Source: Escherichia phage vB_Eco_mar004NP2
Reading direction: 5' to 3' (one strand)
Length of the DNA stretch: 64,000 nucleotides
Sequence record: OR896837.1
Shown: one piece after another, positions 1 through 64,000 of the stretch
How positions within the stretch are numbered: position 1 is the first letter of the stretch
How the letters are laid out: every line of letters starts with the position of its first letter
Translations under genes and position numbers: made by a program
The notes under the pieces: generated by a model
What the model was told of the DNA's origin: nothing
Databases searched by the model: none
What the model saw: the letters and a program-made list of their open reading frames with translations, nothing else

Positions 1-201
1 AAGGTAGATAAAGAACGTATCTATTTTATTATGGATTCTGGGGCGTATGGTTCCATTCTCCGTGGGGATATAGCTAAATTATGTTTAGTAAATACTTGGA
101 TGGACGAAGGGAAGATTGATCCTAGGGTGGGATTGTGCTTATCTGGGCCCGCCCTTTATATTGCTAGTGCAGAAATTGAAATGTTTGAGGAACAAGAATG
201 A
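1..201 (+). CDS. hypothetical protein, 3' fragment (gene starts upstream of window)
   Basis: Frame 1 is open from position 1 to TGA at 199-201; the stop overlaps the ATG of the next ORF (ATGA coupling). Confidence 0.4.
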   Translation, partial: KVDKERIYFIMDSGAYGSILRGDIAKLCLVNTWMDEGKIDPRVGLCLSGPALYIASAEIEMFEEQE

Positions 202-401
202 AGAACGTAAAACATCTTAAATATCGCTTAATTTACAACGGACGTATGGAAACAGAAGACCTGGCCCAGTTAGCTATTAATTCTAATGAGGTTACAGTGC
301 GTGCGCTGGCAATTGAAAAGTTGCGTGCTTCTTATGAAAATCGTGTTATGGAACTAGAGGAGAAACTTTATGGCATTCTCGAAGCCGATGCTACCAGATA
401 A
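198..401 (+). CDS. hypothetical protein (67 aa)
   Basis: ORF in track; ATG coupled to upstream stop; no recognisable motif. Confidence 0.4.
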   Translation: MKNVKHLKYRLIYNGRMETEDLAQLAINSNEVTVRALAIEKLRASYENRVMELEEKLYGILEADATR

Positions 402-591
402 GGGTTTAAATGCCGCTTTGGAAAACGCATTAATGCAGCATTGGGAAACTGGCTATAAGGATGGTGTTGAATCCTGCGCTAATATGCTAGAAGTTATTGC
501 TAATACCTTAATGGAGAAAGGCAATAAAGAATTAGCTGAGCTATTAGACAGTATTGGGCAAAACTTCAGAGAACAGGTGGAAAATGCGTAG
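370..591 (+). CDS. hypothetical protein (73 aa)
   Basis: ATG at 370 preceded by GAGGAG (357-362) with 7-nt spacing; overlaps neighbours. Confidence 0.45.
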   Translation: MAFSKPMLPDKGLNAALENALMQHWETGYKDGVESCANMLEVIANTLMEKGNKELAELLDSIGQNFREQVENA

Positions 592-1402
592 ATTAATTAT
601 TATTAGCGGTGCGGGTTTGAGTGTTGAAAGTGGTGTACGAGCTTTTCGTACTGATACTGCTAGTGGTAAAGCACTGTGGGATGATTATGATCTAGAAGAA
701 GTATGTAATATTCATGCCTTTCGTAGTAATTTTTACCATAAAACCCATATGTTTTACAACAAACGTCGTGAAGAGCTAAAAACTGTTGAACCCAATCTTG
801 CACATTTGCGTATTGGTGAATGGTATAAACAATATCCAGGTCAGGTAGTAAACTTGACTACCAACGTTGATGACCTTATTGAGCGTGCTGGCGTTCCACA
901 TAGTGACATTCTGCACATTCACGGATATTTAAAAGAGGTTATTGTAGCTGATAGCTACAATAGTAGCAATAAACGGATTATTGATGTAGGGTACAATTCT
1001 ATTGATCCAGATGATTATAAATGGGTTAAACCTAATGTAATCTTCTTTGGGGAGCATGCTCCAGCGTATGCAGAAATGTACAATATTTTTGATGGTATTA
1101 CCAGTCAAGATATGATCATTGTGGTTGGTTGCTCTAACCAAGTAATTAACTTCTACTGGGAATTATTTCCTGTTCTTAATTTGACTGCTGCGAAACTTAT
1201 GGTTGTTAACTACTATGATAGTGCCCTCGCAGCGGAACCGGGCTATCAAGGTATGACTCGTAGTGAGATGTACCAGCTGGAAGAACGTGGTATCCCTTAC
1301 TGGAGTAAAGGTGCGGTAGATGCTTTCAACGACCCTGATTTTATTGCTCGTGTAGAAGCCCATTTAGAGGGTAGACCTTATGTGTCGAGAAGCAAGAAAT
1401 AA
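584..1402 (+). CDS. Sir2 (sirtuin) family NAD-dependent enzyme, no zinc ribbon
   Basis: Translation contains sirtuin motifs GAGLSVESGVRAFR, TTNVDDL, ILHIHG (catalytic His), VIFFGE and VVGCSNQV; no CxxC pairs. Start placed at ATG 584 (track start 554 is TTG); ATG overlaps the upstream stop. Confidence 0.75.
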   Translation: MRRLIIISGAGLSVESGVRAFRTDTASGKALWDDYDLEEVCNIHAFRSNFYHKTHMFYNKRREELKTVEPNLAHLRIGEWYKQYPGQVVNLTTNVDDLIERAGVPHSDILHIHGYLKEVIVADSYNSSNKRIIDVGYNSIDPDDYKWVKPNVIFFGEHAPAYAEMYNIFDGITSQDMIIVVGCSNQVINFYWELFPVLNLTAAKLMVVNYYDSALAAEPGYQGMTRSEMYQLEERGIPYWSKGAVDAFNDPDFIARVEAHLEGRPYVSRSKK

Positions 1403-1494
1403 TGAATGGGATATTTTTATAGCTTAGTCTGGCACTTGGTGTTATATATATGTTGATACGGTTGAGTATGATACGTTCTTAGAAAGGAACAAAA

Positions 1495-2001
1495 ATGGAA
1501 ATAAGTAATACTCCAATTATTTTTCTAGACATTGATGGGGTGCTCAATTCGAGCATCTCCCATCATCATGCACCTGATAATGAAAAGATTTTCTTTGGAA
1601 GTGACTGGGTTTTCAAACCGCTTCTCAAGGCTTTTCAGGATTTTATTCGTCCTTCTCCGATAATGATTGTTGGAGTATCCTCATGGTTCTCTGTTAGGAA
1701 TGAGATGGAGAACGTTCAGATTATGACCGGATTAGGTCTTATCGATCGTTTTCTTGGTACAACTGATTTTACTGGGGGTGGGCTATCTAGAGGTAATTCT
1801 GTTCTCCGTTTCGTTGAAAAGCATAAGCTCAAACATTGGTGTGTGCTTGATGATGCTGGTGCTACGATGTATCAGTATCCAACGGTTATAGTCAACGGTA
1901 GGACTGGGATAAATCTTCAAGATTTAAAAGCTGTTAGCTATATGCTAGAATTTAGCCCAGATATTGAAATGTGTAAATCCTTACAACAATTTAAGGTGTA
2001 A
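1495..2001 (+). CDS. HAD-superfamily phosphatase-like protein
   Basis: N-terminal FLDIDGVLN matches HAD motif I (DxDG[VT]); later VLDDAG; RBS AAAGGA upstream. Confidence 0.5.
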   Translation: MEISNTPIIFLDIDGVLNSSISHHHAPDNEKIFFGSDWVFKPLLKAFQDFIRPSPIMIVGVSSWFSVRNEMENVQIMTGLGLIDRFLGTTDFTGGGLSRGNSVLRFVEKHKLKHWCVLDDAGATMYQYPTVIVNGRTGINLQDLKAVSYMLEFSPDIEMCKSLQQFKV

Positions 2002-2003
2002 AT

Positions 2004-2432
2004 ATGTTCAATAATGTATTCTCTAAAGAAGCTAACCCAATTTTGGTTAACTTTTGGCGTACTCTCCCAGCTAGCCTGTATAATGAGGCTATTAACTCTT
2101 TGAAAATATGGTGTGAGAATAACGAAATCTCCTTTGCTTTTAAGGATGATATTGATGAGGCCCCCTGTATTGGTTTAATTGTGCAGGTAGAGGATGGTCT
2201 TGAAGAGATTGTGGGCTGGAAAGAGTTAGACGAAATGGGCTTAGTTTTTGCGTTAAACTATAAGCTGTTTATGCCTGCTAAGCATCGCCTAGTTGTTAAC
2301 TATAAAACTAGTGAATCTCCTGGTTTTCAGGTTAATGAACGTTATGGTTGGTCTTACTCACCGGAAGAAGTGAATGAGGGGATTCAGAAACTTCGCCGTT
2401 TCGGGTATATGATCCCAGGTTTAACTGCTTAA
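2004..2432 (+). CDS. hypothetical protein, paralog 1 of tandem pair
   Basis: 142 aa; shares W-x-ELDEMGL-x-F-LN and C-terminal IPGL with the next ORF. Confidence 0.5.
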   Translation: MFNNVFSKEANPILVNFWRTLPASLYNEAINSLKIWCENNEISFAFKDDIDEAPCIGLIVQVEDGLEEIVGWKELDEMGLVFALNYKLFMPAKHRLVVNYKTSESPGFQVNERYGWSYSPEEVNEGIQKLRRFGYMIPGLTA

Positions 2433-2441
2433 GGAGGCAGA

Positions 2442-2834
2442 ATGGAACAAGTATATTGGCGTCAGATTGATCCTAGTTTGGTGAAGCGTGCTGAGAAGCT
2501 GCTACAACGTTGGTTGGGGGTAAAGCAAGCCTCCTTCACTTTTCCAGAGCAGCAAATAGATGATCCCTGCACTGGCGTTTTCCTGTCTGGATATGCCGGG
2601 GAATGGGAGATGGACTGGAATGAATTGTCCTCTATGGGTTTAATTGTTTCCCTAAATTTCTCTTTGTTCCATCCACGTGGTTTTGCCATATGTCGTGTGC
2701 CTGATGACGGTTGTTCGCCCCATCTTTTACAGGTGAAAGATGATATTTGGGAGTACACTCCAGATATTCTCAAAGAAGCTAAAGAACAATTAAACCGTGT
2801 TGGGATTTATGTTCCAGGCCTAAATGATGAATGA
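2442..2834 (+). CDS. hypothetical protein, paralog 2 of tandem pair
   Basis: 130 aa; RBS AGGAGG; same ...ELSSMGLIVSLNF...VPGL pattern as 2004..2432. Confidence 0.5.
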   Translation: MEQVYWRQIDPSLVKRAEKLLQRWLGVKQASFTFPEQQIDDPCTGVFLSGYAGEWEMDWNELSSMGLIVSLNFSLFHPRGFAICRVPDDGCSPHLLQVKDDIWEYTPDILKEAKEQLNRVGIYVPGLNDE

Positions 2835-2857
2835 TTTTTACTAGCTGAACTCTGATT

Positions 2858-2885
2858 ACCGAGTCATTTTGGCTCGGTTTTCTCT
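2858..2885 (+). terminator. rho-independent terminator
   Basis: Hairpin CCGAGTC-ATTTT-GGCTCGG followed by TTTTCTCT, just after the 2442..2834 stop. Confidence 0.5.
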
Positions 2886-2925
2886 GTACTCAAAGACACT
2901 GATAGCACCTTTGGGAAAAATTTAC

Positions 2926-2954
2926 TTGCACGGTGCTCAAAATCTTGATATAAT
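2926..2954 (+). promoter_or_regulatory. sigma70-like early promoter
   Basis: TTGCAC (2926-2931), 17-nt spacer, TATAAT (2949-2954). Confidence 0.5.
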
Positions 2955-3453
2955 ATTTATATTGAATTGAGAGACATTAGTAAAAATTGATTTTGCTAAT
3001 TTTTCTTGTTTACAATCCGCGATACGGAACAGTTAGGCTGCCCCATTAAGGGTTGTTTTAACTGTTACGTGTTAGTTTTTAAACAAATAGTTAATAGAAT
3101 ACTTAGCGATCTGCGTCCCGTAGGAACCCTGGTAAGGCCTCGAAGCAACCTAGATAGAGGTGGTTGTGAAGTGAGACGGGAGGAGTGAAAAACTCCGAGA
3201 CGTGATTCTGTAAGTTATATTGCATCTAGTATGAGCTAGTATATGAAGCATTAGGTGAGCAAATCTGGCTTAGCGGCCATCCTCAAGGATTTGTGCGGTA
3301 TAGCAAAGCAGCAGCGCAGCGTGAAAGTGGAAGTTGCCACCCCACTTCAGTATTTGCGATTAATTTGTTGAGAAATTGACAGTAACAGTTGTTCTATTCT
3401 TTCTGAATAGTCCTAAAGAAAACTTATTTCATTTCCAACACAGGAGTATTGTT

Positions 3454-6243
3454 GTGTTTTCAATCCTACAAGGTCATGCAGGATTTCATCGCGATTTAGC
3501 CACAGGCAATTGGCGAGAAGTTAAAGCAGAAGATTATCTTTTTGCTAAAAGATTTTCCTCAAAGCATCCTGAAGGTAAACCAGCTTCAATGCCCTTCAAG
3601 TTTGATGTAATTGACGAAGTTGATCCTCAAACCCTAGTAGAAATGCTTCCTCTTATGAGACGTTTAACGTCTGACCCTCATATCGTTGCGGTACGAGGTC
3701 GATGTCTTGCACCTAAAAATAATGTGCGGCGTAAGAATGGCAACTTTAATGTATCTAACCCAAGTCATATAATTGCAATGGATGTGGATGGTATTGTAGA
3801 TACAGGTGGTTGTAACAAGTTTGATCTTGTTGGCATGGCTCGACATATTATTAGAATGTTAAATAGTATTAGTGAGGATATGTTTCCTCTTGATGCAGGG
3901 TTTATCGCTCATGCATCGTCTTCGGCTGGGCTAAAACCAGGTATCCGAATGCACTTAATACTAGAATCTAATGTTAAAGTAACTCAGGGTCAAATCAAAT
4001 TCTTATTTACATCTATCAACGAAAGTAGTAGACAAAAGTATGGCTTTGATATTGCCGACTTAGCTTATTACTCTTCCGTACAGCTCCATTATTTTGCAGA
4101 TCCGTTATTTACCGATGGTATAGTAGATCCGTTTAAAGAGGAGGGTGCTTCACGTCTGGTATTTGTTAAGGGTTCTAAAGTAAATTTACCCAATAATCTG
4201 GTTGACTATGAAACAACTAGAGGTGAGTTTAAAGAAGAGTTCTACTCTTTACTAGACCAAATTAAGGGTAAAAAAGCTGCCTCTGATAAAGTAGAAGAAA
4301 CCATCAGCGAACTAGAAGAAGCTGAGGATGGAGTGTATCTACGTATTATTCCTAAACTCTATCACAGGGCTTTAGAGGATGGTGTTGATTTTGCATGGCT
4401 AGAAAAAGAAATCCGTCCAGCCTTATCAGAATATATTGCAACTAAAGATAATAGTCGTAATATTCAAGACTACTTTAATAATGGTCGTAAACAGGCTCTA
4501 AAAGCATTTGTTAATAATTCTAAACGTTATATACCGGATGTTTTAAAAGGTATTCCACTCAAAAAGCTAGAAACTAACTCTTTAGAGACTGATAACTTCT
4601 TGAAATTAAATACTGTGCCACCAGAAGGTTATATGACTTTTGTAAAAGCGAGTCTAGGTACAGGTAAAACTACAGCGGTTGTGCGTTGGTTAGATTCAGG
4701 AGTTATTAAAGGTAATTTCTTAGCAATTACCAATACTCGAGCACTGGTATCTTCCAATGCTAAGAAATTTAGTGCAGGACAATATGATAAGTCTGTAGAT
4801 ATGCTTAATTTTAAGCGTGGTGCTATTGACCGTATGTCCACAACTATTCACTCTTTGCATAAGTTCAAGAGTTTTATTGGTCAAATTGATGCAATCTTTA
4901 TCGATGAATGTGATGCAGTAATGAACGACCTATTATTCGCCCCGGTTGTTAAACAACGTCGTGAATGTATTCAGGTTCTTCGGGATATTCTTGCAACTGC
5001 AAAAATCATTATATTATCAGATGGTGATATTAGTGCAGAAACAATTGAAGCATATGGTTCTTTGATCGAGTTTGATAAACCGGTTGCATTTTATAATCAT
5101 CACCGTAAAATGCTGTCAAAAGCTCATGCTTATGAGTTTCCTGATGAATCCAGTATTTGGGTTGCACTTCAGACTTCTCTAGAGATGGGTGAGAAATCTA
5201 TTCTGGTATCTGATTGTGGCCCTGATGAGCTGAATGAGAAGGGTATGGCATTACGTCGTAATACGGGTGCGTTAGTTAAGGAAATCCACTCAAATTCTAC
5301 GTCTGATGTGGATATTAGACGTATTCTGGATTACACAACTAATGAGCTGATTGATCAACAAATTGATTGCTTATTATGTAGTCCATCCGTAACGAGTGGA
5401 GTTGACTTCAACTATTTTGATAACGTATTCGTTATTACTAGAACCAGTAACCAAGCGCCAAACATGCGTTTTCAAGCAATCAGGCGCGACCGTGGTGCTC
5501 AGAATATCTATTATTTTATTGATAAATCTACGAGTGGATTCTCTGCAGGTTCTGAACAATATAATATTGATGAGGGCTGGCTGGAGTTAGCACAGCAATT
5601 ATATGCACGTCGTAGAGAGCTGGAATCTAGAAATTATACTAGTACTTTACGTTATTACTTGCTTGATCAGGGTGCAACTATTGATATTTTCAGCGAAAGC
5701 TGGGGAACTATTGAAGGTGCAGGGAAAGAATATATGGAAGAGCGAATCAAAGCTATTCTACATTCAACTCCTGATTATTGTGCTCCACGTCATGCGGATG
5801 CGTATGAAGCTAAACTACTTCTTGTTCGCTATTATCATCTTGAGTCTATTAAAGATGTAACAGTTGAGCATGTTGAACAATATATCAAGGATAAACCTAA
5901 TGATCGAGCGGCATTCTTCCATAAAATGCACGAGATGTTTTGGGAAGATATTAAGAAGTGTTCAAACGTCACTATCAAACCATTCATAGAAGCTCTGAAA
6001 GGTAAGAAGAAGGACTTCTTCCTTAAAACAGGTCAGAGTGCTAACCCAAAATATGCTAGAATGTATCTTGGTATGATGGGTATTGGTAAGGATATGAACA
6101 CTGAAAATATTGTAGACTGGTACAGAACCTATTGTAAAATCGAGTGTATGCCAATTCCTTATAAGTTTATGACTGATGAGGAGAAACATATGCATGATGA
6201 AGCAATGGCAGAGCTAGGTGCTAGAAATGACAGTGAAGAATAA
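3454..6243 (+). CDS. replication helicase, UL9/origin-binding-protein-like SF2 helicase with a possible primase-like N-terminal domain
   Basis: Walker A ASLGTGKTT and Walker B IFIDECDAV in the translation; N-terminal AMDVDG acidic motif. Start placed at GTG 3454 with AGGAG 7 nt upstream (track start 3376 is TTG). Confidence 0.6.
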   Translation: MFSILQGHAGFHRDLATGNWREVKAEDYLFAKRFSSKHPEGKPASMPFKFDVIDEVDPQTLVEMLPLMRRLTSDPHIVAVRGRCLAPKNNVRRKNGNFNVSNPSHIIAMDVDGIVDTGGCNKFDLVGMARHIIRMLNSISEDMFPLDAGFIAHASSSAGLKPGIRMHLILESNVKVTQGQIKFLFTSINESSRQKYGFDIADLAYYSSVQLHYFADPLFTDGIVDPFKEEGASRLVFVKGSKVNLPNNLVDYETTRGEFKEEFYSLLDQIKGKKAASDKVEETISELEEAEDGVYLRIIPKLYHRALEDGVDFAWLEKEIRPALSEYIATKDNSRNIQDYFNNGRKQALKAFVNNSKRYIPDVLKGIPLKKLETNSLETDNFLKLNTVPPEGYMTFVKASLGTGKTTAVVRWLDSGVIKGNFLAITNTRALVSSNAKKFSAGQYDKSVDMLNFKRGAIDRMSTTIHSLHKFKSFIGQIDAIFIDECDAVMNDLLFAPVVKQRRECIQVLRDILATAKIIILSDGDISAETIEAYGSLIEFDKPVAFYNHHRKMLSKAHAYEFPDESSIWVALQTSLEMGEKSILVSDCGPDELNEKGMALRRNTGALVKEIHSNSTSDVDIRRILDYTTNELIDQQIDCLLCSPSVTSGVDFNYFDNVFVITRTSNQAPNMRFQAIRRDRGAQNIYYFIDKSTSGFSAGSEQYNIDEGWLELAQQLYARRRELESRNYTSTLRYYLLDQGATIDIFSESWGTIEGAGKEYMEERIKAILHSTPDYCAPRHADAYEAKLLLVRYYHLESIKDVTVEHVEQYIKDKPNDRAAFFHKMHEMFWEDIKKCSNVTIKPFIEALKGKKKDFFLKTGQSANPKYARMYLGMMGIGKDMNTENIVDWYRTYCKIECMPIPYKFMTDEEKHMHDEAMAELGARNDSEE

Positions 6244-6460
6244 AAAATGGGAAACAAGGAAGTTCCCAGTAAAAGAGCGTAAAGTTCCTGTTTACGATAC
6301 TTCGGAAAAGCTATGTAGGGTGGTTCCTGCTAGATTAGCTGGCATCCCTAACATATCCGAGTGGTTACTTAAACAACGGAAAACAAACGTGTCTCTTCGC
6401 ATCGGCTTTGAATTAGATAAAGTCTATGCTGAACTTGCTTCTTTGCTCAAGGAATCGTAA
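6227..6460 (+). CDS. hypothetical protein (77 aa)
   Basis: ATG 6227 overlapping the end of the helicase gene; basic small protein; weak RBS. Confidence 0.3.
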   Translation: MTVKNKKWETRKFPVKERKVPVYDTSEKLCRVVPARLAGIPNISEWLLKQRKTNVSLRIGFELDKVYAELASLLKES

Positions 6461-6468
6461 AAATTTAT

Positions 6469-6497
6469 TTGCATAGTGCAAAAAATTTCTGTATAAT
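6469..6497 (+). promoter_or_regulatory. sigma70-like early promoter
   Basis: TTGCAT-17 nt-TATAAT, followed by AT-rich CATAAATTTGAGAGAGGAG leader ending in the RBS. Confidence 0.55.
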
Positions 6498-6528
6498 AGA
6501 TTCATAAATTTGAGAGAGGAGTTTAAAT

Positions 6529-7233
6529 ATGGCTGGTTCTCGTAGAAAGAAACATATCCATGAAATCCCGGATGAAGTCTTTAAAAAGGTTATAGAGCAT
6601 CTGGAGAACGGTGGTACTAAGAAAGCAGCATGTGAAATGCTCGGCGTATCATCTAATCCAACTATGGAAAGAATGATTGAAGAATGGCAAGACCGCCAGA
6701 TTCAAGTTGCCGAAATGAAGAAAAAGAAACGTGGCACACTCATTGAAGGCATTGAGTTAGCTAACGTTATTGAGCAGTATTTATCTGGTGATTCTTTTGA
6801 AGAAATTGCCGATCGTAATTACCGCTCTGTAGCAATGGTTAAATCTGTTCTGGAACGATATGGTGCTCTACTTCGTTTGAACGATATTGTAGATCCATTG
6901 AATCCTCCAATTATTCCTGATGATGCTGTAGCAGAAGAATTTGCAGTTGGTGAGCTTGTTTGGGTTCCTGGATACCAGTGTATCGGTGAAATCAAAAAAG
7001 CAATGGATAATCCTGTTGGTTGTTACCGTGTATGGCTTCTATCGGAAGGCAAACAACAGAACGTCCATTATATGAATTACGAGTTGGCCTCTGTTAAGCA
7101 TCTAGAAAAGTTAGGGGTTGACGTAAAATCTCTAGGGTACAAGTGGACTCGTGAAGAAATTATTACGTTGATTAACGAAGCTGTTAAGGCCGCCCTGAAG
7201 CTTGATAAAGAAAAAGGAAAACGCCGTGAGTAA
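6529..7233 (+). CDS. putative DNA-binding (HTH) early protein
   Basis: N-terminal GGTKKAACEMLGVSSNPTMERM resembles a helix-turn-helix; strong RBS GAGAGGAG. Confidence 0.45.
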   Translation: MAGSRRKKHIHEIPDEVFKKVIEHLENGGTKKAACEMLGVSSNPTMERMIEEWQDRQIQVAEMKKKKRGTLIEGIELANVIEQYLSGDSFEEIADRNYRSVAMVKSVLERYGALLRLNDIVDPLNPPIIPDDAVAEEFAVGELVWVPGYQCIGEIKKAMDNPVGCYRVWLLSEGKQQNVHYMNYELASVKHLEKLGVDVKSLGYKWTREEIITLINEAVKAALKLDKEKGKRRE

Positions 7234-7489
7234 GCTAACAGATTTGCTTAAAGATGGAGATGTAAAATATCTCCAGCGGGATAGCTGGGGTAATTGGGAC
7301 GCTCGTACTTATTACTCTACTATTATAAAAGTAGATGTTGATAATAATGATATTGTCGAGTTTACCTGGTGGCTCAATGAAGGTGGGTATACCAAGTTCG
7401 ATATAAAAGACGCAACATGGAAAACCTCCTCCCTAACCCTAGAAGAAGCTCTGGCGGATGATTGGGAGATCGTTGAGCTAGATGTGTAG
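7226..7489 (+). CDS. hypothetical protein
   Basis: GTG 7226 with AAGGA 7 nt upstream, overlapping the previous stop (track start 7202 is TTG). Confidence 0.4.
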   Translation: MSKLTDLLKDGDVKYLQRDSWGNWDARTYYSTIIKVDVDNNDIVEFTWWLNEGGYTKFDIKDATWKTSSLTLEEALADDWEIVELDV

Positions 7490-7510
7490 CAATTACAGAA
7501 AAAATTTCAG

Positions 7511-7539
7511 TTGCTTAATCCTATAATTCTTGATATAAT
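7511..7539 (+). promoter_or_regulatory. sigma70-like early promoter
   Basis: TTGCTT-17 nt-TATAAT. Confidence 0.55.
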
Positions 7540-7596
7540 ATTCTCATAGTTTGAAAGAACTATTCTGTTTAATTATTAATTAAGGAAATATAAAAT

Positions 7597-8007
7597 ATGA
7601 CTACTCCAACTCAGTGGACTGATGAACTGTTCGAAAAAATGTCTTCCGAATACGTTGCTCGTATGGAGCAATTCCCAGAGGATGAACGTCCGGGTGTTAG
7701 CATGGAAATTGTTAGCGAAATTGCCCAGGAAAATGGTGTAACTCCGAACGGTTTTCGTATGAAGCTAACTAAAGCAGGTGTGTATATCAAGAAAGCTGCT
7801 GGCTCTGCTTCTAAATCTAGCGCATCTACTGGAGAAAAAGCTTCTGGTGGTTCTCGTACTTCCAAAGCCCAAGCTCATGCCGATCTTCGTTCAGCATTCT
7901 CTGATGCTGGCTTAGCACCAGATTTTCTGGATGATGCAATTATCGACAAACTGACCGGTAAAGCGGCTGCTCATCTGGCAGAAGCAATCCGAGCTATCAC
8001 TAAGTAA
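7597..8007 (+). CDS. hypothetical abundant early protein with one HeH-like module
   Basis: Codons biased to GCT/CGT/CTG/GAA; contains TPNGFRMKLTKAGVYIKKA, related to the repeats of ORF 10733..11500. Confidence 0.5.
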   Translation: MTTPTQWTDELFEKMSSEYVARMEQFPEDERPGVSMEIVSEIAQENGVTPNGFRMKLTKAGVYIKKAAGSASKSSASTGEKASGGSRTSKAQAHADLRSAFSDAGLAPDFLDDAIIDKLTGKAAAHLAEAIRAITK

Positions 8008-8043
8008 TTTCTAGATAAATCCACCAACAAAAGGAACACAGTT

Positions 8044-8337
8044 ATGACCAAAGCTGAAATTATCGCACAATGTGAAAAATTTGGTGAGTTTTATCTTCAT
8101 TACGAGAAACTTCGTCAGAAAGGAACCACGTACCTTCAGGGTACGATGGAATTTGATCCAGCCCAAGATAAATATCTGGCTGAGCGTATTAAACGTGAAC
8201 GTATTCGTAAAGCGAAAGATGATGAGATCCTTGTCTTCTCTCGTACTAATGATAGCTTCCGTTTTATTCCTGTCGAGAAAGTCCGTCGTGTGACTAGCCT
8301 CCAATCAGAGTTAGATCGTGCTTCTCCAGTAGGCTGA
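8044..8337 (+). CDS. hypothetical protein
   Basis: 97-aa ORF with RBS AAGGA; basic, lysine/arginine-rich. Confidence 0.45.
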   Translation: MTKAEIIAQCEKFGEFYLHYEKLRQKGTTYLQGTMEFDPAQDKYLAERIKRERIRKAKDDEILVFSRTNDSFRFIPVEKVRRVTSLQSELDRASPVG

Positions 8338-8350
8338 TAAGAAACCAATT

Positions 8351-8378
8351 AGCCCCTATATGGGGCTTTTTGTGTATT
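8351..8378 (+). terminator. rho-independent terminator
   Basis: AGCCCC-TATAT-GGGGCT followed by TTTTTGTGTATTT. Confidence 0.6.
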
Positions 8379-8390
8379 TGGGATATGTAA

Positions 8391-8699
8391 ATGAGCGAAC
8401 AGGTAAATCAAAACTATGAAGGACACGTTGATGACCAGTCCATCATACTCTGGGAGAAGGAGGGAGAACAAGTAAGATTAACAGTATCTGAATTTCGTGG
8501 GAATCTATACATGGGTATTCGTTACTGGCTTCTTGATATTAATGATGAATGGTTTCCAACGAAATCTGGCTTCTCTTTTCCTTACACCCTAGAAACAACA
8601 TCGCAGCTTTTCTATGCGTTTACACAGATTCTTAGCGAATCTGAGGTTTTACATGAAGTACAGAAACGAGCTGAAGAACTCAAAGCCAAGAATGCCTAG
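8391..8699 (+). CDS. PC4/p15-like ssDNA-binding protein (putative)
   Basis: Pattern RLTVSEFRGNLYMGIRYW...WFPTKSGFSFP resembles the PC4 coactivator fold signature (K..VS...F.G...IDIREYW...PTKKGISL). Confidence 0.4.
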   Translation: MSEQVNQNYEGHVDDQSIILWEKEGEQVRLTVSEFRGNLYMGIRYWLLDINDEWFPTKSGFSFPYTLETTSQLFYAFTQILSESEVLHEVQKRAEELKAKNA

Positions 8700-8718
8700 T
8701 TCTTGGCTTTTTCTTTAT
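8684..8718 (+). terminator. rho-independent terminator
   Basis: AGCCAAGAA-TGCCTAG-TTCTTGGCT followed by TTTTCTTTAT; the stop codon lies in the loop. Confidence 0.55.
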
Positions 8719-8726
8719 AAATGTAT

Positions 8727-8755
8727 TTGCTTTCAACTCAGTTTTGTTATATAAT
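8727..8755 (+). promoter_or_regulatory. sigma70-like early promoter
   Basis: TTGCTT-17 nt-TATAAT followed by TATAAATTAATGAGAG leader. Confidence 0.55.
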
Positions 8756-8786
8756 ATTTATATAAATTAATGAGAGATACAAATAA

Positions 8787-9758
8787 ATGACTAATGTAAA
8801 AGACTTTATTAAACGTTGCCAAGAAGCATATTACCAGGGAATGTCTTTAATCTCTGACGAAGAATATGATCGTCTGATTAAAAGATTTCCGTTAGAAGAA
8901 GAGATCGGGCCTAAGGGCGATATTCCACATCTGTATCGTATGTATTCTTTACAGAAAGTTTATTATAATCGTGGAGATAAACCTCCGTTTAACCCATTAG
9001 GTCAGGTAGAAACTGATAAGTTAGATGGTTGTGCGATTTCTCTGTTATATATTAATGGCGAATTTGTTCAAGCATTAACTCGTGGTAATGGCATTCTAGG
9101 GAATGATGTCACAAGCAACGTAAGATTGCTGAACATCCCTAAAAAGATTTCCCAAAAAGTACCTACTCAAATCACTGGTGAAGTTCTAATTACAAAAGAA
9201 GTAGAAAATAAACGTAACTTTGCCTCTGGTGCTATTAACCTCAAGGATAGAGATGATTTCGTACAACGTATCGGGGAAGGTGGTTTAATCTTCGTTGCAT
9301 ATGGTATCCAGTGTTCTGCTGAATCTGTAGGTATTACAGAAGCGTATTTAAAAGATATGCTTTGGCTGGAGAATGAGAACTTCTTAACAGTTGTTAATGT
9401 GCGTTCCTTCTTTAAATGGATTCCGACGGACGGTAAAGTTGTTCGTATCAATGACAATAACAAATTCTTCCGAGAAGGCTGGACTAATAAATTCCCTCGT
9501 GGAGCATTCGCTATTAAAGAGGATGAAGAAGGCGAAATTACAACTCTTACTAAAGTTGAATGGCAGGTAGGGGCTTCTGGTAAAGTAACTCCAGTTGGTT
9601 ATTTTGAACCGGTAATTATTGATGATGCTACAATTGTTAAAGCGACTCTTAATAACGTTGATTATATTAACTCTCTCGATCTAGAGATCGGTTGCCAGAT
9701 TCGAGTGATTCGTGCTGGTGGTGTAATCCCGTGTATAGTAGAGCGAGTATACGATTAA
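8787..9758 (+). CDS. NAD-dependent DNA ligase, N-terminal (adenylation/OB) subunit
   Basis: LigA-type adenylation motif ETDKLDGCAIS (KxDG lysine), RGNG and EGxV motifs; 323 aa; ends before the Zn-finger/HhH/BRCT part. Confidence 0.8.
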   Translation: MTNVKDFIKRCQEAYYQGMSLISDEEYDRLIKRFPLEEEIGPKGDIPHLYRMYSLQKVYYNRGDKPPFNPLGQVETDKLDGCAISLLYINGEFVQALTRGNGILGNDVTSNVRLLNIPKKISQKVPTQITGEVLITKEVENKRNFASGAINLKDRDDFVQRIGEGGLIFVAYGIQCSAESVGITEAYLKDMLWLENENFLTVVNVRSFFKWIPTDGKVVRINDNNKFFREGWTNKFPRGAFAIKEDEEGEITTLTKVEWQVGASGKVTPVGYFEPVIIDDATIVKATLNNVDYINSLDLEIGCQIRVIRAGGVIPCIVERVYD

Positions 9759-9901
9759 TACATAACCCTTTGCTACCCATCTACCATATCGGAATTATAA
9801 AGTGGTTATTGACATTTTCGCCGCTTAGGTATATACTATTATCATTCAGTTGAGGGATAGAAAGTTATGGCGAGGGTAAGCAAAGTTAGTTAAAATTGTA
9901 G

Positions 9902-9930
9902 TTGCTAAATGCTTAAATACTTGCTATAAT
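9902..9930 (+). promoter_or_regulatory. sigma70-like early promoter inside the ligase split
   Basis: TTGCTA-17 nt-TATAAT; a second candidate TTGACA-17-TATACT lies at 9813-9841. Confidence 0.5.
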
Positions 9931-9960
9931 ATTTATATAAATTGATAAGGAAGAAATTTG

Positions 9961-10740
9961 ATGAAAATCGAAATTCCAACACAATGTCCCTCTTGTGGTT
10001 CTAAGCTAGATCTTGTCAACGGACAATTATTCTGTCGGAATAAGTCCAACTGTCCAGCGCAATCAAGTAAGTTAATTGAGAACTTCTGTTCAAAAATGAA
10101 GTTAAAGGGCTTTGGCCCAAAAACTATTGAGAAGCTGGAGCTGACGAAGATTTCAGAACTATTTTACCTAACCGAAGAAGATTTGGTTAGAGCCGTGGGT
10201 AGCAAGGTTGCCGCTAAGTTAATTAGCGAATTAAATACTAAAGTTCGCGGAGACATTGACTTTGGTTCAGTTCTCGGTTCTTTAGGAATCCCTCTAATTG
10301 GAGAGGTTGCAGCAAAGAAATTATCCCAAAATTACACTAGCTTCCATGATGTGAAGGCTGACGGCAAGGCTGGAGAAAATTACAAAGCCTGGCTAAATTC
10401 CCCACAAGGCAAGGATGTTATCGAACTACCGTGGAAATTTTCAACTGGTATTAAGGGCACTAAAGCTGACGTCATCATTACAGATGAATTAGTTGCCCAG
10501 CCAAATGGAATCGCGGTATGTATTACCGGATCTTTGCAAGATTTTGCAAATCGAACGGATGCAACAAACTATTTAGAAGGTCTAGGGTATACGGTTAAGA
10601 AATCCGTTACTAAAGACGTCAAATACCTAATCTGTGAGGATGAATCAAAACGTTCTTCCTCATCTTATAAGAAAGCCGAAACGAATGGGATAGAAATCCT
10701 GTCGATTAAAGAACTATTGGAGAAAAATAATAATGTCTAA
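9961..10740 (+). CDS. NAD-dependent DNA ligase, C-terminal (Zn-finger/HhH/BRCT) subunit
   Basis: CPSCGSKL...FCRNKSNCPAQ four-Cys zinc finger, glycine-rich HhH-like segment (GFGPKT, GIPLIGE), BRCT-like C-terminus; ATG 9961 (track start 9958 is TTG). Confidence 0.75.
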   Translation: MKIEIPTQCPSCGSKLDLVNGQLFCRNKSNCPAQSSKLIENFCSKMKLKGFGPKTIEKLELTKISELFYLTEEDLVRAVGSKVAAKLISELNTKVRGDIDFGSVLGSLGIPLIGEVAAKKLSQNYTSFHDVKADGKAGENYKAWLNSPQGKDVIELPWKFSTGIKGTKADVIITDELVAQPNGIAVCITGSLQDFANRTDATNYLEGLGYTVKKSVTKDVKYLICEDESKRSSSSYKKAETNGIEILSIKELLEKNNNV

Positions 10741-11500
10741 ACTGAACTGGAACGTAGAAGGTGTAACCGAGTCTCTGAAAGCAAAAGCCACTGCTCTGGG
10801 TGTTGCTGTAATCTCTCAAGAACAAGTAGCTGCTATCGCTGCTGAACTGGCTGCTGAAACTGGCAAAGACGTTACCGCTCGCTCTGTTGGCTCTAAGCTG
10901 CGTAAAGAAGGTTTTGAAGTACAAAAAGCTAACGAAGTACAGAAATCCCCGTGGACTCCTGAGCAGGAAGCTGAACTGGTTGATTTCCTGAACGCTCATG
11001 CTGGTCAGTATACCTATGCTGAAATCGCTGCTGCTGTAGCTGGTGGTCAATTTGGTGCTAAGCAGGTACAGGGTAAGATCCTGAGTCTGGAAATGACCGC
11101 CTCTGTTAAACCAACTGAAAAAGCTGCTGCTGTTCGTTCCTTCACTCCTGATGAAGAAACCGATTTTGTTAATCAGGTTGTTGCTGGGGCTACTATTGAA
11201 GCTATCGCTGCTCACTTCGGTCGTAATATCAAGCAGATCCGTGGTAAAGCTCTGAGCCTGCTTCGTGAAGGTCGTATCGCTGCTATGCCGGTACAGGAAA
11301 CTTCAAGTGCTAAAACTCGTGAAGATCTGTTAGAAGGTCTGGATCTGGCTAACATGACTGTTGCTGAGATCGCTGAGAAAACTGGTAAATCTGAGCGCGG
11401 TGTTAAATCTATGCTGTCTCGTCGTGGTCTAGTTGCTAAGGACTATGATGGTGCTGCTAAGCGTGCTAAACTGGATGCAAAAGCTGCGGCTGCTGAATAA
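10733..11500 (+). CDS. hypothetical abundant protein with four tandem ~40-aa HeH/SAP-like repeats
   Basis: Four repeats of the type [TQ]x[AE]EIAxxxGxxxxxVxxKxLSLxxxG; strongly host-optimal codon usage. Confidence 0.5.
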   Translation: MSKLNWNVEGVTESLKAKATALGVAVISQEQVAAIAAELAAETGKDVTARSVGSKLRKEGFEVQKANEVQKSPWTPEQEAELVDFLNAHAGQYTYAEIAAAVAGGQFGAKQVQGKILSLEMTASVKPTEKAAAVRSFTPDEETDFVNQVVAGATIEAIAAHFGRNIKQIRGKALSLLREGRIAAMPVQETSSAKTREDLLEGLDLANMTVAEIAEKTGKSERGVKSMLSRRGLVAKDYDGAAKRAKLDAKAAAAE

Positions 11501-11517
11501 TCTGGTAAATTAAACCT

Positions 11518-11553
11518 AAGGGGAGGGGGCTATGCTCCTTCCCCTTTTTTGCA
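11518..11553 (+). terminator. rho-independent terminator
   Basis: AAGGGGAGGGGGC...CCTTCCCCTT hairpin followed by TTTTTTGCATTT. Confidence 0.6.
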
Positions 11554-11583
11554 TTTAGAAGGCACGAAAGCGTGCAAAGGAGA

Positions 11584-13056
11584 ATGACCTTGTTTAACGT
11601 GCAAGCTGTAGTGTTGAAGATGCTTCTTGCTTCTGAACAGAAGCAAATAGCATTGGAAACATTCTCAAAACTGCATAAAGATCATTTTAATGACGCTTTC
11701 TCCTCAATTTACCAAGCCGTCCAGAATTATTATAAAAAATATAACACAATGCCGTCCATTGACGCACTTATGCTTGAAGCTAATAGGAACGCCCGCCTTT
11801 CTCAAGCTCTAGTCGTCTTAGCTAACACTCAAATTCCAGAAGTGAGCATGGAACAGGCACTTGAAGTCCTAGAGGCCGAATATACACAAGATTTATTCCT
11901 AAAGCTTCTAGAAACAGATGTGCTTCAAGATTTAACAATGCTGGATCAGGGAGAAATTCTCAACCGAGTTGCCTCCCTTCACTTAAAATTAGAAGAGAAA
12001 GTAACGAATACTGGAAAAGTATTCAACGCAGATAACATGCGTATTTTCCAGAGAGAAGAAGATACCAAACTGAACTTAATCGCTCTTGGTATTTGTAATG
12101 AGTTCGACGCTCAAATTGGTTTAGCTCGCACAGAAACGTTACTGCTTGGTGGTTGGCGTGGTACTGGTAAATCCATTATCTGTTCAAACATACAGGTTCA
12201 GCAATATTTGAATGGAGATATTGCTCCATACTTCTCAATTGAGATGAAAGAACATGAAGTATTTAGACGTAATCTAGCCATGTTAGCTGGTGTATCAGCA
12301 TTAGCAATGCGTAATAATACTCTAGAAGGTGCAGCTCTGTTGAGATTGGCCAGAACTAGAGCTAGGATGTTCAACGGGGGTGAGGAGCTTTTCGATAACT
12401 TCGTTAAACAGTATACAATGGCTAAGATGAGTGATTTCTACGATATGGAGAGTAAGCTAATAGAAGGATATGAGCTACATACTCCTATGATTATTGTTTA
12501 TGACCCTGAGCTGTCCATTACAACAGTTGACGTAGAATTAAATAAATTAGTTGCTAGATACGGAGATAAAGTTACAGTAGCTTTACTGGACTATATTAAC
12601 CAAACCCGACTTCCAGACTCTAAAACCATTGATATGTATGACTGGAAAGAACAGATGGTTGTCAGCTCGTCTTTCAAATCTATCTGCCAGAAACATAACG
12701 TGGCTGGTGTAGCTCCTTACCAGATTGATCAAGATGGTAGAACACGTATGTCAAAGGGGATTCTTGATTCCGCAGACATGGCTGCTAATCTTAATGCTGC
12801 AAAAGCTGATAATGGTCAAGGTGCTATTATGTTTGACTTCGTTAAGACCCGTTCTTCTGATAGCGTGAAGTTTATGCCTAAAATGAACTGGGAAACCCTG
12901 CGGATGGATAACACTATCAACCTAGCAATGGAAGATATATCTCAAATGGAAGCTGAGTTCGTTATCCCTATTGAGAAGGATAAGCCGGCTCAATCTAAAC
13001 GTGCTAAGAAAGACAAAGCTGAAAATTCAACAGGTGAACAGGCCAGCGATATATGA
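11584..13056 (+). CDS. replicative DNA helicase (DnaB/RecA-fold, SF4-like)
   Basis: Walker A GGWRGTGKS and Walker B-like MIIVYD; sits directly upstream of and overlapping the primase gene; start uncertain (GTG 11572, ATG 11584 or TTG 11590). Confidence 0.65.
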   Translation: MTLFNVQAVVLKMLLASEQKQIALETFSKLHKDHFNDAFSSIYQAVQNYYKKYNTMPSIDALMLEANRNARLSQALVVLANTQIPEVSMEQALEVLEAEYTQDLFLKLLETDVLQDLTMLDQGEILNRVASLHLKLEEKVTNTGKVFNADNMRIFQREEDTKLNLIALGICNEFDAQIGLARTETLLLGGWRGTGKSIICSNIQVQQYLNGDIAPYFSIEMKEHEVFRRNLAMLAGVSALAMRNNTLEGAALLRLARTRARMFNGGEELFDNFVKQYTMAKMSDFYDMESKLIEGYELHTPMIIVYDPELSITTVDVELNKLVARYGDKVTVALLDYINQTRLPDSKTIDMYDWKEQMVVSSSFKSICQKHNVAGVAPYQIDQDGRTRMSKGILDSADMAANLNAAKADNGQGAIMFDFVKTRSSDSVKFMPKMNWETLRMDNTINLAMEDISQMEAEFVIPIEKDKPAQSKRAKKDKAENSTGEQASDI

Positions 13057-13943
13057 GTAGAATAACAGAACTACTTGATCTGAAAGGCATTGAGTATAAA
13101 GACACAGGTGGGGACATCCTCATCTGTTGTCTCAATCCAGATCATGACGATAAACATCCAAGTTTGCGTATTGATCCTGAAACAGGTATTATGCACTGCT
13201 TGAGTTGTGGCTTCGGTAAAGGTATACCGAGCATTTACCATTATTTTAATGAGACTCAGTACCGACAGTCTCCAAGACTATCGCAGGTACGTAAAAAGAT
13301 TTCAGAGATTAGGAATGGATCTACGAATCTTGCAATTCCTGAATCTGCTTACCTTTTCGAAGGTGATTTCCGAGGTATAAGTTCTAAGACCTTGAAGAAA
13401 TATTTTGCTTTCCAACACCAAGCAGATTGGGAGGGCAGAATTGTATTCCCAATCACAGATGCTGTTGGACGCAATATCCTATTTTTGGGTCGTTCTATAA
13501 ACAGTTCTGCCCCTCCTAAATACTTAGTAAAACCAAAACAAGTTTCACCACCGATTTTCCCTGTACGATATAATACTCCAGTTCTTATTCTAGTTGAAGG
13601 TATCTTTGATATGCTGAACCTAGAGGATAATGGTATAGACTATGCTTCTTGCTGCTTTGGTACACATCAGTTTACTTCGGATAACATTGCAGATAAGTTC
13701 AGTCCTTATATTATTGCTGGTGTAAAAGTTGTTGTTATCTTACTAGATAATGATGCTTCTGGTAATAAAACTGCACAAGCATTGGCTAAGCTAATTCGTA
13801 CAAAAACGCGTTTAACACCTGTAGTTGCTAACTTTCTCCTACCTGAAGGCAAAGATCCAGGTGATTTAAACAAAGATGAAATTGATATGTTAGCAAAACG
13901 TATTGAAATTTTAGTTGCTGAATCGCTTAAAGATTTGGTATAA
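13053..13943 (+). CDS. DNA primase (DnaG-like zinc finger plus TOPRIM)
   Basis: CCLNPDHDDKHPSL...HCLSCGFGKG zinc-binding motif; TOPRIM-like LVEGIFDM and LLDNDASG. Confidence 0.8.
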   Translation: MSRITELLDLKGIEYKDTGGDILICCLNPDHDDKHPSLRIDPETGIMHCLSCGFGKGIPSIYHYFNETQYRQSPRLSQVRKKISEIRNGSTNLAIPESAYLFEGDFRGISSKTLKKYFAFQHQADWEGRIVFPITDAVGRNILFLGRSINSSAPPKYLVKPKQVSPPIFPVRYNTPVLILVEGIFDMLNLEDNGIDYASCCFGTHQFTSDNIADKFSPYIIAGVKVVVILLDNDASGNKTAQALAKLIRTKTRLTPVVANFLLPEGKDPGDLNKDEIDMLAKRIEILVAESLKDLV

Positions 13944-13969
13944 TAGTCCTAAATAACTGAGGAGCTACT

Positions 13970-14299
13970 ATGGAATATGTATATATTTATGCGGATGTTC
14001 CAGTGTATGATAGTGTAACACACAAAGAGGTTAAACTAGAGCGGTTTACAACACTGGAGTCCCTTAATAAACGAAAGAATTTCCATTTATTTGGTGATCC
14101 TAAATTACCTGCATCTTATATTTACTTTAAAGTAAAAGATACAGGTCAAGAGGTATACCTAACATATGATTGGGCTGTTGTAGAAAATACTGAGCAATCT
14201 ATGAAAGCGCTAGATGCTTTTCTGCGTATAGATGAAGAATTTCGGGTACTAGAAAAGCAGCGCAATGAAATGCGTAAATTACTTCACACCTATAAATAG
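13970..14299 (+). CDS. hypothetical protein
   Basis: 109 aa; RBS GAGGAG; no recognisable motif. Confidence 0.45.
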   Translation: MEYVYIYADVPVYDSVTHKEVKLERFTTLESLNKRKNFHLFGDPKLPASYIYFKVKDTGQEVYLTYDWAVVENTEQSMKALDAFLRIDEEFRVLEKQRNEMRKLLHTYK

Positions 14300-14302
14300 T
14301 AT

Positions 14303-14331
14303 TTGCTATTATCCCAATATTTTGATATAAT
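14303..14331 (+). promoter_or_regulatory. sigma70-like early promoter
   Basis: TTGCTA-17 nt-TATAAT upstream of the DNA polymerase gene. Confidence 0.55.
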
Positions 14332-14392
14332 ATATTGGTAAGTTAGAGAAGAAACACTGAAGTTATACTTACTTACCAAGAGGAGATTAAAT

Positions 14393-16960
14393 TTGAAAAT
14401 CGCAGTAGTTGATAAAGCTCTAAATAACACTCGTTATGATAAACATTTCCAGCTATACGGCGAGGAAGTTGATGTATTCCATATGTGTAACGAGAAGTTA
14501 TCCGGTCGTTTGCTCAAAAAGCATATTACTATCGGGACTCCGGAAAACCCATTTGACCCGAATGATTATGATTTTGTTATACTGGTAGGTGCCGAGCCTT
14601 TCCTGTACTTTGCAGGTAAGAAAGGCATTGGTGACTATACTGGTAAACGTGTAGAGTATAATGGATATGCTAACTGGATTGCGAGTATCAGCCCCGCCCA
14701 GTTACACTTTAAGCCTGAAATGAAACCAGTTTTCGATGCAACAGTAGAGAATATCCACGATATTATCAATGGTCGTGAGAAGATTGCAAAAGCTGGTGAT
14801 TACCGTCCTATTACTGACCCTGACGAGGCGGAAGAATATATCAAGATGGTGTATAATATGGTTATCGGACCTGTCGCATTCGACTCCGAAACCTCAGCAC
14901 TATACTGTCGAGATGGTTATCTGCTTGGTGTTTCTATGTCTCACCAAGAGTATCAGGGTGTATATATCGATTCTGATTGTCTCACAGAGGTTGCAGTATA
15001 TTATCTCCAGAAAATTCTGGATAGTGAAAACCACACTATTGTTTTTCACAACTTGAAGTTTGATATGCACTTTTATAAGTACCATCTGGGACTTACTTTT
15101 GATAAAGCACATAAAGAACGCAGGCTCCATGATACCATGTTGCAGCATTATGTTCTAGATGAGCGTCGTGGTACTCATGGCTTGAAATCTCTAGCAATGA
15201 AGTATACCGATATGGGCGACTATGACTTTGAACTAGATAAGTTCAAGGAGGATTACTGCAAAGCACATAAAATCAAGAAAGAAGATTTCACCTATGATTT
15301 AATTCCGTTTGATATTATGTGGCCTTACGCTGCAAAAGATACCGATGCCACCATACGTTTGCACAACTTCTTCTTATCAAAAATTGAGAAGAATGAAAAA
15401 CTTTGCAGTCTGTATTATGATGTCCTAATGCCTGGTTGTGTATTTCTCCAGCGTGTTGAGGATCGTGGTGTACCTATTTCTATTGATCGTTTAAAAGAAG
15501 CTCAGTACCAGTTAACCCATAATCTGAATAAGGCTCGTGAGAAACTGTATACTTATCCAGAAGTCGTTCAGCTAGAAAAAGACCAGAACGAGGCGTTTAA
15601 CCCAAACTCTGTTAAGCAACTGCGTGTTCTTCTGTTTGATTATGTTGGCTTAACTCCAACAGGTAAATTGACGGATACTGGGGCAGACTCTACAGATGCA
15701 GAAGCTCTGAATGAACTGGCTACGCAGCATCCAATTGCTAAGACTCTACTAGAGATTCGTAAGCTGACTAAGCTGATCTCTACTTATGTTGAGAAGATTC
15801 TTCTGAGTATTGATGCAGATGGTTGCATTCGTACTGGTTTCCATGAACATATGACTACTTCTGGTCGTCTGAGTTCTTCTGGTAAACTGAACCTGCAACA
15901 GTTACCTCGTGATGAATCTATTATCAAGGGTTGTGTAGTAGCTCCTCCCGGGTATCGTGTAATTGCATGGGACTTAACAACTGCGGAAGTTTATTATGCT
16001 GCTGTTCTATCTGGTGATAGAAATATGCAACAAGTATTTATCAACATGAGAAATGAACCTGATAAATACCCTGACTTCCACTCTAACATCGCACACATGG
16101 TATTTAAACTCCAATGCGAGCCTCGTGATGTTAAAAAGTTATTCCCAGCTCTGCGTCAGGCTGCTAAAGCAATCACCTTTGGTATTCTGTATGGTTCTGG
16201 CCCGGCTAAAGTAGCTCATTCTGTTAACGAAGCTCTTCTGGAACAGGCTGCTAAGACAGGTGAACCGTTTGTAGAGTGTACTGTTGCGGATGCGAAGGAC
16301 TATATCGAAACTTACTTCGGTCAGTTCCCGCAGCTTAAGCGTTGGATTGATAAGTGTCACGACCAGATCAAGAATCATGGATTTATCTATAGTCACTTTG
16401 GTCGTAAACGTCGTCTGCATAATATCCATTCCGAAGACCGTGGTGTTCAGGGTGAAGAAATCCGTTCTGGATTTAACGCAATCATTCAGTCTGCTTCTTC
16501 CGACAGTCTCCTTTTAGGTGCTGTAGATGCAGATAATGAGATCATTTCTCTTGGCCTAGAACAAGAGATGAAGATTGTTATGCTAGTTCATGACTCCGTA
16601 GTTGCTATTGTTCGTGAAGACTTGATCGACCAATACAATGAAATCCTGATTCGTAATATTCAGAAAGACCGTGGTATTAGTATTCCTGGCTGTCCGATTG
16701 GTATTGATTCAGATTCTGAAGCAGGAGGTTCTCGTGACTATTCTTGTGGTAAGATGAAGAAACAGCACCCATCAATCGCTTGTATTGATGATGATGAATA
16801 TACTCGTTATGTCAAGGGTGTATTACTTGATGCAGAGTTCGAGTATAAGAAACTAGCTGCAATGGATAAAGAGCATCCAGATCATAGCAAGTACAAGGAT
16901 GATAAGTTTATTGCTATATGTAAAGATTTGGATAACGTGAGAAGGATTCTCGGTGCTTAA
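14393..16960 (+). CDS. DNA polymerase, family A with 3'-5' exonuclease domain
   Basis: 855 aa; exonuclease motifs (VAFDSETSAL, YAAKDTDAT) and Pol-I-type polymerase motifs (RQAAKAITFGILYGSG, VMLVHDS); TTG start with AGAGGAG RBS; 855 aa matches the T5 polymerase length as I recall it. Confidence 0.95.
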   Translation: MKIAVVDKALNNTRYDKHFQLYGEEVDVFHMCNEKLSGRLLKKHITIGTPENPFDPNDYDFVILVGAEPFLYFAGKKGIGDYTGKRVEYNGYANWIASISPAQLHFKPEMKPVFDATVENIHDIINGREKIAKAGDYRPITDPDEAEEYIKMVYNMVIGPVAFDSETSALYCRDGYLLGVSMSHQEYQGVYIDSDCLTEVAVYYLQKILDSENHTIVFHNLKFDMHFYKYHLGLTFDKAHKERRLHDTMLQHYVLDERRGTHGLKSLAMKYTDMGDYDFELDKFKEDYCKAHKIKKEDFTYDLIPFDIMWPYAAKDTDATIRLHNFFLSKIEKNEKLCSLYYDVLMPGCVFLQRVEDRGVPISIDRLKEAQYQLTHNLNKAREKLYTYPEVVQLEKDQNEAFNPNSVKQLRVLLFDYVGLTPTGKLTDTGADSTDAEALNELATQHPIAKTLLEIRKLTKLISTYVEKILLSIDADGCIRTGFHEHMTTSGRLSSSGKLNLQQLPRDESIIKGCVVAPPGYRVIAWDLTTAEVYYAAVLSGDRNMQQVFINMRNEPDKYPDFHSNIAHMVFKLQCEPRDVKKLFPALRQAAKAITFGILYGSGPAKVAHSVNEALLEQAAKTGEPFVECTVADAKDYIETYFGQFPQLKRWIDKCHDQIKNHGFIYSHFGRKRRLHNIHSEDRGVQGEEIRSGFNAIIQSASSDSLLLGAVDADNEIISLGLEQEMKIVMLVHDSVVAIVREDLIDQYNEILIRNIQKDRGISIPGCPIGIDSDSEAGGSRDYSCGKMKKQHPSIACIDDDEYTRYVKGVLLDAEFEYKKLAAMDKEHPDHSKYKDDKFIAICKDLDNVRRILGA

Positions 16961-17450
16961 TTTCAAATTGCCCGTATATGCTTTACGGGCGTTTGTATCA
17001 ATTGAGCAAGAAGGTGATTATTCCGTAATTACAACAAGATATAATAAATATGTGCTAGATAACAGGAAGTTGCCTGGCACGTTTTCTCAACGTAGACTTA
17101 TTCTATTTGAGAAACGGAAAGAATTACCATACAAGCTCTACCCTATTAGAGGTAGAATATCAATGTTGTCTCAATTAGTTGGGTCAAAGCGTAGCCAATT
17201 TATAGATTCTGATGGAAATCTTATTAACTGGAAGAAAACTACGTTCTATGATGTTGTCACCTCTAAAGTTTTGCATTCAGCTAGAATTTATAATGGAAAA
17301 TACCAATGCTATGTGGCTAAAGTTCCTTATCCATTTGTATTATCCTATGTTCCAGCTTATATAAGCTATATTCTGGTAAATAATAGCCCTGTTATTTATC
17401 AAGTCCATCAAGAGGAGCCTGAAATTCCTAGACTTAGAATAAAATTATGA
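16953..17450 (+). CDS. hypothetical protein (start uncertain)
   Basis: Frame open between polymerase and helicase genes; track start is GTG; first internal ATG is far downstream; ends in ATGA coupling with the next gene. Confidence 0.3.
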   Translation: MLNFKLPVYALRAFVSIEQEGDYSVITTRYNKYVLDNRKLPGTFSQRRLILFEKRKELPYKLYPIRGRISMLSQLVGSKRSQFIDSDGNLINWKKTTFYDVVTSKVLHSARIYNGKYQCYVAKVPYPFVLSYVPAYISYILVNNSPVIYQVHQEEPEIPRLRIKL

Positions 17451-18799
17451 AGGTTGTTATATCTAATAAAGCCTATTTCAAGCCCGATGATGAACTTTGG
17501 GATTATTGTAGTAAGCAAACCACTTATCACATTGAGACAATGACTAGTAAATACCCTATTATGTATAAGAATAGTGGTGTTGTTGCCAAAGAGATTAAGT
17601 GGATTCCTATTACGCGTCTGGACTTACTAGATGCTAAAGGAGTAAAATACGAATTAGTCGATAAACGCACATTAGCTCCGGTAGATATACCAAAACCTAA
17701 GTTCAAGCTGCGTGAAGAAGACCAGCTCCCAATATATGAAGAGTGTGATGATACCTGTATTATTAATGGTAAGCCTGGATTTGGCAAAACTATCCTAGCC
17801 CTTGCACTTGCGTATAAATTTGGCCAGAAAACTCTGGTAATTTGTACTAACACATCTATTCGTGAGATGTGGGCAGCAGAAGTTCGTAAATGGTTTGGAT
17901 TTGAGCCAGGTATTATAGGTTCTGGGAAATACAATATTGATCCACCAATTGTAGTCAGTAATATTCAAACAGTGAATAAACATGCGAATAATCTTTCTAA
18001 AGTATTCGGTACTGTTATAGTTGATGAAGTTCACCATTGTGTGGCTACAACTTTCATTAACTTCCTAGAAATATCATGTGCTCGCTATAAGATTGGGCTA
18101 TCTGGAACATTAAAACGTAAAGATGGTCTACAAGTTATGCTCAAAGATTTCTTTGGATATAAGATCTTTAGCCCACCGGTTAATAATACTGTTGCACCTA
18201 CAATCCACAGGTACTCCGTACCAGTTGAGTTGTCTGGAAACCAAAACGTACCGTGGGCATTACGTGCTAATGATGTGTATAATCATCCTGAATATCGAGA
18301 AACTATTATAAACCTAGCACATTTATATGTGAATATGGGACATAAAGTACTCATTGTAAGTGATAGAACAGAGTTAATCCAAACAGTACTAGAAGCTCTT
18401 GCACAACGTGGTGTTACAACATATGAAATTATAGGGTCAACTCACTTGGATGACCGATTAAAAATTCAGGAAGATATAGCAAAAGGTGGGCCTTGTGTAC
18501 TTGCAGCAGCTCAAAGTATCTTCTCTGAAGGTATTTCCCTTAATGAGCTGTCTTGTTTAATAATGGGAAGCCTCATTAATAATGAATCTCTCATTGAACA
18601 GCTTGCAGGACGTGTTCAACGTATTGTCGATGGTAAACTCGACCCTATTGTTGTAGATCTAATTATGAAAGGTGGCACTGGACTAAGGCAGGCTTCTGGA
18701 CGTATGGCAGTATATCATAACAATGGGTGGAAAACTATTACCATGACTCCTGAGAAAGCAGTTCAATTAGCTAAAATTGCATTTGGCAACAGCTCATAA
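17447..18799 (+). CDS. SF2 DNA helicase (D10-like)
   Basis: Walker A NGKPGFGKT, DExH box VIVDEVHH, SGTLKR motif. Confidence 0.8.
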   Translation: MKVVISNKAYFKPDDELWDYCSKQTTYHIETMTSKYPIMYKNSGVVAKEIKWIPITRLDLLDAKGVKYELVDKRTLAPVDIPKPKFKLREEDQLPIYEECDDTCIINGKPGFGKTILALALAYKFGQKTLVICTNTSIREMWAAEVRKWFGFEPGIIGSGKYNIDPPIVVSNIQTVNKHANNLSKVFGTVIVDEVHHCVATTFINFLEISCARYKIGLSGTLKRKDGLQVMLKDFFGYKIFSPPVNNTVAPTIHRYSVPVELSGNQNVPWALRANDVYNHPEYRETIINLAHLYVNMGHKVLIVSDRTELIQTVLEALAQRGVTTYEIIGSTHLDDRLKIQEDIAKGGPCVLAAAQSIFSEGISLNELSCLIMGSLINNESLIEQLAGRVQRIVDGKLDPIVVDLIMKGGTGLRQASGRMAVYHNNGWKTITMTPEKAVQLAKIAFGNSS

Positions 18800-18811
18800 A
18801 TGATGTATAAT
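18783..18811 (+). promoter_or_regulatory. sigma70-like promoter overlapping the helicase 3' end
   Basis: TTGGCA-17 nt-TATAAT followed by ATATACATAAATTTGAGAGAG. Confidence 0.45.
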
Positions 18812-18883
18812 AATATACATAAATTTGAGAGAGAAAGTTTCGGATTGATAAGAAAGTCCGAAGCAGAAAAATAAAAATTTTAG

Positions 18884-18913
18884 TTGCTAAATTCTCTCGA
18901 AATCTAGTATAAT
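18884..18913 (+). promoter_or_regulatory. sigma70-like early promoter
   Basis: TTGCTA-18 nt-TATAAT followed by ATATACATAAATTCGAGGAG. Confidence 0.5.
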
Positions 18914-19020
18914 ATATACATAAATTCGAGGAGAAAACAAAAATTAAATTCTTCGATTATGAAAAGCTATACTTACTAGCTAGAGGAAATTCCGACCTAA
19001 TTATTAAGTTATTCAAAAGA

Positions 19021-19305
19021 ATGCTCATAGAGCCTGATGCTCACCAATTATTGGTCGGTTCCTCATTCATTTTGAATGAGTCAACAATAGTTGATAATCC
19101 AAATAAATTGTCTAATAGACAACTGGCAGAATATCTAGGAATTTTAAGTCTACGAAATTATGCCGAATACAAGTTTACAAACGATCCTAGTTTGAACATA
19201 CAATATGTTCCAGTATGGATACCACGTTTAGTAATCGACACTAACCCACTAATCGCAATTAACAAATCGAAATTAATCTTTAAAGAGGAAATAAAATATG
19301 GCTAA
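19021..19305 (+). CDS. hypothetical protein (doubtful; may be untranslated leader)
   Basis: 94-aa ORF with no RBS; region carries perfect palindromes. Confidence 0.25.
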   Translation: MLIEPDAHQLLVGSSFILNESTIVDNPNKLSNRQLAEYLGILSLRNYAEYKFTNDPSLNIQYVPVWIPRLVIDTNPLIAINKSKLIFKEEIKYG

Positions 19306-20071
19306 GTCTTGGGGCGAAACTACTGGCGGTTCTAACGATAAAATCGAATTCCTGAAGTTCAACAACGGTATCACTCGTGTCCGTATCGTTTCTGGTGTTC
19401 TTCCACGTTATGTCTATTGGCTGACTAATAAAGAGGGTAACGTAGCTCCTTTTGAATGTCTCCGTTTTAACCGTGACAAAGAGAGCTTTGTTCGTGGTAA
19501 AGCTGATCCGGTTCATGAGATGGGCTTCTTCGAGAAAGAGCTGGATAAAGACGGTAATCGTGTTCCGCTGAAACCGAAGAAAAACTATATCGCTTTTGTT
19601 ATCGACCGTTCTGATAACAAACTGAAAGTAATGGAAGTCAAGGCTACTATTCTGAAAGGCATCCAGTCTATCATGAAGCAGTTGAATCTGGCAACTCCGT
19701 TTGATATTGATATTTCTATCGAGAAAAAAGGTAAAGGTTTCGATACTGAGTATGATGTACAGCAGATTGCTGCTATGCAGTTCCAGATTAAGCTGCAAGA
19801 TCCTAACAGTGCAGAATCTAAGCAATATGCTGCAGATGTAGATCTGATCGGTGAAGCTATGTGTGATGAAGATGGCGACATCATTAAGTTCGAAAAAGTT
19901 CCTTCTCTGGAACAAACCTATCCGGTTCCTACCTATGAAGAGCAGAAAGAAGCAATTCAAGCCTTCATGGAGGGTCGTGAGAATAAAGATGATGATGCCA
20001 AATCTGGTAATAGCAATGCAGGCTCCCAGAAAGGTATTGACACAGAAGCTGCAAGCGATCTGGACGACTAA
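19298..20071 (+). CDS. single-stranded DNA-binding protein-like
   Basis: Strong RBS AAAGAGGAA; highly optimal codon usage; acidic C-terminal tail ...EAASDLDD typical of SSBs. Confidence 0.55.
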   Translation: MAKSWGETTGGSNDKIEFLKFNNGITRVRIVSGVLPRYVYWLTNKEGNVAPFECLRFNRDKESFVRGKADPVHEMGFFEKELDKDGNRVPLKPKKNYIAFVIDRSDNKLKVMEVKATILKGIQSIMKQLNLATPFDIDISIEKKGKGFDTEYDVQQIAAMQFQIKLQDPNSAESKQYAADVDLIGEAMCDEDGDIIKFEKVPSLEQTYPVPTYEEQKEAIQAFMEGRENKDDDAKSGNSNAGSQKGIDTEAASDLDD

Positions 20072-20076
20072 TAAAT

Positions 20077-20104
20077 AGAGGGGCTTCGGCCCCTTTCTTT
20101 TTAA
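20077..20104 (+). terminator. rho-independent terminator
   Basis: AGGGGC-TTCG-GCCCCT followed by TTCTTTTT. Confidence 0.65.
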
Positions 20105-20107
20105 CTT

Positions 20108-21085
20108 ATGAGAATATTATTTAGTGCTGATCATCATATTAAGCTGGGCCAAGATAAGATACCCAAAGAATGGCAGAAGCGTCGCTTCCTGATGCTAGGA
20201 GAACGGTTAAATGATATATTCCATAATCATAACTGTGATTTGCATATTATTGGTGGTGATTTATTTGATCATTCCGACCCGTCGTCGGAAGAAGTAGAAC
20301 TTCTAGAAAAATTTATGTCTAGGCTAGATCATATAGGAATGGTATTTACAGGTAATCATGAATTAATAACTAAGACTATTTCATGCCTATATCATTATGC
20401 AGGAGTTATTAATAAAGTAACGAGTGGTAAGTGGGAAGTAATTACCAAACCATATCGTTCCCCTGAATTTGATATTGTTCCATATGACGAAATCCATAAA
20501 TCTAAGTGGAAACCTCCTGTATCAAAACTATGTTTCACGCATGTTCGTGGTGAAATCCCTCCACATGTAAAACCAGAAATTGATCTAACTAAGTACAACT
20601 GTTATGATACTGTAATTGCTGGCGATTTACATTCTTATACTAATAGCCAGACTATCGGATCTACTAGACTTCTCTACCCAGGATCTCCATTAACTACATC
20701 GTTCCATAGAGAACGCACAAAAGGTACAAATGGTTGCTTTATCATTGATACCGACACATTAAAAGTAGAATGGATTGAACTAGGTGATTTACCACAACTG
20801 ATTCGTAAAACAATCGGAGCAGGTGAAGAGATGGAACCTAGTGATTATGATCGTGTAGTCTATGAAGTTACTGGTGACGTTGTTCAATTAAAGTCTATTA
20901 AAGACTCTGATTTGTTAGATAAGAAGATTAACCATCGAGTTACTAAAGACGCTAAGTTAAATCTTGTTGATCTTGATATGTTAGGGGAACTTGAACTTTA
21001 CTTCCGTGAAGTCGAGAAGCTGTCTCAAGGCGACATTGATAGAATCTTGGCTAGAGCTGCGAAATATGTCAAAGATTACAATTAA
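20108..21085 (+). CDS. SbcD/Mre11-like nuclease subunit
   Basis: Calcineurin-like phosphoesterase motifs ADHH, GGDLFDH, TGNHE. Confidence 0.8.
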   Translation: MRILFSADHHIKLGQDKIPKEWQKRRFLMLGERLNDIFHNHNCDLHIIGGDLFDHSDPSSEEVELLEKFMSRLDHIGMVFTGNHELITKTISCLYHYAGVINKVTSGKWEVITKPYRSPEFDIVPYDEIHKSKWKPPVSKLCFTHVRGEIPPHVKPEIDLTKYNCYDTVIAGDLHSYTNSQTIGSTRLLYPGSPLTTSFHRERTKGTNGCFIIDTDTLKVEWIELGDLPQLIRKTIGAGEEMEPSDYDRVVYEVTGDVVQLKSIKDSDLLDKKINHRVTKDAKLNLVDLDMLGELELYFREVEKLSQGDIDRILARAAKYVKDYN

Positions 21086-22904
21086 GACACTAAAATTTAG
21101 TAACGTTATGTCTTACGGTAGGGACATCGTAATTCATTTCGATAAGAATCCAGTTACTCAGTTAATCGGAGGAAACGGTCTAGGGAAGTCCACTATTGCT
21201 ACTGTTATTGAGGAATTGTTTTATAGCAAGAACTCACGTGGTATCAAGAAGGACGCCCTATTCTCTTGGGGTTCTCCGAAGAAAGAGTATGATATGCATG
21301 CTTACTTCTCGAAAGATGAAGATGAGTATGAATTGCATAAAGTAGTTAAATCAACTGCTAAGGTTACACTGATTAAGAATGGAGAAGATATCAGTGGACA
21401 CACAGCAACTCAAACGTACAAGATGATTGAAGAGATTATGGGTGGTGACTTCCAAACATTCACTAAACTAATCTATCAATCTGTTGGTTCCAATCTAGAC
21501 TTCCTCAAAGCAACAGATGCAACACGTAAGGCTTTTCTTGTTAACTTGTTCAATCAAGAACAGTATAAAGAAATGTCAGAAACTATTAAGGCTGACCGTA
21601 AAGAAATAGCAAATACCTTAAATAATTTGCAGGGCCAAATGGCTGTAATTACAAAAATCCTTAATGGAAAGAATAACTTGGGAACCTTACAAGAACCAGT
21701 CGAAGTACCAGAATTTGATGAAGAACCATTAGCACAAGAACTTACAGAATCGAAAATTAAGGCGGCATTAGCCAAGTCTCAAGAGGCTAATATTACTAAA
21801 TTGCGTAATTTGGACAAAGCTGTACAAGTTGCCGAACAATCTTTCGAGCCTTTCAAAAATTTGCCTGCGCCCACCGACCAAAATGAAGAGATCTCGAGTG
21901 TTACGCGTGACCTAACGATTGTGACCTCACGTGCGGGCGAAGTCAAGAAACGTTATCAGAAGTTCAAGCAAGAGGCTTCAAATACTGAATGTCCTACTTG
22001 TGGTACTCACCTGGATACAACTGCTGCTCAAAAAGCAATGGATATGGCTAGAACAGAATATGATCCTCTGTTCAAAGAGAAGCAATCTCTTGAAACCAAG
22101 CTAGAACAGCTGAAGAAAGAACAACTTGAGTACACTACGTATATTAGAGCAAAGGATGCTTTGGATAAAGCAGTAGCAGCTAGAGACGAGTTCAAAAATT
22201 CAATGAGTGATGCTTCTTTTGAAGAACTCAATGTGCAAAACCTACAGGTGCAAATACGACAATTAGAACAGGAAATTGCTGATGGACGTTCTAAGGTTGC
22301 AATTGCCAAAGAGCATAATGCAAATGTTGAATTAGCCAATGCAAAATATAAAGCGAAACTAGAACAGATTGAGAAAGCTGAGGCAGAAATGTCTGAGATT
22401 ACTTCCAAACTGGATGAAGTATCAGAAGCTGTTGCTGATCTCGATATTCTGATCGCCGCATTGAAAAATCTGGTAGGGTATAAGCTAGAGCATAGTGTGA
22501 AAGTATTTGAAGAACTAATTAATAAATACCTTTCCATTATGACTGGTGGTAAGTTCGCACTTGGATTTGAACTTGATGAAACAAAATTACAAGTAGTAAT
22601 CTTCAATGATGGAAACCGTACCAGTATGGAGAACTGCTCTACTGGTCAGCAAAGTCGAATCAACCTAGCAACTCTGTTAGCTATTCGAATGCTACTAACA
22701 TCTATTAGTAAAGTTAATATTAATCTTCTATTCCTTGATGAAGTAATTAGCTTTATTGATACGAAAGGACTTGACACCCTTGTTGAATTATTAAATGAGG
22801 AAGAAAGTCTAAACTCTATCATTGTTTCTCATGGGCATACGCATCCATTGGCCCATAAGATTACTGTCAAAAAAGATGCAGAAGGATTTTCCTACTTAGA
22901 ATAA
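21066..22904 (+). CDS. SbcC/Rad50-like ATPase subunit
   Basis: Walker A GGNGLGKST, long coiled coil with CPTCG zinc hook, Walker B LLFLDEV; start taken at ATG 21066 (MSKITIK). Confidence 0.8.
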   Translation: MSKITIKTLKFSNVMSYGRDIVIHFDKNPVTQLIGGNGLGKSTIATVIEELFYSKNSRGIKKDALFSWGSPKKEYDMHAYFSKDEDEYELHKVVKSTAKVTLIKNGEDISGHTATQTYKMIEEIMGGDFQTFTKLIYQSVGSNLDFLKATDATRKAFLVNLFNQEQYKEMSETIKADRKEIANTLNNLQGQMAVITKILNGKNNLGTLQEPVEVPEFDEEPLAQELTESKIKAALAKSQEANITKLRNLDKAVQVAEQSFEPFKNLPAPTDQNEEISSVTRDLTIVTSRAGEVKKRYQKFKQEASNTECPTCGTHLDTTAAQKAMDMARTEYDPLFKEKQSLETKLEQLKKEQLEYTTYIRAKDALDKAVAARDEFKNSMSDASFEELNVQNLQVQIRQLEQEIADGRSKVAIAKEHNANVELANAKYKAKLEQIEKAEAEMSEITSKLDEVSEAVADLDILIAALKNLVGYKLEHSVKVFEELINKYLSIMTGGKFALGFELDETKLQVVIFNDGNRTSMENCSTGQQSRINLATLLAIRMLLTSISKVNINLLFLDEVISFIDTKGLDTLVELLNEEESLNSIIVSHGHTHPLAHKITVKKDAEGFSYLE

Positions 22905-22907
22905 AAC

Positions 22908-23390
22908 ATGGCTGTAGATAGTAGAGAGAAAGGTAAACGTGGTGAATATCAGGTAAGAGATATTCTACGCGAGCGTACAGGTCTTGAGTGGGAACGTGTT
23001 CCTGGCTCTGGTGCTTTTGGCCAGAGCCACGGACTGAAAGGTGACATCTACCTTCCACCACAAAGCGGACACATTAGTAAATACTGCTTCGAAGTTAAGT
23101 GGTATAAAGATGATAATATATCAAGTAATTTATTTAATGTCGGTGAATCCACTCTAGAGAAGTGGTGGCAGCAATGCTCACGTGAAGGTGAGCAGATGAA
23201 CTCCAAGTCTGCATTAATATTCAAAAAAGACAGAGGACAGTGGTTAATAGCTTTGGATAGCGCAGACCCGATGGTTGACAACTTAATGAGTCGTACCCAT
23301 ATGGTGTTAAATAAGAAAGACATGGAAATCGTAATTGGTTTATTTGAACCGTGGCTACATCATGCATCTGTTGAGGACTTAATTAAATAA
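22908..23390 (+). CDS. PD-(D/E)xK nuclease, putative Holliday-junction resolvase
   Basis: GDIYL...CFEVKW fits a D...E-x-K active-site arrangement; lies between SbcC-like and flap endonuclease genes. Confidence 0.45.
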   Translation: MAVDSREKGKRGEYQVRDILRERTGLEWERVPGSGAFGQSHGLKGDIYLPPQSGHISKYCFEVKWYKDDNISSNLFNVGESTLEKWWQQCSREGEQMNSKSALIFKKDRGQWLIALDSADPMVDNLMSRTHMVLNKKDMEIVIGLFEPWLHHASVEDLIK

Positions 23391-24265
23391 TGAGTAAATC
23401 CTGGGGAAAATTTATTGAAGAAGAGGAAGCTGAAATGGCTTCCCGTCGTAACCTAATGATTGTTGATGGAACTAACTTAGGCTTCCGCTTCAAACATAAC
23501 AATAGTAAAAAACCATTTGCCTCAAGTTATGTTTCCACTATTCAGTCTCTAGCAAAATCTTATTCTGCTAGAACTACAATAGTTTTAGGGGATAAAGGAA
23601 AGTCTGCATTCCGCCTAGAGCATCTTCCAGAGTATAAAGGGAATCGAGATGAGAAATACTCTCAGCGTACGGAAGAGGAAAAAGCGTTAGATGAGCAGTT
23701 TTTCGAGTATTTGAAAGATGCTTTCGAACTATGTGAAACTACATTCCCAACCTTCACTATTCGTGGTGTAGAAGCAGATGATATGGCAGCTTATATTGTT
23801 AAGCTGATTGGGCATCTATATGATCATGTTTGGCTAATTTCTACCGATGGTGACTGGGATACTTTATTAACTGATAAAGTTTCTCGCTTCTCTTTTACAA
23901 CACGTCGTGAATATCATCTTCGTGATATGTATGAGCACCATAATGTTGACGATGTAGAGCAGTTTATCTCTCTGAAAGCAATTATGGGTGATTTAGGGGA
24001 TAATATCCGTGGTGTTGAAGGTATTGGGGCAAAACGCGGGTATAATATTATTCGTGAATTTGGTAACGTTCTGGATATTATTGATCAGCTTCCACTACCT
24101 GGAAAACAGAAATATATACAGAATTTAAATGCTTCGGAAGAATTGCTTTATCGAAACCTAATTTTAGTTGATTTACCTACCTACTGTGTGGACGCTATTG
24201 CTGCTGTAGGTCAAGATGTATTAGATAAGTTTACAAAAGATATTTTGGAGATTGCAGAACAATGA
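23390..24265 (+). CDS. 5'-3' exonuclease / flap endonuclease (FEN family)
   Basis: 291 aa; N-terminal LMIVDGTNL, central GVEADDM and C-terminal H3TH-like GIGAKRG motifs; 291 aa matches the T5 D15 length as I recall it. Confidence 0.9.
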   Translation: MSKSWGKFIEEEEAEMASRRNLMIVDGTNLGFRFKHNNSKKPFASSYVSTIQSLAKSYSARTTIVLGDKGKSAFRLEHLPEYKGNRDEKYSQRTEEEKALDEQFFEYLKDAFELCETTFPTFTIRGVEADDMAAYIVKLIGHLYDHVWLISTDGDWDTLLTDKVSRFSFTTRREYHLRDMYEHHNVDDVEQFISLKAIMGDLGDNIRGVEGIGAKRGYNIIREFGNVLDIIDQLPLPGKQKYIQNLNASEELLYRNLILVDLPTYCVDAIAAVGQDVLDKFTKDILEIAEQ

Positions 24266-24708
24266 TTAAAATTAAATTAACTCATCCAGATTGTATGCCT
24301 AAGATTGGTTCCGAAGATGCCGCAGGTATGGATCTGCGAGCATTCTTTGGTACAAACCCTGCTGCAGATTTACGTGCTATTGCGCCAGGCAAATCCCTAA
24401 TGATTGACACCGGTGTCGCGGTAGAAATTCCGCGAGGTTGGTTCGGTTTGGTGGTTCCTCGTAGCTCTTTAGGTAAGCGCTATTTGATGATTGCAAACAC
24501 CGCAGGGGTGATCGACTCAGACTATCGTGGTACTATTAAGATGAACCTCTATAATTACGGTTCTGAAATGCAAACTCTGGAGAATTTCGAGAGACTTTGT
24601 CAGCTAGTGGTATTGCCACATTACTCAACTCATAATTTTGAAATCGTTGATGAGTTAGAAGAGACTGTACGTGGAGAAGGAGGATTTGGAAGTTCAGGAA
24701 GTAAGTAA
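24262..24708 (+). CDS. dut: dUTP diphosphatase
   Basis: dUTPase motifs AGMDL, PRSSLG, GVIDSDYRG and C-terminal RGEGGFGSSG. Confidence 0.9.
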   Translation: MIKIKLTHPDCMPKIGSEDAAGMDLRAFFGTNPAADLRAIAPGKSLMIDTGVAVEIPRGWFGLVVPRSSLGKRYLMIANTAGVIDSDYRGTIKMNLYNYGSEMQTLENFERLCQLVVLPHYSTHNFEIVDELEETVRGEGGFGSSGSK

Positions 24709-24732
24709 TCTACATATAAAATAAATAATAAA

Positions 24733-24770
24733 CCCCAGTGGATTTTGTCCACTGGGATTTTCTTTTATTG
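24733..24770. terminator. bidirectional rho-independent terminator between convergent early and late genes
   Basis: CCCAGTGGA-TTTTGT-CCACTGGG with T-runs on both sides. Confidence 0.7.
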
Positions 24771-25412
24771 TGATACTAATTGTACCTTTAATTGCTCAAG
24801 CTCTTTCTCTAGATCTTCAATCCGTTTAATAAGATCTTGCACAACATGCATAGTGTCAAGAAGCATTGGAGTTGTATCTAATTCCTTTTGCTCCTGCTCT
24901 ATTCCGTCATCATTATAAAATTTTCTAGTTTTTACATAAAGTGGTTCTATAGTCTCTACTTGCTGAGCAATAACCCCACGTCGGACACGAGATTTTTCAT
25001 CGTTATTATATACAAAGGATTGGAATTCTAATCCTTTTAATACCTCGATGGACTTAGTTGCGTCTATAGCCTTAATATCATGCTTTAAGCGAGAATCAGA
25101 TACAGCATTTAATTGCAAAGTATAGGTTGCTGAAGCACCTGGCCACCAAGAATAAAAATAAATACTATTATTATTCGGCTGAATTTTTAAACGCACACCA
25201 AATTTATTATCATCATCTCCCGCTACCTGCCAACAAGAATCTGCAAATGAGCCTAAGTCATTATGAATTAATCCAAAATGTGCAGATGTCTTATACCCTG
25301 CGGAAGAAGACTGGGAACCGCTCAATATACTATTAAAGTTAAATGTACTACCTATATTGACCTCGTTCTGAGAAAGAGTACCTTGTACCCAGCCAGTCTG
25401 AGACCACGCCAT
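24765..25412 (-). CDS. tail fibre distal segment with C-terminal intramolecular chaperone (S74-like) domain
   Basis: ...NAVSDSRLKHDIKAID... matches the autoproteolytic site and chaperone signature of phage fibres; the frame stays open 5' of the ATG up to 25463. Confidence 0.55.
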   Translation of the reverse strand: MAWSQTGWVQGTLSQNEVNIGSTFNFNSILSGSQSSSAGYKTSAHFGLIHNDLGSFADSCWQVAGDDDNKFGVRLKIQPNNNSIYFYSWWPGASATYTLQLNAVSDSRLKHDIKAIDATKSIEVLKGLEFQSFVYNNDEKSRVRRGVIAQQVETIEPLYVKTRKFYNDDGIEQEQKELDTTPMLLDTMHVVQDLIKRIEDLEKELEQLKVQLVSQ

Positions 25413-25431
25413 GCCAGTAACTAATCTAGCT

Positions 25432-26181
25432 TTAAAACGATCCGTTACAAAATCCCCATTTATCTACAAGCTGGGCGGAATTCGATTTACCGGTAGATTT
25501 ATTGTCTATTAGTAGTTCAGTAGAGTAGGTGCCACCAATAGTAGCTTTAGCTCGTAGTGTACTTACAGCCTCACTACTAGTACCTACTTTATACTCAGAT
25601 AGTACACTCCCGCCATAAACAGTAGTACCAGTATTAGGTTTGACAGCATCACCACTAATAACACTCCACGAAGTCTTTGCAGCCACGAACCCACCAGAAG
25701 CACGGATTACCCAGACACCTATAAAGCTGTTTGGAATAATAGTACCTTTTATTCCATAACGCCCATAAACAGGGTCCGCTAAGTTTGCATCAAAACTAAA
25801 TCCGTATTGGTTATCAGGATTAACTACGGCGAATGATTTAGATGCACCTCCAGGAGCGGCACCTAAGCCGTTTTCACCACCAATCGCCCCAATAAGACCA
25901 AATCTAGATGAATATCTATTAAGCGCTTCTTCATATGCACCAGCAATAGCGCCAGGAAAACTACCAGTAATATTGGGTGCTGCAGCTTCTGATATTGAAC
26001 CAGCTTGACCAGCATCCCCCCCCCCCCCACCGTCACCACGAGCGAATAACCCTTTGATTGAATTTAGTTGCACACCATTACGATCTGGGACGCGGAAAGT
26101 AGTGGTACCATCTCCCGTAGAATATTTCCCACGTTGTCCTACATCTGCTAACCAAACTGAATCATCTATAGCTCCAACCAT
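25432..26181 (-). CDS. tail fibre segment with phage tail-collar-like domain and glycine run
   Basis: DGQLLNRADWPELWAYA...GDGTTTFRVPDRNG is the tail-collar pattern; GGGGG is encoded by a G13 tract; the frame stays open 5' of the Met up to 26340. Confidence 0.5.
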   Translation of the reverse strand: MVGAIDDSVWLADVGQRGKYSTGDGTTTFRVPDRNGVQLNSIKGLFARGDGGGGGDAGQAGSISEAAAPNITGSFPGAIAGAYEEALNRYSSRFGLIGAIGGENGLGAAPGGASKSFAVVNPDNQYGFSFDANLADPVYGRYGIKGTIIPNSFIGVWVIRASGGFVAAKTSWSVISGDAVKPNTGTTVYGGSVLSEYKVGTSSEAVSTLRAKATIGGTYSTELLIDNKSTGKSNSAQLVDKWGFCNGSF

Positions 26182-26240
26182 TTGTGCATACGCCCAAAGT
26201 TCAGGCCAGTCAGCCCTGTTAAGAAGCTGCCCATCAGAAA

Positions 26241-26537
26241 CTACCTCATAAGGTTGAATATACGCACGGCTATCTCGAAGATGAAAATCCCCACCCCGTA
26301 GTTCATAACACCATTCATTGTGGGTCCTACTGTGCCAGTATTAAGTTTGTTCTCCACCCAACGCTTAGTTGCGGCATCATAGTCACTAACAGGATCTCCA
26401 GCAAGAGGGGTAGATCCAATAGGACGCACATTTAGCCATGCTGCACGGTCTGCTAAGTCACTCAGGTTATTATTTTTATTAAGTGACTCATTTTTAAGTT
26501 TTGTAATATCCGTAGGAATTACTGTTTTAGTTACCAT
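26241..26537 (-). CDS. tail fibre N-terminal segment
   Basis: ...DYDAATKRWVENKLNTGT... resembles fibre N-termini; the frame terminates 60 nt before the next fragment. Confidence 0.4.
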   Translation of the reverse strand: MVTKTVIPTDITKLKNESLNKNNNLSDLADRAAWLNVRPIGSTPLAGDPVSDYDAATKRWVENKLNTGTVGPTMNGVMNYGVGIFIFEIAVRIFNLMR

Positions 26538-26546
26538 TATAAAACC

Positions 26547-26825
26547 TTATGCCCATACTCTAAGAGGCTGTTCTAGCTGAACTATAAAAGGCTCGAAGGA
26601 TTCGTAAGTAAAGGATTCATCAAGAATCCTTACATTAATATAATACCCTTCATTACGGATGCATCTAGGTTCCTCATCACCTAGCGGAGAGATTTCAGTA
26701 TAAGTATATCCAATTTCGTCAAGCATTATTTGGTTTTGCAAATTTTCATTAGTATCCCACTCTATTTTTAAGAGAAAATCTTTATATGCTGATTTATCCG
26801 TGAATTTTAGGATTATATCTCTCAT
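26547..26825 (-). CDS. hypothetical protein in the tail fibre locus
   Basis: 92 aa; ATGA start/stop overlap with the upstream fibre gene. Confidence 0.35.
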   Translation of the reverse strand: MRDIILKFTDKSAYKDFLLKIEWDTNENLQNQIMLDEIGYTYTEISPLGDEEPRCIRNEGYYINVRILDESFTYESFEPFIVQLEQPLRVWA

Positions 26826-28879
26826 ACATACTCCTTCATTTGTCTATCAGTTAGTTCCTTATGCCAGATTCTAAAGTTTCTAACGTGCCCGAAAAGATGA
26901 CGTTCGCCCCTAGTTGTTTGTCCTCCAATCCTTATAGTAGCCGTTGATTGTATGTATCTCCATTCCGTTTTTGTTTCGCTTGATATTCTGGCATTACTTA
27001 CACAGCAAGTATTGTAATCACTCTTTACTCTCATTCCCATGATCATCTTTTTTAGTTTTGCATTCTCGTAAACCCTTCTGTTTGATTTACCTATATCGCA
27101 ATAAGGGAAACCATCATTATCGCCTTCGGCAGATCCGAAAGCAAGAATAATAGCCGCTTCGGTTTGATGACCTCTGGTATCAAAAACACGTGGCGCTGCA
27201 CTTGGCGTTATACTCCAGTTTTTATGAGCTTCCACAAGTACTGTAAACGGCAAATTGTAAAGGTTGTTTTTTATTGGTAATGTGACCATATCGCTTGCCC
27301 GTGTTACTGGAGTCTCTTCTGTAATAATAAACGATGAAGCGCACGCCCCGCCTTCAACTTGAGGGGTAGCTACCTGTAAGTACTCTCCACCAGAATAAGT
27401 GCCAGGTGAAACAGGTGGAGCAATTTGGATCTGAGAGCTAACCATATTATCAATAGCTTCAGATTGATATGTAACCTCGAAATAAATCCATCCATTAGAT
27501 TCTTTCTCCGCTCGGGCGGTTATTCTTGCAGCCCCTACTTCCGTTTTTCTAATGGACATATCTGTTATATTAAGATATGCATCTGCTAGATAAAAATATG
27601 CGGATCCGTCATATCTTTCAAATCTTATACGACATTGTATATTAGCACTATCGCTTTTTACACGACATGATGTTGTAACATACTTTTCAGTTCCGGTAAC
27701 ATCGACACCTCTTCCTCCTGAAATCGCAGCGATATTCATTGCCGTATTTGTCCCAATTTTTTCGTCCTTTATTTGAAACCGCCCATAAGTAAATCCAAAC
27801 TCATCAACACCACTTTCTGTTATAGTTACACTTGTTGTAGCTTCCCACTTAGATGGCGTAAGTGAGTTAAGATGATAGTTAGTTCTTTGCCCCTCAATGA
27901 GCAAACCATCCTTTTCAAATCTAGGTTCATTAATCCCCGCAACAGTTAATACACCTGATTTATTAATATATGTCGCAGTTGATGCACGTGTAAAGCTAAC
28001 AATCTTGTCACTGGGCAGTGTTATTTCCTCATCACCGACTGTTATTTTTTTTTTATAGTCTGGCGCAAAGCCGGTGATCATATCTAGAGAATCGTTAAAC
28101 GGTATCCATACATCTGGAAGAGGTTGAATGTCGGGGGTAGAATTAGCAGCAGCTTCTGATCTATCAGCCTCAGTTTTTGAACGATCGGCTTCAGTTTTAG
28201 CAGTATTAGCACTATTAGCAGCATTAGTAGCTTGTTTTCCTGCTTCAGTAGCAGAATTAGCAGCACTAGTTGCAGAATTAGCAGCTTGGTTTTTTAGCGT
28301 GGTAGTTTCTGTTATCGCGCTATTCTTAATGCCTTGTGTGTCTGTTTTTAACTGCGCAACATCTGCCTTTATAGCTGTTGTCTCTGTTACAGCACTGTTT
28401 TTAATGGCCTGAGTATCTGATTTTAGCTGCTCAACATCTGATTTTAAGCCTTGAATAGTAGTTACTGACTGACTAGCTGAAGTTGCGGAACTAGCTGCGT
28501 TATTCTCACTAGCTTTGGCTTTAGTCTCACTAGCTTTGGCTTTAGTCTCACTAGCTTTTGCATTAGTCTCGGATACTTTAGCAGCGGATGCAGATGTTGC
28601 AGCTTGTCTAGCGAATGTTTCTGCTTCATCCCTAAAACCTTTAGAATTGGCAGCAGACGCAGCAGCATTAGTCTCACTAATTTTAGCGTTAGTTTCGCTA
28701 ATTTTTGCAGCCGCAGCAGATTTAGCAGCAGCCTCTATAGAAGATACTAACTCATTAGCAGTAATAGAGCTAATAGAATTTCCAAGAGTTACTGTGTATC
28801 TAGGAAATTTACTAGCAGTAGCTTTAGTATCATCAATATTTAATATTTGTTGTACAATAATCTTAGTAGTTATTGCCAT
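26822..28879 (-). CDS. L-shaped tail fibre protein, proximal component
   Basis: 685 aa; Ala/Ser/Thr-rich repeats (SETNAKASETKAKASE), beta-rich C-terminal domain; position matches the T5 pb1 locus. Confidence 0.6.
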   Translation of the reverse strand: MAITTKIIVQQILNIDDTKATASKFPRYTVTLGNSISSITANELVSSIEAAAKSAAAAKISETNAKISETNAAASAANSKGFRDEAETFARQAATSASAAKVSETNAKASETKAKASETKAKASENNAASSATSASQSVTTIQGLKSDVEQLKSDTQAIKNSAVTETTAIKADVAQLKTDTQGIKNSAITETTTLKNQAANSATSAANSATEAGKQATNAANSANTAKTEADRSKTEADRSEAAANSTPDIQPLPDVWIPFNDSLDMITGFAPDYKKKITVGDEEITLPSDKIVSFTRASTATYINKSGVLTVAGINEPRFEKDGLLIEGQRTNYHLNSLTPSKWEATTSVTITESGVDEFGFTYGRFQIKDEKIGTNTAMNIAAISGGRGVDVTGTEKYVTTSCRVKSDSANIQCRIRFERYDGSAYFYLADAYLNITDMSIRKTEVGAARITARAEKESNGWIYFEVTYQSEAIDNMVSSQIQIAPPVSPGTYSGGEYLQVATPQVEGGACASSFIITEETPVTRASDMVTLPIKNNLYNLPFTVLVEAHKNWSITPSAAPRVFDTRGHQTEAAIILAFGSAEGDNDGFPYCDIGKSNRRVYENAKLKKMIMGMRVKSDYNTCCVSNARISSETKTEWRYIQSTATIRIGGQTTRGERHLFGHVRNFRIWHKELTDRQMKEYV

Positions 28880-29301
28880 TATCTAGTTACCCCATCACTG
28901 ATAAATACTTTACCCTCCATTATACGAAAAGAGCTAATAGCTGATCCTATGACATCTCGTGTCATAATTATATCATAGTATCCTGCAAAACGTTGGCGAG
29001 GGTTATACTTATCTCTCTCTTTGGTAGCTTTTTCACCAATATTATCTACCGCCTCTACAGGTAAACTTATAGCTATAGCACCTTGAGCAGCATCAATAAT
29101 TTTAGTAGTAAAAGATGCCAAAGTTTCCGCGTTCTCATCAAGCCCCGCCTTTATAGTACCCCTTAGGGAATACCCTGTTAAGTTAACAGGGGTATTTGTA
29201 GGTGGATAAGTACTATCATCAACATCTAAGAATTGCATCATTAGACCATAAGGTACTTTTTCATCTATTACTAAGTCTATAACTCTATTTTCAGTACTCA
29301 T
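28879..29301 (-). CDS. tail collar protein (p132-like)
   Basis: 140 aa, between the fibre and baseplate genes, matching T5 p132 by size and position. Confidence 0.45.
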
Positions 29302-29307
29302 TATTTA

Positions 29308-31380
29308 TTACCTTATATGGATATACCCACTATTTAGGTCTATCTTCATCTTGTAGTATGCCTCAGGGTTTACCGATAATGCAGCATTCTTATCATAAAT
29401 GATGTTAACACCGATCTGAGATAAGAAAGCATTTCCTGCTACAATTTTATCTGCCGTCACCGTCCCATTAACAATCATGTTTCCATGGAGAACCATTGCA
29501 GGGTTAACCCAACCAGACCCGTTCCATTGCCTTGTAAATGCTGATTGGGGGGCATTACTATTAAATTCAGTTAATACATCGTATTTAACTGGTGGAGAAC
29601 CGAAGTTACTTTGAAAGAAGGAATTAGCTTGTCCATCATCCCAACCACCTAAACCTGCTATACCTACAGAATACATCCCAGGACCACGTTGTCCATCATG
29701 CCCTATAGTACCTTCAGTACCACTCCACTGAACTACATCCGACCAGCTAGTACCCTCTAATAACCTATTAGTAACTGGATCAAGCGTACCTGTAGTGGTA
29801 TAGATATTTTGTGTCATATCTGTACGGTTAGGTGGAGTTTTTGACCAACCAGGAGGCGGATAATCTTGTTCTAGTGGTTTAGCAGGTAGAGATGTTGCTA
29901 ACTTATAAACAAATACTGTTTGCTTACCTTGCATACCAGTACCCAGATCTACATCGCCATTAGGAGTTCCAATAACTACTCCACTAGAAATACGTAGCAC
30001 ATCACCATCATAACGTATCCATTGTGTGGCGTTACCAATGTCTAGTTTAGCTTTGGCAGAAGTATTATCCATACCCATCCAAATACCGGAGTTATTATCA
30101 CCCCAAGATTTACCTTGAGTGTAAATTGCTGGATTATCCTTACCAGATAAGTTAGTCATGATAAAGTTCGCAGCATTAATATCTCTAGTAATTACTTTAC
30201 CATCAACGTTAACAACACGGTTTATAGGGTCAAAAGAAATAGGTGCTTTTCCTTCTTCATCTAGCAGACCAATGTTAATAGCACCAGTAGCTGCGTCGAT
30301 TAAGAATGTCTGTCTCCAGATTTCTCCATCTTTCATGCTGCCCTTAATAAAGGCATAGTTAACATCAATACCAGTCTCATTGACAAAGCTGTTGTCTAGA
30401 GGAGTATCTTCATTAAGTATAAACGTTACAGGAGCTGATTCTGCTATATCTTGCTTATTTGGTCCCCAGGCAATTGATGATACCTTAAAAGTATGCTCAA
30501 CTTTCCATGGGAATGATATAATCGTTGCGGCTCTGGCAGCACCAACGTTTATCTTTTGAGCTTTAGCCCAGCCAGTCTTAGAATATTCTTCAGAGTTTAT
30601 ATAAGTAACCAGAAATTCACGGACATTAGCACCAGCACCACGTTCCCAGTCCCACTCTATTCTAACATCATATCGTTCCTTACCGTCTGCGATTCGTGCA
30701 GCTTTAAAGTCAATGTTAGTAGGTGCAGTAGGTGGTACGAAATTATAAGCTACAGTGAAAACGCTAGGATATTCATAATAGCCAGATGAGTCAACTGTAA
30801 CACCATCTGGCATAGTAACTTGACCAGATATTCTGATCTTATAGTTGCCAACAGGAACACCACCAAATTTGATAGTAGGTCCCAGTGCTCCTATGTAATA
30901 TTTAACCCATTCACTATCTTCTGATGCAGTACTTTTTAATTCAATAGTGCAGTAACTAGCCTCACCAGCAGTCTCTACAACAACTATTGGAGCACCAACA
31001 CCAACGTCAACGGGTTCTGATTCAGATCTTGCTGCAGTAATTATTGGCTTTTCCTTTGTTCTAAAGTTAGTTTCATTAGAGAGGTTGATACCAATCTTAG
31101 CTTCTAGTAACTCTGAGTCAATAATTGAGTCATAGAAAGCCCCCTGAATCTCATAGGAGGTAGAGGGGGTTAAATTATTAATCATTACGAAGAAAGTATC
31201 TATACCGGTGTAATCACGTCTATCTATACTTTCTCCTATTTTTAACCAAAAAGATCTACCAATAACATCATAATCAGTATAAATGGAGTGCTGGACATAA
31301 GCCAAAGTATATCCAGTCATTATACTATTTAAGACCATTTTGGCTGGTGCATTATTTGAAATCATTAAATGGATGCCCAC
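29308..31380 (-). CDS. baseplate/central fibre protein (pb4-like)
   Basis: 690 aa beta-rich protein; by T5 gene order and size (pb4 about 688 aa as I recall). Confidence 0.5.
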   Translation of the reverse strand: MGIHLMISNNAPAKMVLNSIMTGYTLAYVQHSIYTDYDVIGRSFWLKIGESIDRRDYTGIDTFFVMINNLTPSTSYEIQGAFYDSIIDSELLEAKIGINLSNETNFRTKEKPIITAARSESEPVDVGVGAPIVVVETAGEASYCTIELKSTASEDSEWVKYYIGALGPTIKFGGVPVGNYKIRISGQVTMPDGVTVDSSGYYEYPSVFTVAYNFVPPTAPTNIDFKAARIADGKERYDVRIEWDWERGAGANVREFLVTYINSEEYSKTGWAKAQKINVGAARAATIISFPWKVEHTFKVSSIAWGPNKQDIAESAPVTFILNEDTPLDNSFVNETGIDVNYAFIKGSMKDGEIWRQTFLIDAATGAINIGLLDEEGKAPISFDPINRVVNVDGKVITRDINAANFIMTNLSGKDNPAIYTQGKSWGDNNSGIWMGMDNTSAKAKLDIGNATQWIRYDGDVLRISSGVVIGTPNGDVDLGTGMQGKQTVFVYKLATSLPAKPLEQDYPPPGWSKTPPNRTDMTQNIYTTTGTLDPVTNRLLEGTSWSDVVQWSGTEGTIGHDGQRGPGMYSVGIAGLGGWDDGQANSFFQSNFGSPPVKYDVLTEFNSNAPQSAFTRQWNGSGWVNPAMVLHGNMIVNGTVTADKIVAGNAFLSQIGVNIIYDKNAALSVNPEAYYKMKIDLNSGYIHIR

Positions 31381-34217
31381 TCCACAGACTGTTCTCCATC
31401 ATCCCCTTCAGCCCTAATACGAAAATACAATTTTCTATTTATACCTAGAGCACCGCTGTTCTGGAGAGCAAAGTCTGCCTTATTATATGTTAATAAATAG
31501 TCATAAGTATACTGATTTTCAATACGTACACTTCTTAACATCCTATTTTGCGAATCGTGTATTTCAAGTGTATAAAATATACTCTCTATTATATCTTCTT
31601 CAGGTATTTTATCCCAAGCTAGTTTTACATCTGGGCCAACAAACTCAGTTACATCTCCAGAAGCAGTATTAGTTACCATAAAATTAGATACTACACTAAG
31701 GTTTTTAGCAGAGTTAAGTTCTATAGACAGAGTCACCGGGGAACTTCTTCTACCATTAATATCTACTGCTCTTATCTCAAATATAGCCAGACCTGCTGGT
31801 TCCCCAATTATTTCTTGGATCATACGTTCGTTAGGATTGGTCTCTAACTGTTGTACTATGTAAGGTTCGGCATGGCCTGAGTGCACAATAGAGTAATAAA
31901 CTACATTATTGGTTAGACTCGGAAGCCAGGATAACTCACCATTTTTACCTATAGAACCAACTAAGCCATCAGGTGGCTTAGGAGTATACTTAAAATCTCT
32001 AGGAGGAAGAACGTTGTTACTAATATCTGGTATATCATTACCACTATTATCTATTTGATCAGAGTTGATGAATACATCTTTTCCATACTCCTGTAGAGTA
32101 ACATTTATCTTTCCTTCCCTAGAGTTTTCGACTTCATCTACTAAAAAGTACTTCTTATCCCATCCGTAACGGTCGTATGTAAATGCAATAGCATCATTAG
32201 GCTCAATACCAATGAATTGATATGGTAAAGAAAATGAGAGGGTTCTAGAATACCTAGATTTCTTAAGTTCTCTGTCTGCAAAACTTCTAGCAGTATAGTA
32301 GTTAGTTATATTTGCAAAAGATAATTGTAATTTTTTGTCTAGGTTCTTGTCCTGTTCCTTATACTTGGAGTTATAGAATGTAATGGAATTAGTTTTCCAG
32401 CTAAGGGCTGGATCTACGATAGATGCTTGAACTGAGTTGAATTTATTTCTACCAGTAGTATCTGATAGCTCCAAATCACCGTAAGTATCTAGAAAATTAA
32501 TCTCTAATGGAGTATTAGAGTATTTTTCTACAGTAATCCTGTACTGGCCAGATAAGTTGTTAATAGCCCCACCGTAGGACTCTAATAAACCTTGCACATT
32601 TTTAAATACTGATTCAGATGTATCCAGAATAGTATTCATTTGTACTATTTGTCTATTTTCTGCTAGTGGATCAGTCCACCCAACGTATCTCCAATATGGC
32701 TGCCAAGATACCTGATAGGATTCATCTATAATATCTAAAATAGCTGCTTCCTGTATTAATTGCTGAAGAGGGAACTGATCAATGGTAATATTAGCACCGT
32801 ATCTATCGGAGGTTAAGTAGTCAAGTGTTTGCCAAATACCATTTAAACTAGTACTATTAGCAGTTACTCTACCATCAGAATGATAGACTTTTACTTTTTT
32901 ACCTTGAATTTCAGCACTAACTTCAGGAATCTCAGTCCTATTTTCATTAATAGTGAAGCGCACCACTGCGTATGCAGTATCTAGTAGTTTATACCTAGCA
33001 TCCCAGTACTCCGGTCCATTGCCATTCATATTCTGAAGGTAGAACCCACGTTCTTTCGCTATGTCTACTAATACTTCAGAAGCCGTTTGATCAGCTTTTC
33101 CATGATAAGTCCAAATCCTTATATCACCATTACCATCATTATACTTATATTCCTGACCATGCACAGAAGGACTACTAGAAGATATTCCTGATGCTATTCT
33201 TTGCATGGTGTCTCCTGCTACTTTTTTAACACCGAAACAGGTTCTAGCAGAGCTATCATTAGAGTCCATACAAATCATAGGGTTATCCCCGAAGGAAAAG
33301 TCAAGAAAACCGTCTATCTCCCCTTCAGCAAAGGCGTATACTACATAAACTATATTAGGATTGTGTAGTTCCGTATCCGCAAAAATAGGTATTCCTGGTA
33401 TTTTCTGTACACCATAAACTACTGGTATATACTTAGCAGCAAGGTTAAAATCTATATCTACTTCTTTAGTAACAGTCTCATAATACTTTTTAAGACTATA
33501 GCTTCTAGATAGGCCAAATAGCTTTTTCTTAGACTTTAGCTTGTATCTCTCTTCCTGTACCTGATATTTTGCTAAAATAGAGATACTTTTATTAGCATGA
33601 AAGAACCCATAATCTTCTTGGTACTCAAGTCTTTTAGCCCCGTTAGATGGAACTAATTGCCCTGCTACAACCTCAAGCCCTCTATGAGAAGCATCATCAG
33701 TAAATCTACCGTTAACCCTATCAAAGTCATAGAATTGGTTAGAACAATTCCAAGTAATTGTGGAGGTTCCAACCCCAGAAGTACTAATGTTGTCCTTAAT
33801 ACCCCCACCGGTAATTCTCCCTCTAAAGTATAATAAAGGGCCATTTGTGTCTGGGTCTACAGGTAAAATAGAACCATCCTCTGTAATAATTGCTTGGTGG
33901 ATTGTTACTATTCTATCTAAAAAGGACACACCATTCTGCACTAATTTCAGTACTTCATCCTGCGCTGTACCCGTAATAGTAAAAGATAGACTGCCAATAG
34001 ATAAATCTCTATTTTGTTTATGTGTGCTAATGGACTTAACCTTACCGGCCTGGTACAAAATACCATTATATAGTACATCTCTAAAATAATCAGTTAAATA
34101 AATAAAAGCAGTACTAGTACCAGTAGAGCCAGGTAATTCTAGGGAAATTAGACTAGCAGTTTTTATTCTGCTATTATTTTTTAAGTAGTTTCTAGCACTA
34201 TCTAGTATTTTCTTCAT
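31365..34217 (-). CDS. baseplate hub protein (pb3-like)
   Basis: 950 aa; by T5 gene order and size (pb3 about 949 aa as I recall). Confidence 0.55.
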   Translation of the reverse strand: MKKILDSARNYLKNNSRIKTASLISLELPGSTGTSTAFIYLTDYFRDVLYNGILYQAGKVKSISTHKQNRDLSIGSLSFTITGTAQDEVLKLVQNGVSFLDRIVTIHQAIITEDGSILPVDPDTNGPLLYFRGRITGGGIKDNISTSGVGTSTITWNCSNQFYDFDRVNGRFTDDASHRGLEVVAGQLVPSNGAKRLEYQEDYGFFHANKSISILAKYQVQEERYKLKSKKKLFGLSRSYSLKKYYETVTKEVDIDFNLAAKYIPVVYGVQKIPGIPIFADTELHNPNIVYVVYAFAEGEIDGFLDFSFGDNPMICMDSNDSSARTCFGVKKVAGDTMQRIASGISSSSPSVHGQEYKYNDGNGDIRIWTYHGKADQTASEVLVDIAKERGFYLQNMNGNGPEYWDARYKLLDTAYAVVRFTINENRTEIPEVSAEIQGKKVKVYHSDGRVTANSTSLNGIWQTLDYLTSDRYGANITIDQFPLQQLIQEAAILDIIDESYQVSWQPYWRYVGWTDPLAENRQIVQMNTILDTSESVFKNVQGLLESYGGAINNLSGQYRITVEKYSNTPLEINFLDTYGDLELSDTTGRNKFNSVQASIVDPALSWKTNSITFYNSKYKEQDKNLDKKLQLSFANITNYYTARSFADRELKKSRYSRTLSFSLPYQFIGIEPNDAIAFTYDRYGWDKKYFLVDEVENSREGKINVTLQEYGKDVFINSDQIDNSGNDIPDISNNVLPPRDFKYTPKPPDGLVGSIGKNGELSWLPSLTNNVVYYSIVHSGHAEPYIVQQLETNPNERMIQEIIGEPAGLAIFEIRAVDINGRRSSPVTLSIELNSAKNLSVVSNFMVTNTASGDVTEFVGPDVKLAWDKIPEEDIIESIFYTLEIHDSQNRMLRSVRIENQYTYDYLLTYNKADFALQNSGALGINRKLYFRIRAEGDDGEQSVEWASI

Positions 34218-34828
34218 AAACTTTCCCGTAAATTTAATGAGATGCCGGAATATGTTCCGTTATTATTTAATGTAGATCCGAAAGCATCACCATTCATGAG
34301 TTTTGTTCTAAATAGTATTCCGTTAAACACTGGTTTCTCAGCCCCAGTAGTAGTTATAAATAAATCAGGGTATAAGTTTATAGACCACGTATTGCCTGAT
34401 TTATTGAATGATGTTATTTTATATACTTTTGGATGGTTAGATAGCTTAAATAGATCCCCTGGTTTTGGAATACCTGTGAGAAGTCCTTTTGTATCCATAG
34501 TTATATTAGAACTCTTCTGTCCAGCAGGTATATTTACTAGGCTAGTATTACCTCTAACTCTAAAAGCTTCGTATTGTGGTAATATAACATCTATATAACC
34601 ACCAGTACTTTTGTATTCTAGAATAAATGCATCTAGAACACTATATTCATCTGGAAATAATTCTGGATAAGAAATATTTATACCCCAGTATTGAGCAGAT
34701 ACCTTAACTTCGTTAACTTTACCATTTGGTAACTCATCACGAATTACTGGGTCATTATCAATCAGGTTAACACTTTCGAATCCTAAGCCTGAAAGTTCTG
34801 GATTCGTGTATGGGTCTGGTAATCTCAT
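34214..34828 (-). CDS. distal tail protein (pb9-like)
   Basis: 204 aa, immediately downstream of the tape measure gene. Confidence 0.55.
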   Translation of the reverse strand: MRLPDPYTNPELSGLGFESVNLIDNDPVIRDELPNGKVNEVKVSAQYWGINISYPELFPDEYSVLDAFILEYKSTGGYIDVILPQYEAFRVRGNTSLVNIPAGQKSSNITMDTKGLLTGIPKPGDLFKLSNHPKVYKITSFNKSGNTWSINLYPDLFITTTGAEKPVFNGILFRTKLMNGDAFGSTLNNNGTYSGISLNLRESL

Positions 34829-34899
34829 AGTTAATTTCTCCTCTTTAATAACAATATTATAATAGTATTAGAAAATTTTATCAAGAAATTTTTATTTTT

Positions 34900-34931
34900 C
34901 CATAAAGAAAAGGAGGACTTTGAGTCCTCCT
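34900..34931 (-). terminator. rho-independent terminator after the tape measure gene
   Basis: Minus strand GGAGGACT-CAAA-GTCCTCC followed by TTTTCTTTATGGAAAAATAAAAA. Confidence 0.55.
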
Positions 34932-34937
34932 CCAGTT

Positions 34938-37900
34938 TTAAGAATTTCCTAATGTTTTCAGACTAGTACCGTTCTCATTCAGAGCTAATTCCACTGCGTC
35001 TCTTAGAGCACTACTATTACTAGAAGCAAACTCTCTAAAACTTGCAGCATCCATAGCACTAATATTCAGGATGATAGGTCTTCCTGAAGTTGAGTTAGAT
35101 GAGGTTTTTAGCTCATCATTAGGCGTAGCTTTCATAGGAACCATAGGGGTAACTACTTCTGTACCATGCTCACCCATTTGATAGCTAACCCCAGGGTACA
35201 TATTACCACCTTCGGCACGCGGCACAAATGAATTAGCATTACCAATACCTTGATCACCACGTACATAAGATAGTTCTCCAGCATTAGCAGACATAGATAC
35301 ATCAATGTTCTTCTGACGCTCTCCAAGAGTTAAATAACTAGTGGTATCAGCTCCAGAATCTGCAATACTTGACATACTAGAGGCAGAGGATGCCTGCGCT
35401 AATGCCAGAGCACCTGCTAATCCTGCCGCTACCATCAGAGGGATAGAGAACGGGTATGGTACAGCTGTTGCTGCCTGCATAACTGCTACTGCAGTTTGGA
35501 TGATAATCCGCTTCTTAGCTGCATCTTGTTGAATCTTCAGCTTTTCAGCTTCTAGCTTCTTCAATTTAGCTTTAGATGCTTCTGATTTACCATCACGTTT
35601 CTGCTCCGCTGCGATAGCTGCATCAATAGCACTAACCTGTTGACTAGTACTATACTGAATCATAGAAGATACAGTTTGCATGCCAGAAGCAATCAAGGAG
35701 GTAGTATCTAGGGATCCCTGAGAGAACTGAATCATAGCGTTAGTTAAGTTACCCATACTTTGAGCCACAGCGGTTGCTTCAGAATTTAATTCAGATAGCT
35801 TAGAGATTGCTTGGTCATAAGAAGCCATTCTATTTTGCATATCAGCAAAATCTTTATCTTCTCCAGATAATCCCGTTGTAGGAGTGTACACAGCACCTAC
35901 AGAGGATCCTACCTGTTGTTGCATTTGAGCATTACGTTGCGCCGTTAAAGCAGACATTTGAGCCCTTGTCTTAGCTATTTCAGCATTCCAGCGCATTTGC
36001 TCGTTAGCATTACCTTTGGTAAGTTCCTTCATCTGAGTATAAAAATCTAACTGCATTTCCATTTTTTGCATTTCCCCTGCCAGAGGGAACATGGAAGTTA
36101 GAGTATTTTCAAAGGCTTCTTGCCTTTTACTGGTCATTTCAGCTTGCTGATCCTGACGGAATTTCCATATTTCACGTTCAATTTGAGCTTGAGAACGTCT
36201 AGACTGTTCAGCCTCTTTCTGTTTATCAGCCTGTTTTGTATACCATTCGTACTTCTCTTTTTCAATGGTCAATTCAAGATTTAACTGTGCTAGACGATAC
36301 TGAGTATCTGTCATAGTACGGTTATTTAAGAGAGCTATCTCACGATCTACGCCAAGAATTTTATCTGTGTAATCCTTGACCTTCTTCTGAGCTTCCATAC
36401 CCTGATTAGTAAGTTTAAGTTTCTCCAGCTGAATTTTTTCAATTTCTTTCTCAACAGCTTTATTTCCCTGGTTTGTTTGAAGAACACGGCGTAAAGCAGC
36501 TTCTTGCTCTTCTAACTGTTGGAGTTCTAAACGTCTACCAGCTTCCTGAGCCTTTTCCTTATCCTTAGTTTGATTATACACATCAGCTATTTTCTGTTGA
36601 ACTGCTAACTGATTTTTAGTTTCATTACCAGTTAGTTTAACATACTCAGATAGAGCCTGAGATGCAGTTTTCATTTCAGACAGGGTGTTATAACCCAGGT
36701 TAAGGTTTTTAACATATTCATCGGCACTCTTACCGGTACCTAAGGATAGAGATTCTATATTTTTTATAGCATCTGCCAAAGTAGCACTAGTTTTAGCAGC
36801 AGTATCTGTATTCTGAGCAACGTTCTGTATATCATTAGCTAAGTCACTAGCCGTTTTCTTAGTCTGATTGTACGCTTTCTGCTGCTCAGTTAGTCCTTTT
36901 AATACAGTAGAGTTAAAATCGTATACAGCATCAGGATCAGTAGTATCTCTCTGTAGATTAATTTGCTTCTGAAACTCTGGACTAGCCTTTGCAGCAGCGG
37001 CACCAGCAGCTTGATACGCTGATTTCCAAGCATTGAGATTCTCTGTAGAATCCTCTACTTCCTTACCAAGTCTAGTTACTTGTAGACCCATAGCTGCAGT
37101 TTCTGCTACAAATTGCTTATTGGCCTCCGAAGCACCTGCTGCTACAAGACCAACAGGAATACCTTCACCAACTTGACGTATAGCTAATTTTGTATAGAAA
37201 TCTGCTTGTTCCATTCGTTTATCAAACTCAGATTTTAGCTTATTACGCTTATCAAGAGATTCCTTATACATATCTAGAGCTTTATTATAGCCTTCTTCAG
37301 AAGCAGCTAAACTTAAAGCAACAGCACCAACGTTGGTAGGGTCTATCTGTCTATTAGTTTTTTCTTGGGCCCTAGCTGCTTCAGCAGATATAGAAGCCTG
37401 AGATGTATAAAATACTGTGTTGATAGCATCAATTACTGGCCCTAAATACTTAGCAGCAGCTTGTTGTATTTTTCTTAGTGCAGCATCTGCATTAGCAGCA
37501 AATTGCTCCCACGGAGTTGCACGTAGTACTTCATCTAGGTAGCCAAAACGCTTAGTAGATTCAGCAATTACCGCGTTAGCGTATGCTTGTTGCTTCTGGA
37601 AAGTGGTAAGACTATTAACATTATATGTTATACCTGTGTTTGCAGCATTTAACTGTTTAGCATAATCAGCGTATGCATCATTAAGACGGATGGTGACACC
37701 CAGCTCATCCAGAAGTTCGATTTCTTGTTTAGATACGCCCTTAATTACACGGTTAAGTGCATCAGTCATATCAATGCCAAGAACAGCAGCCGCACGACGA
37801 GCTACTAAACCAAATTTATTAAGTTGTTCGGCATCAAATCCATAAGCAGATGCTGAAGATGCCTGTCTCATTGCTTCCTCAAAAGAAATAGCATATCCAG

Positions 37901-38621
37901 CAGCTTCTTGTAGTGATCTAGCAAGGGTCTGAACAGGAGTACCTGTCTGAGTACCTACTATAACACCAAATTTTTCTAGACGATTTAGCTGATCACCTAG
38001 TTTAAGTTGTTCAAATGCTGATTGCAAAACGAAGATGTTGGAAGCAAGAGCTGCGTACATAATAGGTAGACTACCACCGATCTTAGCCATTGCCGCAAAA
38101 TCACGAGTTGCACCACGTGCTGAACCAGAAGTATTACCAATAGCTCTAGAAGCTCTACCAGCGGCACCAGCAGTATCATTAAAACCCCTAGCTGTGCCAC
38201 CTAATGCTCTATTAGTATCATATAATCTATCCTGGACTTTTTCTGTTGCAGCTGCAACATCATTACCTATTGTTTTAACAGATCTAGAAACTCCATCGAA
38301 TCCAATTTCTAGTTTATCTGTCACTTCAATAAGCTGGATAGCTAGGTAATCTAGTTTATCACCAATATCATTAATAGATTTGGTGATACCAGCCATACCC
38401 CTACTAGCTTGCATTTTAGTAAGACTTTTTGCTGCTCTGTCTGCTGCCCTCTCAATGGAATAAAGAGTTCTGGGCATTTTACCTAACTGCTCATTTGTCA
38501 GTTCGGAAGCAGCAGCAGCATTTTCCAACGCATCAGATACGTTTTCAATAGACTTTGCAGTACGAGTTGCTCCCTTCTGTTTAACGTCTATTAGTAATTC
38601 TCGTATTAGCTTATCAGTCAT
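34938..38621 (-). CDS. tail tape measure protein (pb2-like)
   Basis: 1227 aa, long Ala/Gln-rich coiled coil, hydrophobic segment near the C-terminus (VAAGLAGALALA). Confidence 0.85.
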   Translation of the reverse strand: MTDKLIRELLIDVKQKGATRTAKSIENVSDALENAAAASELTNEQLGKMPRTLYSIERAADRAAKSLTKMQASRGMAGITKSINDIGDKLDYLAIQLIEVTDKLEIGFDGVSRSVKTIGNDVAAATEKVQDRLYDTNRALGGTARGFNDTAGAAGRASRAIGNTSGSARGATRDFAAMAKIGGSLPIMYAALASNIFVLQSAFEQLKLGDQLNRLEKFGVIVGTQTGTPVQTLARSLQEAAGYAISFEEAMRQASSASAYGFDAEQLNKFGLVARRAAAVLGIDMTDALNRVIKGVSKQEIELLDELGVTIRLNDAYADYAKQLNAANTGITYNVNSLTTFQKQQAYANAVIAESTKRFGYLDEVLRATPWEQFAANADAALRKIQQAAAKYLGPVIDAINTVFYTSQASISAEAARAQEKTNRQIDPTNVGAVALSLAASEEGYNKALDMYKESLDKRNKLKSEFDKRMEQADFYTKLAIRQVGEGIPVGLVAAGASEANKQFVAETAAMGLQVTRLGKEVEDSTENLNAWKSAYQAAGAAAAKASPEFQKQINLQRDTTDPDAVYDFNSTVLKGLTEQQKAYNQTKKTASDLANDIQNVAQNTDTAAKTSATLADAIKNIESLSLGTGKSADEYVKNLNLGYNTLSEMKTASQALSEYVKLTGNETKNQLAVQQKIADVYNQTKDKEKAQEAGRRLELQQLEEQEAALRRVLQTNQGNKAVEKEIEKIQLEKLKLTNQGMEAQKKVKDYTDKILGVDREIALLNNRTMTDTQYRLAQLNLELTIEKEKYEWYTKQADKQKEAEQSRRSQAQIEREIWKFRQDQQAEMTSKRQEAFENTLTSMFPLAGEMQKMEMQLDFYTQMKELTKGNANEQMRWNAEIAKTRAQMSALTAQRNAQMQQQVGSSVGAVYTPTTGLSGEDKDFADMQNRMASYDQAISKLSELNSEATAVAQSMGNLTNAMIQFSQGSLDTTSLIASGMQTVSSMIQYSTSQQVSAIDAAIAAEQKRDGKSEASKAKLKKLEAEKLKIQQDAAKKRIIIQTAVAVMQAATAVPYPFSIPLMVAAGLAGALALAQASSASSMSSIADSGADTTSYLTLGERQKNIDVSMSANAGELSYVRGDQGIGNANSFVPRAEGGNMYPGVSYQMGEHGTEVVTPMVPMKATPNDELKTSSNSTSGRPIILNISAMDAASFREFASSNSSALRDAVELALNENGTSLKTLGNS

Positions 38622-38633
38622 GTTTTATTTTTC

Positions 38634-38669
38634 CCAATAAAAAAGGCTCTGGGCAAATCACCCAGAGCC
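38634..38669 (-). terminator. rho-independent terminator fused to a conserved motif upstream of the tape measure gene
   Basis: Minus strand GGCTCTGGG-TGATTTG-CCCAGAGCC then TTTTTTATTGGGAAAAATAAAAC-ATG. Confidence 0.6.
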
Positions 38670-38704
38670 AAGCCTCATCGTGGAACGCCCATTGGAGGAA
38701 ACTT

Positions 38705-39073
38705 TTACCGTGCACGAGATCTAGCATGTGGCTTAACGTTAGGAATCCTTCCGTTTTGCGGTTTATGCTTCTCAGCACGTTTACGTGCAGCATCTACAGC
38801 TTTAGCATCAAATATATTGATAATGTGTAGAACAAATTCTTTCTCTATAGGATCAGTAATCCCATAAATATCAAATAAAACACCTAGAGCAGCCTTATCT
38901 TTACCTATAAAGATAGGAAAGTCACCTGGTATGAAGCAGTCAATTAGACTGTTATAAATATTCATACTAGTAGCCACAATAGGTGGAAAGTCTTCAAGTT
39001 CAACAGGCATGGCCTTAGGATCAGGCTCTATACCCATTGATTCACAAAGTATTAAATATTGTTGTTTAGTCAT
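38705..39073 (-). CDS. tail assembly chaperone (putative)
   Basis: 122 aa, between the tail tube and tape measure genes (position of G/GT-type chaperones). Confidence 0.4.
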   Translation of the reverse strand: MTKQQYLILCESMGIEPDPKAMPVELEDFPPIVATSMNIYNSLIDCFIPGDFPIFIGKDKAALGVLFDIYGITDPIEKEFVLHIINIFDAKAVDAARKRAEKHKPQNGRIPNVKPHARSRAR

Positions 39074-39134
39074 TTTAGATGCTGAGCTTTTAATACACTT
39101 ATCTGCAAAATCAGCAACAGCATCTAGGAGTTCT

Positions 39135-39554
39135 TTACGCTTTTGGGCTACGAAAAGTGTCTAAGTGGAACACTGTCTGGTTGATCCAAGAATCAAACGC
39201 AGCAGAGTTCTGCATGAGCATTACAGCATTATCGCGGCTAAAAGGAACTTCAGTAGCAGGATCAGCATCTGTTTCAATCAGCATCAGTTTTTCAACGTCA
39301 CCTACAGTCAAACCGGTCCAACCTTTAATAGCTGCGTCAACGAAGGCTTCAATGAACTTATCATCATCCTGTACCTGAATCAAAGTACCATTAACCCATT
39401 CATCGCGTTTAGCAGAAGAAATAACACGTTTAGAGGTAGCACGAGACATATAGTTAAGTTCTAATTTAAAGTTCGGCATACCTGGGTAGGAAAGAGTAAT
39501 AGTACGAGTATCAAGAGTAATATCTTTTAAATTAATCATTTTTAATTTCTCCAA
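39135..39554 (-). CDS. tail assembly chaperone (putative)
   Basis: 139 aa, position as above. Confidence 0.4.
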   Translation of the reverse strand: MEKLKMINLKDITLDTRTITLSYPGMPNFKLELNYMSRATSKRVISSAKRDEWVNGTLIQVQDDDKFIEAFVDAAIKGWTGLTVGDVEKLMLIETDADPATEVPFSRDNAVMLMQNSAAFDSWINQTVFHLDTFRSPKA

Positions 39555-40434
39555 AGAAATCTATTCTCACTGGGTCTGAAGAAGCAGTAGGTATAATATC
39601 CCACTCAACTCTATACACATCTGAGAAATCTAGGCGTTTTGTAATACGTGCTGAAGGAAAATCTATAGAAATATTATTATTTCTTATATTTAAAGGTACA
39701 TCTGTCTCCGGTTCGATATTGTAAACCATATCTCCTGCAAAACGTTTTAAGTAATATAGAGAAATGGTTGCCGAAGCATTCATTTCAGTTACATAGGCTC
39801 TTTTATTATTATAAATTTTATTTATATCAAAAACACTCTTATCCTCTCTCCAAGAGCACTGCTGCTGGAAAGATAAAGAGGCAGAAATAAGACCGGGTAA
39901 GATGCTGCCATTAGTAGAAGCTATTACTGGGCTGTAAGACATTACTTCACCCTGTATAATAGAAGCTGCTTCTCTATAGGTAGATACTTCTGAGAATTTC
40001 CCAGACTCAATACCAACATTAAGAATTGGTATGTTCTTATCTAAAGAAAAATCTACCGTAGATACATAACAGTTTTCAAAATATACACAGTTATTATCTT
40101 TATTTACTATATAGATATTGAACATAATAGGTTCAATATTACTACTATATAGTGGGAGTAAGAAAGTATTACCTTTTCTATCAAAACCTAACCATTCAAA
40201 GAAGTTAGCTTCAGTAAGAGTATTACTGAAATTTACTGCTAGAGAGATAGAAGAGGGGGTTTGAGCATTTATAATAGAGTCTGCATAGTTAGTTCTATGA
40301 TGAACAGTCCTACGAAGAGTCTTGAATTCCTCGTAGGAAGTCTGTATATCATAGTTTGATAGGGCATCAAAATGAAATGCCCTACCATCATACTCAACTA
40401 TAACTTTTGACTCTCTCATTAGAGAGTAGTACAT
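39532..40434 (-). CDS. tail protein (p140-like)
   Basis: 300 aa, directly downstream of the tail tube gene as in T5. Confidence 0.4.
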   Translation of the reverse strand: MYYSLMRESKVIVEYDGRAFHFDALSNYDIQTSYEEFKTLRRTVHHRTNYADSIINAQTPSSISLAVNFSNTLTEANFFEWLGFDRKGNTFLLPLYSSNIEPIMFNIYIVNKDNNCVYFENCYVSTVDFSLDKNIPILNVGIESGKFSEVSTYREAASIIQGEVMSYSPVIASTNGSILPGLISASLSFQQQCSWREDKSVFDINKIYNNKRAYVTEMNASATISLYYLKRFAGDMVYNIEPETDVPLNIRNNNISIDFPSARITKRLDFSDVYRVEWDIIPTASSDPVRIDFFGEIKND

Positions 40435-40438
40435 TTAA

Positions 40439-41809
40439 TTAGCCACCAGAACCGTCTTTAGCTACAGCTTTCACAGTAACTTCTCCAGTCTTAGTAGTAT
40501 CCGCAGTTAATAGACCAGATTCTGGATCAATTGTAGCTGCATCACCGCTAGAAATAGACCAAGTTACAGCACTATTAGTAGCATCTGACGGAGTTACTTC
40601 AACAGACATCTGTAGAGTATTGCTATTCTCCACTGAAGTGACATTACCAGCTGATTTAACTGTGATTGATTCAACTAGTTTTGGTGGAGTTTTAGCGCCA
40701 TCTCCTGTAGCAATCAGATTAGCCACAGTGGTTTTAGTATACTTGTTAGAAAAACCAAGATAACCTTCATCACCAGTATCCAGATCTGTAGGGATAGCTT
40801 TAAACTCTACTGAAGTACCAAGTACATCAACAGTCTCAATATTAGGAATATTAACATGCGCCTGTTTAGCAACTAACACAGCTGCCGGACGTTCATCATC
40901 ATATTCACCACCAAGGATAAGTGCAACTTCAAACTTGTTAACTACCTTAAGAGTTTTAATTAGATCTTTATATAGCTCCATAGATCCTAGAGCTTTATCA
41001 TTAAGGTAAGCTGTCAGAGAACCAGTTAGTTCAAACGCACCAGTAAATGAACCGATCGGAATATTTACACGGGACATAATATTGGGGGTTAGGTACGTAA
41101 TATTGTTATTAATGGTGAAAGTACCTCCAGTAATAGGGATATCATATGCCTTATCAGAATCCATATCCTTAATTTTCAGGATAGTCAATTTGTTCTTGAT
41201 ATAAGAACTCTGAATAGTCATATAAGTTTCATCATCAACACCTACAGTATCAGGATCAAATGGTTGCTCATCCAAAGGAATAAGCTGGTTACCATTACCT
41301 GACCAAGTTACACGACCAATATCCTCAATATCAACGTTAACTTCTGCCTGGTTGATCTGGCAAGAGTCGATGTAACTCCATGCTTTGTCAGTCAGGATGT
41401 AGATATGCAGCATTGCCAGTTCGTGGTACGCGTTATCTTTAAAGTTAACCATAAAATTGGTTTCGTTATTATGTGCTCCTGTATCACCTTTTAGGTTAAG
41501 AGCTTTACCGCTAGAAATAGCATGCCATAACATATAGTCAGGGACAATCTGTTTGTTAGTAGTTTTATCTATATATGGCAGGATATAAGTAGAGAAACTC
41601 CACTCAGCCGCGTTTAAAGAGTCATTAAAACGTTTAGAACCACGAGTTGGACGCGGACCAGCTTCATTAACAGTAATATCTGTTAAGTTACTGTCCTGAC
41701 CCCAAGAAATATCATCCTGAACTAGAATCTCTTGCGTGTTGGTCTTATTATGACCAGTCTTAACCGTAGACACGAAGATTCGAGTATTACGTAATAGTTG
41801 TAAAGACAT
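40439..41809 (-). CDS. major tail tube protein (pb6-like) with C-terminal Ig-like domain
   Basis: 456 aa; C-terminal ITVKSAGNVTSV...VTWSISSGDAATIDPESGLLTA... resembles Big_2 Ig-like domains. Confidence 0.7.
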   Translation of the reverse strand: MSLQLLRNTRIFVSTVKTGHNKTNTQEILVQDDISWGQDSNLTDITVNEAGPRPTRGSKRFNDSLNAAEWSFSTYILPYIDKTTNKQIVPDYMLWHAISSGKALNLKGDTGAHNNETNFMVNFKDNAYHELAMLHIYILTDKAWSYIDSCQINQAEVNVDIEDIGRVTWSGNGNQLIPLDEQPFDPDTVGVDDETYMTIQSSYIKNKLTILKIKDMDSDKAYDIPITGGTFTINNNITYLTPNIMSRVNIPIGSFTGAFELTGSLTAYLNDKALGSMELYKDLIKTLKVVNKFEVALILGGEYDDERPAAVLVAKQAHVNIPNIETVDVLGTSVEFKAIPTDLDTGDEGYLGFSNKYTKTTVANLIATGDGAKTPPKLVESITVKSAGNVTSVENSNTLQMSVEVTPSDATNSAVTWSISSGDAATIDPESGLLTADTTKTGEVTVKAVAKDGSGG

Positions 41810-41835
41810 TTAATTATTTTCTCCTAATCTGTAAC

Positions 41836-42321
41836 TTATCTGCGAAGTGACCTACGTGGAGGCTGATACCTCACTGTTACATTTATTTCTGCTAAACCAT
41901 ATGGGGCCAGTAGACCCTCATCTGTACTAACTGATGTAATGATCATATCAGTTGCCTCACATGGGAAGGTCGATCCATTAGGTTTACTAACAGTATATTC
42001 TAAATTTCCACCTGTGTCAATAACGGTTTTTATATCCACTACGAGTTTTTCAAGTTGCTCTTGAATGTCTGTTTTCTCTTTATCATACACCAGGATTGGA
42101 AGTTCTAAAAACATCCACTGTTGGCCTGAAGGAAGATACTGCCCAGTTTCAGTTCCGATATGAACTGCCACATAAGGAAACTCTCGTATTTCCTCAAATT
42201 TATAAGTTTGACGAGAAACGTTTCCATATAGGTTATTAAAATATTCGTCAGGTTGAGAACCGTCCAACTGTTTAGATATACGGTCAACCAGAGCTTGTGC
42301 AATACTTGTTCTATGGTCCAT
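41836..42321 (-). CDS. tail terminator protein (p142-like)
   Basis: 161 aa, immediately upstream of the tail tube gene. Confidence 0.5.
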   Translation of the reverse strand: MDHRTSIAQALVDRISKQLDGSQPDEYFNNLYGNVSRQTYKFEEIREFPYVAVHIGTETGQYLPSGQQWMFLELPILVYDKEKTDIQEQLEKLVVDIKTVIDTGGNLEYTVSKPNGSTFPCEATDMIITSVSTDEGLLAPYGLAEINVTVRYQPPRRSLRR

Positions 42322-42324
42322 TTA

Positions 42325-43092
42325 TTAGGTTCCTTGATTAACCTTGATTTTATATCTAGAGTGAATCAGGTCTCTTGCAGCTTTTGCTATAGCCTCACCA
42401 ATAAGTTTTTGTGGATTTCTAGCGCCAGGATAAGGTCTTAGAGATAATCTTCTATACGTAGATACTGCAGGGTTGAATACAGAATATGGACGAGTCATAT
42501 AATTATATGTTACGTTCAATTCAGGAGAGCCTTTACTAGTCTCTGCATCTCTAAGTATAACATCCTTAATTTTCAGAGAATTTGCAAAGCGACCGGTTCT
42601 AAATTTTAATGGCGCTCCTGTCTTTTTCATATCCTTTATTAAGTACTCTTTAGCAACTATCTCTAATATAACCTTCATATTGCTATTTGATACAAAACGT
42701 CCGGAAGCACCTGTTATTGCACCTGAGTATCCATCCTCTACGTCTCTAGGATCCCCAAAGTTTACCTGTACTCTGCCTGTAGAACGTTTTTTACCTACAG
42801 CAGATTTTTTACCAGCGGTTGCTTGTATTAAATTCTCTAAAGCACCTAAATCTCCCGAAAGATCTAAACTAGAGGATACAGCTTTTAGTATAGAGGCTGT
42901 TCTAACATCAAGAAGATCTTGGGATACAGGCTTTGAAAACTTAAAAGATACTTGAGCAACAGTACCATCTCTGGTAGGATCTTTTAGCCCTGTTTCAACA
43001 GAGTATACAACAGTATTCTTATTATTTTCAGATCGTCCTGCAGTATCTAGCTGCTCTTTAATAATTTGTTTAGCTAGATCGGAAAGAGACAT
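42325..43092 (-). CDS. neck/tail completion protein (p143-like)
   Basis: 255 aa; position between head and tail modules. Confidence 0.4.
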   Translation of the reverse strand: MSLSDLAKQIIKEQLDTAGRSENNKNTVVYSVETGLKDPTRDGTVAQVSFKFSKPVSQDLLDVRTASILKAVSSSLDLSGDLGALENLIQATAGKKSAVGKKRSTGRVQVNFGDPRDVEDGYSGAITGASGRFVSNSNMKVILEIVAKEYLIKDMKKTGAPLKFRTGRFANSLKIKDVILRDAETSKGSPELNVTYNYMTRPYSVFNPAVSTYRRLSLRPYPGARNPQKLIGEAIAKAARDLIHSRYKIKVNQGT

Positions 43093-43604
43093 TATACTCT
43101 CCTATATACTTCAATAATAGTACGAATATGCTCTGGAATACCAGACTTAGTGCTATTGAAGGTTACTGTTTCACCACCAATTGTTTTAGCTTGGCGATAA
43201 TCTTGTTTGTGCCAATGATCTACTAACATACATGCTGCAAGTTTGAGATCTTCAGGTATTGGATTGAATCCACCTTGTGTATATGCTACATCCATATAAC
43301 CTTCTGGAGGATTAAATTTGAGAAGGATAATACCGTCAGAGTATAGCCTATACTGCTCTGGGTCAATCTCATTATCGTTAATCGTCACTTTAGTTACGGA
43401 GGTAGCAGATGGTGAGCTCAGAAAATATTTCCTACGTGTAGGTTTTGTATTGATTAACTGGTCTACCGCATCAGCGTCATCCATGCCTAGAAGGCTTGTG
43501 ATCAGCGCATTGGCAGCAGTAATCATCATTTCTACACCAGATTCTAATTCAGGTCGTTTTAAACCACCATATAATCTATAATCTTCGTCTGTGATGATTT
43601 GCAT
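43092..43604 (-). CDS. head completion/connector protein (p144-like)
   Basis: 170 aa; ATGA coupling to the downstream gene. Confidence 0.4.
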   Translation of the reverse strand: MQIITDEDYRLYGGLKRPELESGVEMMITAANALITSLLGMDDADAVDQLINTKPTRRKYFLSSPSATSVTKVTINDNEIDPEQYRLYSDGIILLKFNPPEGYMDVAYTQGGFNPIPEDLKLAACMLVDHWHKQDYRQAKTIGGETVTFNSTKSGIPEHIRTIIEVYRRV

Positions 43605-43613
43605 TTATTTTTC

Positions 43614-43642
43614 CCAATAAAAAAGGAGAGCCGAAGCTCTCC
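43614..43642 (-). terminator. rho-independent terminator after the major capsid gene
   Basis: Minus strand GGAGAGC-TTCG-GCTCTCC then TTTTTTATTGGGAAAAATAA-ATG. Confidence 0.65.
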
Positions 43643-43663
43643 TTATCGGCTGAAAAGCCTGTA

Positions 43664-45040
43664 TTAAGATGCAGCGTAAGCACCAGATACAACGCCGTTT
43701 TTGAAGTAACGTTGCAGGTTAACACGCTGAGTAACGTAGTACGCATCACGCTGTTTACCAGCTTGGCGCTCACGTTCAACAGTAACAGCACGCTGACGCG
43801 GCATTACGAAGTTATCTTTATAAACAATAACTGCGAACTCTTTACCTACTGCTTTATCTGGGAAGTATTCAGAAACTACAACCGGAAGACCATAGATACG
43901 ACCAACCTGACCTTGCAGTTTAACAGCATCGTTACCAACCTGTGCAACATCCTGCCATTCTTCGTCTTCCAGCAGATCGTAGTAAGCATCCATAGATACT
44001 ATCAGTACCAGTTTGCTCAGTTTCAGACCATGACGACCCAGTTTACGACGCAGTTTAGAGATAGTTTTAGCAGTTACCAGAACAGTACCATCAGCTTTAG
44101 CTTCAGTAGTAACTTTAGCTTTATCATCTTCAGCCAGTTTCAACAGACCTTTCGGCTTACCAGTACCATCACCAGTCATAAAAGCTTCTTCGATAGAAAC
44201 AGCATGTGCTTCAATCAGACGCTTACGCAGCAGCGGCAGCAGGGAGAAGATTGCATCTTCTTCAGTTTCATCAGTAATGAAGGACTTAGCAGCCAGTTTG
44301 TAGGTTTTAAAACTAATTTCAGTCAGAGTACCTTGAACTTCGTTACCAACAGTATCATCAGTACCGTAGGAACCAGCATCTACCCAAGTAGCTTTTCCAG
44401 CTTCAGGCTCAACCAGCATAGTAAGAATTTTGCTGGACATTGGCAGTTCATCGAACAGTGCACCAACTACTAACTCTTTCTGCAGGTCACGAAGGATACG
44501 GGTAGAGAAAATAGTTTCGTAGTTTTCACTGAAAACCTGTACAGAGGAAGAAGTATTAACAGCGTTAATGTGGGCTTTACCATGTTCAGTTTCAAATACG
44601 TCCTTCTCCATCATATAAGACAGGAGAACTAGTTTTTCAACTTCATCTTCAAAAGCTTCCTGAGTACCATACAGTGCTTTAGCTACGCTATCACCGACGA
44701 AGGAACGACCTTCACGAGCTGCTAGCAGAGATTTAATTTCATCCTGAAGACCAACAATGGTTTCCTGCTGCTTTTCTACAGTCTGTGCGAACAGTTCTGC
44801 GCTCTTCTTAGATTTTTCATCCAGAGACTTAACCAGTTCCAGAGCTTGTTCCAGTTTCTGACGATCTTCGCCAACTGCTTTAGAAACCAGGTCATTCATA
44901 CGAGCCAGTTCTTTTTCTTCCTGCTCTTTACGCATACGTTCAGCTTCCTGGGCTTTCTGAGCAGCGGTCAGACCTTCCAGAGATTTAGCCAGATCACCCA
45001 GACCAAGTTCTTCTTTCAGCTTATTAATATCAATAGTCAT
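43664..45040 (-). CDS. major capsid protein with N-terminal scaffolding-like domain (pb8-like)
   Basis: 458 aa; N-terminal coiled-coil region, HK97-fold-like C-terminus; optimal codon usage; 458 aa matches T5 pb8 as I recall it. Confidence 0.8.
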   Translation of the reverse strand: MTIDINKLKEELGLGDLAKSLEGLTAAQKAQEAERMRKEQEEKELARMNDLVSKAVGEDRQKLEQALELVKSLDEKSKKSAELFAQTVEKQQETIVGLQDEIKSLLAAREGRSFVGDSVAKALYGTQEAFEDEVEKLVLLSYMMEKDVFETEHGKAHINAVNTSSSVQVFSENYETIFSTRILRDLQKELVVGALFDELPMSSKILTMLVEPEAGKATWVDAGSYGTDDTVGNEVQGTLTEISFKTYKLAAKSFITDETEEDAIFSLLPLLRKRLIEAHAVSIEEAFMTGDGTGKPKGLLKLAEDDKAKVTTEAKADGTVLVTAKTISKLRRKLGRHGLKLSKLVLIVSMDAYYDLLEDEEWQDVAQVGNDAVKLQGQVGRIYGLPVVVSEYFPDKAVGKEFAVIVYKDNFVMPRQRAVTVERERQAGKQRDAYYVTQRVNLQRYFKNGVVSGAYAAS

Positions 45041-45057
45041 TTTTAAATAATTCTCCG

Positions 45058-45690
45058 TTATTCTTTAACGTAGCCTAAAGCTATCGCAAGTTTTTCTAGT
45101 TCAGAAAGATTACGTTCTTGAGCTGGGACAGCTTTAGAACTTATTGCAGTAAAAGATTTACGCCATTCAGTATAATCATGACCATTCATGCTCTTAGCGA
45201 GATTGAATGTTGAGTCCTGATTACAAGGTACAGAAACTACCGAAACTTCGTATAGTTCTAAATCTTTAATAATAAATATATCAGTAGCTTCATCCCACTC
45301 TGCATCTAGGCAGTGGAATCCGATACTAAAAGTTTTCAGTACACCGTTTTTAATTAGTGAAAAGATAGCCGGGTCAGAACTTTCATAGATCTCGCATTCG
45401 ATTTCGAGACCCATTTCAGTGGGGTTAAGATCAATACACTTACCGATTGGACGACGATGATCGTGTCCGAAAAGAATAATCGGGTTTTTCATGTAGTTAG
45501 TAAGTGCATTAGATGTTTTCCATGCAGAAGCAGGAATTACATCACCAGCGCGATCTTTACTAATTGTATTAGCGAATCCACGTATTTTTACAACACCCTC
45601 TTTGGATTCGCTATCAATAGATTTAATATAAGCATCTAAATGAACCGGTGCTGATTTTAACTTGTTATAGTCAATAGCAGCTTGTGTCAT
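45058..45690 (-). CDS. prohead protease (pb11-like)
   Basis: 210 aa between the capsid and decoration/portal genes; conserved His in ILFGHDHRRPIGK. Confidence 0.55.
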   Translation of the reverse strand: MTQAAIDYNKLKSAPVHLDAYIKSIDSESKEGVVKIRGFANTISKDRAGDVIPASAWKTSNALTNYMKNPIILFGHDHRRPIGKCIDLNPTEMGLEIECEIYESSDPAIFSLIKNGVLKTFSIGFHCLDAEWDEATDIFIIKDLELYEVSVVSVPCNQDSTFNLAKSMNGHDYTEWRKSFTAISSKAVPAQERNLSELEKLAIALGYVKE

Positions 45691-45693
45691 TTA

Positions 45694-46176
45694 TTAGCCT
45701 CCAGAAACAGTAGGATTAACTGTTACAGCACATGCAGTAGAATCCTTACTTACTTGCTTACTATCTGTTACAGTTACTTTATAAGAGCCGGCATCCTTAG
45801 CTGCTGTAGGCTTAGTATAGGTAGCTCCTGAAGCACCAGGAATAGGAGAACCATCTTTAGTCCATGCATAAGTATATGGACCAGTACCCCCAGTTGCAGT
45901 AACAGAAAGTGTTAATGCTGCTCCCTCTTCAACTGACATGCTCGCAATTAAATCTTTAGAAAGAGTTAATGGTGGAGCCGGAGGAATTGCTTTACCATAA
46001 GCCTCTACAAATTTCTTCCATACTTTACGATTAGTATGCGCAGATGAAAGCCCTAGTTCTCTACGCAGAAAAGCATAGCTAGGAACATATTTATGCGCAG
46101 CAACCGTAGCAAAGAAGATATGAGATTCTGGCAGTTTTTCACCAAAAATGGTCCTCAGACCACTATAATCAATCAT
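45694..46176 (-). CDS. capsid decoration protein with Ig-like domain (pb10-like)
   Basis: 160 aa; TLSVTATGGTGPYTYAWTKDGSPIPGASGATYTKP resembles an Ig-like domain. Confidence 0.5.
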   Translation of the reverse strand: MIDYSGLRTIFGEKLPESHIFFATVAAHKYVPSYAFLRRELGLSSAHTNRKVWKKFVEAYGKAIPPAPPLTLSKDLIASMSVEEGAALTLSVTATGGTGPYTYAWTKDGSPIPGASGATYTKPTAAKDAGSYKVTVTDSKQVSKDSTACAVTVNPTVSGG

Positions 46177-46178
46177 TC

Positions 46179-47390
46179 TTAATCTCCCTCGGTGGAACTC
46201 TTGGGTCTACCACCTTCTTGACCAGATACACCTGTTGCAGAACCAGCGACGTTAGCAGGAATACGGATCTTATTCATCTGCTCATCATCTAAAGGTTCAA
46301 GGTTCAGCTCTGAACGAGCTTCGTTACCGGTTATAATACCATTATTAACCAATGAGGTTAAATGTTTAGCCTCTGCTTCTTTATCTGGTGTTAATGCTGC
46401 GACTTCCTTAGTATTCGGAGTGATCTTATAACCAAAAAAGAAAGTAAGAGAACTAGTCAGTTTGCTCAGCATAGGAATGACAGTCATATAATAGAACAGT
46501 TCGATGTTTGGTCGAATGTTCGCATTATTACCCCCACCAAGCAACACTTGCGGAACACCAAAGGCTAGACAGATAGATTTATTAAATCCTTCAATGTCTT
46601 CCTTAAAGTCTAGATCTTTAAAGGAGGATATTTGGGAGTACGGTTTAGCTTTCATACCACCATCTAGAATCAGGACAGAAGACTGACCAGTACTAGGATT
46701 ATAATCGAGTTGTAATTCTTCTTGTTTACGCTCACGCAATTTCTTGTTCAGGATTTCATCCGTCTCAAGAATAAGACCAATCACGGTTCCGTTATCTAGG
46801 AATTTCTCTTTAAAGTTAAGCATCTTAGAACGCTTTTCAAGAGAATCAATAACAGTAGCAACACGAGATTGTCCAGAAATTTGAGAATTTGTGCCACACA
46901 CGTAACTGTTATCCTTTATGAAGATAATCTCATCTACGCGATAGTCTATCTGATTATTAAATGTAAATTTTTTGATAAACTTATTGGCATCTGCCTCGAC
47001 CTGCATAAGAGCAGCCGGGACATGGTAAAGCGATGTGCCATCCCAATAGATGTATGCACAACCTTCAAAAAGTAGGTCAGTGACTACAAGTCTACGGAAT
47101 GTGCTTATATCCATGAATGGATTAGGTCGTACATTTAAGAGAGTGTCTAGAGTCTTTGTTTTGACGCCATTAGCGTACGTAACAATATTATATTTATCTC
47201 CGACAGTATAAGAACACTCCGCCGCACTATCTATAACCATATTGGCAGTTCGATTGAGAATCTCAATCTTGCTATAGGCTTGTCCAGTGGTAAAAGGCTT
47301 ACGGTTAGTGCGATGACTAACTGGTTCCATGTCTCTTATAATACGTTGACCCGGATTTAGCTTTTCAGTAATCCAGCTTTTAAAACCCAT
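46179..47390 (-). CDS. portal protein (pb7-like)
   Basis: 403 aa, between terminase and protease/capsid genes. Confidence 0.7.
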   Translation of the reverse strand: MGFKSWITEKLNPGQRIIRDMEPVSHRTNRKPFTTGQAYSKIEILNRTANMVIDSAAECSYTVGDKYNIVTYANGVKTKTLDTLLNVRPNPFMDISTFRRLVVTDLLFEGCAYIYWDGTSLYHVPAALMQVEADANKFIKKFTFNNQIDYRVDEIIFIKDNSYVCGTNSQISGQSRVATVIDSLEKRSKMLNFKEKFLDNGTVIGLILETDEILNKKLRERKQEELQLDYNPSTGQSSVLILDGGMKAKPYSQISSFKDLDFKEDIEGFNKSICLAFGVPQVLLGGGNNANIRPNIELFYYMTVIPMLSKLTSSLTFFFGYKITPNTKEVAALTPDKEAEAKHLTSLVNNGIITGNEARSELNLEPLDDEQMNKIRIPANVAGSATGVSGQEGGRPKSSTEGD

Positions 47391-47842
47391 TATAAGAACC
47401 TTGCGAATCCTGATTTTGTTTCAGTCTTGACTTGTGTCTTTTCTTGAGGATTCTGTAATTTGTCTTTCTGCTTTTGAACCCACGCTTTTTGCTTATTAGC
47501 AGAAAATAAAGGAGGTTCTTTTGTGTAAACCTTATGTAATAATTGGTGATGGTGCTGGCACAATGTTACCACGTCCCTAACTAACTCATGCTCATATTTC
47601 TTGTAGAATGCTTCCCTATTTGAAAGGACGATATTCTCATCAGTGAAATCCAGCTGGAGTTCTTTAGCAAATTTTTTTATTAGCTGAGATATAGTATGAT
47701 AATGGTGAAGTTCTAGGTCTTCACTACTACCACATATAGCACAGCAACCATCCTTACTATACCTAGATTTTATACCATCCCTCATTATGGAAATGGCATC
47801 ACGTTTGTACTTAGTATTAGTGGCCATAATCCTCCAATCCAA
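47390..47842 (-). CDS. HNH endonuclease
   Basis: CAICGSSEDLELHHYH...LCQHHHQLLH is an HNH signature. Confidence 0.65.
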   Translation of the reverse strand: MDWRIMATNTKYKRDAISIMRDGIKSRYSKDGCCAICGSSEDLELHHYHTISQLIKKFAKELQLDFTDENIVLSNREAFYKKYEHELVRDVVTLCQHHHQLLHKVYTKEPPLFSANKQKAWVQKQKDKLQNPQEKTQVKTETKSGFARFL

Positions 47843-48491
47843 AGCTACTTAGAAAGATTACTATATCCTCAGGAGCAACATTAAAAAATTCCGTGCTTCC
47901 TGTAAAATTAGAAAACCCACAGTTTTTATTATAATATTCTCTGTGAACTTCCTTTTCTAAATCTAAAGCAGTCTCTCTATCTGGCAGATGATACATGGTG
48001 AACAAGTATAGGTCAGAAAATCCAGATTCTCTTTTAACTTCATTCAGCCGTTTCTCAGGGTATAAGCTTATGCCTACTTTAGTACCACTAGAGGAGGACA
48101 TGATATAGAGGAATCCGCCATTCTCCCACTTAAGAGAACAATAAGGACATCTCTTACCTTGAGTCAATCCATCTAAGGTAATTAAACAGTCATGCCCATT
48201 ATTGCAGCGTAGATGTAGTTTTGTTTTAGCATTAGTATAGCTGCTTAACAGAGTATACCCTATATTAGATATTCTGTTATTAACTTCATCTAACGATATT
48301 GTATTATTGGAGCAGTGTGGACAACCTCTCCCCATATGGAGTATAGAATGTGGTGTTGCTTCCCAAACATGTGCTCTCTGGCATTTAAATACTGTTTTTG
48401 TACGTTGGTTTACATACTCACCGACAATTTGGATTCCACGATCAGCTAATCTAATATTTATATCTTTTATTGTTAGCTTTTGTCGACCCAT
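47817..48491 (-). CDS. putative GIY-YIG-superfamily (T5orf172-like) endonuclease with two CPxC zinc ribbons
   Basis: CPHCS and CPYCS motifs; C-terminal GFLYIMSSSSGTKVGIS...R...E resembles a GIY-(x10)-YIG-like core. Confidence 0.4.
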   Translation of the reverse strand: MGRQKLTIKDINIRLADRGIQIVGEYVNQRTKTVFKCQRAHVWEATPHSILHMGRGCPHCSNNTISLDEVNNRISNIGYTLLSSYTNAKTKLHLRCNNGHDCLITLDGLTQGKRCPYCSLKWENGGFLYIMSSSSGTKVGISLYPEKRLNEVKRESGFSDLYLFTMYHLPDRETALDLEKEVHREYYNKNCGFSNFTGSTEFFNVAPEDIVIFLSSFGLEDYGH

Positions 48492-48662
48492 AGAATCTCC
48501 TACACCCCATGTAGAGCATTAATTTTTCTTGTTTACGTTCTATTATGGGAGAAGTTCTCCCGATCAATGAATATAGTATACATAATCGTATCGAATTTGT
48601 AAAGGGGATTTTAAAATGCAGGAATGGGATACCAACTGAGTAGTATCCCTTCCTATACTTAT

Positions 48663-49979
48663 TTATTTACCACGGGAAATAGAGTAAATTCCATAGCGCA
48701 GTGCATCACAAAGGTGAGAGTTAGCATCATGACGTGGTTTTTCACGTGATAATTTTTCTTCACCTTCTTGGAAATCCCATTTATAGTTCTGCAACGCATG
48801 GATTAATGAGGAACATGAAACATCTACAATAATCTTGCCTTGTTGGAATAGCGCTTGCAAGCATGCTAGGCCATCTAGGACAGATTTTTTAGCAGGGGCT
48901 GATGCAATTTCATGTTCATAAGCTAAGTCCTGGCGGAACTGAGCTGCCGCGGAGTCAACAAAAATACGATCAACTTTATAACGATCTATACAGTGCTGAA
49001 TGTAAGCAGCATGCTGAGCTGTAGTTTTCTCCGCCTGCTGATACTCTTCTAATACATAGTAAGTATCCGTATCGTAATGATACTTAATAGTAAGAACTGC
49101 TGTAGGATCACGATAACCAACGTCGATACCAAGCAACGTTTCGAATGCTTCATCATCTTTAAAGAAATGACGCATACCCTTAAGGTCTTTAACATGGTCA
49201 ATAGCATTGAAAGTATCAAAAATCTGACCTTCAAATACAGAGAAGTCAGCTTCATATTCCTGGCGGAAGTAGTTTTTACTAACCGTACGACGTGCTTCTT
49301 CTATATCATTCAGGTCAGCACGAGGGTTATCACGATATGTACCATGAATAGATACCCAGTTAGGCAACGTATCATCAAATCCGTAGGCGTAAAACTCTTT
49401 AAACCAGTTACCTCCACGAGGTGTGGAAATAAATAGAGCCTTAGAATTAGGTTTATCTAGAGTAGGACGCAGCTGAACCCTGAAGGCATCACCACCCACA
49501 TCGGAAATTGCCGCCTCGTCAAAGATGATAAAATCATATGAACGTCCAACCGCGGAGTCAGCCTGAGCAGCGGAAGCTAGTTTAAACAGAGAACCATTAG
49601 CTAACTCAATTTCCTTATCTTTAGCGTTCTCACGTTCAGTTTGTAGGCCATATTTTTTAATAAGACCACGAATCTGAGACCATCCGATGTTGGCCAGTGA
49701 ATAGTTAGGAGCAACTACTAACACCTTCACATTAGGTTCCAGCAATTTTAGGAACCCAAGAGTATATGCGATGAAGGATTTACCTACACGGCGTGATACA
49801 CACGCCGTTACAAAACGATGTCTAGGATCCTCTAGAGCATTAATAATCGCTATTTGAGGACCATTAGGTGTAATACCTTCTTGTGCTAGTATTCCCGAAA
49901 CAGGTAGACGAAAGAAACGTTTATCTATTCCGAAATCAATAACATCTACTGTATTAACGTAAGGTCTTGATACTTCCAT
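48663..49979 (-). CDS. terminase large subunit
   Basis: 438 aa; N-terminal ATPase P-loop-like VSRRVGKSF, C-terminal nuclease-like acidic residues (FVDSAAA). Confidence 0.8.
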   Translation of the reverse strand: MEVSRPYVNTVDVIDFGIDKRFFRLPVSGILAQEGITPNGPQIAIINALEDPRHRFVTACVSRRVGKSFIAYTLGFLKLLEPNVKVLVVAPNYSLANIGWSQIRGLIKKYGLQTERENAKDKEIELANGSLFKLASAAQADSAVGRSYDFIIFDEAAISDVGGDAFRVQLRPTLDKPNSKALFISTPRGGNWFKEFYAYGFDDTLPNWVSIHGTYRDNPRADLNDIEEARRTVSKNYFRQEYEADFSVFEGQIFDTFNAIDHVKDLKGMRHFFKDDEAFETLLGIDVGYRDPTAVLTIKYHYDTDTYYVLEEYQQAEKTTAQHAAYIQHCIDRYKVDRIFVDSAAAQFRQDLAYEHEIASAPAKKSVLDGLACLQALFQQGKIIVDVSCSSLIHALQNYKWDFQEGEEKLSREKPRHDANSHLCDALRYGIYSISRGK

Positions 49980-50461
49980 TACTTCTTACCTCCAGTAGCT
50001 AGGGAAGTAATTAAGTCCATGTAGTTTTGATCCCCAGCTCCAGCAATAATATTATTCTGGATGTTGGTCTGGTTAGCTGGAGTACGGGCTGCTGCCTTCA
50101 CTTTCTCCAGTTCTACCATCATTTTCATTTCTTCCATTTTCATTTTATGTGCTTTCCAGAGAATATCCATAATATCTTGGTCAGAACCCATGCCAGTTTC
50201 TTCTAGTTCCTCTAGTTTACGCTTGATAACTTCATCCAGAACACCAAATAAACGATCTCTGTTACGGAAACCACTCTCCATAAAAATATCATTTAAGTAG
50301 TTCTTAACTTCACTACGATTCATAATATCTCGAAAAGCAATTTCGGACATCCCAAGACTACGTGCGGCAGAAGGCACATCGCTGCCACACTGTAAATATG
50401 CTTCAATTACATCCATCCCTTCAGGGGACATAAGATCTGGTACTAATACATCATTTGCCAT
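49979..50461 (-). CDS. putative terminase small subunit / DNA-binding protein
   Basis: 160 aa, HTH-like N-terminus, directly upstream of and coupled to the large terminase gene. Confidence 0.4.
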
Positions 50462-50471
50462 ATTTCCTCCT

Positions 50472-52229
50472 TTAGGTAAGGCGTTGAACTGTTACTCTTA
50501 ATCTCGGTAGGAAAACTGCACTACCTAAACTTACGTGCATAACTACCCCTAACTCTACATTTCCATTCCCCAGATTTTTAGCAGTATATATAAAACTATT
50601 TCTACTTAGGGCATTGTTAGGTGTGTACCTAAAAGCAGATGTAGTATGAAAAGGTACTAAATACCCTACTGGTAATGTTAAAATCTGGTGGAATATTGCA
50701 TCTCCATTACTATAGCTATATGCTCTTCTTCCTTGCACTTGAAACACACCGTTATTCCATGTATTAGCAGGAACACCTGCACAGTTAAGGTTACCTGATA
50801 TAACTTCAGTGGTAAGAATTACTGTAGCATTGCCACCCGGTATACCTAGCCCAATAGTTGATAAACCAACGTATCTATCCCCTGTTCCCGGGTAGCTGGG
50901 AGTAATATCATCCCCCATGTAAGAGCTACCTACATTTCCACCAAAAAGTCGTAATGGAACTGCTGATGGTCCCCAAACAACCCCGTGTTCATTACCGATA
51001 GTATTATCCCTAGAGTTTACATACCATTGCTTACCCGCTCCGAATTTGTAAATGCTAATTTGGGATTTAGCTCCACCATAGTCTACAGGAGACCATAATC
51101 CTCCATTACTAGACCCTACAAGTTCACACCTTGCCGTGGTATCCCCAAAAACCCCGGTATACGCTGCGTTATTTCCTATATACTCCATATCAGGACGGTA
51201 ACCTAGGTTACCAAAAGCATTCTGATTTATAAATTTATACCCGGTATTAGGGAGACTTACCCCTTTAATTATGAAATTAGAAGGAGATATAAGAATATCA
51301 GAACCAGTAAAGGGGTTGCCTGAAATACTCATTCCACCATTAGAGTACCTTAAATTAAGAACATACCAAATAACCTTAGTAGGGGTTATATTATACCAAT
51401 CCTGTAGTATTGTAGAGTCACCCGACTGGTTAGCTAAATTAGTAGTAGATCCCCTACAAACAAATCTGTTCCCACCGTCGTGGTACATAGTATTTACATT
51501 ACCTGGGAGCCCTTGTCTAACCCCACCGTATCCACGTATATTAGAGTTGCAAACATAAAACCAATCATGCCCTCTATGTGCTGCTCCTAGAGGCGACATC
51601 CATCCAGGATCCCAATAGTACGGGTTATTCCCATCTACAGGTACTGTGCTACTATTAGTAGGAAAACCTAATTGTGCAAAGGCTTCTGCAACAGTAACAC
51701 CTACAGGAGCTCCCGCACCAGGCCTAACTATCCCATGGTAGGTACTATGTAACGTAGTACCACCTGTACCACTCCTAGAGATAGATTCTTCGTGCCATAT
51801 CGATGGGTTATAATTATAAGTTCCAGATGCTAGACTATTACCAAATGCAAATCCACTGGTTTGAGAAACACTAGCAAAAGATCTAAAGGGGTCTGCTTGA
51901 GTGGCAACTATAGTTTGACCAACTTTACTCTGAGTACCATTAAGAAAAGCTCTGTGAGTACCATTAATCTCAATAGCAGTTAGTATAACTCTACCAGGAT
52001 CATTAGATTTAATATTTACTATATCAGGAGGCATCTGACATACGAAAAACCCATTCCCGGCATCACCTAATCCTGCCTCATAAGTACCCTCAACTAGAAC
52101 AAATGGCATATCACTATGAAAAATACTATTATTACTTGGACTATAGTGACGATTAATGTCACCCCCAGATTCAGTATTTAAAGATAGTACGGTCTTACCA
52201 TCGCTATACTTTCCAGCGAAAAAACCCAT
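50472..52229 (-). CDS. receptor-binding tail protein (pb5/Oad-like)
   Basis: 585-aa Gly/Asn/Thr-rich beta protein, divergent from the lipoprotein gene as in T5 oad-llp. Confidence 0.5.
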
Positions 52230-52254
52230 ATAATCTCCTATTATAAAAATGTAT

Positions 52255-52283
52255 TTGCTTTCATCCCTCTATTTTGCTATAAT
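52255..52283 (+). promoter_or_regulatory. sigma70-like promoter for the lipoprotein gene
   Basis: TTGCTT-17 nt-TATAAT followed by AAATTCATAAATTAGAAATGGAGAG. Confidence 0.55.
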
Positions 52284-52314
52284 AAATTCATAAATTAGAA
52301 ATGGAGAGATAAAT

Positions 52315-52581
52315 ATGAAAAAGTTTGTAATTGCACTAGTTGCCACAGTTATATTATCTGGTTGTGTACCTGCTCCCAAACCATTTTGTACGGGATTTGT
52401 AAAATCTTTTGGTGGTGCGGGAGAAGAATATTACGGTCTCAAGGTTCAAAAAGTTCGTATTAAGGGAGATCGCTTTCCAGTAGTACAGCTCCGTACTAAA
52501 TTTGGGTGGTGGGATCTCAGTCAGTTTGACCTTAAATATGGTGATTGTAAATTTAAACTAGAGCAATCTAATTACCTGTAA
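52315..52581 (+). CDS. llp: lytic-conversion lipoprotein (Llp-like), predicted receptor blocker
   Basis: Signal peptide with lipobox: MKKFVIALVATVILSGC; 88 aa; divergent from the receptor-binding protein gene. Confidence 0.6.
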   Translation: MKKFVIALVATVILSGCVPAPKPFCTGFVKSFGGAGEEYYGLKVQKVRIKGDRFPVVQLRTKFGWWDLSQFDLKYGDCKFKLEQSNYL

Positions 52582-52748
52582 TTAGTATAAAACAAAAAGA
52601 CATCCAAGTAAACTAAATTTTTTATTTCTTGGATGGTATATTGGCAGAAACCACTATGTAAGAAAAGTAGAAGTCCTTCTAGGAGTCCACAAGCACGGTT
52701 GGTTATGCACATATTTTAAAATATCACATTTATGGGAGCACGAAAGAT

Positions 52749-52877
52749 ATGTCAAACAAAAGAAATAATAGACGCGGAGAGGTGTATGAGAGTTGGATAA
52801 ATAGTTTTGGGTTCGGAACTCTCCTATTCTTTATTTTCGTAGGTTTTTGGTTAGCAGCTATGGCGGGGTGGATTTAA
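52749..52877 (+). CDS. small membrane protein (42 aa)
   Basis: ORF below the track cutoff, translated by hand: MSNKRNNRRGEVYESWINSFGFGTLLFFIFVGFWLAAMAGWI; one predicted TM helix. Confidence 0.3.
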   Translation: MSNKRNNRRGEVYESWINSFGFGTLLFFIFVGFWLAAMAGWI

Positions 52878-52984
52878 TGGAATGGGTAATTATTGCACTA
52901 TTAGGGATTGTGATTATTGGGCAATGTATTTTAGATAATCACTTAGCTAGAATTGAAACTTTATTGCTGGAGAAACGTAAATGA
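52877..52984 (+). CDS. small membrane protein (35 aa)
   Basis: Hand-translated MEWVIIALLGIVIIGQCILDNHLARIETLLLEKRK; start overlaps the previous stop (TAATG). Confidence 0.3.
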   Translation: MEWVIIALLGIVIIGQCILDNHLARIETLLLEKRK

Positions 52985-53175
52985 TGGAAGTGGCAGCTAC
53001 ATTAATAGTAATATTAATCTGGGCAATTTTCATTGTTTCTTATACCGCGTATGTTCGCCTAAAAACTCTAGAGGCCCAGGTAAAGCAGCAACAATTTGCA
53101 CTAGAAAAATTAGTAGAGCTTCAACGCTGTGATAGTACCCGTATTCTGCAAATTGAGAGGGAATTAGATGTTTAG
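52981..53175 (+). CDS. small membrane protein (64 aa)
   Basis: N-terminal TM helix (AATLIVILIWAIFIVSY) then coiled-coil-like tail; ATGA overlap with the previous ORF. Confidence 0.4.
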   Translation: MMEVAATLIVILIWAIFIVSYTAYVRLKTLEAQVKQQQFALEKLVELQRCDSTRILQIERELDV

Positions 53176-53413
53176 TATTGTAATTGCTTTTATTATCGGG
53201 ATACTCGCGGGAGTTTTCGGGACGACTGCGGCAATCAATAAGCATCGTAAATATATTGCGGGAGTGACGCGGGAGATTGCGGAAAGGGAGCGGAAGTTTG
53301 ACGAGAAACGTGCGGAGTTTGAGCGGGAGTGGTCGGATGGATCTCGGGCGTCGCGGAAGAGATTCCGTGAGTTCAGACCAGAATACAGGTTTGATGACCC
53401 TTCTATGCGCTAA
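53168..53413 (+). CDS. small membrane protein (81 aa)
   Basis: N-terminal TM helix (IVIAFIIGILAGVFG), highly charged C-terminus; 3' end lies in the 76-bp tandem repeat. Confidence 0.4.
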   Translation: MFSIVIAFIIGILAGVFGTTAAINKHRKYIAGVTREIAERERKFDEKRAEFEREWSDGSRASRKRFREFRPEYRFDDPSMR

Positions 53414-53519
53414 TTTGACTTTTGCCAATTTCTTTGGATTACGTGAGTTCAGACCAGAATACAGGTTTGATGACCCTTCTATGCGCTAATTTGACTTTTG
53501 CCAATTTCTTTGGATTACG
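53368..53519. repeat. 76-bp tandem direct duplication (2 copies)
   Basis: GTGAGTTCAGACCAGAATACAGGTTTGATGACCCTTCTATGCGCTAATTTGACTTTTGCCAATTTCTTTGGATTAC occurs at 53368-53443 and again at 53444-53519. Confidence 0.9.
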
Positions 53520-53641
53520 TACGCGTGGGTGTGTCCAGTGGCCCCCCAGATGAGAATGAGTCTCATTACCGCCCGGTACTTAGCAGGCTAATAGTCACGG
53601 CATGGTATCATTACACACCGTGACTATTTCAACTTTAATTG

Positions 53642-54376
53642 TTAGGCAACTTTTAATTTCTCAATATATTGTTGAGGACTGCAACTATATTCTGCGCGTT
53701 CTTCCTCGGTCATACCTTCCCAGCATAATTTTAAACGGTCAGCTAGGAATTGATAATCATTATCATCGTCGAGAGATTCATCAATAAAGGTTTCACCTAT
53801 CAATGCCACGCCGATTGATAGAATATCATTAACGGCTTGTGCGTCCAGCGTTTTAAATCCGTATGACGCTGCCGCTGATAGCACGCCTTTATGATCATCA
53901 ATCATTGTAAAATCAGCGTTAGGATATAACTGTTTAAATAATTCAAAATAATAAGATTTATATACTGCGTCTTTGCTGTGGTATATTTCGCTAACCTTAT
54001 CAGCTTTAAAATATTTGTGTAGTGTATCGCGGGAAAATACGCGGATATTACTATTACCACGACCGCGCAACCCTTGTTTACGCAAGAAATAATAGTCCGA
54101 CTTACTCATCAGTCGAGCGGTGCAAATAATGTTTAAAGTATTTGCGTCATTCATGCACTGGCGCATATATTCAACCAATGGCAATAAAGTATCTTGCATT
54201 ATTAAATGGTGTTTACACGCTTCATTTTTATACTTATTTAAATCTAAATTGCCCTCGCTATCAAAGCAGGGTGCTATACGATGGAAAGAATTAATGATAG
54301 TGCCGTCTAAATCCCAAATCATGACGCGGGAAATATGCGGGAAGCTGCGGGAAAGATTCATGATAGCTTTATTCAT
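53642..54376 (-). CDS. dmp: HAD-family 5'-deoxyribonucleotidase (Dmp-like pre-early protein)
   Basis: HAD motif I IWDLDGTII; 244 aa; next to the A1-like gene. Confidence 0.65.
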   Translation of the reverse strand: MNKAIMNLSRSFPHISRVMIWDLDGTIINSFHRIAPCFDSEGNLDLNKYKNEACKHHLIMQDTLLPLVEYMRQCMNDANTLNIICTARLMSKSDYYFLRKQGLRGRGNSNIRVFSRDTLHKYFKADKVSEIYHSKDAVYKSYYFELFKQLYPNADFTMIDDHKGVLSAAASYGFKTLDAQAVNDILSIGVALIGETFIDESLDDDNDYQFLADRLKLCWEGMTEEERAEYSCSPQQYIEKLKVA

Positions 54377-54455
54377 TTGTTACGTTCTCCATTTAAGGGA
54401 TTAGATTAATTCAGCATTACCCGCTATTTATAAGCGGGTAATAATAAATTAACTA

Positions 54456-54848
54456 TTAAAGACCATAAGCCAACGCATCGGCGATAAAACTAACATCCTC
54501 ACCTGATACATGGGAACGAATCCCCGCACAAGTATATACTTTTGCAGAAATCAATTGATCATCAAGGCAAGCGGGGCAAGGCGCGACAACTGCAAAGGCT
54601 AGACCGGATTTTACTGCGTCGATGATAATCGTTTCTTGTTTCGCCGTGTCAACATAAACGCCTTTTGCTTTAATATGGCTAGTTAGTTTGCCTTGCATAT
54701 ATGCAAATGTTGTAACCTGCAAAGCGTCATTGAAATCTAGCAATTCATCAATAACGTGCCCCGCCTCGACGTGGTAACGCTCACCATTAGAATAAACCAG
54801 AACAATTGAGGATTGAGCGCGGTCAAATGGAATATTTTGCTTTTTCAT
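54456..54848 (-). CDS. hypothetical pre-early protein
   Basis: 130 aa; GC-richer codon usage than the late genes. Confidence 0.45.
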   Translation of the reverse strand: MKKQNIPFDRAQSSIVLVYSNGERYHVEAGHVIDELLDFNDALQVTTFAYMQGKLTSHIKAKGVYVDTAKQETIIIDAVKSGLAFAVVAPCPACLDDQLISAKVYTCAGIRSHVSGEDVSFIADALAYGL

Positions 54849-54886
54849 GTTTATAAAACTCCAATTAGTTTAATAATGGATTTAAT

Positions 54887-55144
54887 TTATTTGATAATAA
54901 TCTGCATCTGGTACGGTGTTAATTCACCGTTTACGGGTAAATTATTATCGCTTAGCCACTCATAAAAAGCACCATCATCGTCAAAGGGTACAATATCATT
55001 ATCACTATAATCGACCGTAATAATCCCATCAGTATTAGTTTTGGCGGCTAGAATAGGCCCGAAGCTGTAAACTTTATCGGATTCCATTTCATCCGGTGAA
55101 ATAAATGCTTTTTCGTCTAGCGTTTTGGGTAATGTAACTTTCAT
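54887..55144 (-). CDS. hypothetical protein
   Basis: 85-aa acidic protein. Confidence 0.4.
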   Translation of the reverse strand: MKVTLPKTLDEKAFISPDEMESDKVYSFGPILAAKTNTDGIITVDYSDNDIVPFDDDGAFYEWLSDNNLPVNGELTPYQMQIIIK

Positions 55145-55200
55145 TCTAATTTAGCTCCTGTAATAGCGGCTATATTTCAAGCCGCTAGGGGATTAATTAT

Positions 55201-56865
55201 TTACGCAAAGAATTTACCGTTTTTAAAGTCAATCAAAGTGCGCTGACCGTTTGCATAGGTAATTAAATGCGTTTGCGTCCAGCTTGACGCGCCAACGTTG
55301 TAACCCATGTCCAGACTACCAGCTACGCCAGCGGTATACACGCCGCCATAAATGCTGGCGGTGTGAGTGTGTCCGGTGTTTAATTTGCCCAATTTCTTAA
55401 ATTGTTTAGGATTGCCACGGCTGCCGTTAATGCCGTTGTGACCGTGTACGCCGCATTCAATGCCTACAATCTTGAAAGATTGGTCAGTAGTTAGAAAAAT
55501 GGCGTTAAACTCACAACCTGCAACCTTGCGCAGCGCATAATCTAGCACGTTGAAAGTATCGTCTTTTTCTGCAATAGCTCCATAAATCGCGGCATTTAGG
55601 CGGTGATATAGTTCCGCGTTTGCTGGATCGTCTTTAATGTTAGCATTACGATCATCAAGCCAACGGGATAGCGCCAAATCGTGATTAGATTCAACAATGA
55701 TTGTTTGCGAGAAATCACGTTCCATTGATTCCAGCACGCGCCCCGTATCGATAAGATCATCTAATACCTTATCACGTCCGGCGGCGTATTGTTTTGCTAG
55801 GAATACACCGGATGCGCGGTTGTGATGGTTGCGTGATGTAAAATCATGCACGTCATGGATAAACTGATATTTAGGCTTGAGAATATCAAGCAAGCTATTT
55901 TCGCCAGCCCATGACGCAACGGCACAATCATCATCTAGTTTTTCTGCGTGAATATCGCCGTATTGCAAGCCTAAAACATGCCCCGATGTCTCATAGCATC
56001 CGGCAGGAGTAGCGCACACATTCAGATCATAAAATACCCCGCTTTCGTCCATCGTTTCGAGCTGGCGTACAAAAAATTCCCCGTCCTCGTCGAACTCGAC
56101 AATTAGCGCACCGAAGTTATGCAGCGCCTCGGCCTTTTGTCCTGCTTTCTGCTGAATGTAGTTTTTGAGCGTTGCCGTTCCGGTTGAGTACATACGGCGC
56201 ACTACTTCACCTTTTAAAGCTGGCACGCTTTCAGCGGTAATTTTAGCGTGACCAATTGCCAGACCTTCCAGATTAAGCGCCGTTGCAGTTTCAGCGAATC
56301 CAGAAAGCGGATAATCTGCGGTTGGCAAAACGTTAATTTCAGCCATGAAAGCAAAACGGCGGTTATTTAAAAACACGTTTTTATTGCAGATATATTTGTC
56401 AAATGCGGAATCATATTTTATTCCTTCTGCACCCTCGCCATTTTGAAAACCGTTTTTGTTATAAATAAACTTGCTAACCAGCAAATCAGCGCCGATATAT
56501 TTAGCAAATTGCTCCAATGAGGCTAAAAAGTTTTTATGCGGGAAAGTATTATTCTGAATCGACGTAATAATAAAGCGTTTACCCTGCTTTACTTCCCATT
56601 GCTCAACCGTGCTAGAAACAATCCCCGCCGCTTCTGGACGCTCATCGTTTTTAATGGCTTTTGCTACTTTCGCCGCTTTCGGTTTAGCTGGTTTATTTGC
56701 TTCCAACCAGTCGCAGATAGCGGTCGAGTGTTTTGTTGTATCGTAGACCGCTTTTGATATATCGTCGCAGACCTCCAGTTTAGTAGCGCGCAGACGTTTA
56801 CCATAGAAATTAAAGTCAGCGGCCATTTTCAGGATAACGGTTTGTTTTTCTGTGGAAATAATCAT
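55201..56865 (-). CDS. A1: A1-like pre-early metallophosphatase/nuclease
   Basis: 554 aa with calcineurin-like motifs (GDIHAE, ESNHD, GVHGHNG, GHTHT); size close to T5 A1 (about 556 aa as I recall). Confidence 0.65.
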   Translation of the reverse strand: MIISTEKQTVILKMAADFNFYGKRLRATKLEVCDDISKAVYDTTKHSTAICDWLEANKPAKPKAAKVAKAIKNDERPEAAGIVSSTVEQWEVKQGKRFIITSIQNNTFPHKNFLASLEQFAKYIGADLLVSKFIYNKNGFQNGEGAEGIKYDSAFDKYICNKNVFLNNRRFAFMAEINVLPTADYPLSGFAETATALNLEGLAIGHAKITAESVPALKGEVVRRMYSTGTATLKNYIQQKAGQKAEALHNFGALIVEFDEDGEFFVRQLETMDESGVFYDLNVCATPAGCYETSGHVLGLQYGDIHAEKLDDDCAVASWAGENSLLDILKPKYQFIHDVHDFTSRNHHNRASGVFLAKQYAAGRDKVLDDLIDTGRVLESMERDFSQTIIVESNHDLALSRWLDDRNANIKDDPANAELYHRLNAAIYGAIAEKDDTFNVLDYALRKVAGCEFNAIFLTTDQSFKIVGIECGVHGHNGINGSRGNPKQFKKLGKLNTGHTHTASIYGGVYTAGVAGSLDMGYNVGASSWTQTHLITYANGQRTLIDFKNGKFFA

Positions 56866-56962
56866 ATTAATAAAACTCCATTAAAGGGATTAAAAAACGT
56901 TTGTTATTGGCAAATATTGCCAAATATAACGCCTTGAATAATAGGCGTTATAATTTGCAACA

Positions 56963-57160
56963 TTAATTTAAAGGCATAAGGCTAGAACTAACACCACAAG
57001 CAATGGCGGCAATAAAACAAATCAGACCTAAACGCTTTGCCAATTTAGACTTACGTTTAAAATAATATGAGTCTAAATCATTTTGAAAATAAGCGAATAA
57101 TAACGAGGCCGCCATAATAAATAAGCCTAGAATTAACGATTCAGTGGGGTAAAAGATCAT
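56963..57160 (-). CDS. small membrane protein
   Basis: 65 aa with two hydrophobic helices. Confidence 0.4.
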   Translation of the reverse strand: MIFYPTESLILGLFIMAASLLFAYFQNDLDSYYFKRKSKLAKRLGLICFIAAIACGVSSSLMPLN

Positions 57161-57216
57161 TTTAAAACTCCAGTCAAAGAGAAATTATAGTGGGGAATAT
57201 TCCCCGCTAATTAAAT

Positions 57217-57624
57217 TTATTCACCTGCGGCCTGTTTTACTTCATCGGCAACGCCTAACAGTTGCGCTACGGCGTCCAGCGTTTCAAGTTTTGCACTTTC
57301 CAGACTTGCCAGACCGTCGGCGTCTTTAATAATGCCGGAATCAATAGCATGTTTAGCGATAACGCGTACATAGTGAGCTTTGCGGATTGAGCTACCGCCG
57401 CCAACTTTGCGAGGCTTATCGCTTTTCTGATACGCTTTTGCGCTGGTCAATTTTGATCGAACAGACACGGGAGAAGACGCGCCCACTGCTTTTGCAATCT
57501 CTTTTAAACCGTCGCTATTTGCGAAATCTAAACCGTTTTCATTAATTAACTGCTGGTACATAGAAACAGCTTTTTGAGTGTTTTCTTCATTCCAAGCAAA
57601 TTTTGCGGTTTTAACGTTAGTCAT
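57217..57624 (-). CDS. hypothetical pre-early protein (candidate A2-like by size and position, unverified)
   Basis: 135 aa, immediately upstream of the A1-like gene. Confidence 0.4.
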   Translation of the reverse strand: MTNVKTAKFAWNEENTQKAVSMYQQLINENGLDFANSDGLKEIAKAVGASSPVSVRSKLTSAKAYQKSDKPRKVGGGSSIRKAHYVRVIAKHAIDSGIIKDADGLASLESAKLETLDAVAQLLGVADEVKQAAGE

Positions 57625-57720
57625 GGTAAAAACTCCTATTAGTTTAATTTAAGGGATAAGATTAACATAATGTTAATCGTTATATCCCCCGAACTACTGG
57701 GGGATATAAAAGTAACACTA

Positions 57721-57972
57721 TTACGCTACAGCTTCCCATTTTTCGTTACGCTGTACAACCTTTACAACGTCGCCGGATTTAACGCGAACGCTAAAAACGG
57801 TTTTGCCGTTGTTACTACGTTCATTTTCAGCGTATACCGCGTCGATTGTATCAAACGGCATAAGCGCCGCACCTTTAATACGTTCGGCTTTTCCGGTTAG
57901 TTCATCCGTTTTAGTAACGAAAGGAATAAAAACGGATTGACCAATTTTAGGCGCGGTAATAACGTTTTGCAT
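57721..57972 (-). CDS. hypothetical protein
   Basis: 83-aa ORF with an RBS. Confidence 0.4.
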   Translation of the reverse strand: MQNVITAPKIGQSVFIPFVTKTDELTGKAERIKGAALMPFDTIDAVYAENERSNNGKTVFSVRVKSGDVVKVVQRNEKWEAVA

Positions 57973-58202
57973 AGTATAAACTCCAAGTTATTTAGGGGAT
58001 TGTTCCGCATTACCTGCTAGAAAGTAGCAGGTAATAAGCAACAATCCGCTCACCGCTATAATCAATTTAAGGAACTCCACGCAGGCTGCTATATCCCAGT
58101 TAGGGGGCAGGATGATTTATGGGGAATCACCTAACCGTCAAATTGTATCAAGTTATCGCTCTCATCGAACTGGGTACATCTTAAAGCCTATCGGCTAGGG
58201 TG

Positions 58203-58406
58203 TCAAACTGTTTTTTGCAGTTTTTTATGATTTTCTTTCAGGTCGATCATAATATTACGCCAGATCATTTCTAAACCCTGCTGGCGGCCTTTCTTGTACT
58301 GAGCAAATCGGTATTTTACGGATTGCTGGGCTATTGTCAACAATTTTTTAGTAGTACCATCTAATTTTTTAGCTGGTTTACCAGTGATCAATAAAGTTTG
58401 TTTCAT
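58203..58406 (-). CDS. hypothetical small basic protein
   Basis: 67 aa, Lys-rich. Confidence 0.35.
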   Translation of the reverse strand: MKQTLLITGKPAKKLDGTTKKLLTIAQQSVKYRFAQYKKGRQQGLEMIWRNIMIDLKENHKKLQKTV

Positions 58407-58863
58407 ATCTGCGATTCCTTATAATATAAGTTTACCGCCGATAGACTTTAAGATGTACCCAATTTTTAAAGAGCGCGGCGGTAAACTTCCCGCCGTGTAG
58501 TTCGTCATTGCCGCCCTACGAGATAAATAATAGCAAATAGTAAAAATGGCGCAACCTTATTTTTGTAAAGAAACGTAAAGACAAAATGCCACCGGACACC
58601 GTGCGGCGACCTGGGCGCGGCGCACTAAAATTAAAGGAAACGGGCGCGCGAATACCATAAAACCCAGCAGGTTGGCAAGTAATTTTTTCATTTATATTTG
58701 CCTTGCCCTACTTGACAAAAACTAAAAAGCTCGTGGTAGCGATAAACGAGGGTAGGCAATGCAATGGCATGGCTAAAAACTTCATCGCGTTATAGGGCGT
58801 TTTAGGCGCATTCTAGCCTTGTTGATAACTTATCCCCAAAAGCAAAAATGAAATTTTCCTAGT

Positions 58864-58895
58864 TATCCACTTGACTTTTATTTTCCAGTGGATAA
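58864..58895. promoter_or_regulatory. inverted pair of DnaA-box-like sites
   Basis: TTATCCACT (58864-58872) and AGTGGATAA (58887-58895) form a palindrome around TTGACTTTTATTTTCC. Confidence 0.4.
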
Positions 58896-59156
58896 CTACT
58901 TATTTTATGAAATAAATTAATTGACTTTTATTTGTTAGTATGCATCGGAAAGATAGCAGACTAATAGTTGCTAGGATGATAATCATGCTGGTGGATTGTA
59001 ATAGCCGGAACTGTTAGCAGACTATTAATCACGGAAAATCTCATTAGCCAACTAACTATTTCATGATATATAATATACTTATAAATTAATGAGAAATAAT
59101 AATTATAAGAAATCGTAACCGATAGAAATAATAACTATAAGAAACTATCGTCCTAA

Positions 59157-59286
59157 GTGAGAACCACTATCGTTTAAGTTATCCACAAGTTTATTAACAG
59201 CACAAAATGATTTGACACGATAGGCGACGATATAAGGACTTATCCACAGACTTATCCACATGTTATCCTACTGTATAAATATACAG
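59157..59286. repeat. left inverted repeat with three DnaA boxes
   Basis: TTATCCACA at 59179, 59240 and 59252; ends in palindrome CTGTATAAATATACAG; about 80% reverse-complement match to 62758-62884. Confidence 0.7.
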
Positions 59287-59552
59287 GGTAAAAAGGTAGT
59301 GTTAACAACTGCAATCAATTTTAGGCGGCCTAAAACGCTTTCTAACGAGCTAAATGCGGTGGGGTAATATTAAAGTGAAGCCTTCACCCGTCGCCCTGGT
59401 GGCTTCACCGTGTTTTGCTCTTTACTGTACCGCTGCGCGGTTAGCATAAAACTAGGCGCTAGGCAAGGAAAATAAAAAGGTAAAATAATATTTGCCTATG
59501 CTAGAAAATTGCCTTTATCATTCACTCACCGATTAACGAGGGAGGCCAACAA

Positions 59553-60314
59553 ATGAGGCTATATAAACCAGGTAACGCAACCGTCTTAAAAGGTGCGCTG
59601 CGTAACCTGCTGGACGGTAGCAGAACAACCAGCATTAAACATTTTATTAACAAGGCTGAAACTATTCACCAAAACTTTTTTGGTGATTTCGATGCCTATG
59701 ATATGAATAGTTTTCTACCGTTATATAAACAAGGGGCAACGCTTGTTTTATATAATCAAGATTATCAATTGCTCACTAGTCGAGGGCCGGATACTGATTT
59801 CATAATCGTAAAAGGTAGCACAGTAAAAGCCTATGATACTGGGGCAGGCTTAGAAGTTTTTTCAATAGAAAATTATGAAGCCAACCCCAATGATCTTTAT
59901 GATATTGAAAATTTTCTTGATTCATTTTGGCGTTATTTATCAGTTGGCTGGAATCGGTCGGATTGTGACGGGTATCGTTTCGCGGCTGTAATGGCCTTTG
60001 ATGATAACGGTAATTTTTTGTTACCGTCGGAAGTGTACCCTTATGTATATGAGGGGGATATTGAAAGCGCGGGCTTTTCTTTCTGGAAGGAGGAAGATCA
60101 GCCTATTGACAACACGGAAAAACATGCTGTAAATTCTAACACTCAAAGCGTTAACACTCAAACTACTGAAAACAAAGGAAATAATACCATGACCAAGATC
60201 GCTAATATCGTTGCCGCTAATAAATCCGCTGTTGTAAATGCTGCAAAACTGGAAGCTGGCAAAATTGCATTGACTCAAATCACGAAAGTAGCGGCTAAAA
60301 ACCGCCGTTTATGA
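59553..60314 (+). CDS. hypothetical pre-early protein
   Basis: 253 aa; RBS GAGGGAGG. Confidence 0.5.
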   Translation: MRLYKPGNATVLKGALRNLLDGSRTTSIKHFINKAETIHQNFFGDFDAYDMNSFLPLYKQGATLVLYNQDYQLLTSRGPDTDFIIVKGSTVKAYDTGAGLEVFSIENYEANPNDLYDIENFLDSFWRYLSVGWNRSDCDGYRFAAVMAFDDNGNFLLPSEVYPYVYEGDIESAGFSFWKEEDQPIDNTEKHAVNSNTQSVNTQTTENKGNNTMTKIANIVAANKSAVVNAAKLEAGKIALTQITKVAAKNRRL

Positions 60315-60544
60315 TTAAAGGTTATATTGATACGCCGATTGGTCGGGTAGTTATTGCTAACCTGCTGAGCGTAGCGGTTGACCAGTACGCCCCGAATAAC
60401 CAGAAAGCGAAAGCGGTAGCAGGCGCAGCTATGGAAGCGGCAATGCTAGAAATGGTGCAAAGTTTTAACATCGCTGAAATGATTGATGAAATGGTGAAAG
60501 GTATCGATATTTCTACTTTTACCACTAGCACCGAAAGCGAGTAA
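60311..60544 (+). CDS. hypothetical protein
   Basis: 77 aa; ATGA coupling. Confidence 0.45.
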   Translation: MIKGYIDTPIGRVVIANLLSVAVDQYAPNNQKAKAVAGAAMEAAMLEMVQSFNIAEMIDEMVKGIDISTFTTSTESE

Positions 60545-60609
60545 TAATATTTAGTGGGGATTGTTTCCCCGCTTTACTATTCCCTTATTAATTAATAGGA
60601 GGCTAATAA

Positions 60610-61104
60610 ATGGCTGAGGAAAAATATGGGTTTTCGCTAGGGGAAGTGAGCAAGGCTAAACATGATATGATCATTTTGGTCGATTGTCATACTGGCTATT
60701 GCGGTGAAGGGAATACTGAGGAATATTTTGTTCCTGCTGGTACGGATCTCGACGCTTTCGCTCATGAAATGGCTGTTGATAATGCTTCTCGTTTTGGTAG
60801 CGATGGCTATGAAGATGAGGAAACGGGCGAATGGTATGAGAATGATAATGTATATGCAAGCCTTTATCATTATCAATTAAGTAAATCCGGCACATATGTA
60901 AACGGCGGCGATCCTATTAATTCCGTCATGAAATTAATTATTAAATATGGTGGCGCTGAAATAATCGGAAATAAAGCGGTAATATACGCAAACCGACTAA
61001 AACAGCTTGTTTATATCCCTGATAGTACCCGATGGGATGAATACGCTGTTTTGCATGACGAATTGAAACGATGTTTCAATATTGAAACATTACAAGTAGT
61101 TTAA
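60610..61104 (+). CDS. hypothetical protein
   Basis: 164 aa; RBS AGGAGG. Confidence 0.5.
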   Translation: MAEEKYGFSLGEVSKAKHDMIILVDCHTGYCGEGNTEEYFVPAGTDLDAFAHEMAVDNASRFGSDGYEDEETGEWYENDNVYASLYHYQLSKSGTYVNGGDPINSVMKLIIKYGGAEIIGNKAVIYANRLKQLVYIPDSTRWDEYAVLHDELKRCFNIETLQVV

Positions 61105-61210
61105 TGTAAAGTTTTGTAAAGGTCGCCATAATTGGTGGCCTTTTTTGTTATAATGCCTTTACACCGTTTAAGGACGGTTGAAAATTTTCCCAAAAATTTG
61201 GAGGCTTAAA

Positions 61211-61441
61211 ATGGTTGCTTATTCTTCTGCTAGTCATCTGTTTACCGCGCAAGGCTGGGTATCTAATCATGCTGTCATCTATGAAATGGTGCAGGAGTTC
61301 GGTATTGTTAAAACCTATAATACCATTCAGGAACTATATAACGCCGATAAAATCGATCAGCAAACGGCTGGCTTTTTGCTGGATACCCTGAAGGCGGAAC
61401 ATTGCACCAAAAAACAAGCTGCAAAAATTGTTTTAATGTAA
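61211..61441 (+). CDS. hypothetical protein
   Basis: 76 aa from ATG 61211 with GGAGG RBS (track start 61178 is TTG). Confidence 0.4.
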   Translation: MVAYSSASHLFTAQGWVSNHAVIYEMVQEFGIVKTYNTIQELYNADKIDQQTAGFLLDTLKAEHCTKKQAAKIVLM

Positions 61442-61491
61442 TTAATAACGGGGGATATAATATCCCCCGATAACTAGGAGGATATCACAAA

Positions 61492-61641
61492 TGGTTATTT
61501 TTCGAGCTATTCTAGCAGGTATCTTGGGCGCTATTTTATCACTTTTTGCAATAGCTTTCGGCGTTCACGCGGTTATTATTGGTGCGGGTATCGCTGTATT
61601 TTCTTATCTGCTGGGCTGCATGACTAGTAAAGGAGAATAAA
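61492..61641 (+). CDS. small membrane protein (49 aa)
   Basis: Hand-translated MVIFRAILAGILGAILSLFAIAFGVHAVIIGAGIAVFSYLLGCMTSKGE; RBS AGGAGG. Confidence 0.35.
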
Positions 61642-61642
61642 A

Positions 61643-61855
61643 ATGATTCGTAACGTTTCCCTTGCACGTTCAAAAGGCTTTAAGCTGGTGGACGTTAACA
61701 CGTTCGAGCGGGAAGATTGTAAAATTGAATATGTAGCGCGAAATAAAAACGTCTTCCGTGTTACCGAGAAAAAATTCGATAAACGGGGCAACGTGATAGC
61801 TGAAACAGTTAAACATTTTGCCACCTTTTACGCTGCGTTTCGGGGAGTGCTATAA
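61643..61855 (+). CDS. hypothetical protein
   Basis: 70 aa; RBS AAAGGAGA. Confidence 0.4.
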   Translation: MIRNVSLARSKGFKLVDVNTFEREDCKIEYVARNKNVFRVTEKKFDKRGNVIAETVKHFATFYAAFRGVL

Positions 61856-61856
61856 A

Positions 61857-62201
61857 ATGGTAATTTATGAAGGCAATCGTTTTGTTGCTAATTGCCGTCC
61901 GGCATTACTAGCAAACTACTTAAATCAGCTTTCCCCAGCTTATAAGGGCGTTATTAATATTTATGAAGGCAAGGCGCATTATAAAATCAATGCGGTCGTT
62001 GCCCGTGAACTAGCGTTTCAATTTTTGACCTTTGCATCTTGCGACGTTCAGGTCATGGGTGAGGCGTTAATTGCAGAAAATGAAGATGATTTTATTAATA
62101 TTTTTCGCAAGATATGCACCGAGCGCCTGATAATGAAAGGCGCGTATATTCAATCCACTGCGGATAGTATTGAAACAGCGTTTCGAAAGGTGGCGCAATG
62201 A
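61857..62201 (+). CDS. hypothetical protein
   Basis: ATG 61857 directly after the previous stop (track start 61818 is further upstream). Confidence 0.4.
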   Translation: MVIYEGNRFVANCRPALLANYLNQLSPAYKGVINIYEGKAHYKINAVVARELAFQFLTFASCDVQVMGEALIAENEDDFINIFRKICTERLIMKGAYIQSTADSIETAFRKVAQ

Positions 62202-62301
62202 GATTATATATTTTCGCGGGTAATGTTGAGGCTGCAAATGATTCCGCTGGTGGCGATAACGTTCGCCACTATTGGCAAAAATATATTTACTAGGGGTTAT
62301 T

Positions 62302-62496
62302 ATGAACAATAAAATTGTTGTAACCAAAATCAGTACAATGGTTGATGTTTTTTACGTGCCCGATACGCCGGAGAATCGGCAAGCGGTCGAGCGTGGCGAA
62401 TATGATAGCGTTATTTATGATGCCGATGGTTATTATCAGCATTTGGTGGATTCCTACGGGGAGGAGGAAAAGATCACGCATCGACTACCAGACTAA
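62302..62496 (+). CDS. hypothetical protein
   Basis: 64 aa from ATG 62302 (MNNKIVV...). Confidence 0.3.
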   Translation: MNNKIVVTKISTMVDVFYVPDTPENRQAVERGEYDSVIYDADGYYQHLVDSYGEEEKITHRLPD

Positions 62497-62757
62497 TAAT
62501 AACGGGGCGCAACTACCAGGGAGTGCCCCCAATTCTCAAATGAGAGTGATTCTCATTTAACCGCGCCCGCGATGGTTAGCCTGCTAATGATTAAGGTGTT
62601 ACATGTCGCCTTGTGTGATCGTTAGCAAGCTAACTAATTTTTAAGCCTCCTCCAATTTTGCCCTTGTTTTAGTATCCCCATCAAAATTAAACGCGTTAGA
62701 ATGCGATTCAGGACGTTTTAGGCCTATATTAGAATTATTCACTACATAGGAATATTG

Positions 62758-62884
62758 TATATTTATACAGTAGGATAAGCTGTGGATAAGTCTGTTAATA
62801 ACGCCTCAAAATGGCTAGGATTCTGTCAAATCAAATCGTGCTGTTAATAAGTCTGTGGATAACTTAAATAACAGTGTTTCTCAC
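62758..62884. repeat. right inverted repeat with DnaA boxes
   Basis: TGTGGATAA at 62781 and 62854; reverse complement aligns with 59157-59286. Confidence 0.7.
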
Positions 62885-63060
62885 TTCCATTCTTAAATGA
62901 GAATCATTATCATTCGCATTCCACTGTCTAACCGATAATCATTTCCTTTCTTAAATGAGAATCATTTCACTTTTTGAATAGTTCTCATTTCACTTCTTAA
63001 ATGAGAATCATTATCATTCGCATTCCACTTCTTAAATGATAATGATTCTCATTCAAAGTC
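62885..63060. repeat. array of TCTTAAATGAGAATCATT-type repeats
   Basis: At least four direct or inverted copies of AAATGAGAATCATT / AATGATTCTCATT; related palindromes at 53547-53568 and 62537-62560. Confidence 0.7.
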
Positions 63061-63078
63061 GCAGGGCAATTGCCCTGC
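63061..63078. repeat. perfect 18-bp palindrome
   Basis: GCAGGGCAATTGCCCTGC. Confidence 0.9.
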
Positions 63079-63084
63079 GCTTTT

Positions 63085-63685
63085 GTGCAAATCCGACATA
63101 TGCCACCATGGATTACGCGCGGGCGTGTATGTGCGAATCCGACAATTTTTGGTAGTGTGCAAATCCGACCCCAAAAATTTTTATAGTGTGCAAATCCGAC
63201 AATGAATTTTCCCAAAAACTCCAGCAATCACGAACTGCGTTCGAATCCTGTGGGATATGTGCAAATCCGACACGGTTTTTCTAGGATTAAGATGTGCGAA
63301 TCCGACAAGATTTTTGTGACTTCGATTGGAGGGTGTGTGATTGTATAGGTTTGAGGAGAAGATGAGAGAGCGAGAGAAAATAAGGGGAGAAACTGGAGGA
63401 GCAGCATGGGTGGCGTGCAACGCCTGATTTGCTGCGTTTTTGGGAAGAGTTGAGAAGATTTGGGTTAATTTGAGATTAGTGGAGATAAAGTAAAATTTTA
63501 TTTGCTAAAGGTGGCAAAATAGCTTGACAAGTGAAAATTTTTTGTGACCCTAAAAACTCAGGCAATCATGGGCCTTCGGCCCGAAATAATGCTGCCATTT
63601 TCAGGAGATTATGTATTCATGAAAACTTAGGCGTTTGTGCAAATCCGACCATAAATTTCTAGAAACACAATGTGCAAATCCGACA
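63085..63685. repeat. dispersed array of GTGC(A/G)AATCCGAC(A/C) 14-mers
   Basis: Eight copies, at 63085, 63131, 63157, 63188, 63259, 63294, 63637 and 63672, all in the same orientation, irregular spacing, no ORF. Confidence 0.85.
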
Positions 63686-64000
63686 GTAATTTCTGGAAAT
63701 GTGTTTTCAAAAAATGTCTCCTAGAAATAACCGCCCTCCCTATAACCGCCCTGTATTAAACCGGCCTAGGATATGTAACGTTGGAGAGAAACTGCCCTAG
63801 AGTGTAAGAGTTTTCCTAGAAACTTAGGAGTCTAGAAGAAAGTGTTGTGCCATCCTAGCAGATGAGCGGCAACAGGTGTATCATCTTGAATGTAAATTAT
63901 ATGGTCAAAAAGTTTTACTTTTATTTTAAATATAAGATCCCCCAGGGTTCTCATATAGAGCTTTGCCCCCGCCAGAAGGTCTCGTGATGTTTCTAGTAAT

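Follow-up and report, generated by a model that had tools for sequence, protein, structure and literature searches.

Two identical strings behind late terminators of a T5-like phage: probably a terminator U-tract abutting a weak ribosome-binding site

The late region of phage T5 (AY543070) carries terminators annotated after D20-21 (capsid), T5.142 (chaperone) and D18-19 (pb2), with the promoter P-G25 directly after the last of them and the promoter P-J5 inside T5.146; the record is silent on bases shared after the terminators. All T5 gene classes use sigma-70 RNA polymerase, and the late genes are preceded by strong promoters (PMC7472727). In Serratia phage Slocum (MN095770) and Yersinia phage phiR201 (HE956708), the junctions treated here are annotated as a terminator plus a ribosome_binding_site, with terminator features ending in TTTTTATT or TTTTTTATT and a ribosome-binding site (RBS) labelled GGA, GGGT or GGAA right after them (GGA at the head completion site and GGGT at the tape measure site of Slocum, GGAA at the tape measure site of phiR201). 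These are annotation calls, not experiments, and the repeat described below goes uncommented in them.

In phage T7, the terminator T-phi follows capsid gene 10. 30S binding is favoured where a short Shine-Dalgarno sequence has a U-rich run on its 5' side and an A-rich spacer on its 3' side; the S1-dependent A/U-rich enhancers of E. coli have this layout, with a U-rich run before a weak Shine-Dalgarno sequence and an A-rich spacer behind it. Leaky terminators occur inside the late transcription units of phages, where inefficient termination balances gene expression (bioRxiv 10.1101/2022.03.18.484859, 10.1101/2020.03.05.979765); in T7, phiX174 (TJ, TF, TG and TH) and Pseudomonas phage LUZ7, partial read-through lowers the dose of downstream mRNA.

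The window analysed here is a stretch of 64,000 nucleotides from Escherichia phage vB_Eco_mar004NP2 (OR896837.1), a T5-like phage to which 545 phage records are related, fp01 most closely (95.7%). Its late operon shares with T5 the three terminators and both promoters, the P-J5 feature being closely matched and lying inside the T5.146 homologue, upstream of the tail tube gene; the post-capsid terminator and the bases after it are the same in the two phages. The features concerned are the following:

43664-45040, minus strand: major capsid protein gene, 458 aa (PF05065)
43625-43642, minus strand: hairpin of terminator T1, after the major capsid gene, GGAGAGC-TTCG-GCTCTCC (fold, covariation, T5 annotation)
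43616-43624, minus strand: predicted T1 U-tract TTTTTTATT, 5' half of the motif (also the run in which the terminator features of T5 and Slocum end)
43605-43615, minus strand: 3' half of the motif, GGGA (43612-43615) plus spacer AAAATAA; predicted translation initiation region of the head completion gene
43092-43604, minus strand: head completion protein gene, 170 aa, T5.148 homologue (Pfam PF24163, E 9e-79)
41992-42020, minus strand: internal sigma-70 promoter homologous to T5 P-J5, TTGACA-17-TATACT
38645-38669, minus strand: hairpin of terminator T2, GGCTCTGGGTGATTTGCCCAGAGCC, between the tail assembly chaperone and tape measure genes
38636-38644, minus strand: predicted T2 U-tract TTTTTTATT
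38622-38635, minus strand: GGGA (38632-38635) plus spacer AAAATAAAAC; predicted translation initiation region of the tape measure gene
34938-38621, minus strand: tape measure protein gene, 1227 aa, pb2 homologue (PF24164 and PF24165)
34909-34933, minus strand: hairpin of terminator T3, downstream of the tape measure gene, with TTTTCTTTAT as its U-rich tail
34856-34904, minus strand: sigma-70 promoter homologous to T5 P-G25
34214-34828, minus strand: gene of the distal tail protein pb9; its Shine-Dalgarno sequence GAGGAG is strong (-9.1 kcal/mol)

The T1 hairpin can be extended by A-U pairs to 43623-43644. The genes named in the initial annotation were borne out by Pfam, which returned the capsid family, the N- and C-terminal domains of the T5 tape measure protein, head completion and pb9.

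The string TTTTTTATTGGGAAAAATAAA is present in exactly two copies in the window, both on the minus strand (43604-43624 and 38624-38644) and both starting right at the end of a G+C-rich hairpin; if the preceding CC is included, the common string reaches 23 nt (CCTTTTTTATTGGGAAAAATAAA, 43604-43626 and 38624-38646). At three or fewer mismatches, 0.02 matches are expected by chance, and two or more matches were found in none of 100 shuffles. The same 21-base string had been reported after two terminators, one following the capsid gene and one preceding the tape measure gene, with a proposal to search for it more widely; exact copies were recovered at both junctions and nowhere else in the window. 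It had also been said to run directly into the next ATG, which is true of site 1, where the motif's final A is also the first base of the start codon (43604-43602), whereas at site 2 two bases (AC) separate it from the ATG (38621-38619). Similarly, the statement that no AGGAG-type RBS is present is literally correct, but a GGGA precedes the ATG by 7 nt at site 1 and by 10 nt at site 2. The degenerate copy described after the tape measure terminator is represented by an 11-mer, GGAAAAATAAA, at 34891-34901, located 3' of the hairpin 34933-34909; this 11-mer occurs exactly three times in the 64 kb, once at each of the three sites.

The hairpins have predicted energies of -15.0 (T1, z -3.65), -20.3 (T2, z -3.93) and -15.8 kcal/mol (T3, z -3.77), stems of 7-11 pairs and loops of 3-5 nt, the loop of T1 being a C(UUCG)G tetraloop, and in each case the U-tract begins at the base of the stem (TTTTTTATT at T1 and T2, TTTTCTTTAT at T3). 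All three are intergenic, lie on the minus strand in the direction of the operon, start 21 nt (T1, capsid), 35 nt (T2, chaperone) and 4 nt (T3, tape measure) after a stop codon, and constitute the top three terminator-like matches of the late operon. Pairing is kept after changes on both sides of the stem in 7 of 11 pairs of T1 across genera and in 6 of 10 pairs of T2 across relatives, as in the Klebsiella phages, where GGCTCTGGG/CCCAGAGCC is replaced by GGCCTAGGG/CCCTAGGCC. Moreover, all three are annotated as rho-independent terminators in T5 AY543070, and the records of T5, HdH2 and Slocum all label the equivalent of T2 a terminator. Canonical form, compensatory changes and the T5 annotation all support the initial reading of these hairpins as terminators.

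According to these data, the motif is very probably the U-tract of a Rho-independent terminator and a weak RBS placed back to back. The first nine bases, TTTTTTATT, would represent the U-tract, and the next 12-14 bases would be the translation initiation region of the following gene, that is, GGGA and an A-rich spacer leading into the ATG. Judged by its sequence, GGGA is a short, weak Shine-Dalgarno sequence and AAAATAA(AAC) is the spacer before the ATG; the predicted pairing of GGGA with the 3' end of 16S rRNA (about -4.2 kcal/mol) is in the class of pb3 (GGGAAAGTTTATG, -4.3) and portal (-3.3), the values for most abundant proteins of the operon ranging from -6.6 to -9.3 kcal/mol. In ten other Demerecviridae lineages, the succession of hairpin, U-tract, Shine-Dalgarno sequence, 5-10 nt and ATG is kept at both sites, and the slot of GGGA is occupied by GGGT, GGAA, GGAG, GGGG, AAGGAG, AGGAGG or AGGTGA (the last at the tape measure site of PM135); Vibrio, Proteus and other Demerecviridae have GGAG, GGGG, AAGGAG, AGGAGG, AGGTGA or AGGA in the same slot. 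Among genera, variation in the RBS half is similar to that in the RBS of the tube gene, and this half is no better conserved than the other RBSs of the operon.

The comparison with T5 bears on the same point. In that genome, a 250-aa gene, T5.141 (with CapR and zinc-finger domains), separates the T2 U-tract from the GGAAAA site of pb2; hence, the motif is not intact at the T5 tape measure site, and its two halves are separable. The same design, with a different sequence, is present at a fourth junction in the early region, on the other strand, where a hairpin (8351-8367) is followed by TTTTTGTGTATTT, GGGA, 9 nt and the ATG at 8391. Furthermore, the exact 23-mer, with ATG at its end, stands at the start of ORFs in metagenome-assembled genomes (MAGs) of Clostridia and Nostoc, as well as in an unrelated viral contig of 42.6 kb. 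The arrangement is an ordinary one, already annotated in T5 and its relatives.

The third site would have the same kind of U-tail, followed by P-G25. The homologue of this promoter has a -35 box TTGATA (34879-34884), a 17-nt spacer and a -10 box TATAAT (34856-34861), with 11 of 12 consensus matches, and the degenerate copy (34891-34901) falls within its A-rich upstream block TATGGAAAAATAAAAATTTC, AAAAATTTC standing immediately 5' of the -35 box. In T5 AY543070, P-G25 comes directly after the third terminator; its feature, 75 nt long, begins with TATGGAAAAATAAAAATTTCTTGATA, includes the GGAAAAATAAAAA copy and differs from the window at one base. T5-like promoters carry an A-rich block, AAAAATT, at -43 (PMC3326045), and the GGAAAAATAAAAATT stretch at the third site is the A-rich upstream (-43/UP-like) block of the promoter, not an RBS.

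At sites 1 and 2, most transcription of the late operon by host sigma-70 RNA polymerase would end at the terminators T1 and T2. Since only about 20 nt separate terminator and ATG, leaving no space for a promoter, the downstream genes must come from read-through transcripts, which would keep the terminator hairpin in their leader and be translated from the weak GGGA, possibly aided by the U- and A-rich flanks. The termination efficiency, the degree of read-through and the use of GGGA are predicted from sequence features, as are the leakiness of the terminators, its effect on protein ratios and the enhancer role of the flanks. Termination and a weak Shine-Dalgarno sequence would together hold the head completion and tape measure proteins far under capsid and tube levels, and it is plausible that leaky terminators reduce the expression of these low-copy proteins: there are 12 copies of the head completion protein (HCP), 3 of the tape measure protein (TMP) and 6 of Dit per virion (PMC10713586). 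In keeping with the stoichiometric role first suggested, the terminators stand where the required copy number drops, from capsid to head completion protein and from tail tube and chaperones to tape measure protein. Differently from T7, phiX174 and LUZ7, host sigma-70 RNA polymerase serves all gene classes here (PMC7472727), and the terminator is only about 20 nt from the next start codon, so that U-tract and RBS abut. The difference from the A/U-rich enhancers is that conservation of the U-tract is already explained by termination. A literature search returned no published late-infection transcript data or read-through measurement for T5-like phages.

The initial annotation had instead proposed a dedicated late-gene signal of termination and re-initiation. 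In its strongest form, the 21-23-mer would be recognised in a sequence-specific manner by a trans-acting factor (a late phage protein, or a host RNA-binding protein recognising, e.g., GGA in the loop of an AU stem) that couples terminator read-through to translation of the next gene. Such a signal would fit the 23 nt identical at two sites and the related 11-mer at the third, the retention of the motif at both sites in Tequintavirus, Epseptimavirus, Novosibvirus PM135, Slocum and Providencia phages, and the confinement of a 17-mer to these two sites in the T5-like genomes of IMG/VR. However, the halves are separable in T5, which itself is without an intact motif at the tape measure site; relatives have the same architecture with unrelated canonical RBSs in place of the GGGA-A-rich half; within a genome, each site drifts on its own (GGGA versus GGGT or GGAA), with no concerted change; the RBS half shows ordinary conservation; and the same 23-mer is a gene start context in unrelated bacteria (Clostridia and Nostoc). 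TTTATT-GGGAAA-AATAAA is able to form a weak hairpin exposing GGGA in its loop, but at about -2 kcal/mol it is no better than shuffles (z -0.39), and no Rfam family was matched in positions 34000-45000 (4 hits, E 3.8-9.4, all far below the gathering scores). A motif-specific factor is not supported, and we regard this explanation as unlikely. As for re-initiation of transcription, it applies to the third site only, where a sigma-70 promoter follows. If all three copies were promoter-associated, as UP-element-like A-tracts or promoter remnants, transcription would restart after each terminator; the position of the third copy within the upstream block of a strong sigma-70 promoter and the -43 block of T5-like promoters (PMC3326045) point in this direction, but at sites 1 and 2 the ATG is 0-2 nt from the motif, with no space for a -35 box, a -10 box and a leader, and the promoter scan found no promoter-like site of at least 9/12 downstream of the motif, which makes this possibility extremely improbable. 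A leaderless start was also considered; TGGGAA, at -12 to -7 from the ATG, is not a -10 element. Equally hard to credit is the idea that a small duplication or a gene conversion left the copies behind as a neutral relic, devoid of function: they are short and exact, as the duplication of an ancestral terminator-RBS cassette would yield, but they would have decayed, while both sites persist next to coding DNA that is only 53-79% identical.

This persistence counts against the reading of the motif as two abutting elements. Both sites remain near TTTTTTATTGGG(A/T)AAAATAAATG across genera whose capsid proteins are 66-70% identical, and the identity of the first two intergenic regions is 0.71-0.87 versus 0.53-0.79 for most of the flanking coding DNA, the third codon positions of which show, as a rough estimate, 0.45-0.72. 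The identity over 23 nt and the persistence of both sites are unexpected for independently constrained sites; thus, judging from these alignments, there may be a sequence-specific constraint beyond the U-tract and any weak Shine-Dalgarno sequence. The 11-mer of the third site is also unlikely by chance at that exact position, and two abutting elements account for it only by common descent or convergence on A-rich sequence. A 26-nt element, CCTCCAATGGGCGTTCCACGATGAGG (38673-38698), hardly varies in enterobacterial Demerecviridae and can still be recognised in Vibrio phages. The tape measure RBS might be masked by a long-range helix between the pyrimidine-rich UUUCCUCCAAU...GUUCCACGA, 5' of the terminator, and AUUGGGAAA, 3' of it, so that tape measure synthesis would be tuned by a clamp or by a switch of the antiterminator type. 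Conservation of the 26-nt element is consistent with this, as are RNAalifold and single-sequence folds that pair UCC or UUUCC with the Shine-Dalgarno GG(G/A) in several lineages and the 7-8 complementary bases of D17; yet a CCUCC-like run is by definition complementary to any Shine-Dalgarno sequence, and shuffling the upstream element in eight lineages had a mixed outcome, with 0.06-0.84 of the shuffles doing no worse than the native element in pairing with the Shine-Dalgarno sequence. In half of the lineages, native pairing was no better than that of shuffled upstream elements; the total pairing probability of the Shine-Dalgarno sequence was the same as in shuffles, the predicted pairs have no both-side changes, and nothing comparable exists at the capsid site. 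Masking is therefore very unlikely. We also consider it improbable that the near-invariant sequence of the two junctions and the 26-nt element (38673-38698) form a family-wide regulatory RNA module of Demerecviridae; a phage or host factor might bind such a putative module, or it might be released as a small RNA that derives from a 3' end and has a CCUCC seed. If true, it would actively set read-through and translation of the head completion and tape measure proteins, in place of a passive terminator and RBS.

With the U-tract and the weak RBS as the preferred reading, a striking exact repeat in a phage late operon would be explained by two textbook elements that abut by chance of position, and a new question would arise only if the residual over-conservation reflects a specific binding factor. 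For annotation, the label terminator plus RBS would suit the two strings, and the third would be a terminator with promoter P-G25; the junctions may also be of use in engineering T5-like phages or be borrowed as expression-stepping parts. For the family, terminators abutting weak ribosome sites would represent a T5-like design, shared family-wide, at the points where the required protein copy number falls.

The window represents a T5-like phage (Demerecviridae), and the region under study matches 545 phage records, the best match being that of Escherichia phage fp01 (95.7%). Its genes and elements, with T1, T2 and T3 indicating the terminator hairpins located after the major capsid gene, before the tape measure gene and after the latter, respectively, are the following:

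43664-45040, minus strand: major capsid protein, preceded by terminase, portal, decoration protein and protease, in an order that ends at T1
43642-43625, minus strand: T1 hairpin, GGAGAGC-TTCG-GCTCTCC, -15.0 kcal/mol
43092-43604, minus strand: head completion protein (Pfam HCP, E 9e-79), directly after T1; then, on the same strand, two completion and terminator proteins, the tail tube protein, the T5.144 homologue, the chaperones and T2
41992-42020, minus strand: strong sigma-70 promoter, TTGACA-17-TATACT, homologue of T5 P-J5
38673-38698, minus strand: 26-nt non-coding element CCTCCAATGGGCGTTCCACGATGAGG, between the chaperone stop codon and T2
38669-38645, minus strand: T2 hairpin, GGCTCTGGGTGATTTGCCCAGAGCC, -20.3 kcal/mol
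34938-38621, minus strand: tape measure protein, between T2 and T3
34933-34909, minus strand: T3 hairpin, -15.8 kcal/mol, then TTTTCTTTATGGAAAAATAAAAA
34214-34828, minus strand: pb9, after T3, then pb3 and pb4

The search of the 64-kb window for the 21-bp motif TTTTTTATTGGGAAAAATAAA retrieved exactly two occurrences on the minus strand, 43604-43624 (site 1) and 38624-38644 (site 2), each directly after a strong hairpin, and no third match at up to three mismatches; 0.02 would be expected by chance, and none of the shuffled sequences reached two matches. The string common to both sites amounts to 23 nt once the two preceding C's are counted. The final A of the motif doubles as the first base of the start codon at site 1 (43604), and at site 2 an AC lies between the motif and the ATG at 38621. 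The 11-mer GGAAAAATAAA is restricted to three places in the window: sites 1 and 2 and the stretch after the tape measure terminator. Thus, the repeat described in the initial annotation, including its degenerate third copy, was recovered.

T1, T2 and T3 are the best three terminator-like matches between 30 and 50 kb, and a "putative rho-independent transcription terminator" is annotated at all three homologous positions in T5 (AY543070). The terminator half of the motif is the U-tract, TTTTTTATT. Moreover, pairing was retained after changes on both sides of the stem across genera in six out of ten pairs for T2 and in seven out of 11 for T1; in the Klebsiella phages, for instance, GGCTCTGGG/CCCAGAGCC is replaced by GGCCTAGGG/CCCTAGGCC. 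No Rfam family matched the region. A bidirectional terminator was discarded for T1 and T2, since the plus-strand hairpins are followed by ATCGGC or similar sequences, with no T-run. A weak AU hairpin (TTTATT/AATAAA, -1.9 kcal/mol) was not above shuffles, U- and A-runs being always able to pair in some register, and the elements do not contain the T5 nick consensus, annotated as Pu-pGCGC. In a T5-like genome of the saus47N type (IMG/VR 2974619798; L012, about 9950-10000), the site-1 T-run has 13 T's versus six (CTCCTTTTTTTTTTTTTATTGGG), which represents length variation of a homopolymer in the tail of the terminator, unless it is a sequencing artefact.

The interval from the capsid stop codon to T1 holds a small hairpin, GGCTTTTCAGCC (43648-43659, minus strand); its stem, GGC(T)/(A)GCC, is retained across genera, with a loop varying in sequence and length, so that both junctions have a small hairpin 5' of the terminator. 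The 26-nt element before T2 is unique in the window and near-invariant in the T5-like phages of Escherichia, Salmonella, Klebsiella, Serratia, Proteus, Providencia and Pantoea, and it is still recognisable as GTCCTCACGGGCATTCCACGAG in Vibrio phages. A coding explanation for it was rejected because lineages differ in its frame with respect to the stop codon. Its pairing with the Shine-Dalgarno sequence was seen in some folds but did not exceed that of shuffled controls in half of the lineages; with this mixed shuffle test, the idea that the upstream CCUCC/UUCC element masks the ribosome site was not supported.

The second half of the motif contains GGGA, seven or ten nt from the ATG, with a pairing energy of -4.2 kcal/mol against the 16S 3' end. 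This value is close to that of the pb3 site (GGGAAAGTTTATG, -4.3 kcal/mol), the portal having -3.3 kcal/mol and the capsid, decoration protein, protease, tube and pb9 sites ranging from -6.6 to -9.3 kcal/mol. The order hairpin, U-tract, Shine-Dalgarno, 5-10 nt and ATG is retained at both junctions in ten other lineages (Klebsiella Kpn13-P1, Pantoea AAS21, Serratia Slocum, Proteus PM135, two Providencia-type contigs, and Vibrio VPG01, GRLPWR, PG07 and D17), where the GGGA slot is occupied by GGGT, GGAA, GGAG, GGGG, AAGGAG, AGGAGG, AGGTGA or AGGA. The variation of the RBS half among genera is about equal to that of the tube-gene RBS, and this half is not unusually conserved. In agreement with this arrangement, Serratia phage Slocum carries an annotated "terminator" ending ...TTTTTATT, followed at once by a "ribosome_binding_site", site 1 having GGA and site 2 GGGT, and GGAA is annotated in Yersinia phage phiR201. 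A small ORF upstream of the site-1 ATG, with the preceding TAA as its stop codon, was excluded, no in-frame start codon being present between the capsid stop codon and the ATG, as was a leaderless start at the two sites, where bases -12 to -7 read TGGGAA. S1-type A/U-rich enhancers help 30S binding, and by analogy we suggest that the U-tract may also act in this way. Furthermore, in the early region (plus strand), an ORF at 8044-8337 is followed by a hairpin (AGCCCCTATATGGGGCT, 8351-8367), TTTTTGTGTATTT, GGGA, 9 nt and the ATG at 8391 of a 102-aa ORF; this makes 8337-8393 a fourth GGGA ribosome site that abuts a terminator, though its sequence differs, and extends the design beyond the late genes.

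The initial annotation regarded the motif as a dedicated terminator/re-initiation signal. Re-initiation at sites 1 and 2 finds no room for a promoter and no consensus match. The third copy has a different context: AAAAATTTC directly precedes a -35 TTGATA, a 17-nt spacer and TATAAT (11 out of 12 consensus matches). In T5, "promoter P-G 25" is annotated directly after the third terminator and "promoter P-J 5" inside T5.146. The P-G25 feature starts TATGGAAAAATAAAAATTTCTTGATA, so that the A-rich upstream block of an annotated promoter contains the third copy; a single base distinguishes the window from this 75-nt feature, which it otherwise matches, and there is also a close match to the feature of P-J5, whose homologue lies within the coding sequence of the 161-aa T5.146 homologue. 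The T5-like promoter consensus includes an A-rich block AAAAATT around -43 (PMC3326045), and all T5 gene classes are transcribed by the host sigma-70 polymerase, with strong sigma-70 promoters before late genes (PMC7472727).

The two halves are separable in T5, where the inserted 250-aa gene T5.141 separates the T2 U-tract from the site belonging to pb2, leaving the type phage without an intact motif at the tape measure gene. At the insertion, T5 reads ...GCCTTTTTTATT followed by TATAAACAT..., and the pb2 site reads ...ACAGGAAAACATTAGATG. T5.141 (L023 15021-15771 and L037 4739-5491) combines a CapR homology domain with a treble-clef zinc finger, and its stop codon directly adjoins the pb2 ATG (TAGATG). 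Of the loci examined, only that of T5 has this gene, which resembles an inserted mobile gene. The Vibrio Demerecviridae also harbor an extra gene of about 250 aa, downstream of the post-chaperone terminator and ahead of the tape measure gene (L033 16719-17477, L034 18465-19226, L035 18187-18960 and L036 10145-10882), with no Pfam match for VPG01_148, the single copy scanned. Similarity between T5.141 and this gene was not found, which makes T5.141 a T5-specific insertion.

Probing IMG/VR with the 17-mer TTATTGGGAAAAATAAA retrieved, in T5-like genomes, only sites 1 and 2; most of the other matches look like coding sequence, the 17-mer being read by us as ...IIGKNK. The pattern CCTCCANNGGGCGTTCC likewise matched unrelated sequence outside Demerecviridae, in many cases protein-coding by eye, and was discarded. 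In an unrelated viral contig of 42.6 kb (IMG/VR 3300032255_000005; L147 9480-9580, minus strand), the hairpin AAAAGCCGC-TTTTAA-GCGGCTTTT is followed by the exact 23-mer TTTTTTATTGGGAAAAATAAATG, whose final ATG opens a 639-aa ORF with no significant Pfam match. From its size and position we judged this ORF tape-measure-like, and the junction would reflect either convergence or transfer. The exact 23-mer was also found in six bacterial MAG contigs (L211, L212, L214 and L215 from Clostridia MAGs, L210, and L213 from a Nostoc MAG), five labelled Clostridia, three of which are near-identical to each other, and one Nostoc. It follows an AT-rich hairpin in four of the six, and in all of them the ATG after it opens a reading frame, one of only seven codons. 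The string is therefore not phage-specific. Together with the separable halves in T5 and the canonical Shine-Dalgarno sequences replacing GGGA in relatives, this speaks against a dedicated 21-bp signal.

Both sites stay near TTTTTTATTGGG(A/T)AAAATAAATG in genera with capsid protein identities of 66-70%, and intergenic regions 1 and 2 have identities to those genera of 0.71-0.87 versus 0.53-0.79 for the flanking coding DNA. The motif may have a sequence-specific reader, but nothing points to one. The two sites drift independently within genomes, which means that an ancestral sequence is under purifying selection and that concerted evolution is not at work. The motif is best described, from its sequence, as a composite of a terminator half and an RBS half. 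These elements are of known kinds, and T5 and related phages already carry annotations for them.

The start codon that follows T1 or T2 is only about 20 nt away, a distance too short for a promoter; every head completion or tape measure mRNA must therefore have read through the terminator, as follows directly from the sequence. Neither transcript maps nor measurements of termination for the T5 family turned up in the literature search. Inefficient terminators balance gene expression in T7, LUZ7 and phiX174 (bioRxiv 10.1101/2022.03.18.484859, 10.1101/2020.03.05.979765). The published copy numbers are 12 for the head completion protein, three for the tape measure protein and six for Dit, with 13 capsid subunits per asymmetric unit and a tail tube of stacked trimeric rings (PMC10713586). 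Of the interpretation originally proposed, terminators placed where stoichiometry steps down are supported, and neither the dedicated motif nor re-initiation at sites 1 and 2 is. T1 and T2 would act as attenuators and, together with the weak Shine-Dalgarno sequence, would lower the output of low-copy proteins; the P-J5 homologue is in position to raise transcription of the tail tube gene, which lies downstream of T1, and would restore it for this abundant protein, and P-G25 would restart it for the tail tip genes.

Follow-up and report, generated by a model that had tools for sequence, protein, structure and literature searches.

The portal and terminase genes of Escherichia phage vB_Eco_mar004NP2 (OR896837.1) are separated by two adjacent nuclease-like open reading frames (ORFs), which raises the question of whether these are selfish homing endonuclease genes (HEGs), nickases serving the site-specific nicks of T5-type DNA, or one of each. 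We analyzed a stretch of 64,000 nucleotides of this genome (here called the window, to which all coordinates refer). The two ORFs placed by the initial annotation between 47390 and 48491 are indeed there, both on the minus strand, with portal on one side (46179-47390; Pfam Phage_portal, E = 1e-50) and the large terminase gene terL on the other (48663-49979; Terminase_6N/6C). The region is that of a T5-like phage (Tequintavirus), with nucleotide identities across 46000-50500 of 96.5% to T5 and 99.1% to SPLA5b. Both genes are of already known kinds, namely, a characterized T5 nicking enzyme and a selfish homing endonuclease gene. We consider it very likely that the first is the core nicking endonuclease SciA of T5-like phages and that the second is a neighboring free-standing HEG of the T5orf172 class, with a different biology.

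The first gene, sciA (47390..47827, minus strand), encodes a site-specific nicking HNH (His-Me finger) endonuclease of 145 amino acids. The mechanically called ORF reaches back to a TTG at 47842, which is merely the first start codon past the upstream stop, and the 26-bp overlap of the two genes reported initially is tied to that codon. A GGAGGA Shine-Dalgarno sequence is followed five bases on by an ATG at 47827; a 438-nt coding sequence with the ATG start is found in most of the annotated relatives seen, the TTG start occurring only in the T5 record AY692264, and both the homolog alignment and the crystallized T5 protein begin with MATNT. ATG 47827 is the likely start, and with it the overlap is 11 bp (47817-47827).

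The motif CxxC...HH...CxxHH that had been noted in this ORF was confirmed as C29-x-x-C32, H41-H42, and C90-x-x-H93-H94, followed by H98 (145-residue numbering), each of them either invariant among 41 homologs or conserved in at least 90% of them. As the HNH models of Pfam (E ≤ 0.1) and NCBIfam (E ≤ 0.01) in our local libraries gave no match, the HNH assignment rests on this motif, on PHROG 8048 ("HNH endonuclease"; E = 2e-7), and on identity with a solved enzyme. PF26848, found in newer Pfam releases, is present in all 74 of 74 SciA homolog clusters. The protein shares 143 of 145 residues (phmmer E = 1e-95) with PDB entries 9QGV and 9QGX, whose titles describe the phage T5 endonuclease SciA in complex with GCGC DNA. 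The protein resembles T5 SciA (T5.153/T5p149) in length, start, position between terL and portal, and zinc and catalytic residues, and it differs only by a conservative L/I exchange at residue 123 and by the engineered H42Q or H42A substitution of the crystallized variants. "Nicking endonuclease" or sciA is also the name used in UniRef and in many GenBank records. Our literature search returned no paper describing 9QGV/9QGX or the molecular identification of sciA, so for the biochemical claim we rely on the titles of the PDB entries and on early genetic work taken second-hand from PMC3517423.

sciA matches 902 places in 900 phage records and is single copy and full length in 898 of them, with identities from 100% down to 46%. 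The terL-sciA-portal slot is kept in every relative examined, among phages of Escherichia, Salmonella, Klebsiella, and Vibrio (T5, HMD-P4, Gostya9, smaug, K38, Spivey, pKMKP103, Athena, and 70E34-3), and sciA also lies between terL and portal in Erwinia phage Key (PMC10194208). Its dN/dS of 0.03 to 0.15 indicates purifying selection. sciA belongs to the core gene set of the T5-like family as a whole and is not mobile. That both genes are selfish HEGs inserted between portal and terminase, a reading encouraged by the nuclease motifs in both, by a position beside essential packaging genes that is typical of HEGs, and by the several HNH homing endonucleases reported elsewhere in the T5 genome, is extremely improbable in view of this single-copy, full-length gene in a constant slot across many host genera, its purifying selection, its identity with the solved T5 nickase, and the lack of any SciA paralog within the window. 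The initial designation of a homing-endonuclease-like pair thus holds for the T5orf172 gene, an optional insert that looks mobile, and fails for the HNH gene, which behaves as a conserved core gene in 898 of 900 records.

The suggestion that nickases for the T5-type nicks are encoded here applies, conversely, to the HNH gene and not to its neighbor. SciA is most likely the phage's own nickase, a small HNH (His-Me finger) enzyme with bound zinc, for which C29, C32, C90, and H93 are the predicted ligands and H42, substituted in the deposited structures, the predicted catalytic histidine. Its expression is probably late, together with that of the head and packaging genes, and the enzyme would recognize GCGC-containing sites (consensus R/GCGCRGG) and cut one strand, which would account for the fixed single-chain interruptions that the minus strand carries in packaged DNA of the T5 type. 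The window holds six RGCGCRGG motifs against 2.1 expected, a weak enrichment, and five of the six are on the minus strand. Two of these sites are orthologous to major interruptions annotated in T5. Motif search, the features of AY543070, and context comparison place the ortholog of the T5 interruption 78573/78574 at GGCGCAGG (21864..21871, minus strand), where the nick is expected on the minus strand between 21871 and 21870; motif search and context comparison place that of interruption 121279/121280, in the terminal repeat, at AGCGCAGG (63074..63081, minus strand). The GCGC core of GGCGCAGG is invariant in six phages with different sciA alleles. The role of the T5 nicks was called unclear in 2012 (PMC3517423), and the window adds nothing new on that point.

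The genomic context of sciA also invites a reading in which SciA is mainly a terminase cofactor for concatemer cutting, of the HK97 gp74 type, with the nicks arising as a side effect of packaging. Like gp74, SciA is a small HNH protein encoded beside terminase and portal genes in an HK97-type head module. The small terminase subunit gene (49979..50461, minus strand; PHROG 3802 "terminase small subunit," E = 7e-91) is labeled sciB in T5 records, as "SciB protein" or [quoted passage not shown] and according to the T5 record annotation sciB is a second locus affecting nick formation; in addition, the nicks have been described as being made before encapsidation (PMC13250531). We nevertheless regard this reading as very unlikely. 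Aligned with the HK97 gp74 profile, SciA homologs gave an hhalign probability of 1.2% over 10 columns, in which the LCxxHH turn alone aligns, and a helical stretch of some 45 residues, inserted between the strand bearing the HH pair and the metal-binding helix, sets SciA apart from gp74. SciA as a packaging HNH of the Kala type was dismissed at the sequence level on the same hhalign result. The PDB entries have SciA on GCGC nick-site DNA rather than on genome ends, and its action as a nickase at internal GCGC sites is a further difference from gp74. Moreover, interruption-deficient T5 mutants were reported to be viable (Rogers 1979, as cited in PMC3517423), and on the strength of that second-hand report nicking, and probably SciA too, would be dispensable for packaging.

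The second gene (47817..48491, minus strand) is a free-standing HEG of the T5orf172 family, the ortholog of T5.154, and encodes 224 amino acids (PHROG 681 "endonuclease," E = 3e-60). Two CapR/DUF4379 zinc-finger DNA-binding repeats (residues ~1 to 60 and ~62 to 120), whose repeat structure is visible in the alignment, precede a T5orf172/MUG113 catalytic domain (residues ~125 to 215). CapR (PF21817; 37.9 bits, in two stretches) and DUF4379 (PF14311; 35.9 bits) both score above their gathering cutoffs, as do, at residues 126 to 211, T5orf172 (PF10544; 34.4 bits, cutoff of 20) and MUG113 (PF13455; 35.9 bits, cutoff of 22.3), which bears out the original call of a T5orf172-like nuclease with zinc ribbons. 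A model of the chain, with a low whole-chain pTM of 0.48, has in the catalytic domain the order strand-strand-helix-strand-helix that a GIY-YIG-like fold would show; a Foldseek search of the PDB with this whole-chain model gave no match at E ≤ 0.001 and so did not confirm such a fold, and a PDB sequence search gave only spurious weak ankyrin-like matches. We regard the T5orf172 domain as related to GIY-YIG nucleases on the basis of the Pfam family matches and PMC10448857. The window contains no paralog of this gene.

Several features of the gene are those already described for T5orf172 HEGs of ICP1 and of T5-like phages (PMC10448857). In T5-like phages such HEGs are abundant, lie mostly beside terminase genes, carry CapR zinc-finger repeats, and occur at recombination boundaries (PMC10448857). 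The present gene is alike in its repeated CapR/DUF4379 fingers and C-terminal T5orf172 domain, in its terminase neighbor, in its variable presence, in its decay by frameshift and deletion, and in its position at a recombination boundary. Orthologs of at least 80% identity were found in only 81 phage records, the next matches falling below 60% identity and coming from unrelated phages and other genome positions.

Variable presence is most evident from comparison of filled, remnant, and empty alleles, whose alignment delimits an inserted segment at 47828..48566 (minus strand) consisting of the HEG leader, the HEG coding sequence, and a new Shine-Dalgarno sequence for sciA. The insert is 739 nt long and stands where the empty-site allele has 18 nt, so that 721 bp are gained on balance and the interval spans 2001 bp in the window versus 1280 bp in most relatives; the left junction is precise in the alignment. 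Of 442 close relatives, only 73 have an intact copy; in most of the remainder the interval is 721 bp shorter, the behavior of an optional insert. HMD-P4 and Sepoy are examples of empty-site phages. Remnants occur elsewhere: that of Gostya9 has ACG in place of the ATG and multiple stops, that of smaug has a stop at codon 44, and both are without the catalytic domain. An ortholog with 53% identity is found in Klebsiella phages (Sugarlandvirus), in the identical slot and with the identical 11-bp overlap.

Ahead of the HEG, sciA, and portal, a scan identified a sigma-70-like promoter, TTTACA-17-TATACT (48575..48603, minus strand; 10 of 12 matches), and the insert starts 9 nt past its -10 hexamer. 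The T5 record AY692264 likewise has a putative promoter marked at the corresponding site, and the promoter sequence shows no variation across six aligned phages. The HEG appears to have entered the locus past the late promoter and ahead of the start codon of sciA, for which it supplies a new ribosome-binding site.

This position directly past the late promoter could also be taken to mean that the T5orf172 gene has been domesticated, either as a CapR-like regulator of the late operon or as a weapon that benefits its carrier by cutting rival T5-like genomes. There is a precedent in CapR, a T5orf172-type protein described as having been domesticated into a repressor (PMC8096241; PMC10448857), and the ortholog with 53% identity has been retained in the same slot in Klebsiella phages. 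Intact copies have a dN/dS of 0.07 to 0.19, indicative of purifying selection, which remains clear across substantial divergence (dS up to 0.63, dN/dS of 0.07 to 0.09). However, a gene that is actively homing should be under purifying selection as well, about 83% of close relatives are without an intact copy, decay to pseudogenes has happened at least twice, and the intact copies keep the catalytic T5orf172 domain. We therefore consider domestication unlikely and retain the interpretation of a selfish HEG.

A further comparison is with the free-standing GIY-YIG seg and mob genes of phage T4, which PMC10448857 also mentions. The intronless homing logic would be alike, in that the gene lies between essential genes, probably cuts a nearby gene in endonuclease-free relatives, and takes flanking sequence along, whereas the gene studied here belongs to the T5orf172 subfamily, has zinc fingers rather than a helix-turn-helix, and is presumed mobile from its distribution. 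Judging from that distribution, in mixed infections the HEG product would cleave alleles that lack the insert, within or close to the 5' portion of sciA. Repair by recombination would then copy the HEG plus adjoining sciA sequence into the recipient, and after homing the HEG could decay and then be lost.

The sequence of sciA itself is consistent with such a history. Its 5' half is bimodal among the matching records, with 82 at 90% identity or more and about 368 near 75%, and in the genomes that we compared directly (about a dozen) the allele of at least 90% identity accompanies the HEG or its remnant. In sciA codons 1 to 75, dS reaches 2.4, versus 0.14 in the adjacent portal gene, and in the Epseptimavirus smaug SciA is 100% identical to that of the window while terL is only 86.8% identical. 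We tentatively hypothesize, giving the idea somewhat less than an even chance, that the HEG acts on endonuclease-free T5-like phages at the 5' portion of sciA or at the junction of promoter and sciA, and that it drags a whole, strongly diverged, cleavage-immune sciA 5' allele across genera (Tequintavirus, Epseptimavirus, and possibly Sugarlandvirus). The diverged allele could instead be the product of an unrelated recombination event. If the hypothesis is true, the nickase gene would travel as the "cargo" of a selfish element, and phages with that element might be at an advantage over coinfecting relatives. The nick specificity itself would be unchanged by such transport, because the GCGC nick core is conserved across alleles; the idea that the HEG-linked sciA allele alters nick-site specificity was accordingly rejected, the core being the same in all allele types at the one site checked. 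With intact, decayed, and empty alleles and a linked divergent sciA allele, the locus offers a clean natural series for tests of T5orf172 homing.

Beyond that, the significance of the locus is small apart from correct annotation: the first gene should be annotated as sciA, a nicking endonuclease rather than a homing endonuclease, and the second as a T5orf172-family homing endonuclease gene. The T5 annotation of the second gene (T5.154 in NC_005859) is 159 nt longer, at 834 nt, than the gene in the window; the longer frame was probably opened by a 1-nt difference in the T5 leader, and it is closed in the window. The HEG leader RNA has a modest folding z-score of -2.27.

Two minus-strand ORFs lie in the region, with portal (46179-47390; Pfam Phage_portal, E 1e-50) on one side and the large terminase gene, terL (48663-49979; Terminase_6N/6C), on the other; directly past terL comes the small terminase gene (49979-50461, minus strand; PHROG 3802). 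The window is from a T5-like phage: over 46000-50500 it shares 99.1% identity with Salmonella phage SPLA5b and Escherichia phage vB_Eco_mar004NP2 and 96.5% with T5. The ORF coordinates and motifs of the initial annotation were correct, apart from a 26-bp overlap of the two genes, which rests on a TTG at 47842. The first gene (sciA; 47390-47827, 145 aa) likely starts at ATG 47827, and its overlap with the second, the T5orf172-family ortholog of T5.154 (47817-48491, 224 aa), is thus 11 bp. GGAGGA precedes this ATG, which is used by most annotated records seen (the TTG start appears in AY692264), and the corresponding residue is also the first one in every homolog and in the crystallised T5 protein. 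A perfect 7-bp stem (GGGATAC/GTATCCC, 10-nt loop; 48626-48649, minus strand) lies 14 nt past the terL stop codon and is the same in each of the six phages aligned. Lying between terL and the downstream promoter, it could serve in termination or in RNA processing; it went unflagged by the terminator scan because its loop exceeds 8 nt.

On sequence grounds, we identify the first gene as that of SciA, the T5 nicking endonuclease. A PDB sequence search returned 9QGV and 9QGX (E 1e-95), entries named "Nicking endonuclease," from which the product differs only by the engineered H42Q/H42A and one L/I difference. The CxxC...HH...CxxHH...H pattern seen earlier matches residues that are invariant or nearly so in the alignment of SciA homologs (C29, C32, H41, H42, C90, H93, H94, and H98). 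The HNH models in the local Pfam and NCBIfam collections gave no match to SciA, and PHROG 8048 ("HNH endonuclease") matched at E 2e-7; the precomputed Pfam family in 74 of 74 SciA homolog clusters is PF26848, which is missing from the local Pfam copy searched.

The distribution of sciA points to a core, nonmobile gene. A tblastn search of 50,697 phage records found SciA in 900 of them, at 902 places in total (898 hits full length), with identities from 100% down to 46%, in phages infecting Escherichia, Salmonella, Klebsiella, Proteus, Providencia, Yersinia, Aeromonas, and Vibrio. The gene lies between terL and portal in every locus opened (T5, T5_ev212, HMD-P4, Gostya9, smaug, Kenya-K38, S113, NR01, Spivey, pKMKP103, Athena, and 70E34-3), as it does in Erwinia phage Key (PMC10194208), and its dN/dS is 0.03 to 0.15. 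This universal presence refutes, for SciA, the reading that both genes are selfish. The proposed pair of homing endonuclease genes holds for the second gene, which is optional and has decayed copies, and fails for the first; the observation stands with a corrected start codon, and its interpretation was half right. Both genes are of known, described kinds, one with a solved structure.

The major-nick consensus of T5 is 5'-R/GCGCRGG-3', and nicking is affected by two loci, sciA and sciB (PMC3517423). The window contains six copies of RGCGCRGG, one on the plus and five on the minus strand, against a chance expectation of about 2.1; six were reached in 5 of 100 shuffles. Two minus-strand sites, 21864-21871 and 63074-63081, are orthologous to positions 78573/4 (in gene D13) and 121279/80 (in the terminal repeat) of AY543070, each labelled "major DNA single-chain interruption," and have contexts nearly identical to those of the two T5 sites; the window thus carries both the nickase gene and two mapped substrates. 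In six phages, among them the more distant phiR2-01, the GCGC core of the first of these sites does not vary. Of the other four matches, three are minus-strand AGCGCAGG copies (473-480, 33959-33966, and 35393-35400) and one is on the plus strand (60066-60073); they may be additional nick sites or chance occurrences. The small terminase gene is labelled sciB in two T5 records ("involved in formation of single-chain interruptions"), which suggests a functional tie between terminase and SciA nicking, one not found in the searchable literature. Only this link and the gene position speak for SciA as a terminase cofactor of the HK97 gp74 type, but a SciA-gp74 profile comparison gave a probability of 1.2%, and viable nickless T5 mutants have been reported (PMC3517423). 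As a separate observation, window positions from about 63000 to 64000 match T5 sequence inside the right terminal repeat (T5 about 121.3 kb), so the source genome probably has the repeat only once in its assembly or is permuted with respect to T5.

The second gene is best explained as an optional homing endonuclease gene of the T5orf172 family. CapR (two stretches), DUF4379, MUG113, and T5orf172 all scored above Pfam gathering cut-offs, and PHROG 681 ("endonuclease") matched at E 3e-60; two zinc-finger DNA-binding repeats precede the nuclease domain. Orthologs with at least 80% identity occur in only 81 records. The next matches fall below 60% identity, often with several to a genome and in other genomic locations, and come from unrelated phages of Staphylococcus, Streptococcus, Bacillus, and Campylobacter. 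Megablast of 47100-49100 returned 442 records, only 73 with at least 80% query coverage, and the interval measures 1280 bp in most of the records versus 2001 bp in the window. In Klebsiella Sugarlandviruses, a 53% identical ortholog occupies this slot and again overlaps sciA by 11 bp; Vibrio relatives have no insert there. T5.154 is annotated 159 nt longer, with a transmembrane-segment note, in NC_005859 (3318-4151 in our T5 locus extract) and AY692264; this longer frame is probably opened by a 1-nt difference in T5's leader and is closed in the window, and the 675-nt version is the one in AY587007 and most other records.

Aligning filled, remnant, and empty alleles of the terL-sciA interval placed the insert at 47828-48566, where 739 nt replace 18 nt of the empty allele. 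A conserved promoter, TTTACA-17-TATACT (48603-48575), precedes it; the insert starts 9 nt past the -10 hexamer and ends at the sciA start codon, newly supplying the sciA Shine-Dalgarno sequence. Remnants persist in Gostya9 (start codon mutated to ACG, many stops) and smaug (stop at codon 44), both missing the catalytic domain. Domestication of the T5orf172 gene would agree with its position downstream of a promoter and with purifying selection on intact copies (dN/dS 0.07 to 0.19, dS up to 0.63), but most relatives lack the gene and it has decayed more than once, both of which count against this reading.

The 5' half of sciA (47601-47827) is bimodal: 82 records have identities of 90% or more, and about 368 lie near 75%. 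In the genomes directly compared, the high-identity allele occurs where the T5orf172 gene or a remnant of it is present, the divergent one at empty sites. Between the empty-site phage HMD-P4 and the window, nucleotide identity is 96.7% in portal, 89.6% in the 3' half of sciA, 74.1% in its 5' half, 99% in the promoter region, and 93.8% in terL. Synonymous divergence reaches 2.4 in sciA codons 1 to 75 versus 0.14 in portal, which rules out local acceleration and points to an imported allele. In the Epseptimavirus smaug, SciA is identical to that of the window, and terL is merely 86.8% identical. This mosaic fits a transfer in which the T5orf172 gene would have moved together with flanking sciA sequence; its cleavage site and homing are features that we infer. 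The pattern agrees with the general picture in which T5-like phages carry abundant T5orf172 genes; these adjoin terminase genes most often, are equipped with CapR zinc-finger repeats, and sit at genetic-exchange boundaries (PMC10448857).

Salmonella phage Kenya-K38 presents a third state, a 262-bp terL-sciA spacer (1329-1590 in its locus extract) in which the beginning of the insert leader is retained and then gives way to unrelated sequence, and a third sciA allele whose protein is 78 to 84% identical to the other two. In the window, the leader of the T5orf172 gene begins with the hairpin GGGAGAA-C-TTCTCCC (48547-48561, minus strand), and in the minimum-free-energy fold, with a z-score of only -2.27, one part of it pairs with the Shine-Dalgarno sequence of that gene, AGGAGA (48484-48503, minus strand). 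Such pairing might limit translation of the T5orf172 gene, a limit known from some T4 homing endonuclease genes.

Follow-up and report, generated by a model that had tools for sequence, protein, structure and literature searches.

Among the described systems closest to the locus discussed here is the oad-llp pair of phage T5, in which oad encodes the receptor-binding protein pb5 and the receptor is FhuA rather than BtuB, and for which structures of FhuA with pb5 (8A8C, 8B14) and of FhuA with the lipoprotein Llp (8A60) are available, T5 Llp being represented by 7QJF as well. The loops of pb5 that insert into FhuA were described by van den Berg (2022), and so was the allosteric action of Llp from the periplasmic side, a mechanism that has been demonstrated structurally for T5 Llp and FhuA alone (van den Berg, 2022). 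A second type of cassette, hrs-llp, is described for phage BF23 by Mondigler (2006) and Golomidova (2016; PMC4728585), BF23 being the classical BtuB-dependent phage (PMC4728585). The closest classically characterised relative of the present locus is the rbp-llp pair of DT57C and DT571/2, for which both BtuB dependence and exclusion have been shown: btuB mutants are resistant to DT57C, and plasmid-borne DT57C llp cut the plating of the DT57C-series phages and of BF23 more than 100-fold (PMC4728585). A need for BtuB was likewise established for Bas30 by btuB deletion and complementation (PMC8594841), and for the Yersinia phage phiR2-01 by transposon mutants, complementation and transfer of sensitivity (PMC8624392). 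The literature calls the BF23-type and T5-type Llp non-homologous (PMC4728585).

In this article, I discuss a gene pair in a 64,000-nucleotide stretch of Escherichia phage vB_Eco_mar004NP2 (OR896837.1), the whole of which is called the window below. With high confidence, the pair is a cassette of the BF23 type that serves host recognition and lytic conversion in a T5-like phage (Tequintavirus). The gene structure, the protein family and fold, the close identity to proteins that have been tested and the limits of the cassette are the evidence that comes from this analysis, and BtuB dependence and the blocking phenotype are attributed to the pair from the literature on close relatives. The cassette is the common Bas32/T5_ev219 subtype of the described BF23-type hrs-llp, a variant named and tested before in close relatives, and the window phage is one more member of that subtype.

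Layout, control region and boundaries of the cassette

The hrs/oad-type gene for the receptor-binding protein (RBP) is an ATG-initiated frame of 585 aa on the minus strand (50472-52229), and llp is an ATG-initiated frame of 88 aa on the plus strand (52315-52581, starting MKKFVIALVATVILSGC), both taken from the list of open reading frames (ORFs); the two diverge from a control spacer that reads as 85 bp in the sequence (52230-52314). The RBP gene lies directly upstream of terS and terL, as in every T5-like record, with the divergent llp adjoining it, and the pair as a whole is flanked by the small terminase subunit on one side and by a series of tiny membrane-protein ORFs on the other. A reading made earlier from the sequence alone had likened this arrangement to T5 oad-llp, and the T5 record does have the same divergent layout. 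BF23 (DQ097178) has the same gene order and orientation, promoter and ribosome-binding site, an Llp that is also 88 aa long, and the same site between terS and small membrane-protein ORFs; the receptor argued for below, BtuB, would be shared as well.

A 2.5-kb region of the locus is 99.9% identical to Salmonella phage SPLA5b and to PMBT29 and 92-98% identical to many further Tequintavirus isolates, and in a DNA search one match spanned at least 80% of this region in 116 phage records. Homologues in the same arrangement were found in 281 phage records by DNA, in 540 by RBP protein and in 399 by Llp protein, and because hundreds of homologues keep the same layout, the two ORFs are not chance ones. 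Dozens of records annotate the RBP gene as 'receptor binding tail protein', and llp appears in related records as 'receptor-blocking protein' or 'Cor superinfection exclusion protein'.

Compared with T5 (NC_005859) by blastn, the locus has the form of a swapped cassette of about 2.2 kb (50489-52711). The window is 95% identical to T5 in nucleotides up to position 50488, a stretch that takes in terS and the last RBP codons, and 89% identical again from 52712, and between these points the sole part that aligns to T5 is a 70% island at 52209-52325, which spans the promoters, the beginning of llp and the N-terminal part of the RBP. These boundaries reproduce the 'region lacking homology' given for BF23 by Mondigler et al. 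(2006).

The spacer holds a candidate llp promoter on the plus strand (52255-52283), made up of a -35 element TTGCTT (52255-52260), a 17-nt spacer and a -10 element TATAAT (52278-52283) with a TG at 52275-52276, and a Shine-Dalgarno sequence GGAGAG (52303-52308, plus strand) follows 6 nt ahead of the llp ATG. The promoter elements match by offset the llp -35 and -10 annotated in the BF23 record DQ097178; in alignment they are kept in BF23, DT57C and Bas32 and recognisably in T5, and the 85-bp spacer itself is nearly identical in the first three and recognisably conserved in T5, where the corresponding spacer bears annotated promoters on each strand. The llp promoter was missed by the generic scan, which demands 4 of 6 matches in the -35 hexamer and would find 3 of 6 here. 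That llp probably has a sigma70-type promoter of its own, which the sequence-only reading had also proposed and which the element TTGCTT-17-TGcTATAAT bears out, is argued from the perfect extended -10, the conservation and the BF23 annotation, and not from a statistical scan. No terminator was found after llp, either as a match in the terminator scan or in RNA folding of 52575-52725 (z -0.53 against shuffled sequences).

The receptor-binding protein and its receptor

The 585-aa protein is a pb5-fold, receptor-binding tail-tip protein of the pb5/Hrs family. Its residues 1-585 align to positions 1-650 of the phrog_4815 'receptor binding tail protein' profile with an E-value of 9.1e-272, and PF26860 is present in the precomputed annotations of all 29 database homologues; the local Pfam and NCBIfam searches gave no family match, the PF26860 model being presumably absent from the local Pfam. 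Among sequences of solved structures T5 pb5 (8b14_B/8a8c_B) was the sole match (E 4e-50), and an AlphaFold2 (AF2) model built with 28 homologues (pLDDT 86, pTM 0.88) retrieved the same chains in Foldseek, 8b14_B with an E-value of 6.8e-32 and TM-scores of 0.67/0.71 and 8a8c_B with 1.7e-28, the next match standing at 2e-3 and none else falling below 1e-3. The receptor-binding type assigned to the protein from its letters is therefore upheld by family, sequence and fold alike. Several proteins in the mar004NP2 record are marked as structural proteins confirmed by mass spectrometry, and the RBP is without that mark; for T5 pb5 the literature does place the protein in the virion.

By identity the RBP is closest to those of Bas32 IrisVonRoten (97.8%), T5_ev219 (97.6%) and Cit2 (97.3%), and it is homologous over its full length to the RBP of DT57C (586 aa, 73.5%) and to BF23 Hrs (595 aa, 66.4%); against T5 pb5 (640 aa) the identity falls to about 28-29.7%. 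Such an alignment to T5, BF23 and relatives had been proposed along with the sequence-only reading, which had also put pb5 at about 640 aa and noted that the RBP is the shorter of the two. Both points hold, and the difference in length arises because 74 residues of pb5, located in loops and 21 of them around the loop L4, are missing from the RBP while 19 RBP residues are absent from pb5. Bas32, T5_ev219, Cit2, chee24 and others share the same RBP subtype (585 aa, 97-98% identity, with Llp at 95-97%), and these isolates differ from the window by just a few substitutions. DT57C, in contrast, differs in its RBP by about 26%, mainly in variable loop regions, and the 595-aa BF23 Hrs differs in mosaic divergent patches at about residues 91-270 and 450-570.

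Which receptor goes with this subtype was approached with a neighbour-joining tree and an identity matrix that covered each of the three known receptor types (BtuB; FhuA, T5; FepA, S124/H8), the EPS7 RBP being left out of the identity figures as CP000917 has its gene either broken or without annotation. The window RBP and that of Bas32 are sister to DT57C within the group of BF23, Bas30/EPS7 and phiR2-01, and FhuA-type T5 and FepA-type S124 (24% identity) both stand well apart. An assignment to the FepA type was rejected on this 24% identity and on the 'Llp-like' protein of S124, which is unrelated. The tested members of the clade, down to 55% RBP identity, all use BtuB. Closest to the window, BtuB is listed for Bas32 in BASEL Table S5, and in the retrieved rows of a supplement of randomly barcoded transposon screens (RB-TnSeq; bioRxiv 10.64898/2026.04.02.716166) btuB is listed among the scored genes for Bas32 in replicate screens, with values of 13.7-14.8. 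That preprint assigns BtuB to Bas32 and EV219, with 'BtuB / None' as the table entry for Bas32, and describes 23 BtuB-binding Demerecviridae phages whose RBP is about 30% identical to pb5, a figure with which the 29.7% found here agrees. The receptor of the window phage is thus probably BtuB, judging from relatives that are 97-98% identical in the RBP.

One published assignment points elsewhere. For the Citrobacter phage Cit2, whose RBP is 97.3% identical to that of the window, an RBP identity of 96.9% to 'T5' was reported and FhuA inferred as the receptor (PMC12980165), and if the window RBP bound FhuA as T5 does, it would be paired with a mismatched BtuB-type Llp, recognition and exclusion being 'decoupled' as was proposed for Cit2, whose Llp matches that of BF23 at 100% identity. 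When compared with genuine T5 pb5 (M62847, NC_005859), however, the Cit2 RBP is 29.9% and the window RBP 29.7% identical, whereas the Cit2 RBP is 97.3% identical to that of 'T5_ev219', which is another phage; the figures given in PMC12980165 for BF23 (66.7%) and DT57C (73.2%) do agree with the comparisons made here, and Bas32 and EV219, which have the same RBP subtype, were assigned BtuB by the RB-TnSeq screens. As far as the sequences go, the FhuA inference for the Cit2 RBP conflicts with them, and I consider FhuA extremely unlikely as the receptor of the window phage. The 96.9% figure may plausibly stem from a mislabelled 'T5' reference, though this is a guess.

The variable parts of the RBP deserve a closer look, as they bear on where the protein would touch its receptor. 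Compared with BF23 Hrs, identity is 33-52% in residues 91-120, 151-210 and 241-270 and 51-63% in residues 451-570, and it reaches 80-97% in residues 271-420; within the BtuB clade, judged on 22 cluster representatives, conservation is lowest at 106-124, 158-207, 239-257, 487-498 and 533-543. Mapped from pb5 onto the RBP, an operation that is approximate at 28% identity, Gln115 falls at 114, Phe170 at 172 and L4 (570-590) at 529-539, and the variable RBP stretches fall where the FhuA-inserting pb5 loops align. This coincidence is in keeping with the RBP contacting its receptor by the same end as pb5.

The same loops could be taken to mean that this RBP subtype has drifted to another or an additional receptor, or to another epitope of BtuB, while keeping an inherited BtuB-type Llp. 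Drift of this kind would explain tip loops so unlike those of BF23 and DT57C (33-52% identity to BF23 Hrs there); a point of recombination separating hrs from llp has been proposed (Golomidova, 2016; PMC4728585), and Llp is 95-100% conserved among phages whose RBPs are 66-73% alike. Bas32, however, was assigned BtuB with no second receptor in the preprint, btuB being among the scored genes in the rows retrieved, and every tested clade member down to 55% identity uses BtuB, so that I regard such drift as very unlikely and BtuB as the probable receptor still. A different epitope on BtuB is possible and would leave the classification unchanged. It should be borne in mind that receptor use and exclusion are carried over here from relatives whose RBP is 97.8% and whose Llp is 96.6% identical, and that the RBP is just 66-73% like those of the classical BtuB binders BF23 and DT57C, the differences clustering in the presumed receptor-contact loops.

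The lipoprotein and its relation to T5 Llp

The divergent frame at 52315-52581 encodes a lipoprotein with the lipobox LSGC, as had been read from its letters: a signal peptide of residues 1-16 leads into L14-S15-G16-C17 (52354-52365, plus strand), the mature protein is 72 aa from Cys17, and the match to Pfam LPAM_1 scores 22.3 bits against a cut-off of 20. Position +2 is Val18 and not Asp, which by the Lol-avoidance rule predicts sorting to the outer membrane. Apart from the lipobox, the Pfam and NCBIfam searches gave no family match, and phrog_1119 was matched at 7e-24. In the AF2 model (pLDDT 84) the protein is a small beta-barrel, for which Foldseek against the PDB returned no significant match.

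To its relatives the protein is very close: identity to BF23 Llp is 95.5%, and for the Llp of DT57C, of Bas32 and of T5_ev219 the figure is 96.6%. From DT57C Llp it differs at three positions, one in the signal peptide (I13M) and two in the mature part (V18A, Y39H), and from BF23 Llp at T11A, I13M, V18A and Y39H; the forward cloning primer BF23Llp42-F (PMC4728585) matches the window exactly at 52303-52343. A word-indexed search found 10 Llp clusters at 60-95% identity, all of 88-89 aa, and a profile searched exhaustively against 1.84 billion representatives returned as its sole true cluster the BF23-type Llp's own (50%). The sole other profile match is a protein of 541 aa (P0044), whose 8 repeats align to profile positions 11-35, mostly the signal-peptide and lipobox end and not the mature domain. 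In all 11 Llp cluster representatives C17, C25 and C78 are invariant, and by analogy with T5 Llp C25 and C78 may form an intramolecular disulfide.

These comparisons support the protein as a BF23-type receptor-blocking (superinfection-exclusion) lipoprotein and a putative BtuB blocker. One could instead suppose that the 88-aa lipoprotein has no receptor-blocking role at all and serves, for example, in lysis in the manner of an o-spanin or is a generic moron lipoprotein, and its small size, the lack of a curated Pfam or NCBIfam family past the lipobox and of a strong structural match would fit that; I consider such a role extremely unlikely. An allosteric action of Llp from the periplasmic side, as with T5 Llp and FhuA, would find some support in the conservation of Llp, 95-100% across phages whose RBPs share just 66-73%, since this is expected if the blocker recognises BtuB and not the contact surface of the RBP. 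The different receptor with a co-evolved blocker that the sequence-only reading had suggested finds its likely form in an RBP placed within the BtuB clade and an Llp 95.5% identical to the BtuB-blocking Llp of BF23.

Whether this lipoprotein is also kin to T5 Llp is a separate matter. The phrog_1119 profile is matched over its full length by the window Llp (7e-24), BF23 Llp (2e-26) and T5 Llp (1e-19), which is weak evidence for homology as the family may simply hold both Llp types, and T5 Llp was not among the PDB sequences that phmmer retrieved with the window Llp. Profiles of the BF23-type and T5-type Llp matched at full length with 93% probability (E 3.5e-7), a match that is due to the signal peptides: after removal of signal peptides and lipobox Cys, hhalign gave an E-value of 0.24 and a probability of 0.25%, similarity of the mature parts was undetectable, and the full-length match was rejected as evidence of homology. 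Both types do have in common the lipid-bearing Cys, a second Cys 8-10 residues on and a Cys near the C-terminus. Common ancestry of the two is plausible, and it is well supported that the window Llp works like T5 Llp; by sequence comparison, its membership in a T5 Llp/Cor family is not established. That the BF23-type and T5-type proteins form one ancient family of beta-barrel lipoproteins, lockers acting from the periplasmic side and retargeted among TonB-dependent transporters, is a tentative idea to which I would give slightly less than an even chance.

Proposed mechanism and its implications

Taken together with the literature, the cassette would work as follows. The RBP, carried at the tip of the straight central fibre, would bind the vitamin B12 transporter BtuB irreversibly, and this binding would trigger ejection of the DNA. 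Early in infection llp would be transcribed from its own promoter by the host RNA polymerase, and its product would be exported, acquire its lipid at Cys17 and reach the outer membrane, where it would bind BtuB and lock it in a form that the RBP cannot use, probably by allosteric blocking from the periplasmic face if T5 Llp and FhuA (van den Berg, 2022) are a guide. Locking BtuB in this way would prevent superinfection and spare progeny from being lost on the debris of lysed cells.

For annotation, these comparisons suggest that the window phage should be given BtuB, in place of FhuA, as terminal receptor, along with a matching superinfection-exclusion lipoprotein, and they contradict the FhuA assignment published for the near-identical RBP of Cit2 (PMC12980165). 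For the design of phage cocktails, BtuB-type and FhuA-type T5-like phages should not exclude one another, and host mutations to resistance should fall in different genes. Furthermore, if the BtuB-type Llp shares the fold of T5 Llp, the structural mechanism worked out for FhuA and Llp could extend to BtuB.

The terminal-repeat region and the neighborhood of terL

Within the window, the 3' end of an 81-aa ORF (53168-53413) is repeated by a 76-bp tandem duplication (53361-53520) of 2.1 copies with 98% identity, and it is at the place matching this duplication that the records of T5 and BF23 have the right terminal repeat begin. Directly after the small ORFs on the llp side comes dmp, the gene for the dNMP phosphatase (53642-54376, minus strand), with the junction at approximately 53440. 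In T5 dmp lies inside the terminal repeat, since the right-hand copy begins in the T5 record a short way upstream of the matching sequence; the window sequence therefore appears to be an assembly in which the terminal repeat is present once. Between the portal-side genes and terL, a homing-endonuclease-like ORF of 224 aa is intact (47817-48491, minus strand), whereas in NC_048205, the closest RefSeq record (mar004NP2), a 1-bp deletion cuts its counterpart into two annotated CDS; the window sequence is therefore not exactly that of NC_048205.

Proteins annotated as Llp-like or matching the Llp profile

The FepA-type cassette of Salmonella phage S124 (locus L006) includes a gene annotated as 'T5 Llp-like receptor blocking protein' (2067-2378), the product of which is 103 aa as annotated and belongs to phrog_16810, a PHROG different from that of the window Llp. 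The annotated S124 protein lacks a lipoprotein-type N-terminus, and sequence comparison of the 103-aa protein with the window Llp revealed no similarity. Apart from members of its own family, the BF23-type Llp profile matched only P0044, a metagenomic protein of 541 aa (E 5e-8), in which eight separate stretches match profile positions 11-35, corresponding to the signal-peptide, lipobox and N-terminal part.

Receptor-binding proteins of EPS7 and Cit2

For the BtuB reference phage EPS7 (L009, approximately 590-2400), record CP000917 leaves the receptor-binding protein gene unannotated and no ORF at this locus exceeds 296 aa, which suggests a frameshift or sequencing error in the gene. For Citrobacter phage Cit2 (L010, OP745948, 473-2582), FhuA had been inferred as the receptor because the receptor-binding protein was described as 96.9% identical to 'T5' (PMC12980165). 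The sequences are at odds with this published inference: the Cit2 protein shares 29.9% identity with T5 pb5, against 97.3% with both T5_ev219 and the window receptor-binding protein. The Llp proteins of Cit2 and BF23 are identical.

Follow-up and report, generated by a model that had tools for sequence, protein, structure and literature searches.

The window analysed here is a stretch of 64,000 nucleotides from Escherichia phage vB_Eco_mar004NP2 (OR896837.1). The llp-type gene, annotated in relatives as a receptor-blocking or Cor protein, is the final landmark of its late arm, and it is followed by a block with the gene content of a T5-type terminal repeat, the first-step-transfer (FST) DNA. 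The features of this region are as follows.

52,315-52,581, plus strand: llp-type lipoprotein (receptor-blocking) gene, with a Pfam lipoprotein attachment site; outside the island
53,168-53,413, plus strand: small membrane-protein gene in the T5.162 position, a probable homologue by position, size and composition
53,361-53,512, no strand: 76-bp tandem duplication, 2.1 copies, 98-99% identical, just ahead of the left repeat boundary
53,626-63,343, no strand: terminal repeat (FST block), minimal extent by homology to the pork27 termini
53,642-54,376, minus strand: dmp, deoxynucleoside-5'-monophosphatase, 93% amino acid identity to T5.001 over 244 aa
54,456-54,848, minus strand: T5.002 homologue, 94% identity
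54,887-55,144, minus strand: 85-aa ORF where T5.003 would lie, without a T5 match; hypothetical in pork27 and SPLA5b
55,201-56,865, minus strand: A1 (host-DNA degradation; required for second-step transfer), 95% identity to T5.004
56,963-57,160, minus strand: T5.005 homologue (membrane protein), 98% identity
57,217-57,624, minus strand: A2 DNA-binding protein, 98% identity to T5.006
57,721-57,972, minus strand: T5.007 homologue, 90% identity
58,203-58,406, minus strand: hdi (T5.008) homologue, 97% identity
58,407-59,552, no strand: non-coding region separating two divergent pre-early operons
59,155-59,285: left arm of a 131-nt inverted repeat, inter-operon region
59,240-59,260: two DnaA-box-like TTATCCACA motifs, inter-operon region
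59,553-60,544, plus strand: T5.011 homologue (DUF7566), as two overlapping ORFs (59,553-60,314 and 60,311-60,544)
60,610-61,104, plus strand: 164-aa ORF without a T5 counterpart, found in pork27 and SPLA5b
61,211-62,496, plus strand: homologues of T5.012 (61,211-61,441), T5.013 (61,491-61,640), T5.014 (61,643-61,855), T5.015 (61,857-62,201) and T5.017 (62,272-62,496)
62,488-63,479, no strand: homologue of the T5 injection-stop-signal (iss) region
62,524-63,056 and 63,079-63,313: repeat families in the iss-region homologue
62,779-62,863: inverted DnaA boxes in the iss-region homologue
63,060-63,079: GC-rich hairpin in the iss-region homologue
63,080/63,081: position matching the T5 7.9% nick, adjoining the hairpin
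63,365-63,376, plus strand: first AGAG cluster, GAGAGAGCGAGAG, past the AGAG-poor zone, marking the right compositional boundary

The T5 orthologues in the island (dmp, A1, A2, hdi, T5.002, T5.005, T5.007, T5.011 to T5.015 and T5.017) keep the T5 order, and the dmp-like and A1-like genes noticed in the first-pass annotation are confirmed by the identities listed. Relatives of A1 occur in 1,134 phage records. The near-identical phage SPLA5b has the T5.011 homologue as one 331-aa CDS and a single copy of the 76-bp unit. The product of the gene at 53,168-53,413 gives a weak LapA-domain match. Three co-oriented Chi octamers lie in the block, at 58,987, 61,684 and 62,246.

The T5-type terminal repeat is a known element that enters the cell first. 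By homology, the segment from about 53.6 to 63.35 or 63.55 kb is the single copy, probably collapsed in assembly, of such a repeat, with the pre-early genes (dmp, A1, A2, hdi and others) and the injection stop signal in it. In pork27 the annotated left terminal repeat starts at the base aligned with 53,626, and the right repeat ends at the base aligned with 63,343; the T5 and SIA3lw repeats, as annotated, fall at about 53,534-63,550. Rightward, the window runs unbroken into the sequence found after the left repeat in pork27 (63,344-63,944, corresponding to pork27 9,968-10,570); leftward, it leads into the sequence found before the right repeat (pb5/oad, llp). The block DNA is present once in the nearest records (99.6-99.8% identity; 106.9-107.6 kb) and twice in relatives of 116-121 kb, so two repeat copies have probably been collapsed in the window assembly. 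The proposal that the window crosses a terminal-repeat copy therefore holds, given the T5 gene order and the aligned termini of pork27, T5 and SIA3lw; its placement at 52,600-62,600 does not, the real repeat lying about 1 kb further right.

A maximum-likelihood two-change-point fit to CpG density places the compositional borders at 53,197 (support 53,002-53,218) and 63,323 (62,508-63,492), with 55.3 CpG per kb between them versus 26.2 outside. The island does not begin just after the lipoprotein gene, as had been suggested, since the 400 bp at 52,600-53,000 are AT-rich and CpG-poor; over 52,501-53,000, GC is 0.33-0.37 and CpG 2-6 per 250 bp. The gene at 53,168-53,413 lies outside the repeat and is CpG-rich (observed/expected 1.73, GC 49.6%), so the CpG island starts about 0.4 kb ahead of the repeat. 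T5.162, in the same position just left of the T5 right repeat, has a CpG ratio of 1.92. On the right, the island extends about 0.8 kb beyond the suggested end at about 62.5 kb, into non-coding DNA.

The island had been described as GC-richer. It exists, but plain GC shows the contrast least: 40.4% in 52,600-62,600 versus 38.75% in the remainder, an excess of only 1.65 points. Among 540 sliding 10-kb windows this segment ranks seventh, every higher-ranking window overlapping the block, yet peaks of 1-2 kb elsewhere are equally high (42.8% at 10-12 kb, 43.4% at 44-45 kb). The reported enrichment of GCG, CCG and CGC codons is real and strong. GCG, CCG, CGC and CGG words reach 60.4 per kb (52,600-62,600) versus 20.2 in the rest, a threefold density, and the in-frame shares rise from 9% to 28% for GCG in Ala, from 14% to 27% for CCG in Pro and from 7% to 31% for CGC in Arg. 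Codon usage agrees, with GC3 at 39.3% in the block versus 29.2% elsewhere, GC1 and GC2 being unchanged. The overall CpG ratio is 1.35 in the block and 0.70 in the rest (GpC, 1.54 and 1.11); kilobase by kilobase, it is 1.1-1.7 throughout 53-63 kb versus 0.35-1.03 elsewhere in the window. AA/TT is up and CC/GG nearly static, with a gain in overall GC of only 1.3-1.6 points.

The shift is not confined to codons. Non-coding DNA within the repeat has a CpG ratio of 1.03-1.29, versus 0.62-0.67 just outside; the inter-operon region, though non-coding, shows CpG 1.29, GpC 1.60 and only two AGAG sites, and AGA is depleted across all three frames of the block. The Karlin dinucleotide distance delta* from island to rest is 203, whereas other 10-kb chunks of the window give 29-58, and the tetranucleotide log observed/expected values of the island show no correlation with those of the remaining genome (r = -0.07). 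The block stands out by its oligonucleotide and codon signature, which differs from the rest and is host-like, and not as a GC island; no earlier description of this FST contrast was found in the accessible literature. A reading of the GC-richness as local noise could appeal to the 1.65-point difference and the equal short peaks, but it is refuted by the change-point fit (log-likelihood gain 102), by delta* and by replication in six other phages, and retains practically no probability.

With one 50-kb stretch as the E. coli reference, RSCU correlates with the host at r = 0.64 in the island and 0.09 in the rest, and tetranucleotide values at 0.57 and 0.04 (size-matched chunks, -0.11 to 0.18). 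In the island 51 of 59 codons move toward E. coli (shift correlation r = 0.87), and this holds separately for G/C-ending (r = 0.82) and A/T-ending codons (r = 0.79), so it is more than a GC3 effect. The resemblance has its bounds: the block exceeds E. coli in CpG and GpC (1.35 and 1.54 versus 1.15 and 1.31), and it does not share the host avoidance of CTAG (3.5 versus 0.24 per kb).

Pre-early genes might simply be fitted to host tRNAs because the phage tRNAs come later, the remainder being a side effect. Such purely translational selection would explain why the rarest E. coli codons are threefold less frequent (AGA, AGG and ATA together 10.6 versus 31.9 per 1000 codons, p = 8e-10; AGA 6% versus 27% of Arg, ATA 10% versus 23% of Ile) and why NNA codons with a cognate U34 phage tRNA are fewer (225 versus 257 per 1000, p = 0.001), and it is in line with the location of tRNA genes outside the repeat (at 28-41 kb in T5). 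However, the host-tRNA adaptation index separates the two parts weakly and without significance (0.308 versus 0.290, p = 0.1), and Watson-Crick cognate codons of T5-type tRNAs are used equally (361 in the island, 365 in the rest per 1000), so tRNA supply is not the whole story. Neither the signature of the non-coding repeat DNA nor the out-of-frame AGA depletion is predicted by codon selection, and what the block resembles is E. coli genes on average, and tetranucleotides normalised for base composition, rather than a high-expression codon set. We regard translation as an unlikely sole cause.

The same contrast recurs in relatives. The CpG ratio of T5 is 1.31 in FST DNA and 0.76 in the rest, switching near 10.0-10.2 kb; that of Epseptimavirus saus176N is 1.39 and 0.78, with a change-point at 8,830 and an annotated repeat end at 8,717. 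Pantoea AAS21, Proteus phage 1 and Vibrio phi 3, whose A1 proteins are 66%, 42% and 34% identical, each have a CpG island matching the pre-early block. Across genera, rest-of-genome signatures correlate with one another at 0.47-0.92 and FST signatures at 0.39-0.94, whereas FST and rest correlate weakly, mostly -0.18 to 0.32 (Proteus FST with its own rest, 0.54). The FST signature tracks the host in a reciprocal test covering two host genera, with the Vibrio species used standing as proxies for V. cholerae: Vibrio phage FST correlates at 0.52 (delta* 75) with Vibrio DNA and 0.15 (134) with E. coli, window FST at 0.57 (115) with E. coli and 0.36 (173) with Vibrio, a bootstrap interaction of 0.57 [0.41, 0.74]. 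At the RSCU level this test did not separate the two hosts.

A delta* of about 200 with uncorrelated tetranucleotides inside one genome is what parametric detectors of horizontal transfer look for, and A1 relatives occur in very different groups (Caulobacter, Rhizobium, Flavobacterium and Xanthomonas phages). The pre-early module could thus have been acquired from a host-adapted element, such as a temperate one, without having been ameliorated yet. Nevertheless, the contrast is found in all Demerecviridae lineages examined, down to the 34% A1 identity, which marks the block as ancient and core; a neutral foreign signature would have decayed. Mobility marks such as an integrase or a tRNA are absent from the block, the window as a whole has no tRNA genes, and host tracking would demand re-acquisition in every lineage. 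Foreign origin is accordingly very improbable.

One short word is almost purged from the block. AGAG/CTCT occurs 7 times versus 33.9 expected (459 versus 492 in the rest), or 0.72 per kb of FST DNA against 8.7 in the rest of the phage and 4.5 in E. coli. Other genera show FST-only avoidance of other words: GGAC in Pantoea (13 observed, 41.9 expected), CCGG (0/16.2; rest 16/28.6) and GCAGC (0/16.5) in Proteus, and CCAGG (0/10.1; rest 51/58) in Vibrio.

Terminal redundancy itself might shift composition at the DNA level, regardless of expression or exposure, if the repeat copies recombine each generation and gene conversion is biased or repair is copy-specific. The shift does extend to non-coding DNA and to all codon frames, and in the window, T5 and saus176N the boundaries fall at most a few hundred bp from annotated repeat ends. 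Against such a by-product, there is no plain AT-to-GC drive, A/T-ending codon choices also move hostward, and the signature follows the host. In T5 the annotated repeat (end 10,219) contains both the CpG drop (about 10,000) and the AGAG return (from 9,930), while the pork27 counterpart of this spot is at or outside the repeat end; the homologous AGAG cluster lies inside the T5 repeat (10,033-10,041) and outside that of pork27 (9,989-9,997). The T5.162-type gene, outside the repeat, is CpG-rich as well. This account too seems to us doubtful.

From the observed position and size of the break, its conservation across genera, the host resemblance and the motif depletion we infer that the signature is due to selection acting in the naive host and not to mutation or ancestry. 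The T5 mode of infection points to this cause: the FST block alone has to be transcribed, translated and physically survive inside an unmodified host, at a stage when the 20-odd tRNA genes of the phage, its anti-restriction functions and the remaining genome have yet to enter the cell. Because the block works alone there, selection would hold it host-compatible, keeping AGA, ATA and AGG scarce and synonymous choices host-type. Selection may also remove short motifs targetable by nucleases acting in the first minutes, here AGAG/CTCT and in other genera other motifs; these agents are likewise conjectural. The other 90% or so of the genome, entering a cell already taken over, retains its family-typical, CpG-poor, AT-ending signature independently of the host. 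Taken whole, including the identity of the repeat, we consider this explanation reasonably probable. As a counterpoint, the CpG-rich T5.162-like gene (53,168-53,413) is never part of FST DNA.

The closest known system is the T5 repeat (T5 1-10,219; Demerecviridae). Shared are gene order, mostly 90-98% amino acid identity, two divergent operons (dmp, T5.002, A1, T5.005, A2, T5.007 and hdi versus T5.011-T5.017 on the opposite strand), an iss-type repeat and DnaA-box region with a hairpin adjoining the nick position, and location between llp/pb5 and the early genes. Unlike T5, the window block lacks the hegG homing endonuclease, has the 85-aa ORF for T5.003, the additional 164-aa ORF, the split T5.011 and the 76-bp duplication at its left edge, and avoids AGAG more strongly (7 sites versus 19).

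The classical T5 case of restriction-site avoidance in first-exposed DNA reportedly goes back to Davison and Brunel in 1979. The present depletion is likewise restricted to the FST block, with a motif that varies by lineage and host. Such avoidance has been described for BF23, and T5-like phages are restricted only if sites fall in the FST region (PMC10644984). CAGAG, the site of the Salmonella type III system StyLTI (PMC3874151), is missing from the window block (0 versus about 18 scaled from the rest). However, the avoided word is the 4-mer: TAGAG (0 versus about 31) and RAGAG (7 versus about 35) are depleted too, CAGAG explains merely about a fifth of the absent sites, and no match was found to a known enzyme recognising AGAG/CTCT. 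Under the Davison hypothesis, A1 would be a site-specific nuclease and FST DNA would lack its sites; a candidate motif is not named (bioRxiv 10.1101/866236). AGAG/CTCT, common in the host and in the rest of the phage and nearly gone from FST DNA, has the expected distribution, but its depletion is incomplete (7-14 sites left; T5 retains 4 YAGAG), differs among phages with A1 more than 90% identical and does not occur in Pantoea AAS21, so a host-side agent fits better.

Host-like k-mer and codon usage is common to phages generally and underlies k-mer host prediction. The FST block resembles its host in the same di- and tetranucleotide and synonymous-codon usage; here, unlike in phages at large, the likeness is limited to about 8% of the genome, with a sharp boundary, while the other 90% or so lacks host resemblance (r = 0.04) and bears a family signature instead (r up to 0.92).

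The block between about 53.5/53.6 and 63.35/63.55 kb is almost certainly a T5-type terminal repeat, that is, the pre-early or first-step-transfer (FST) block. A 10-kb query from it shares 99.6-99.8% identity with DNA of Salmonella phages SPLA5b and PMBT29 and of Escherichia phage mar004NP2. All three belong to Tequintavirus (T5-like) and have genomes of 106.9-107.6 kb, in which the block DNA is single-copy; relatives of 116-121 kb carry two copies of it, annotated as left and right terminal repeats. Late-arm genes lie upstream, encoding the terminase, the pb5/oad receptor-binding protein and the llp lipoprotein. The first-pass annotation had recognized dmp-like and A1-like genes here, and blastp comparison with the T5 proteins agrees: orthologues of dmp (93%), A1 (95%), A2 (98%) and nine more pre-early genes are present in T5 order and orientation. 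The products of dmp, A1 and A2 have no match in a Pfam search and were identified by this direct comparison.

Pre-early orthologues in the block, by comparison with T5 proteins
Minus strand: dmp, T5.002, A1, T5.005, A2, T5.007 and hdi
Plus strand: T5.011-.015 and T5.017

Base 1 of the annotated left repeat of phage pork27 aligns with window position 53,626, and its right repeat ends at the base aligned with 63,343; the repeat ends annotated in T5 and SIA3lw map to approximately 53,534 and 63,550. Further, window positions 49,600-53,442 match what lies upstream of the right repeat in pork27, and 63,344-63,944 match what lies downstream of the left one. A collapsed repeat should be flanked in just this way: the late arm (pb5/oad, llp) ends on its one side, and the sequence found after the left repeat adjoins its other side. 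Annotations of T5, pork27, SIA3lw and saus176N call the homologous DNA a terminal repeat, and a single copy is visible in the 64-kb window. The earlier proposal that the window crosses a terminal-repeat copy is thus upheld, for a collapsed copy, by gene content, end alignments, continuity of both flanks and the match to the injection stop signal (iss) of T5. By homology to the annotated relatives, we infer that identical direct repeats would lie at both physical ends of this phage; the orthology likewise suggests that the block would be injected first, with a pause before the remaining genome.

The right part of the block has the features of an injection stop, namely repeat arrays, DnaA boxes, palindromes and the homologue of a GCGC-type nick site.

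Features of the iss region and related motifs (window positions)
59,240-59,260: DnaA-box-like TTATCCACA motifs, with inverted copies at 62,779-62,863
62,488-63,479: homologue of the T5 iss region, mapped from T5
62,524-63,313: repeat families
63,060-63,079: GC-rich hairpin ending in CTGCGC, adjoining the T5 nick homologue
63,080/81: homologue of the T5 7.9% nick, directly after the hairpin

Several smaller features were observed in and beside the block. A 131-nt inverted repeat (79% complementary; arms at 59,155-59,285 and 62,756-62,886), carrying the DnaA-box-like motifs, brackets the entire right-hand pre-early operon. The homologue of T5.011 (DUF7566), which has 336 aa in T5 and 331 aa in SPLA5b, is represented here and in pork27 by two overlapping ORFs (59,553-60,314 and 60,311-60,544); the cause could be a frameshift, an error of sequencing or a genuine split. 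A 76-bp tandem duplication (53,361-53,512, copies 98-99% identical) immediately precedes the left repeat boundary, overlaps the end of a T5.162-like ORF and is single-copy in the 99.8%-identical SPLA5b. This T5.162-type small membrane-protein gene (53,168-53,413; T5 111,245-111,490, or 3,746-3,991 of the T5 piece L091) lies just outside the right repeat and does not belong to the first-injected DNA. No other gene of the region is as rich in CpG; its observed/expected (o/e) ratio is 1.73 here and 1.92 in T5.

The block coincides with a compositional island, the limits of which were set by a two-change-point likelihood fit of CpG density. The change-points fall at 53,197 and 63,323 (support 53,002-53,218 and 62,508-63,492; log-likelihood gain 102). 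CpG o/e per kb is 1.1-1.7 over 53-63 kb versus 0.35-1.03 everywhere else, and CG-containing trinucleotides are three times denser in the island (60.4 vs 20.2 per kb). The island is real and its interpretation correct, with shifted coordinates: the first-pass start at 52,600 lay about 0.6 kb too far left, the stretch 52,600-53,000 being AT-rich, and the island extends about 0.8 kb beyond 62.5 kb into non-coding DNA. Its description as GC-richer holds in that it tops the 10-kb-window GC distribution, but the excess is small (40.4% for 52,600-62,600 against 38.75% elsewhere, a gap of only 1.65 points) and short peaks at 10-12 and 44-45 kb are equally high. The enrichment in GCG, CCG and CGC codons, read by eye from the sequence, is strongly confirmed: their shares among the codons for Ala, Pro and Arg are 28, 27 and 31% in the island versus 9, 14 and 7% in the rest. 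GC3 is 39.3% versus 29.2%, and GC1 and GC2 are the same.

The island is a property of the DNA beyond codons alone. Non-coding DNA within the repeat has a CpG o/e of 1.03-1.29 versus 0.62-0.67 in the adjoining DNA outside, in the window and T5 alike (Fisher p 0.06 and 0.04, the two comparisons not being independent), and AGA/TCT is rarer in the block in all three frames. The Karlin dinucleotide distance (delta*) that separates the repeat from the rest is 203 (T5: 176), and only 29-58 for other 10-kb chunks against the rest; tetranucleotide usage of island and rest is uncorrelated (r = -0.07). We also considered a link to the GCGC nick site. GCGC and CGCG are seven times denser in the repeat, but they occur at dinucleotide expectation (49/50.6 and 36/44.3), so that their density follows from CpG/GpC richness and carries no separate signal. 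The GC skew changes sign near 25 kb and 52 kb (approximately 25,000 and 52,300), matching the switches of coding strand between early (+) genes, late (-) genes and the repeat.

Such atypical composition relative to the resident genome, with the large delta* and the absence of tetranucleotide correlation, is what a horizontally acquired block of foreign origin would display. This explanation is hard to reconcile with the distribution of the contrast, which is not patchy: block and signature occur in 7/7 Demerecviridae examined and are conserved down to 34% A1 identity. Marks of mobility are also absent, as no tRNA genes and no integrase-like Pfam matches were found.

CpG o/e of block and rest in Demerecviridae
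T5: block 1.31, rest 0.76; boundary near 10.0-10.2 kb, annotated repeat end 10,219
Epseptimavirus saus176N: block 1.39, rest 0.78; change-point 8,830, annotated repeat end 8,717
Pantoea AAS21 (A1 66% identical): block 1.23, rest 0.75; change-points fit the pre-early block
Proteus phage 1 (A1 42% identical): block 1.10, rest 0.67; change-points fit the pre-early block
Vibrio phi 3 (A1 34% identical): block 1.00, rest 0.69; annotated repeat 1-7,769

Across phages of E. coli, Pantoea, Proteus and Vibrio, the tetranucleotide signatures of the genome's remaining part are alike (r = 0.47-0.92), as are those of the FST blocks across genera (r = 0.39-0.94). Between FST and rest signatures the correlation is weak at best, mostly -0.18 to 0.32, the Proteus block reaching 0.54 with its own rest.

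The block is shifted in the direction of the E. coli genome: CG, GC and AA/TT are up, and AG/CT, GA/TC and AC/GT are down. Island genes have a relative synonymous codon usage (RSCU) that correlates with that of E. coli at 0.64, the value for the rest being 0.09; of the 59 codons, 51 move toward E. coli, and the shift is present separately among G/C-ending and A/T-ending codons. For base-composition-normalised tetranucleotides the correlation with E. coli is 0.57 in the island, 0.04 in the rest and -0.11 to 0.18 in size-matched controls. The resemblance of the FST block to E. coli is 0.57-0.61 in phages of E. coli, Salmonella and Pantoea and 0.13-0.15 in those of Proteus and Vibrio. The non-repeat signature of Demerecviridae shows no or negative correlation with E. 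coli DNA.

In a reciprocal host test, about 75 Vibrionaceae chromosomal loci were obtained via thyA, Vibrio species serving as proxies for V. cholerae. The Vibrio phage repeat is closer to Vibrio DNA (r = 0.52, delta* 75) than to E. coli (0.15, 134), and the repeat of the window is closer to E. coli (0.57, 115) than to Vibrio (0.36, 173); the bootstrap interaction for these two host genera is 0.57 [0.41, 0.74]. CpG and GpC are 1.00 and 1.24 in the phi 3 repeat and 0.99 and 1.24 in Vibrio DNA. RSCU alone did not separate E. coli from Vibrio as hosts. Thus, in the two host genera compared, the first-injected ~8% of the genome is host-like and host-following.

Gene conversion between the two repeat copies is a rival source of the signature. 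It predicts a general rise in GC; instead, AA/TT is up and CC/GG flat, choices among A/T-ending codons likewise approach those of the host, and the signature tracks the host. Moreover, in T5 the drop in CpG (~10,000) and the return of AGAG (from 9,930 onward) occur inside the annotated repeat, the homologous spot in pork27 being at or beyond the repeat end at a resolution of only ~200 bp.

During the first minutes of T5 infection, the first-step-transfer block is the sole phage DNA inside the cell and is read by unmodified host machinery. The T5 tRNA genes, at 28-41 kb, lie outside the repeat. The likeliest explanation, to which we give roughly even weight for and against, is that selection for compatibility with the naive host shapes the composition of the block. 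Such selection would account for the host-like codons, the rare-codon load (AGA, AGG and ATA are three-fold lower in the block), the host tracking and the lineage-specific motif avoidance confined to FST DNA. T5-like phages are restricted only via sites in the FST region (PMC10644984). The tRNA adaptation index, which differs little between island and rest (p = 0.1), and the codons cognate to phage tRNAs, used equally in both, were tried as support and offer it weakly or partially at best. Naive-host selection leaves these two results unexplained, along with the shifted non-coding DNA, the CpG-rich T5.162-type gene outside the repeat in both the window and T5, the excess of block CpG and GpC over host levels, and the lack of CTAG avoidance.

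One word departs sharply from host usage. AGAG/CTCT has seven sites in the repeat (53,626-63,343) versus 33.9 expected from a dinucleotide and 22.6 from a trinucleotide model; it is the most under-represented tetramer of the block.

AGAG/CTCT sites surviving in the repeat (window positions)
53,772
57,178
57,499
58,159
58,470
59,418
62,543

All survivors are RAGAG; scaled from the rest, about 18 CAGAG and 31 TAGAG would be expected, and none of either is found. The AGAG-poor zone stops 22 bp beyond the repeat end defined by pork27. Depletion of varying degree is common to T5, pork27, SIA3lw, SPLA5b and saus176N; the relatives retain 6-19 sites, mostly AAGAG at conserved positions, and T5 retains four YAGAG. 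Little or no depletion was seen in the Pantoea, Proteus and Vibrio relatives.

Host-likeness is ruled out as the reason for this scarcity, since E. coli has 4.5 AGAG/CTCT per kb (against 8.7 in the window rest) and the word is also the block's largest deficit relative to E. coli. Codon usage was rejected as well: AGA and TCT are rarer, yet the trinucleotide expectation still exceeds the count three-fold, and GAGA, of the same composition, is normal (31/35). A conserved recognition site of the A1 protein is a weakened candidate, because the retained counts vary despite >90% identical A1 and Pantoea AAS21 is undepleted (74/62); this variability among phages with near-identical A1 favours a host-side agent. 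CAGAG is the site of the Salmonella type III enzyme StyLTI (PMC3874151), which accounts for only part of the deficit. GAATTC, AAGCTT, CTGCAG, GGTACC and GGATCC are each absent from the repeat, the dominant signal still being the 4-mer AGAG, for which no cognate enzyme was found.

The Proteus, Pantoea and Vibrio lineages each avoid words of their own solely in the pre-early block.

Words avoided in the pre-early block of other lineages (observed/expected)
Proteus phage 1 (L008), 27,851-37,650: CCGG 0/16.2 (rest 16/28.6) and GCAGC 0/16.5
Pantoea AAS21 (L009), 27,201-37,800: GGAC 13/41.9
Vibrio phi 3 (L006), repeat 1-7,769: CCAGG 0/10.1 (rest 51/58)

GGCC is missing from the entire sampled Proteus phage sequence. 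In window positions 1-53,000, outside the repeat, a number of 6-bp palindromes fall far below the counts of a Markov model (GATATC 2 vs 20.7, AAGCTT 7 vs 28.4, CCAAGG 1 vs 11.8, GGTACC 2 vs 11.7), so that part of the site avoidance extends over the whole genome.

According to a proposal by Davison (bioRxiv 10.1101/866236), A1 would be a site-specific nuclease whose sites, left unnamed, are missing from FST DNA; Annor et al. (2026) show that the degradation of host DNA requires A1 and that A1 suffices for it. On a further reading, which we consider improbable, the first-injected DNA of T5-like phages would pass as host-type DNA lacking the short words targeted by a nuclease activity of the first minutes: AGAG/CTCT, above all YAGAG, in Tequintavirus, and other words in other genera. 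That activity could be the breakdown of the host chromosome that depends on A1, or else a host defence of wide occurrence; in the case of A1, this would answer how T5 destroys host DNA yet spares its own.

The repeat also contains three Chi octamers (GCTGGTGG), at 58,987, 61,684 and 62,246, all on the top strand, where at most 0.22 per strand are expected; their density equals that of E. coli. Chi sites are likewise all co-oriented in T5 (two), pork27 (two), SIA3lw (two) and saus176N (four), at homologous and additional positions. By established RecBCD biology, this orientation would be the active one when the enzyme enters at the right end of the genome, through the right repeat, and the inactive one when it enters at the left, first-injected end.

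With ~8% of the genome following the host and the other ~92% phage-family-like whatever the host, T5-like phages constitute a natural experiment that sets exposure to a naive host against the phage's own machinery. In practice, k-mer host prediction in this family should use the repeat rather than the whole genome, and parametric detectors of horizontal transfer will falsely flag the repeat. The element itself is already known and belongs to textbook T5 biology. Neither the compositional contrast nor the avoidance of AGAG is mentioned in the literature searched, a scope outside which Davison 2015 (PMC4743489) and Wang et al. 2005 fall, and the contrast of host-like and family-like DNA within one genome may be new. 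The T5 papers of 2020 and 2026 list two open problems, the escape of FST DNA from A1-dependent degradation and its escape from RecBCD; candidate answers are the almost complete lack of AGAG/CTCT and the Chi octamers that share one orientation.
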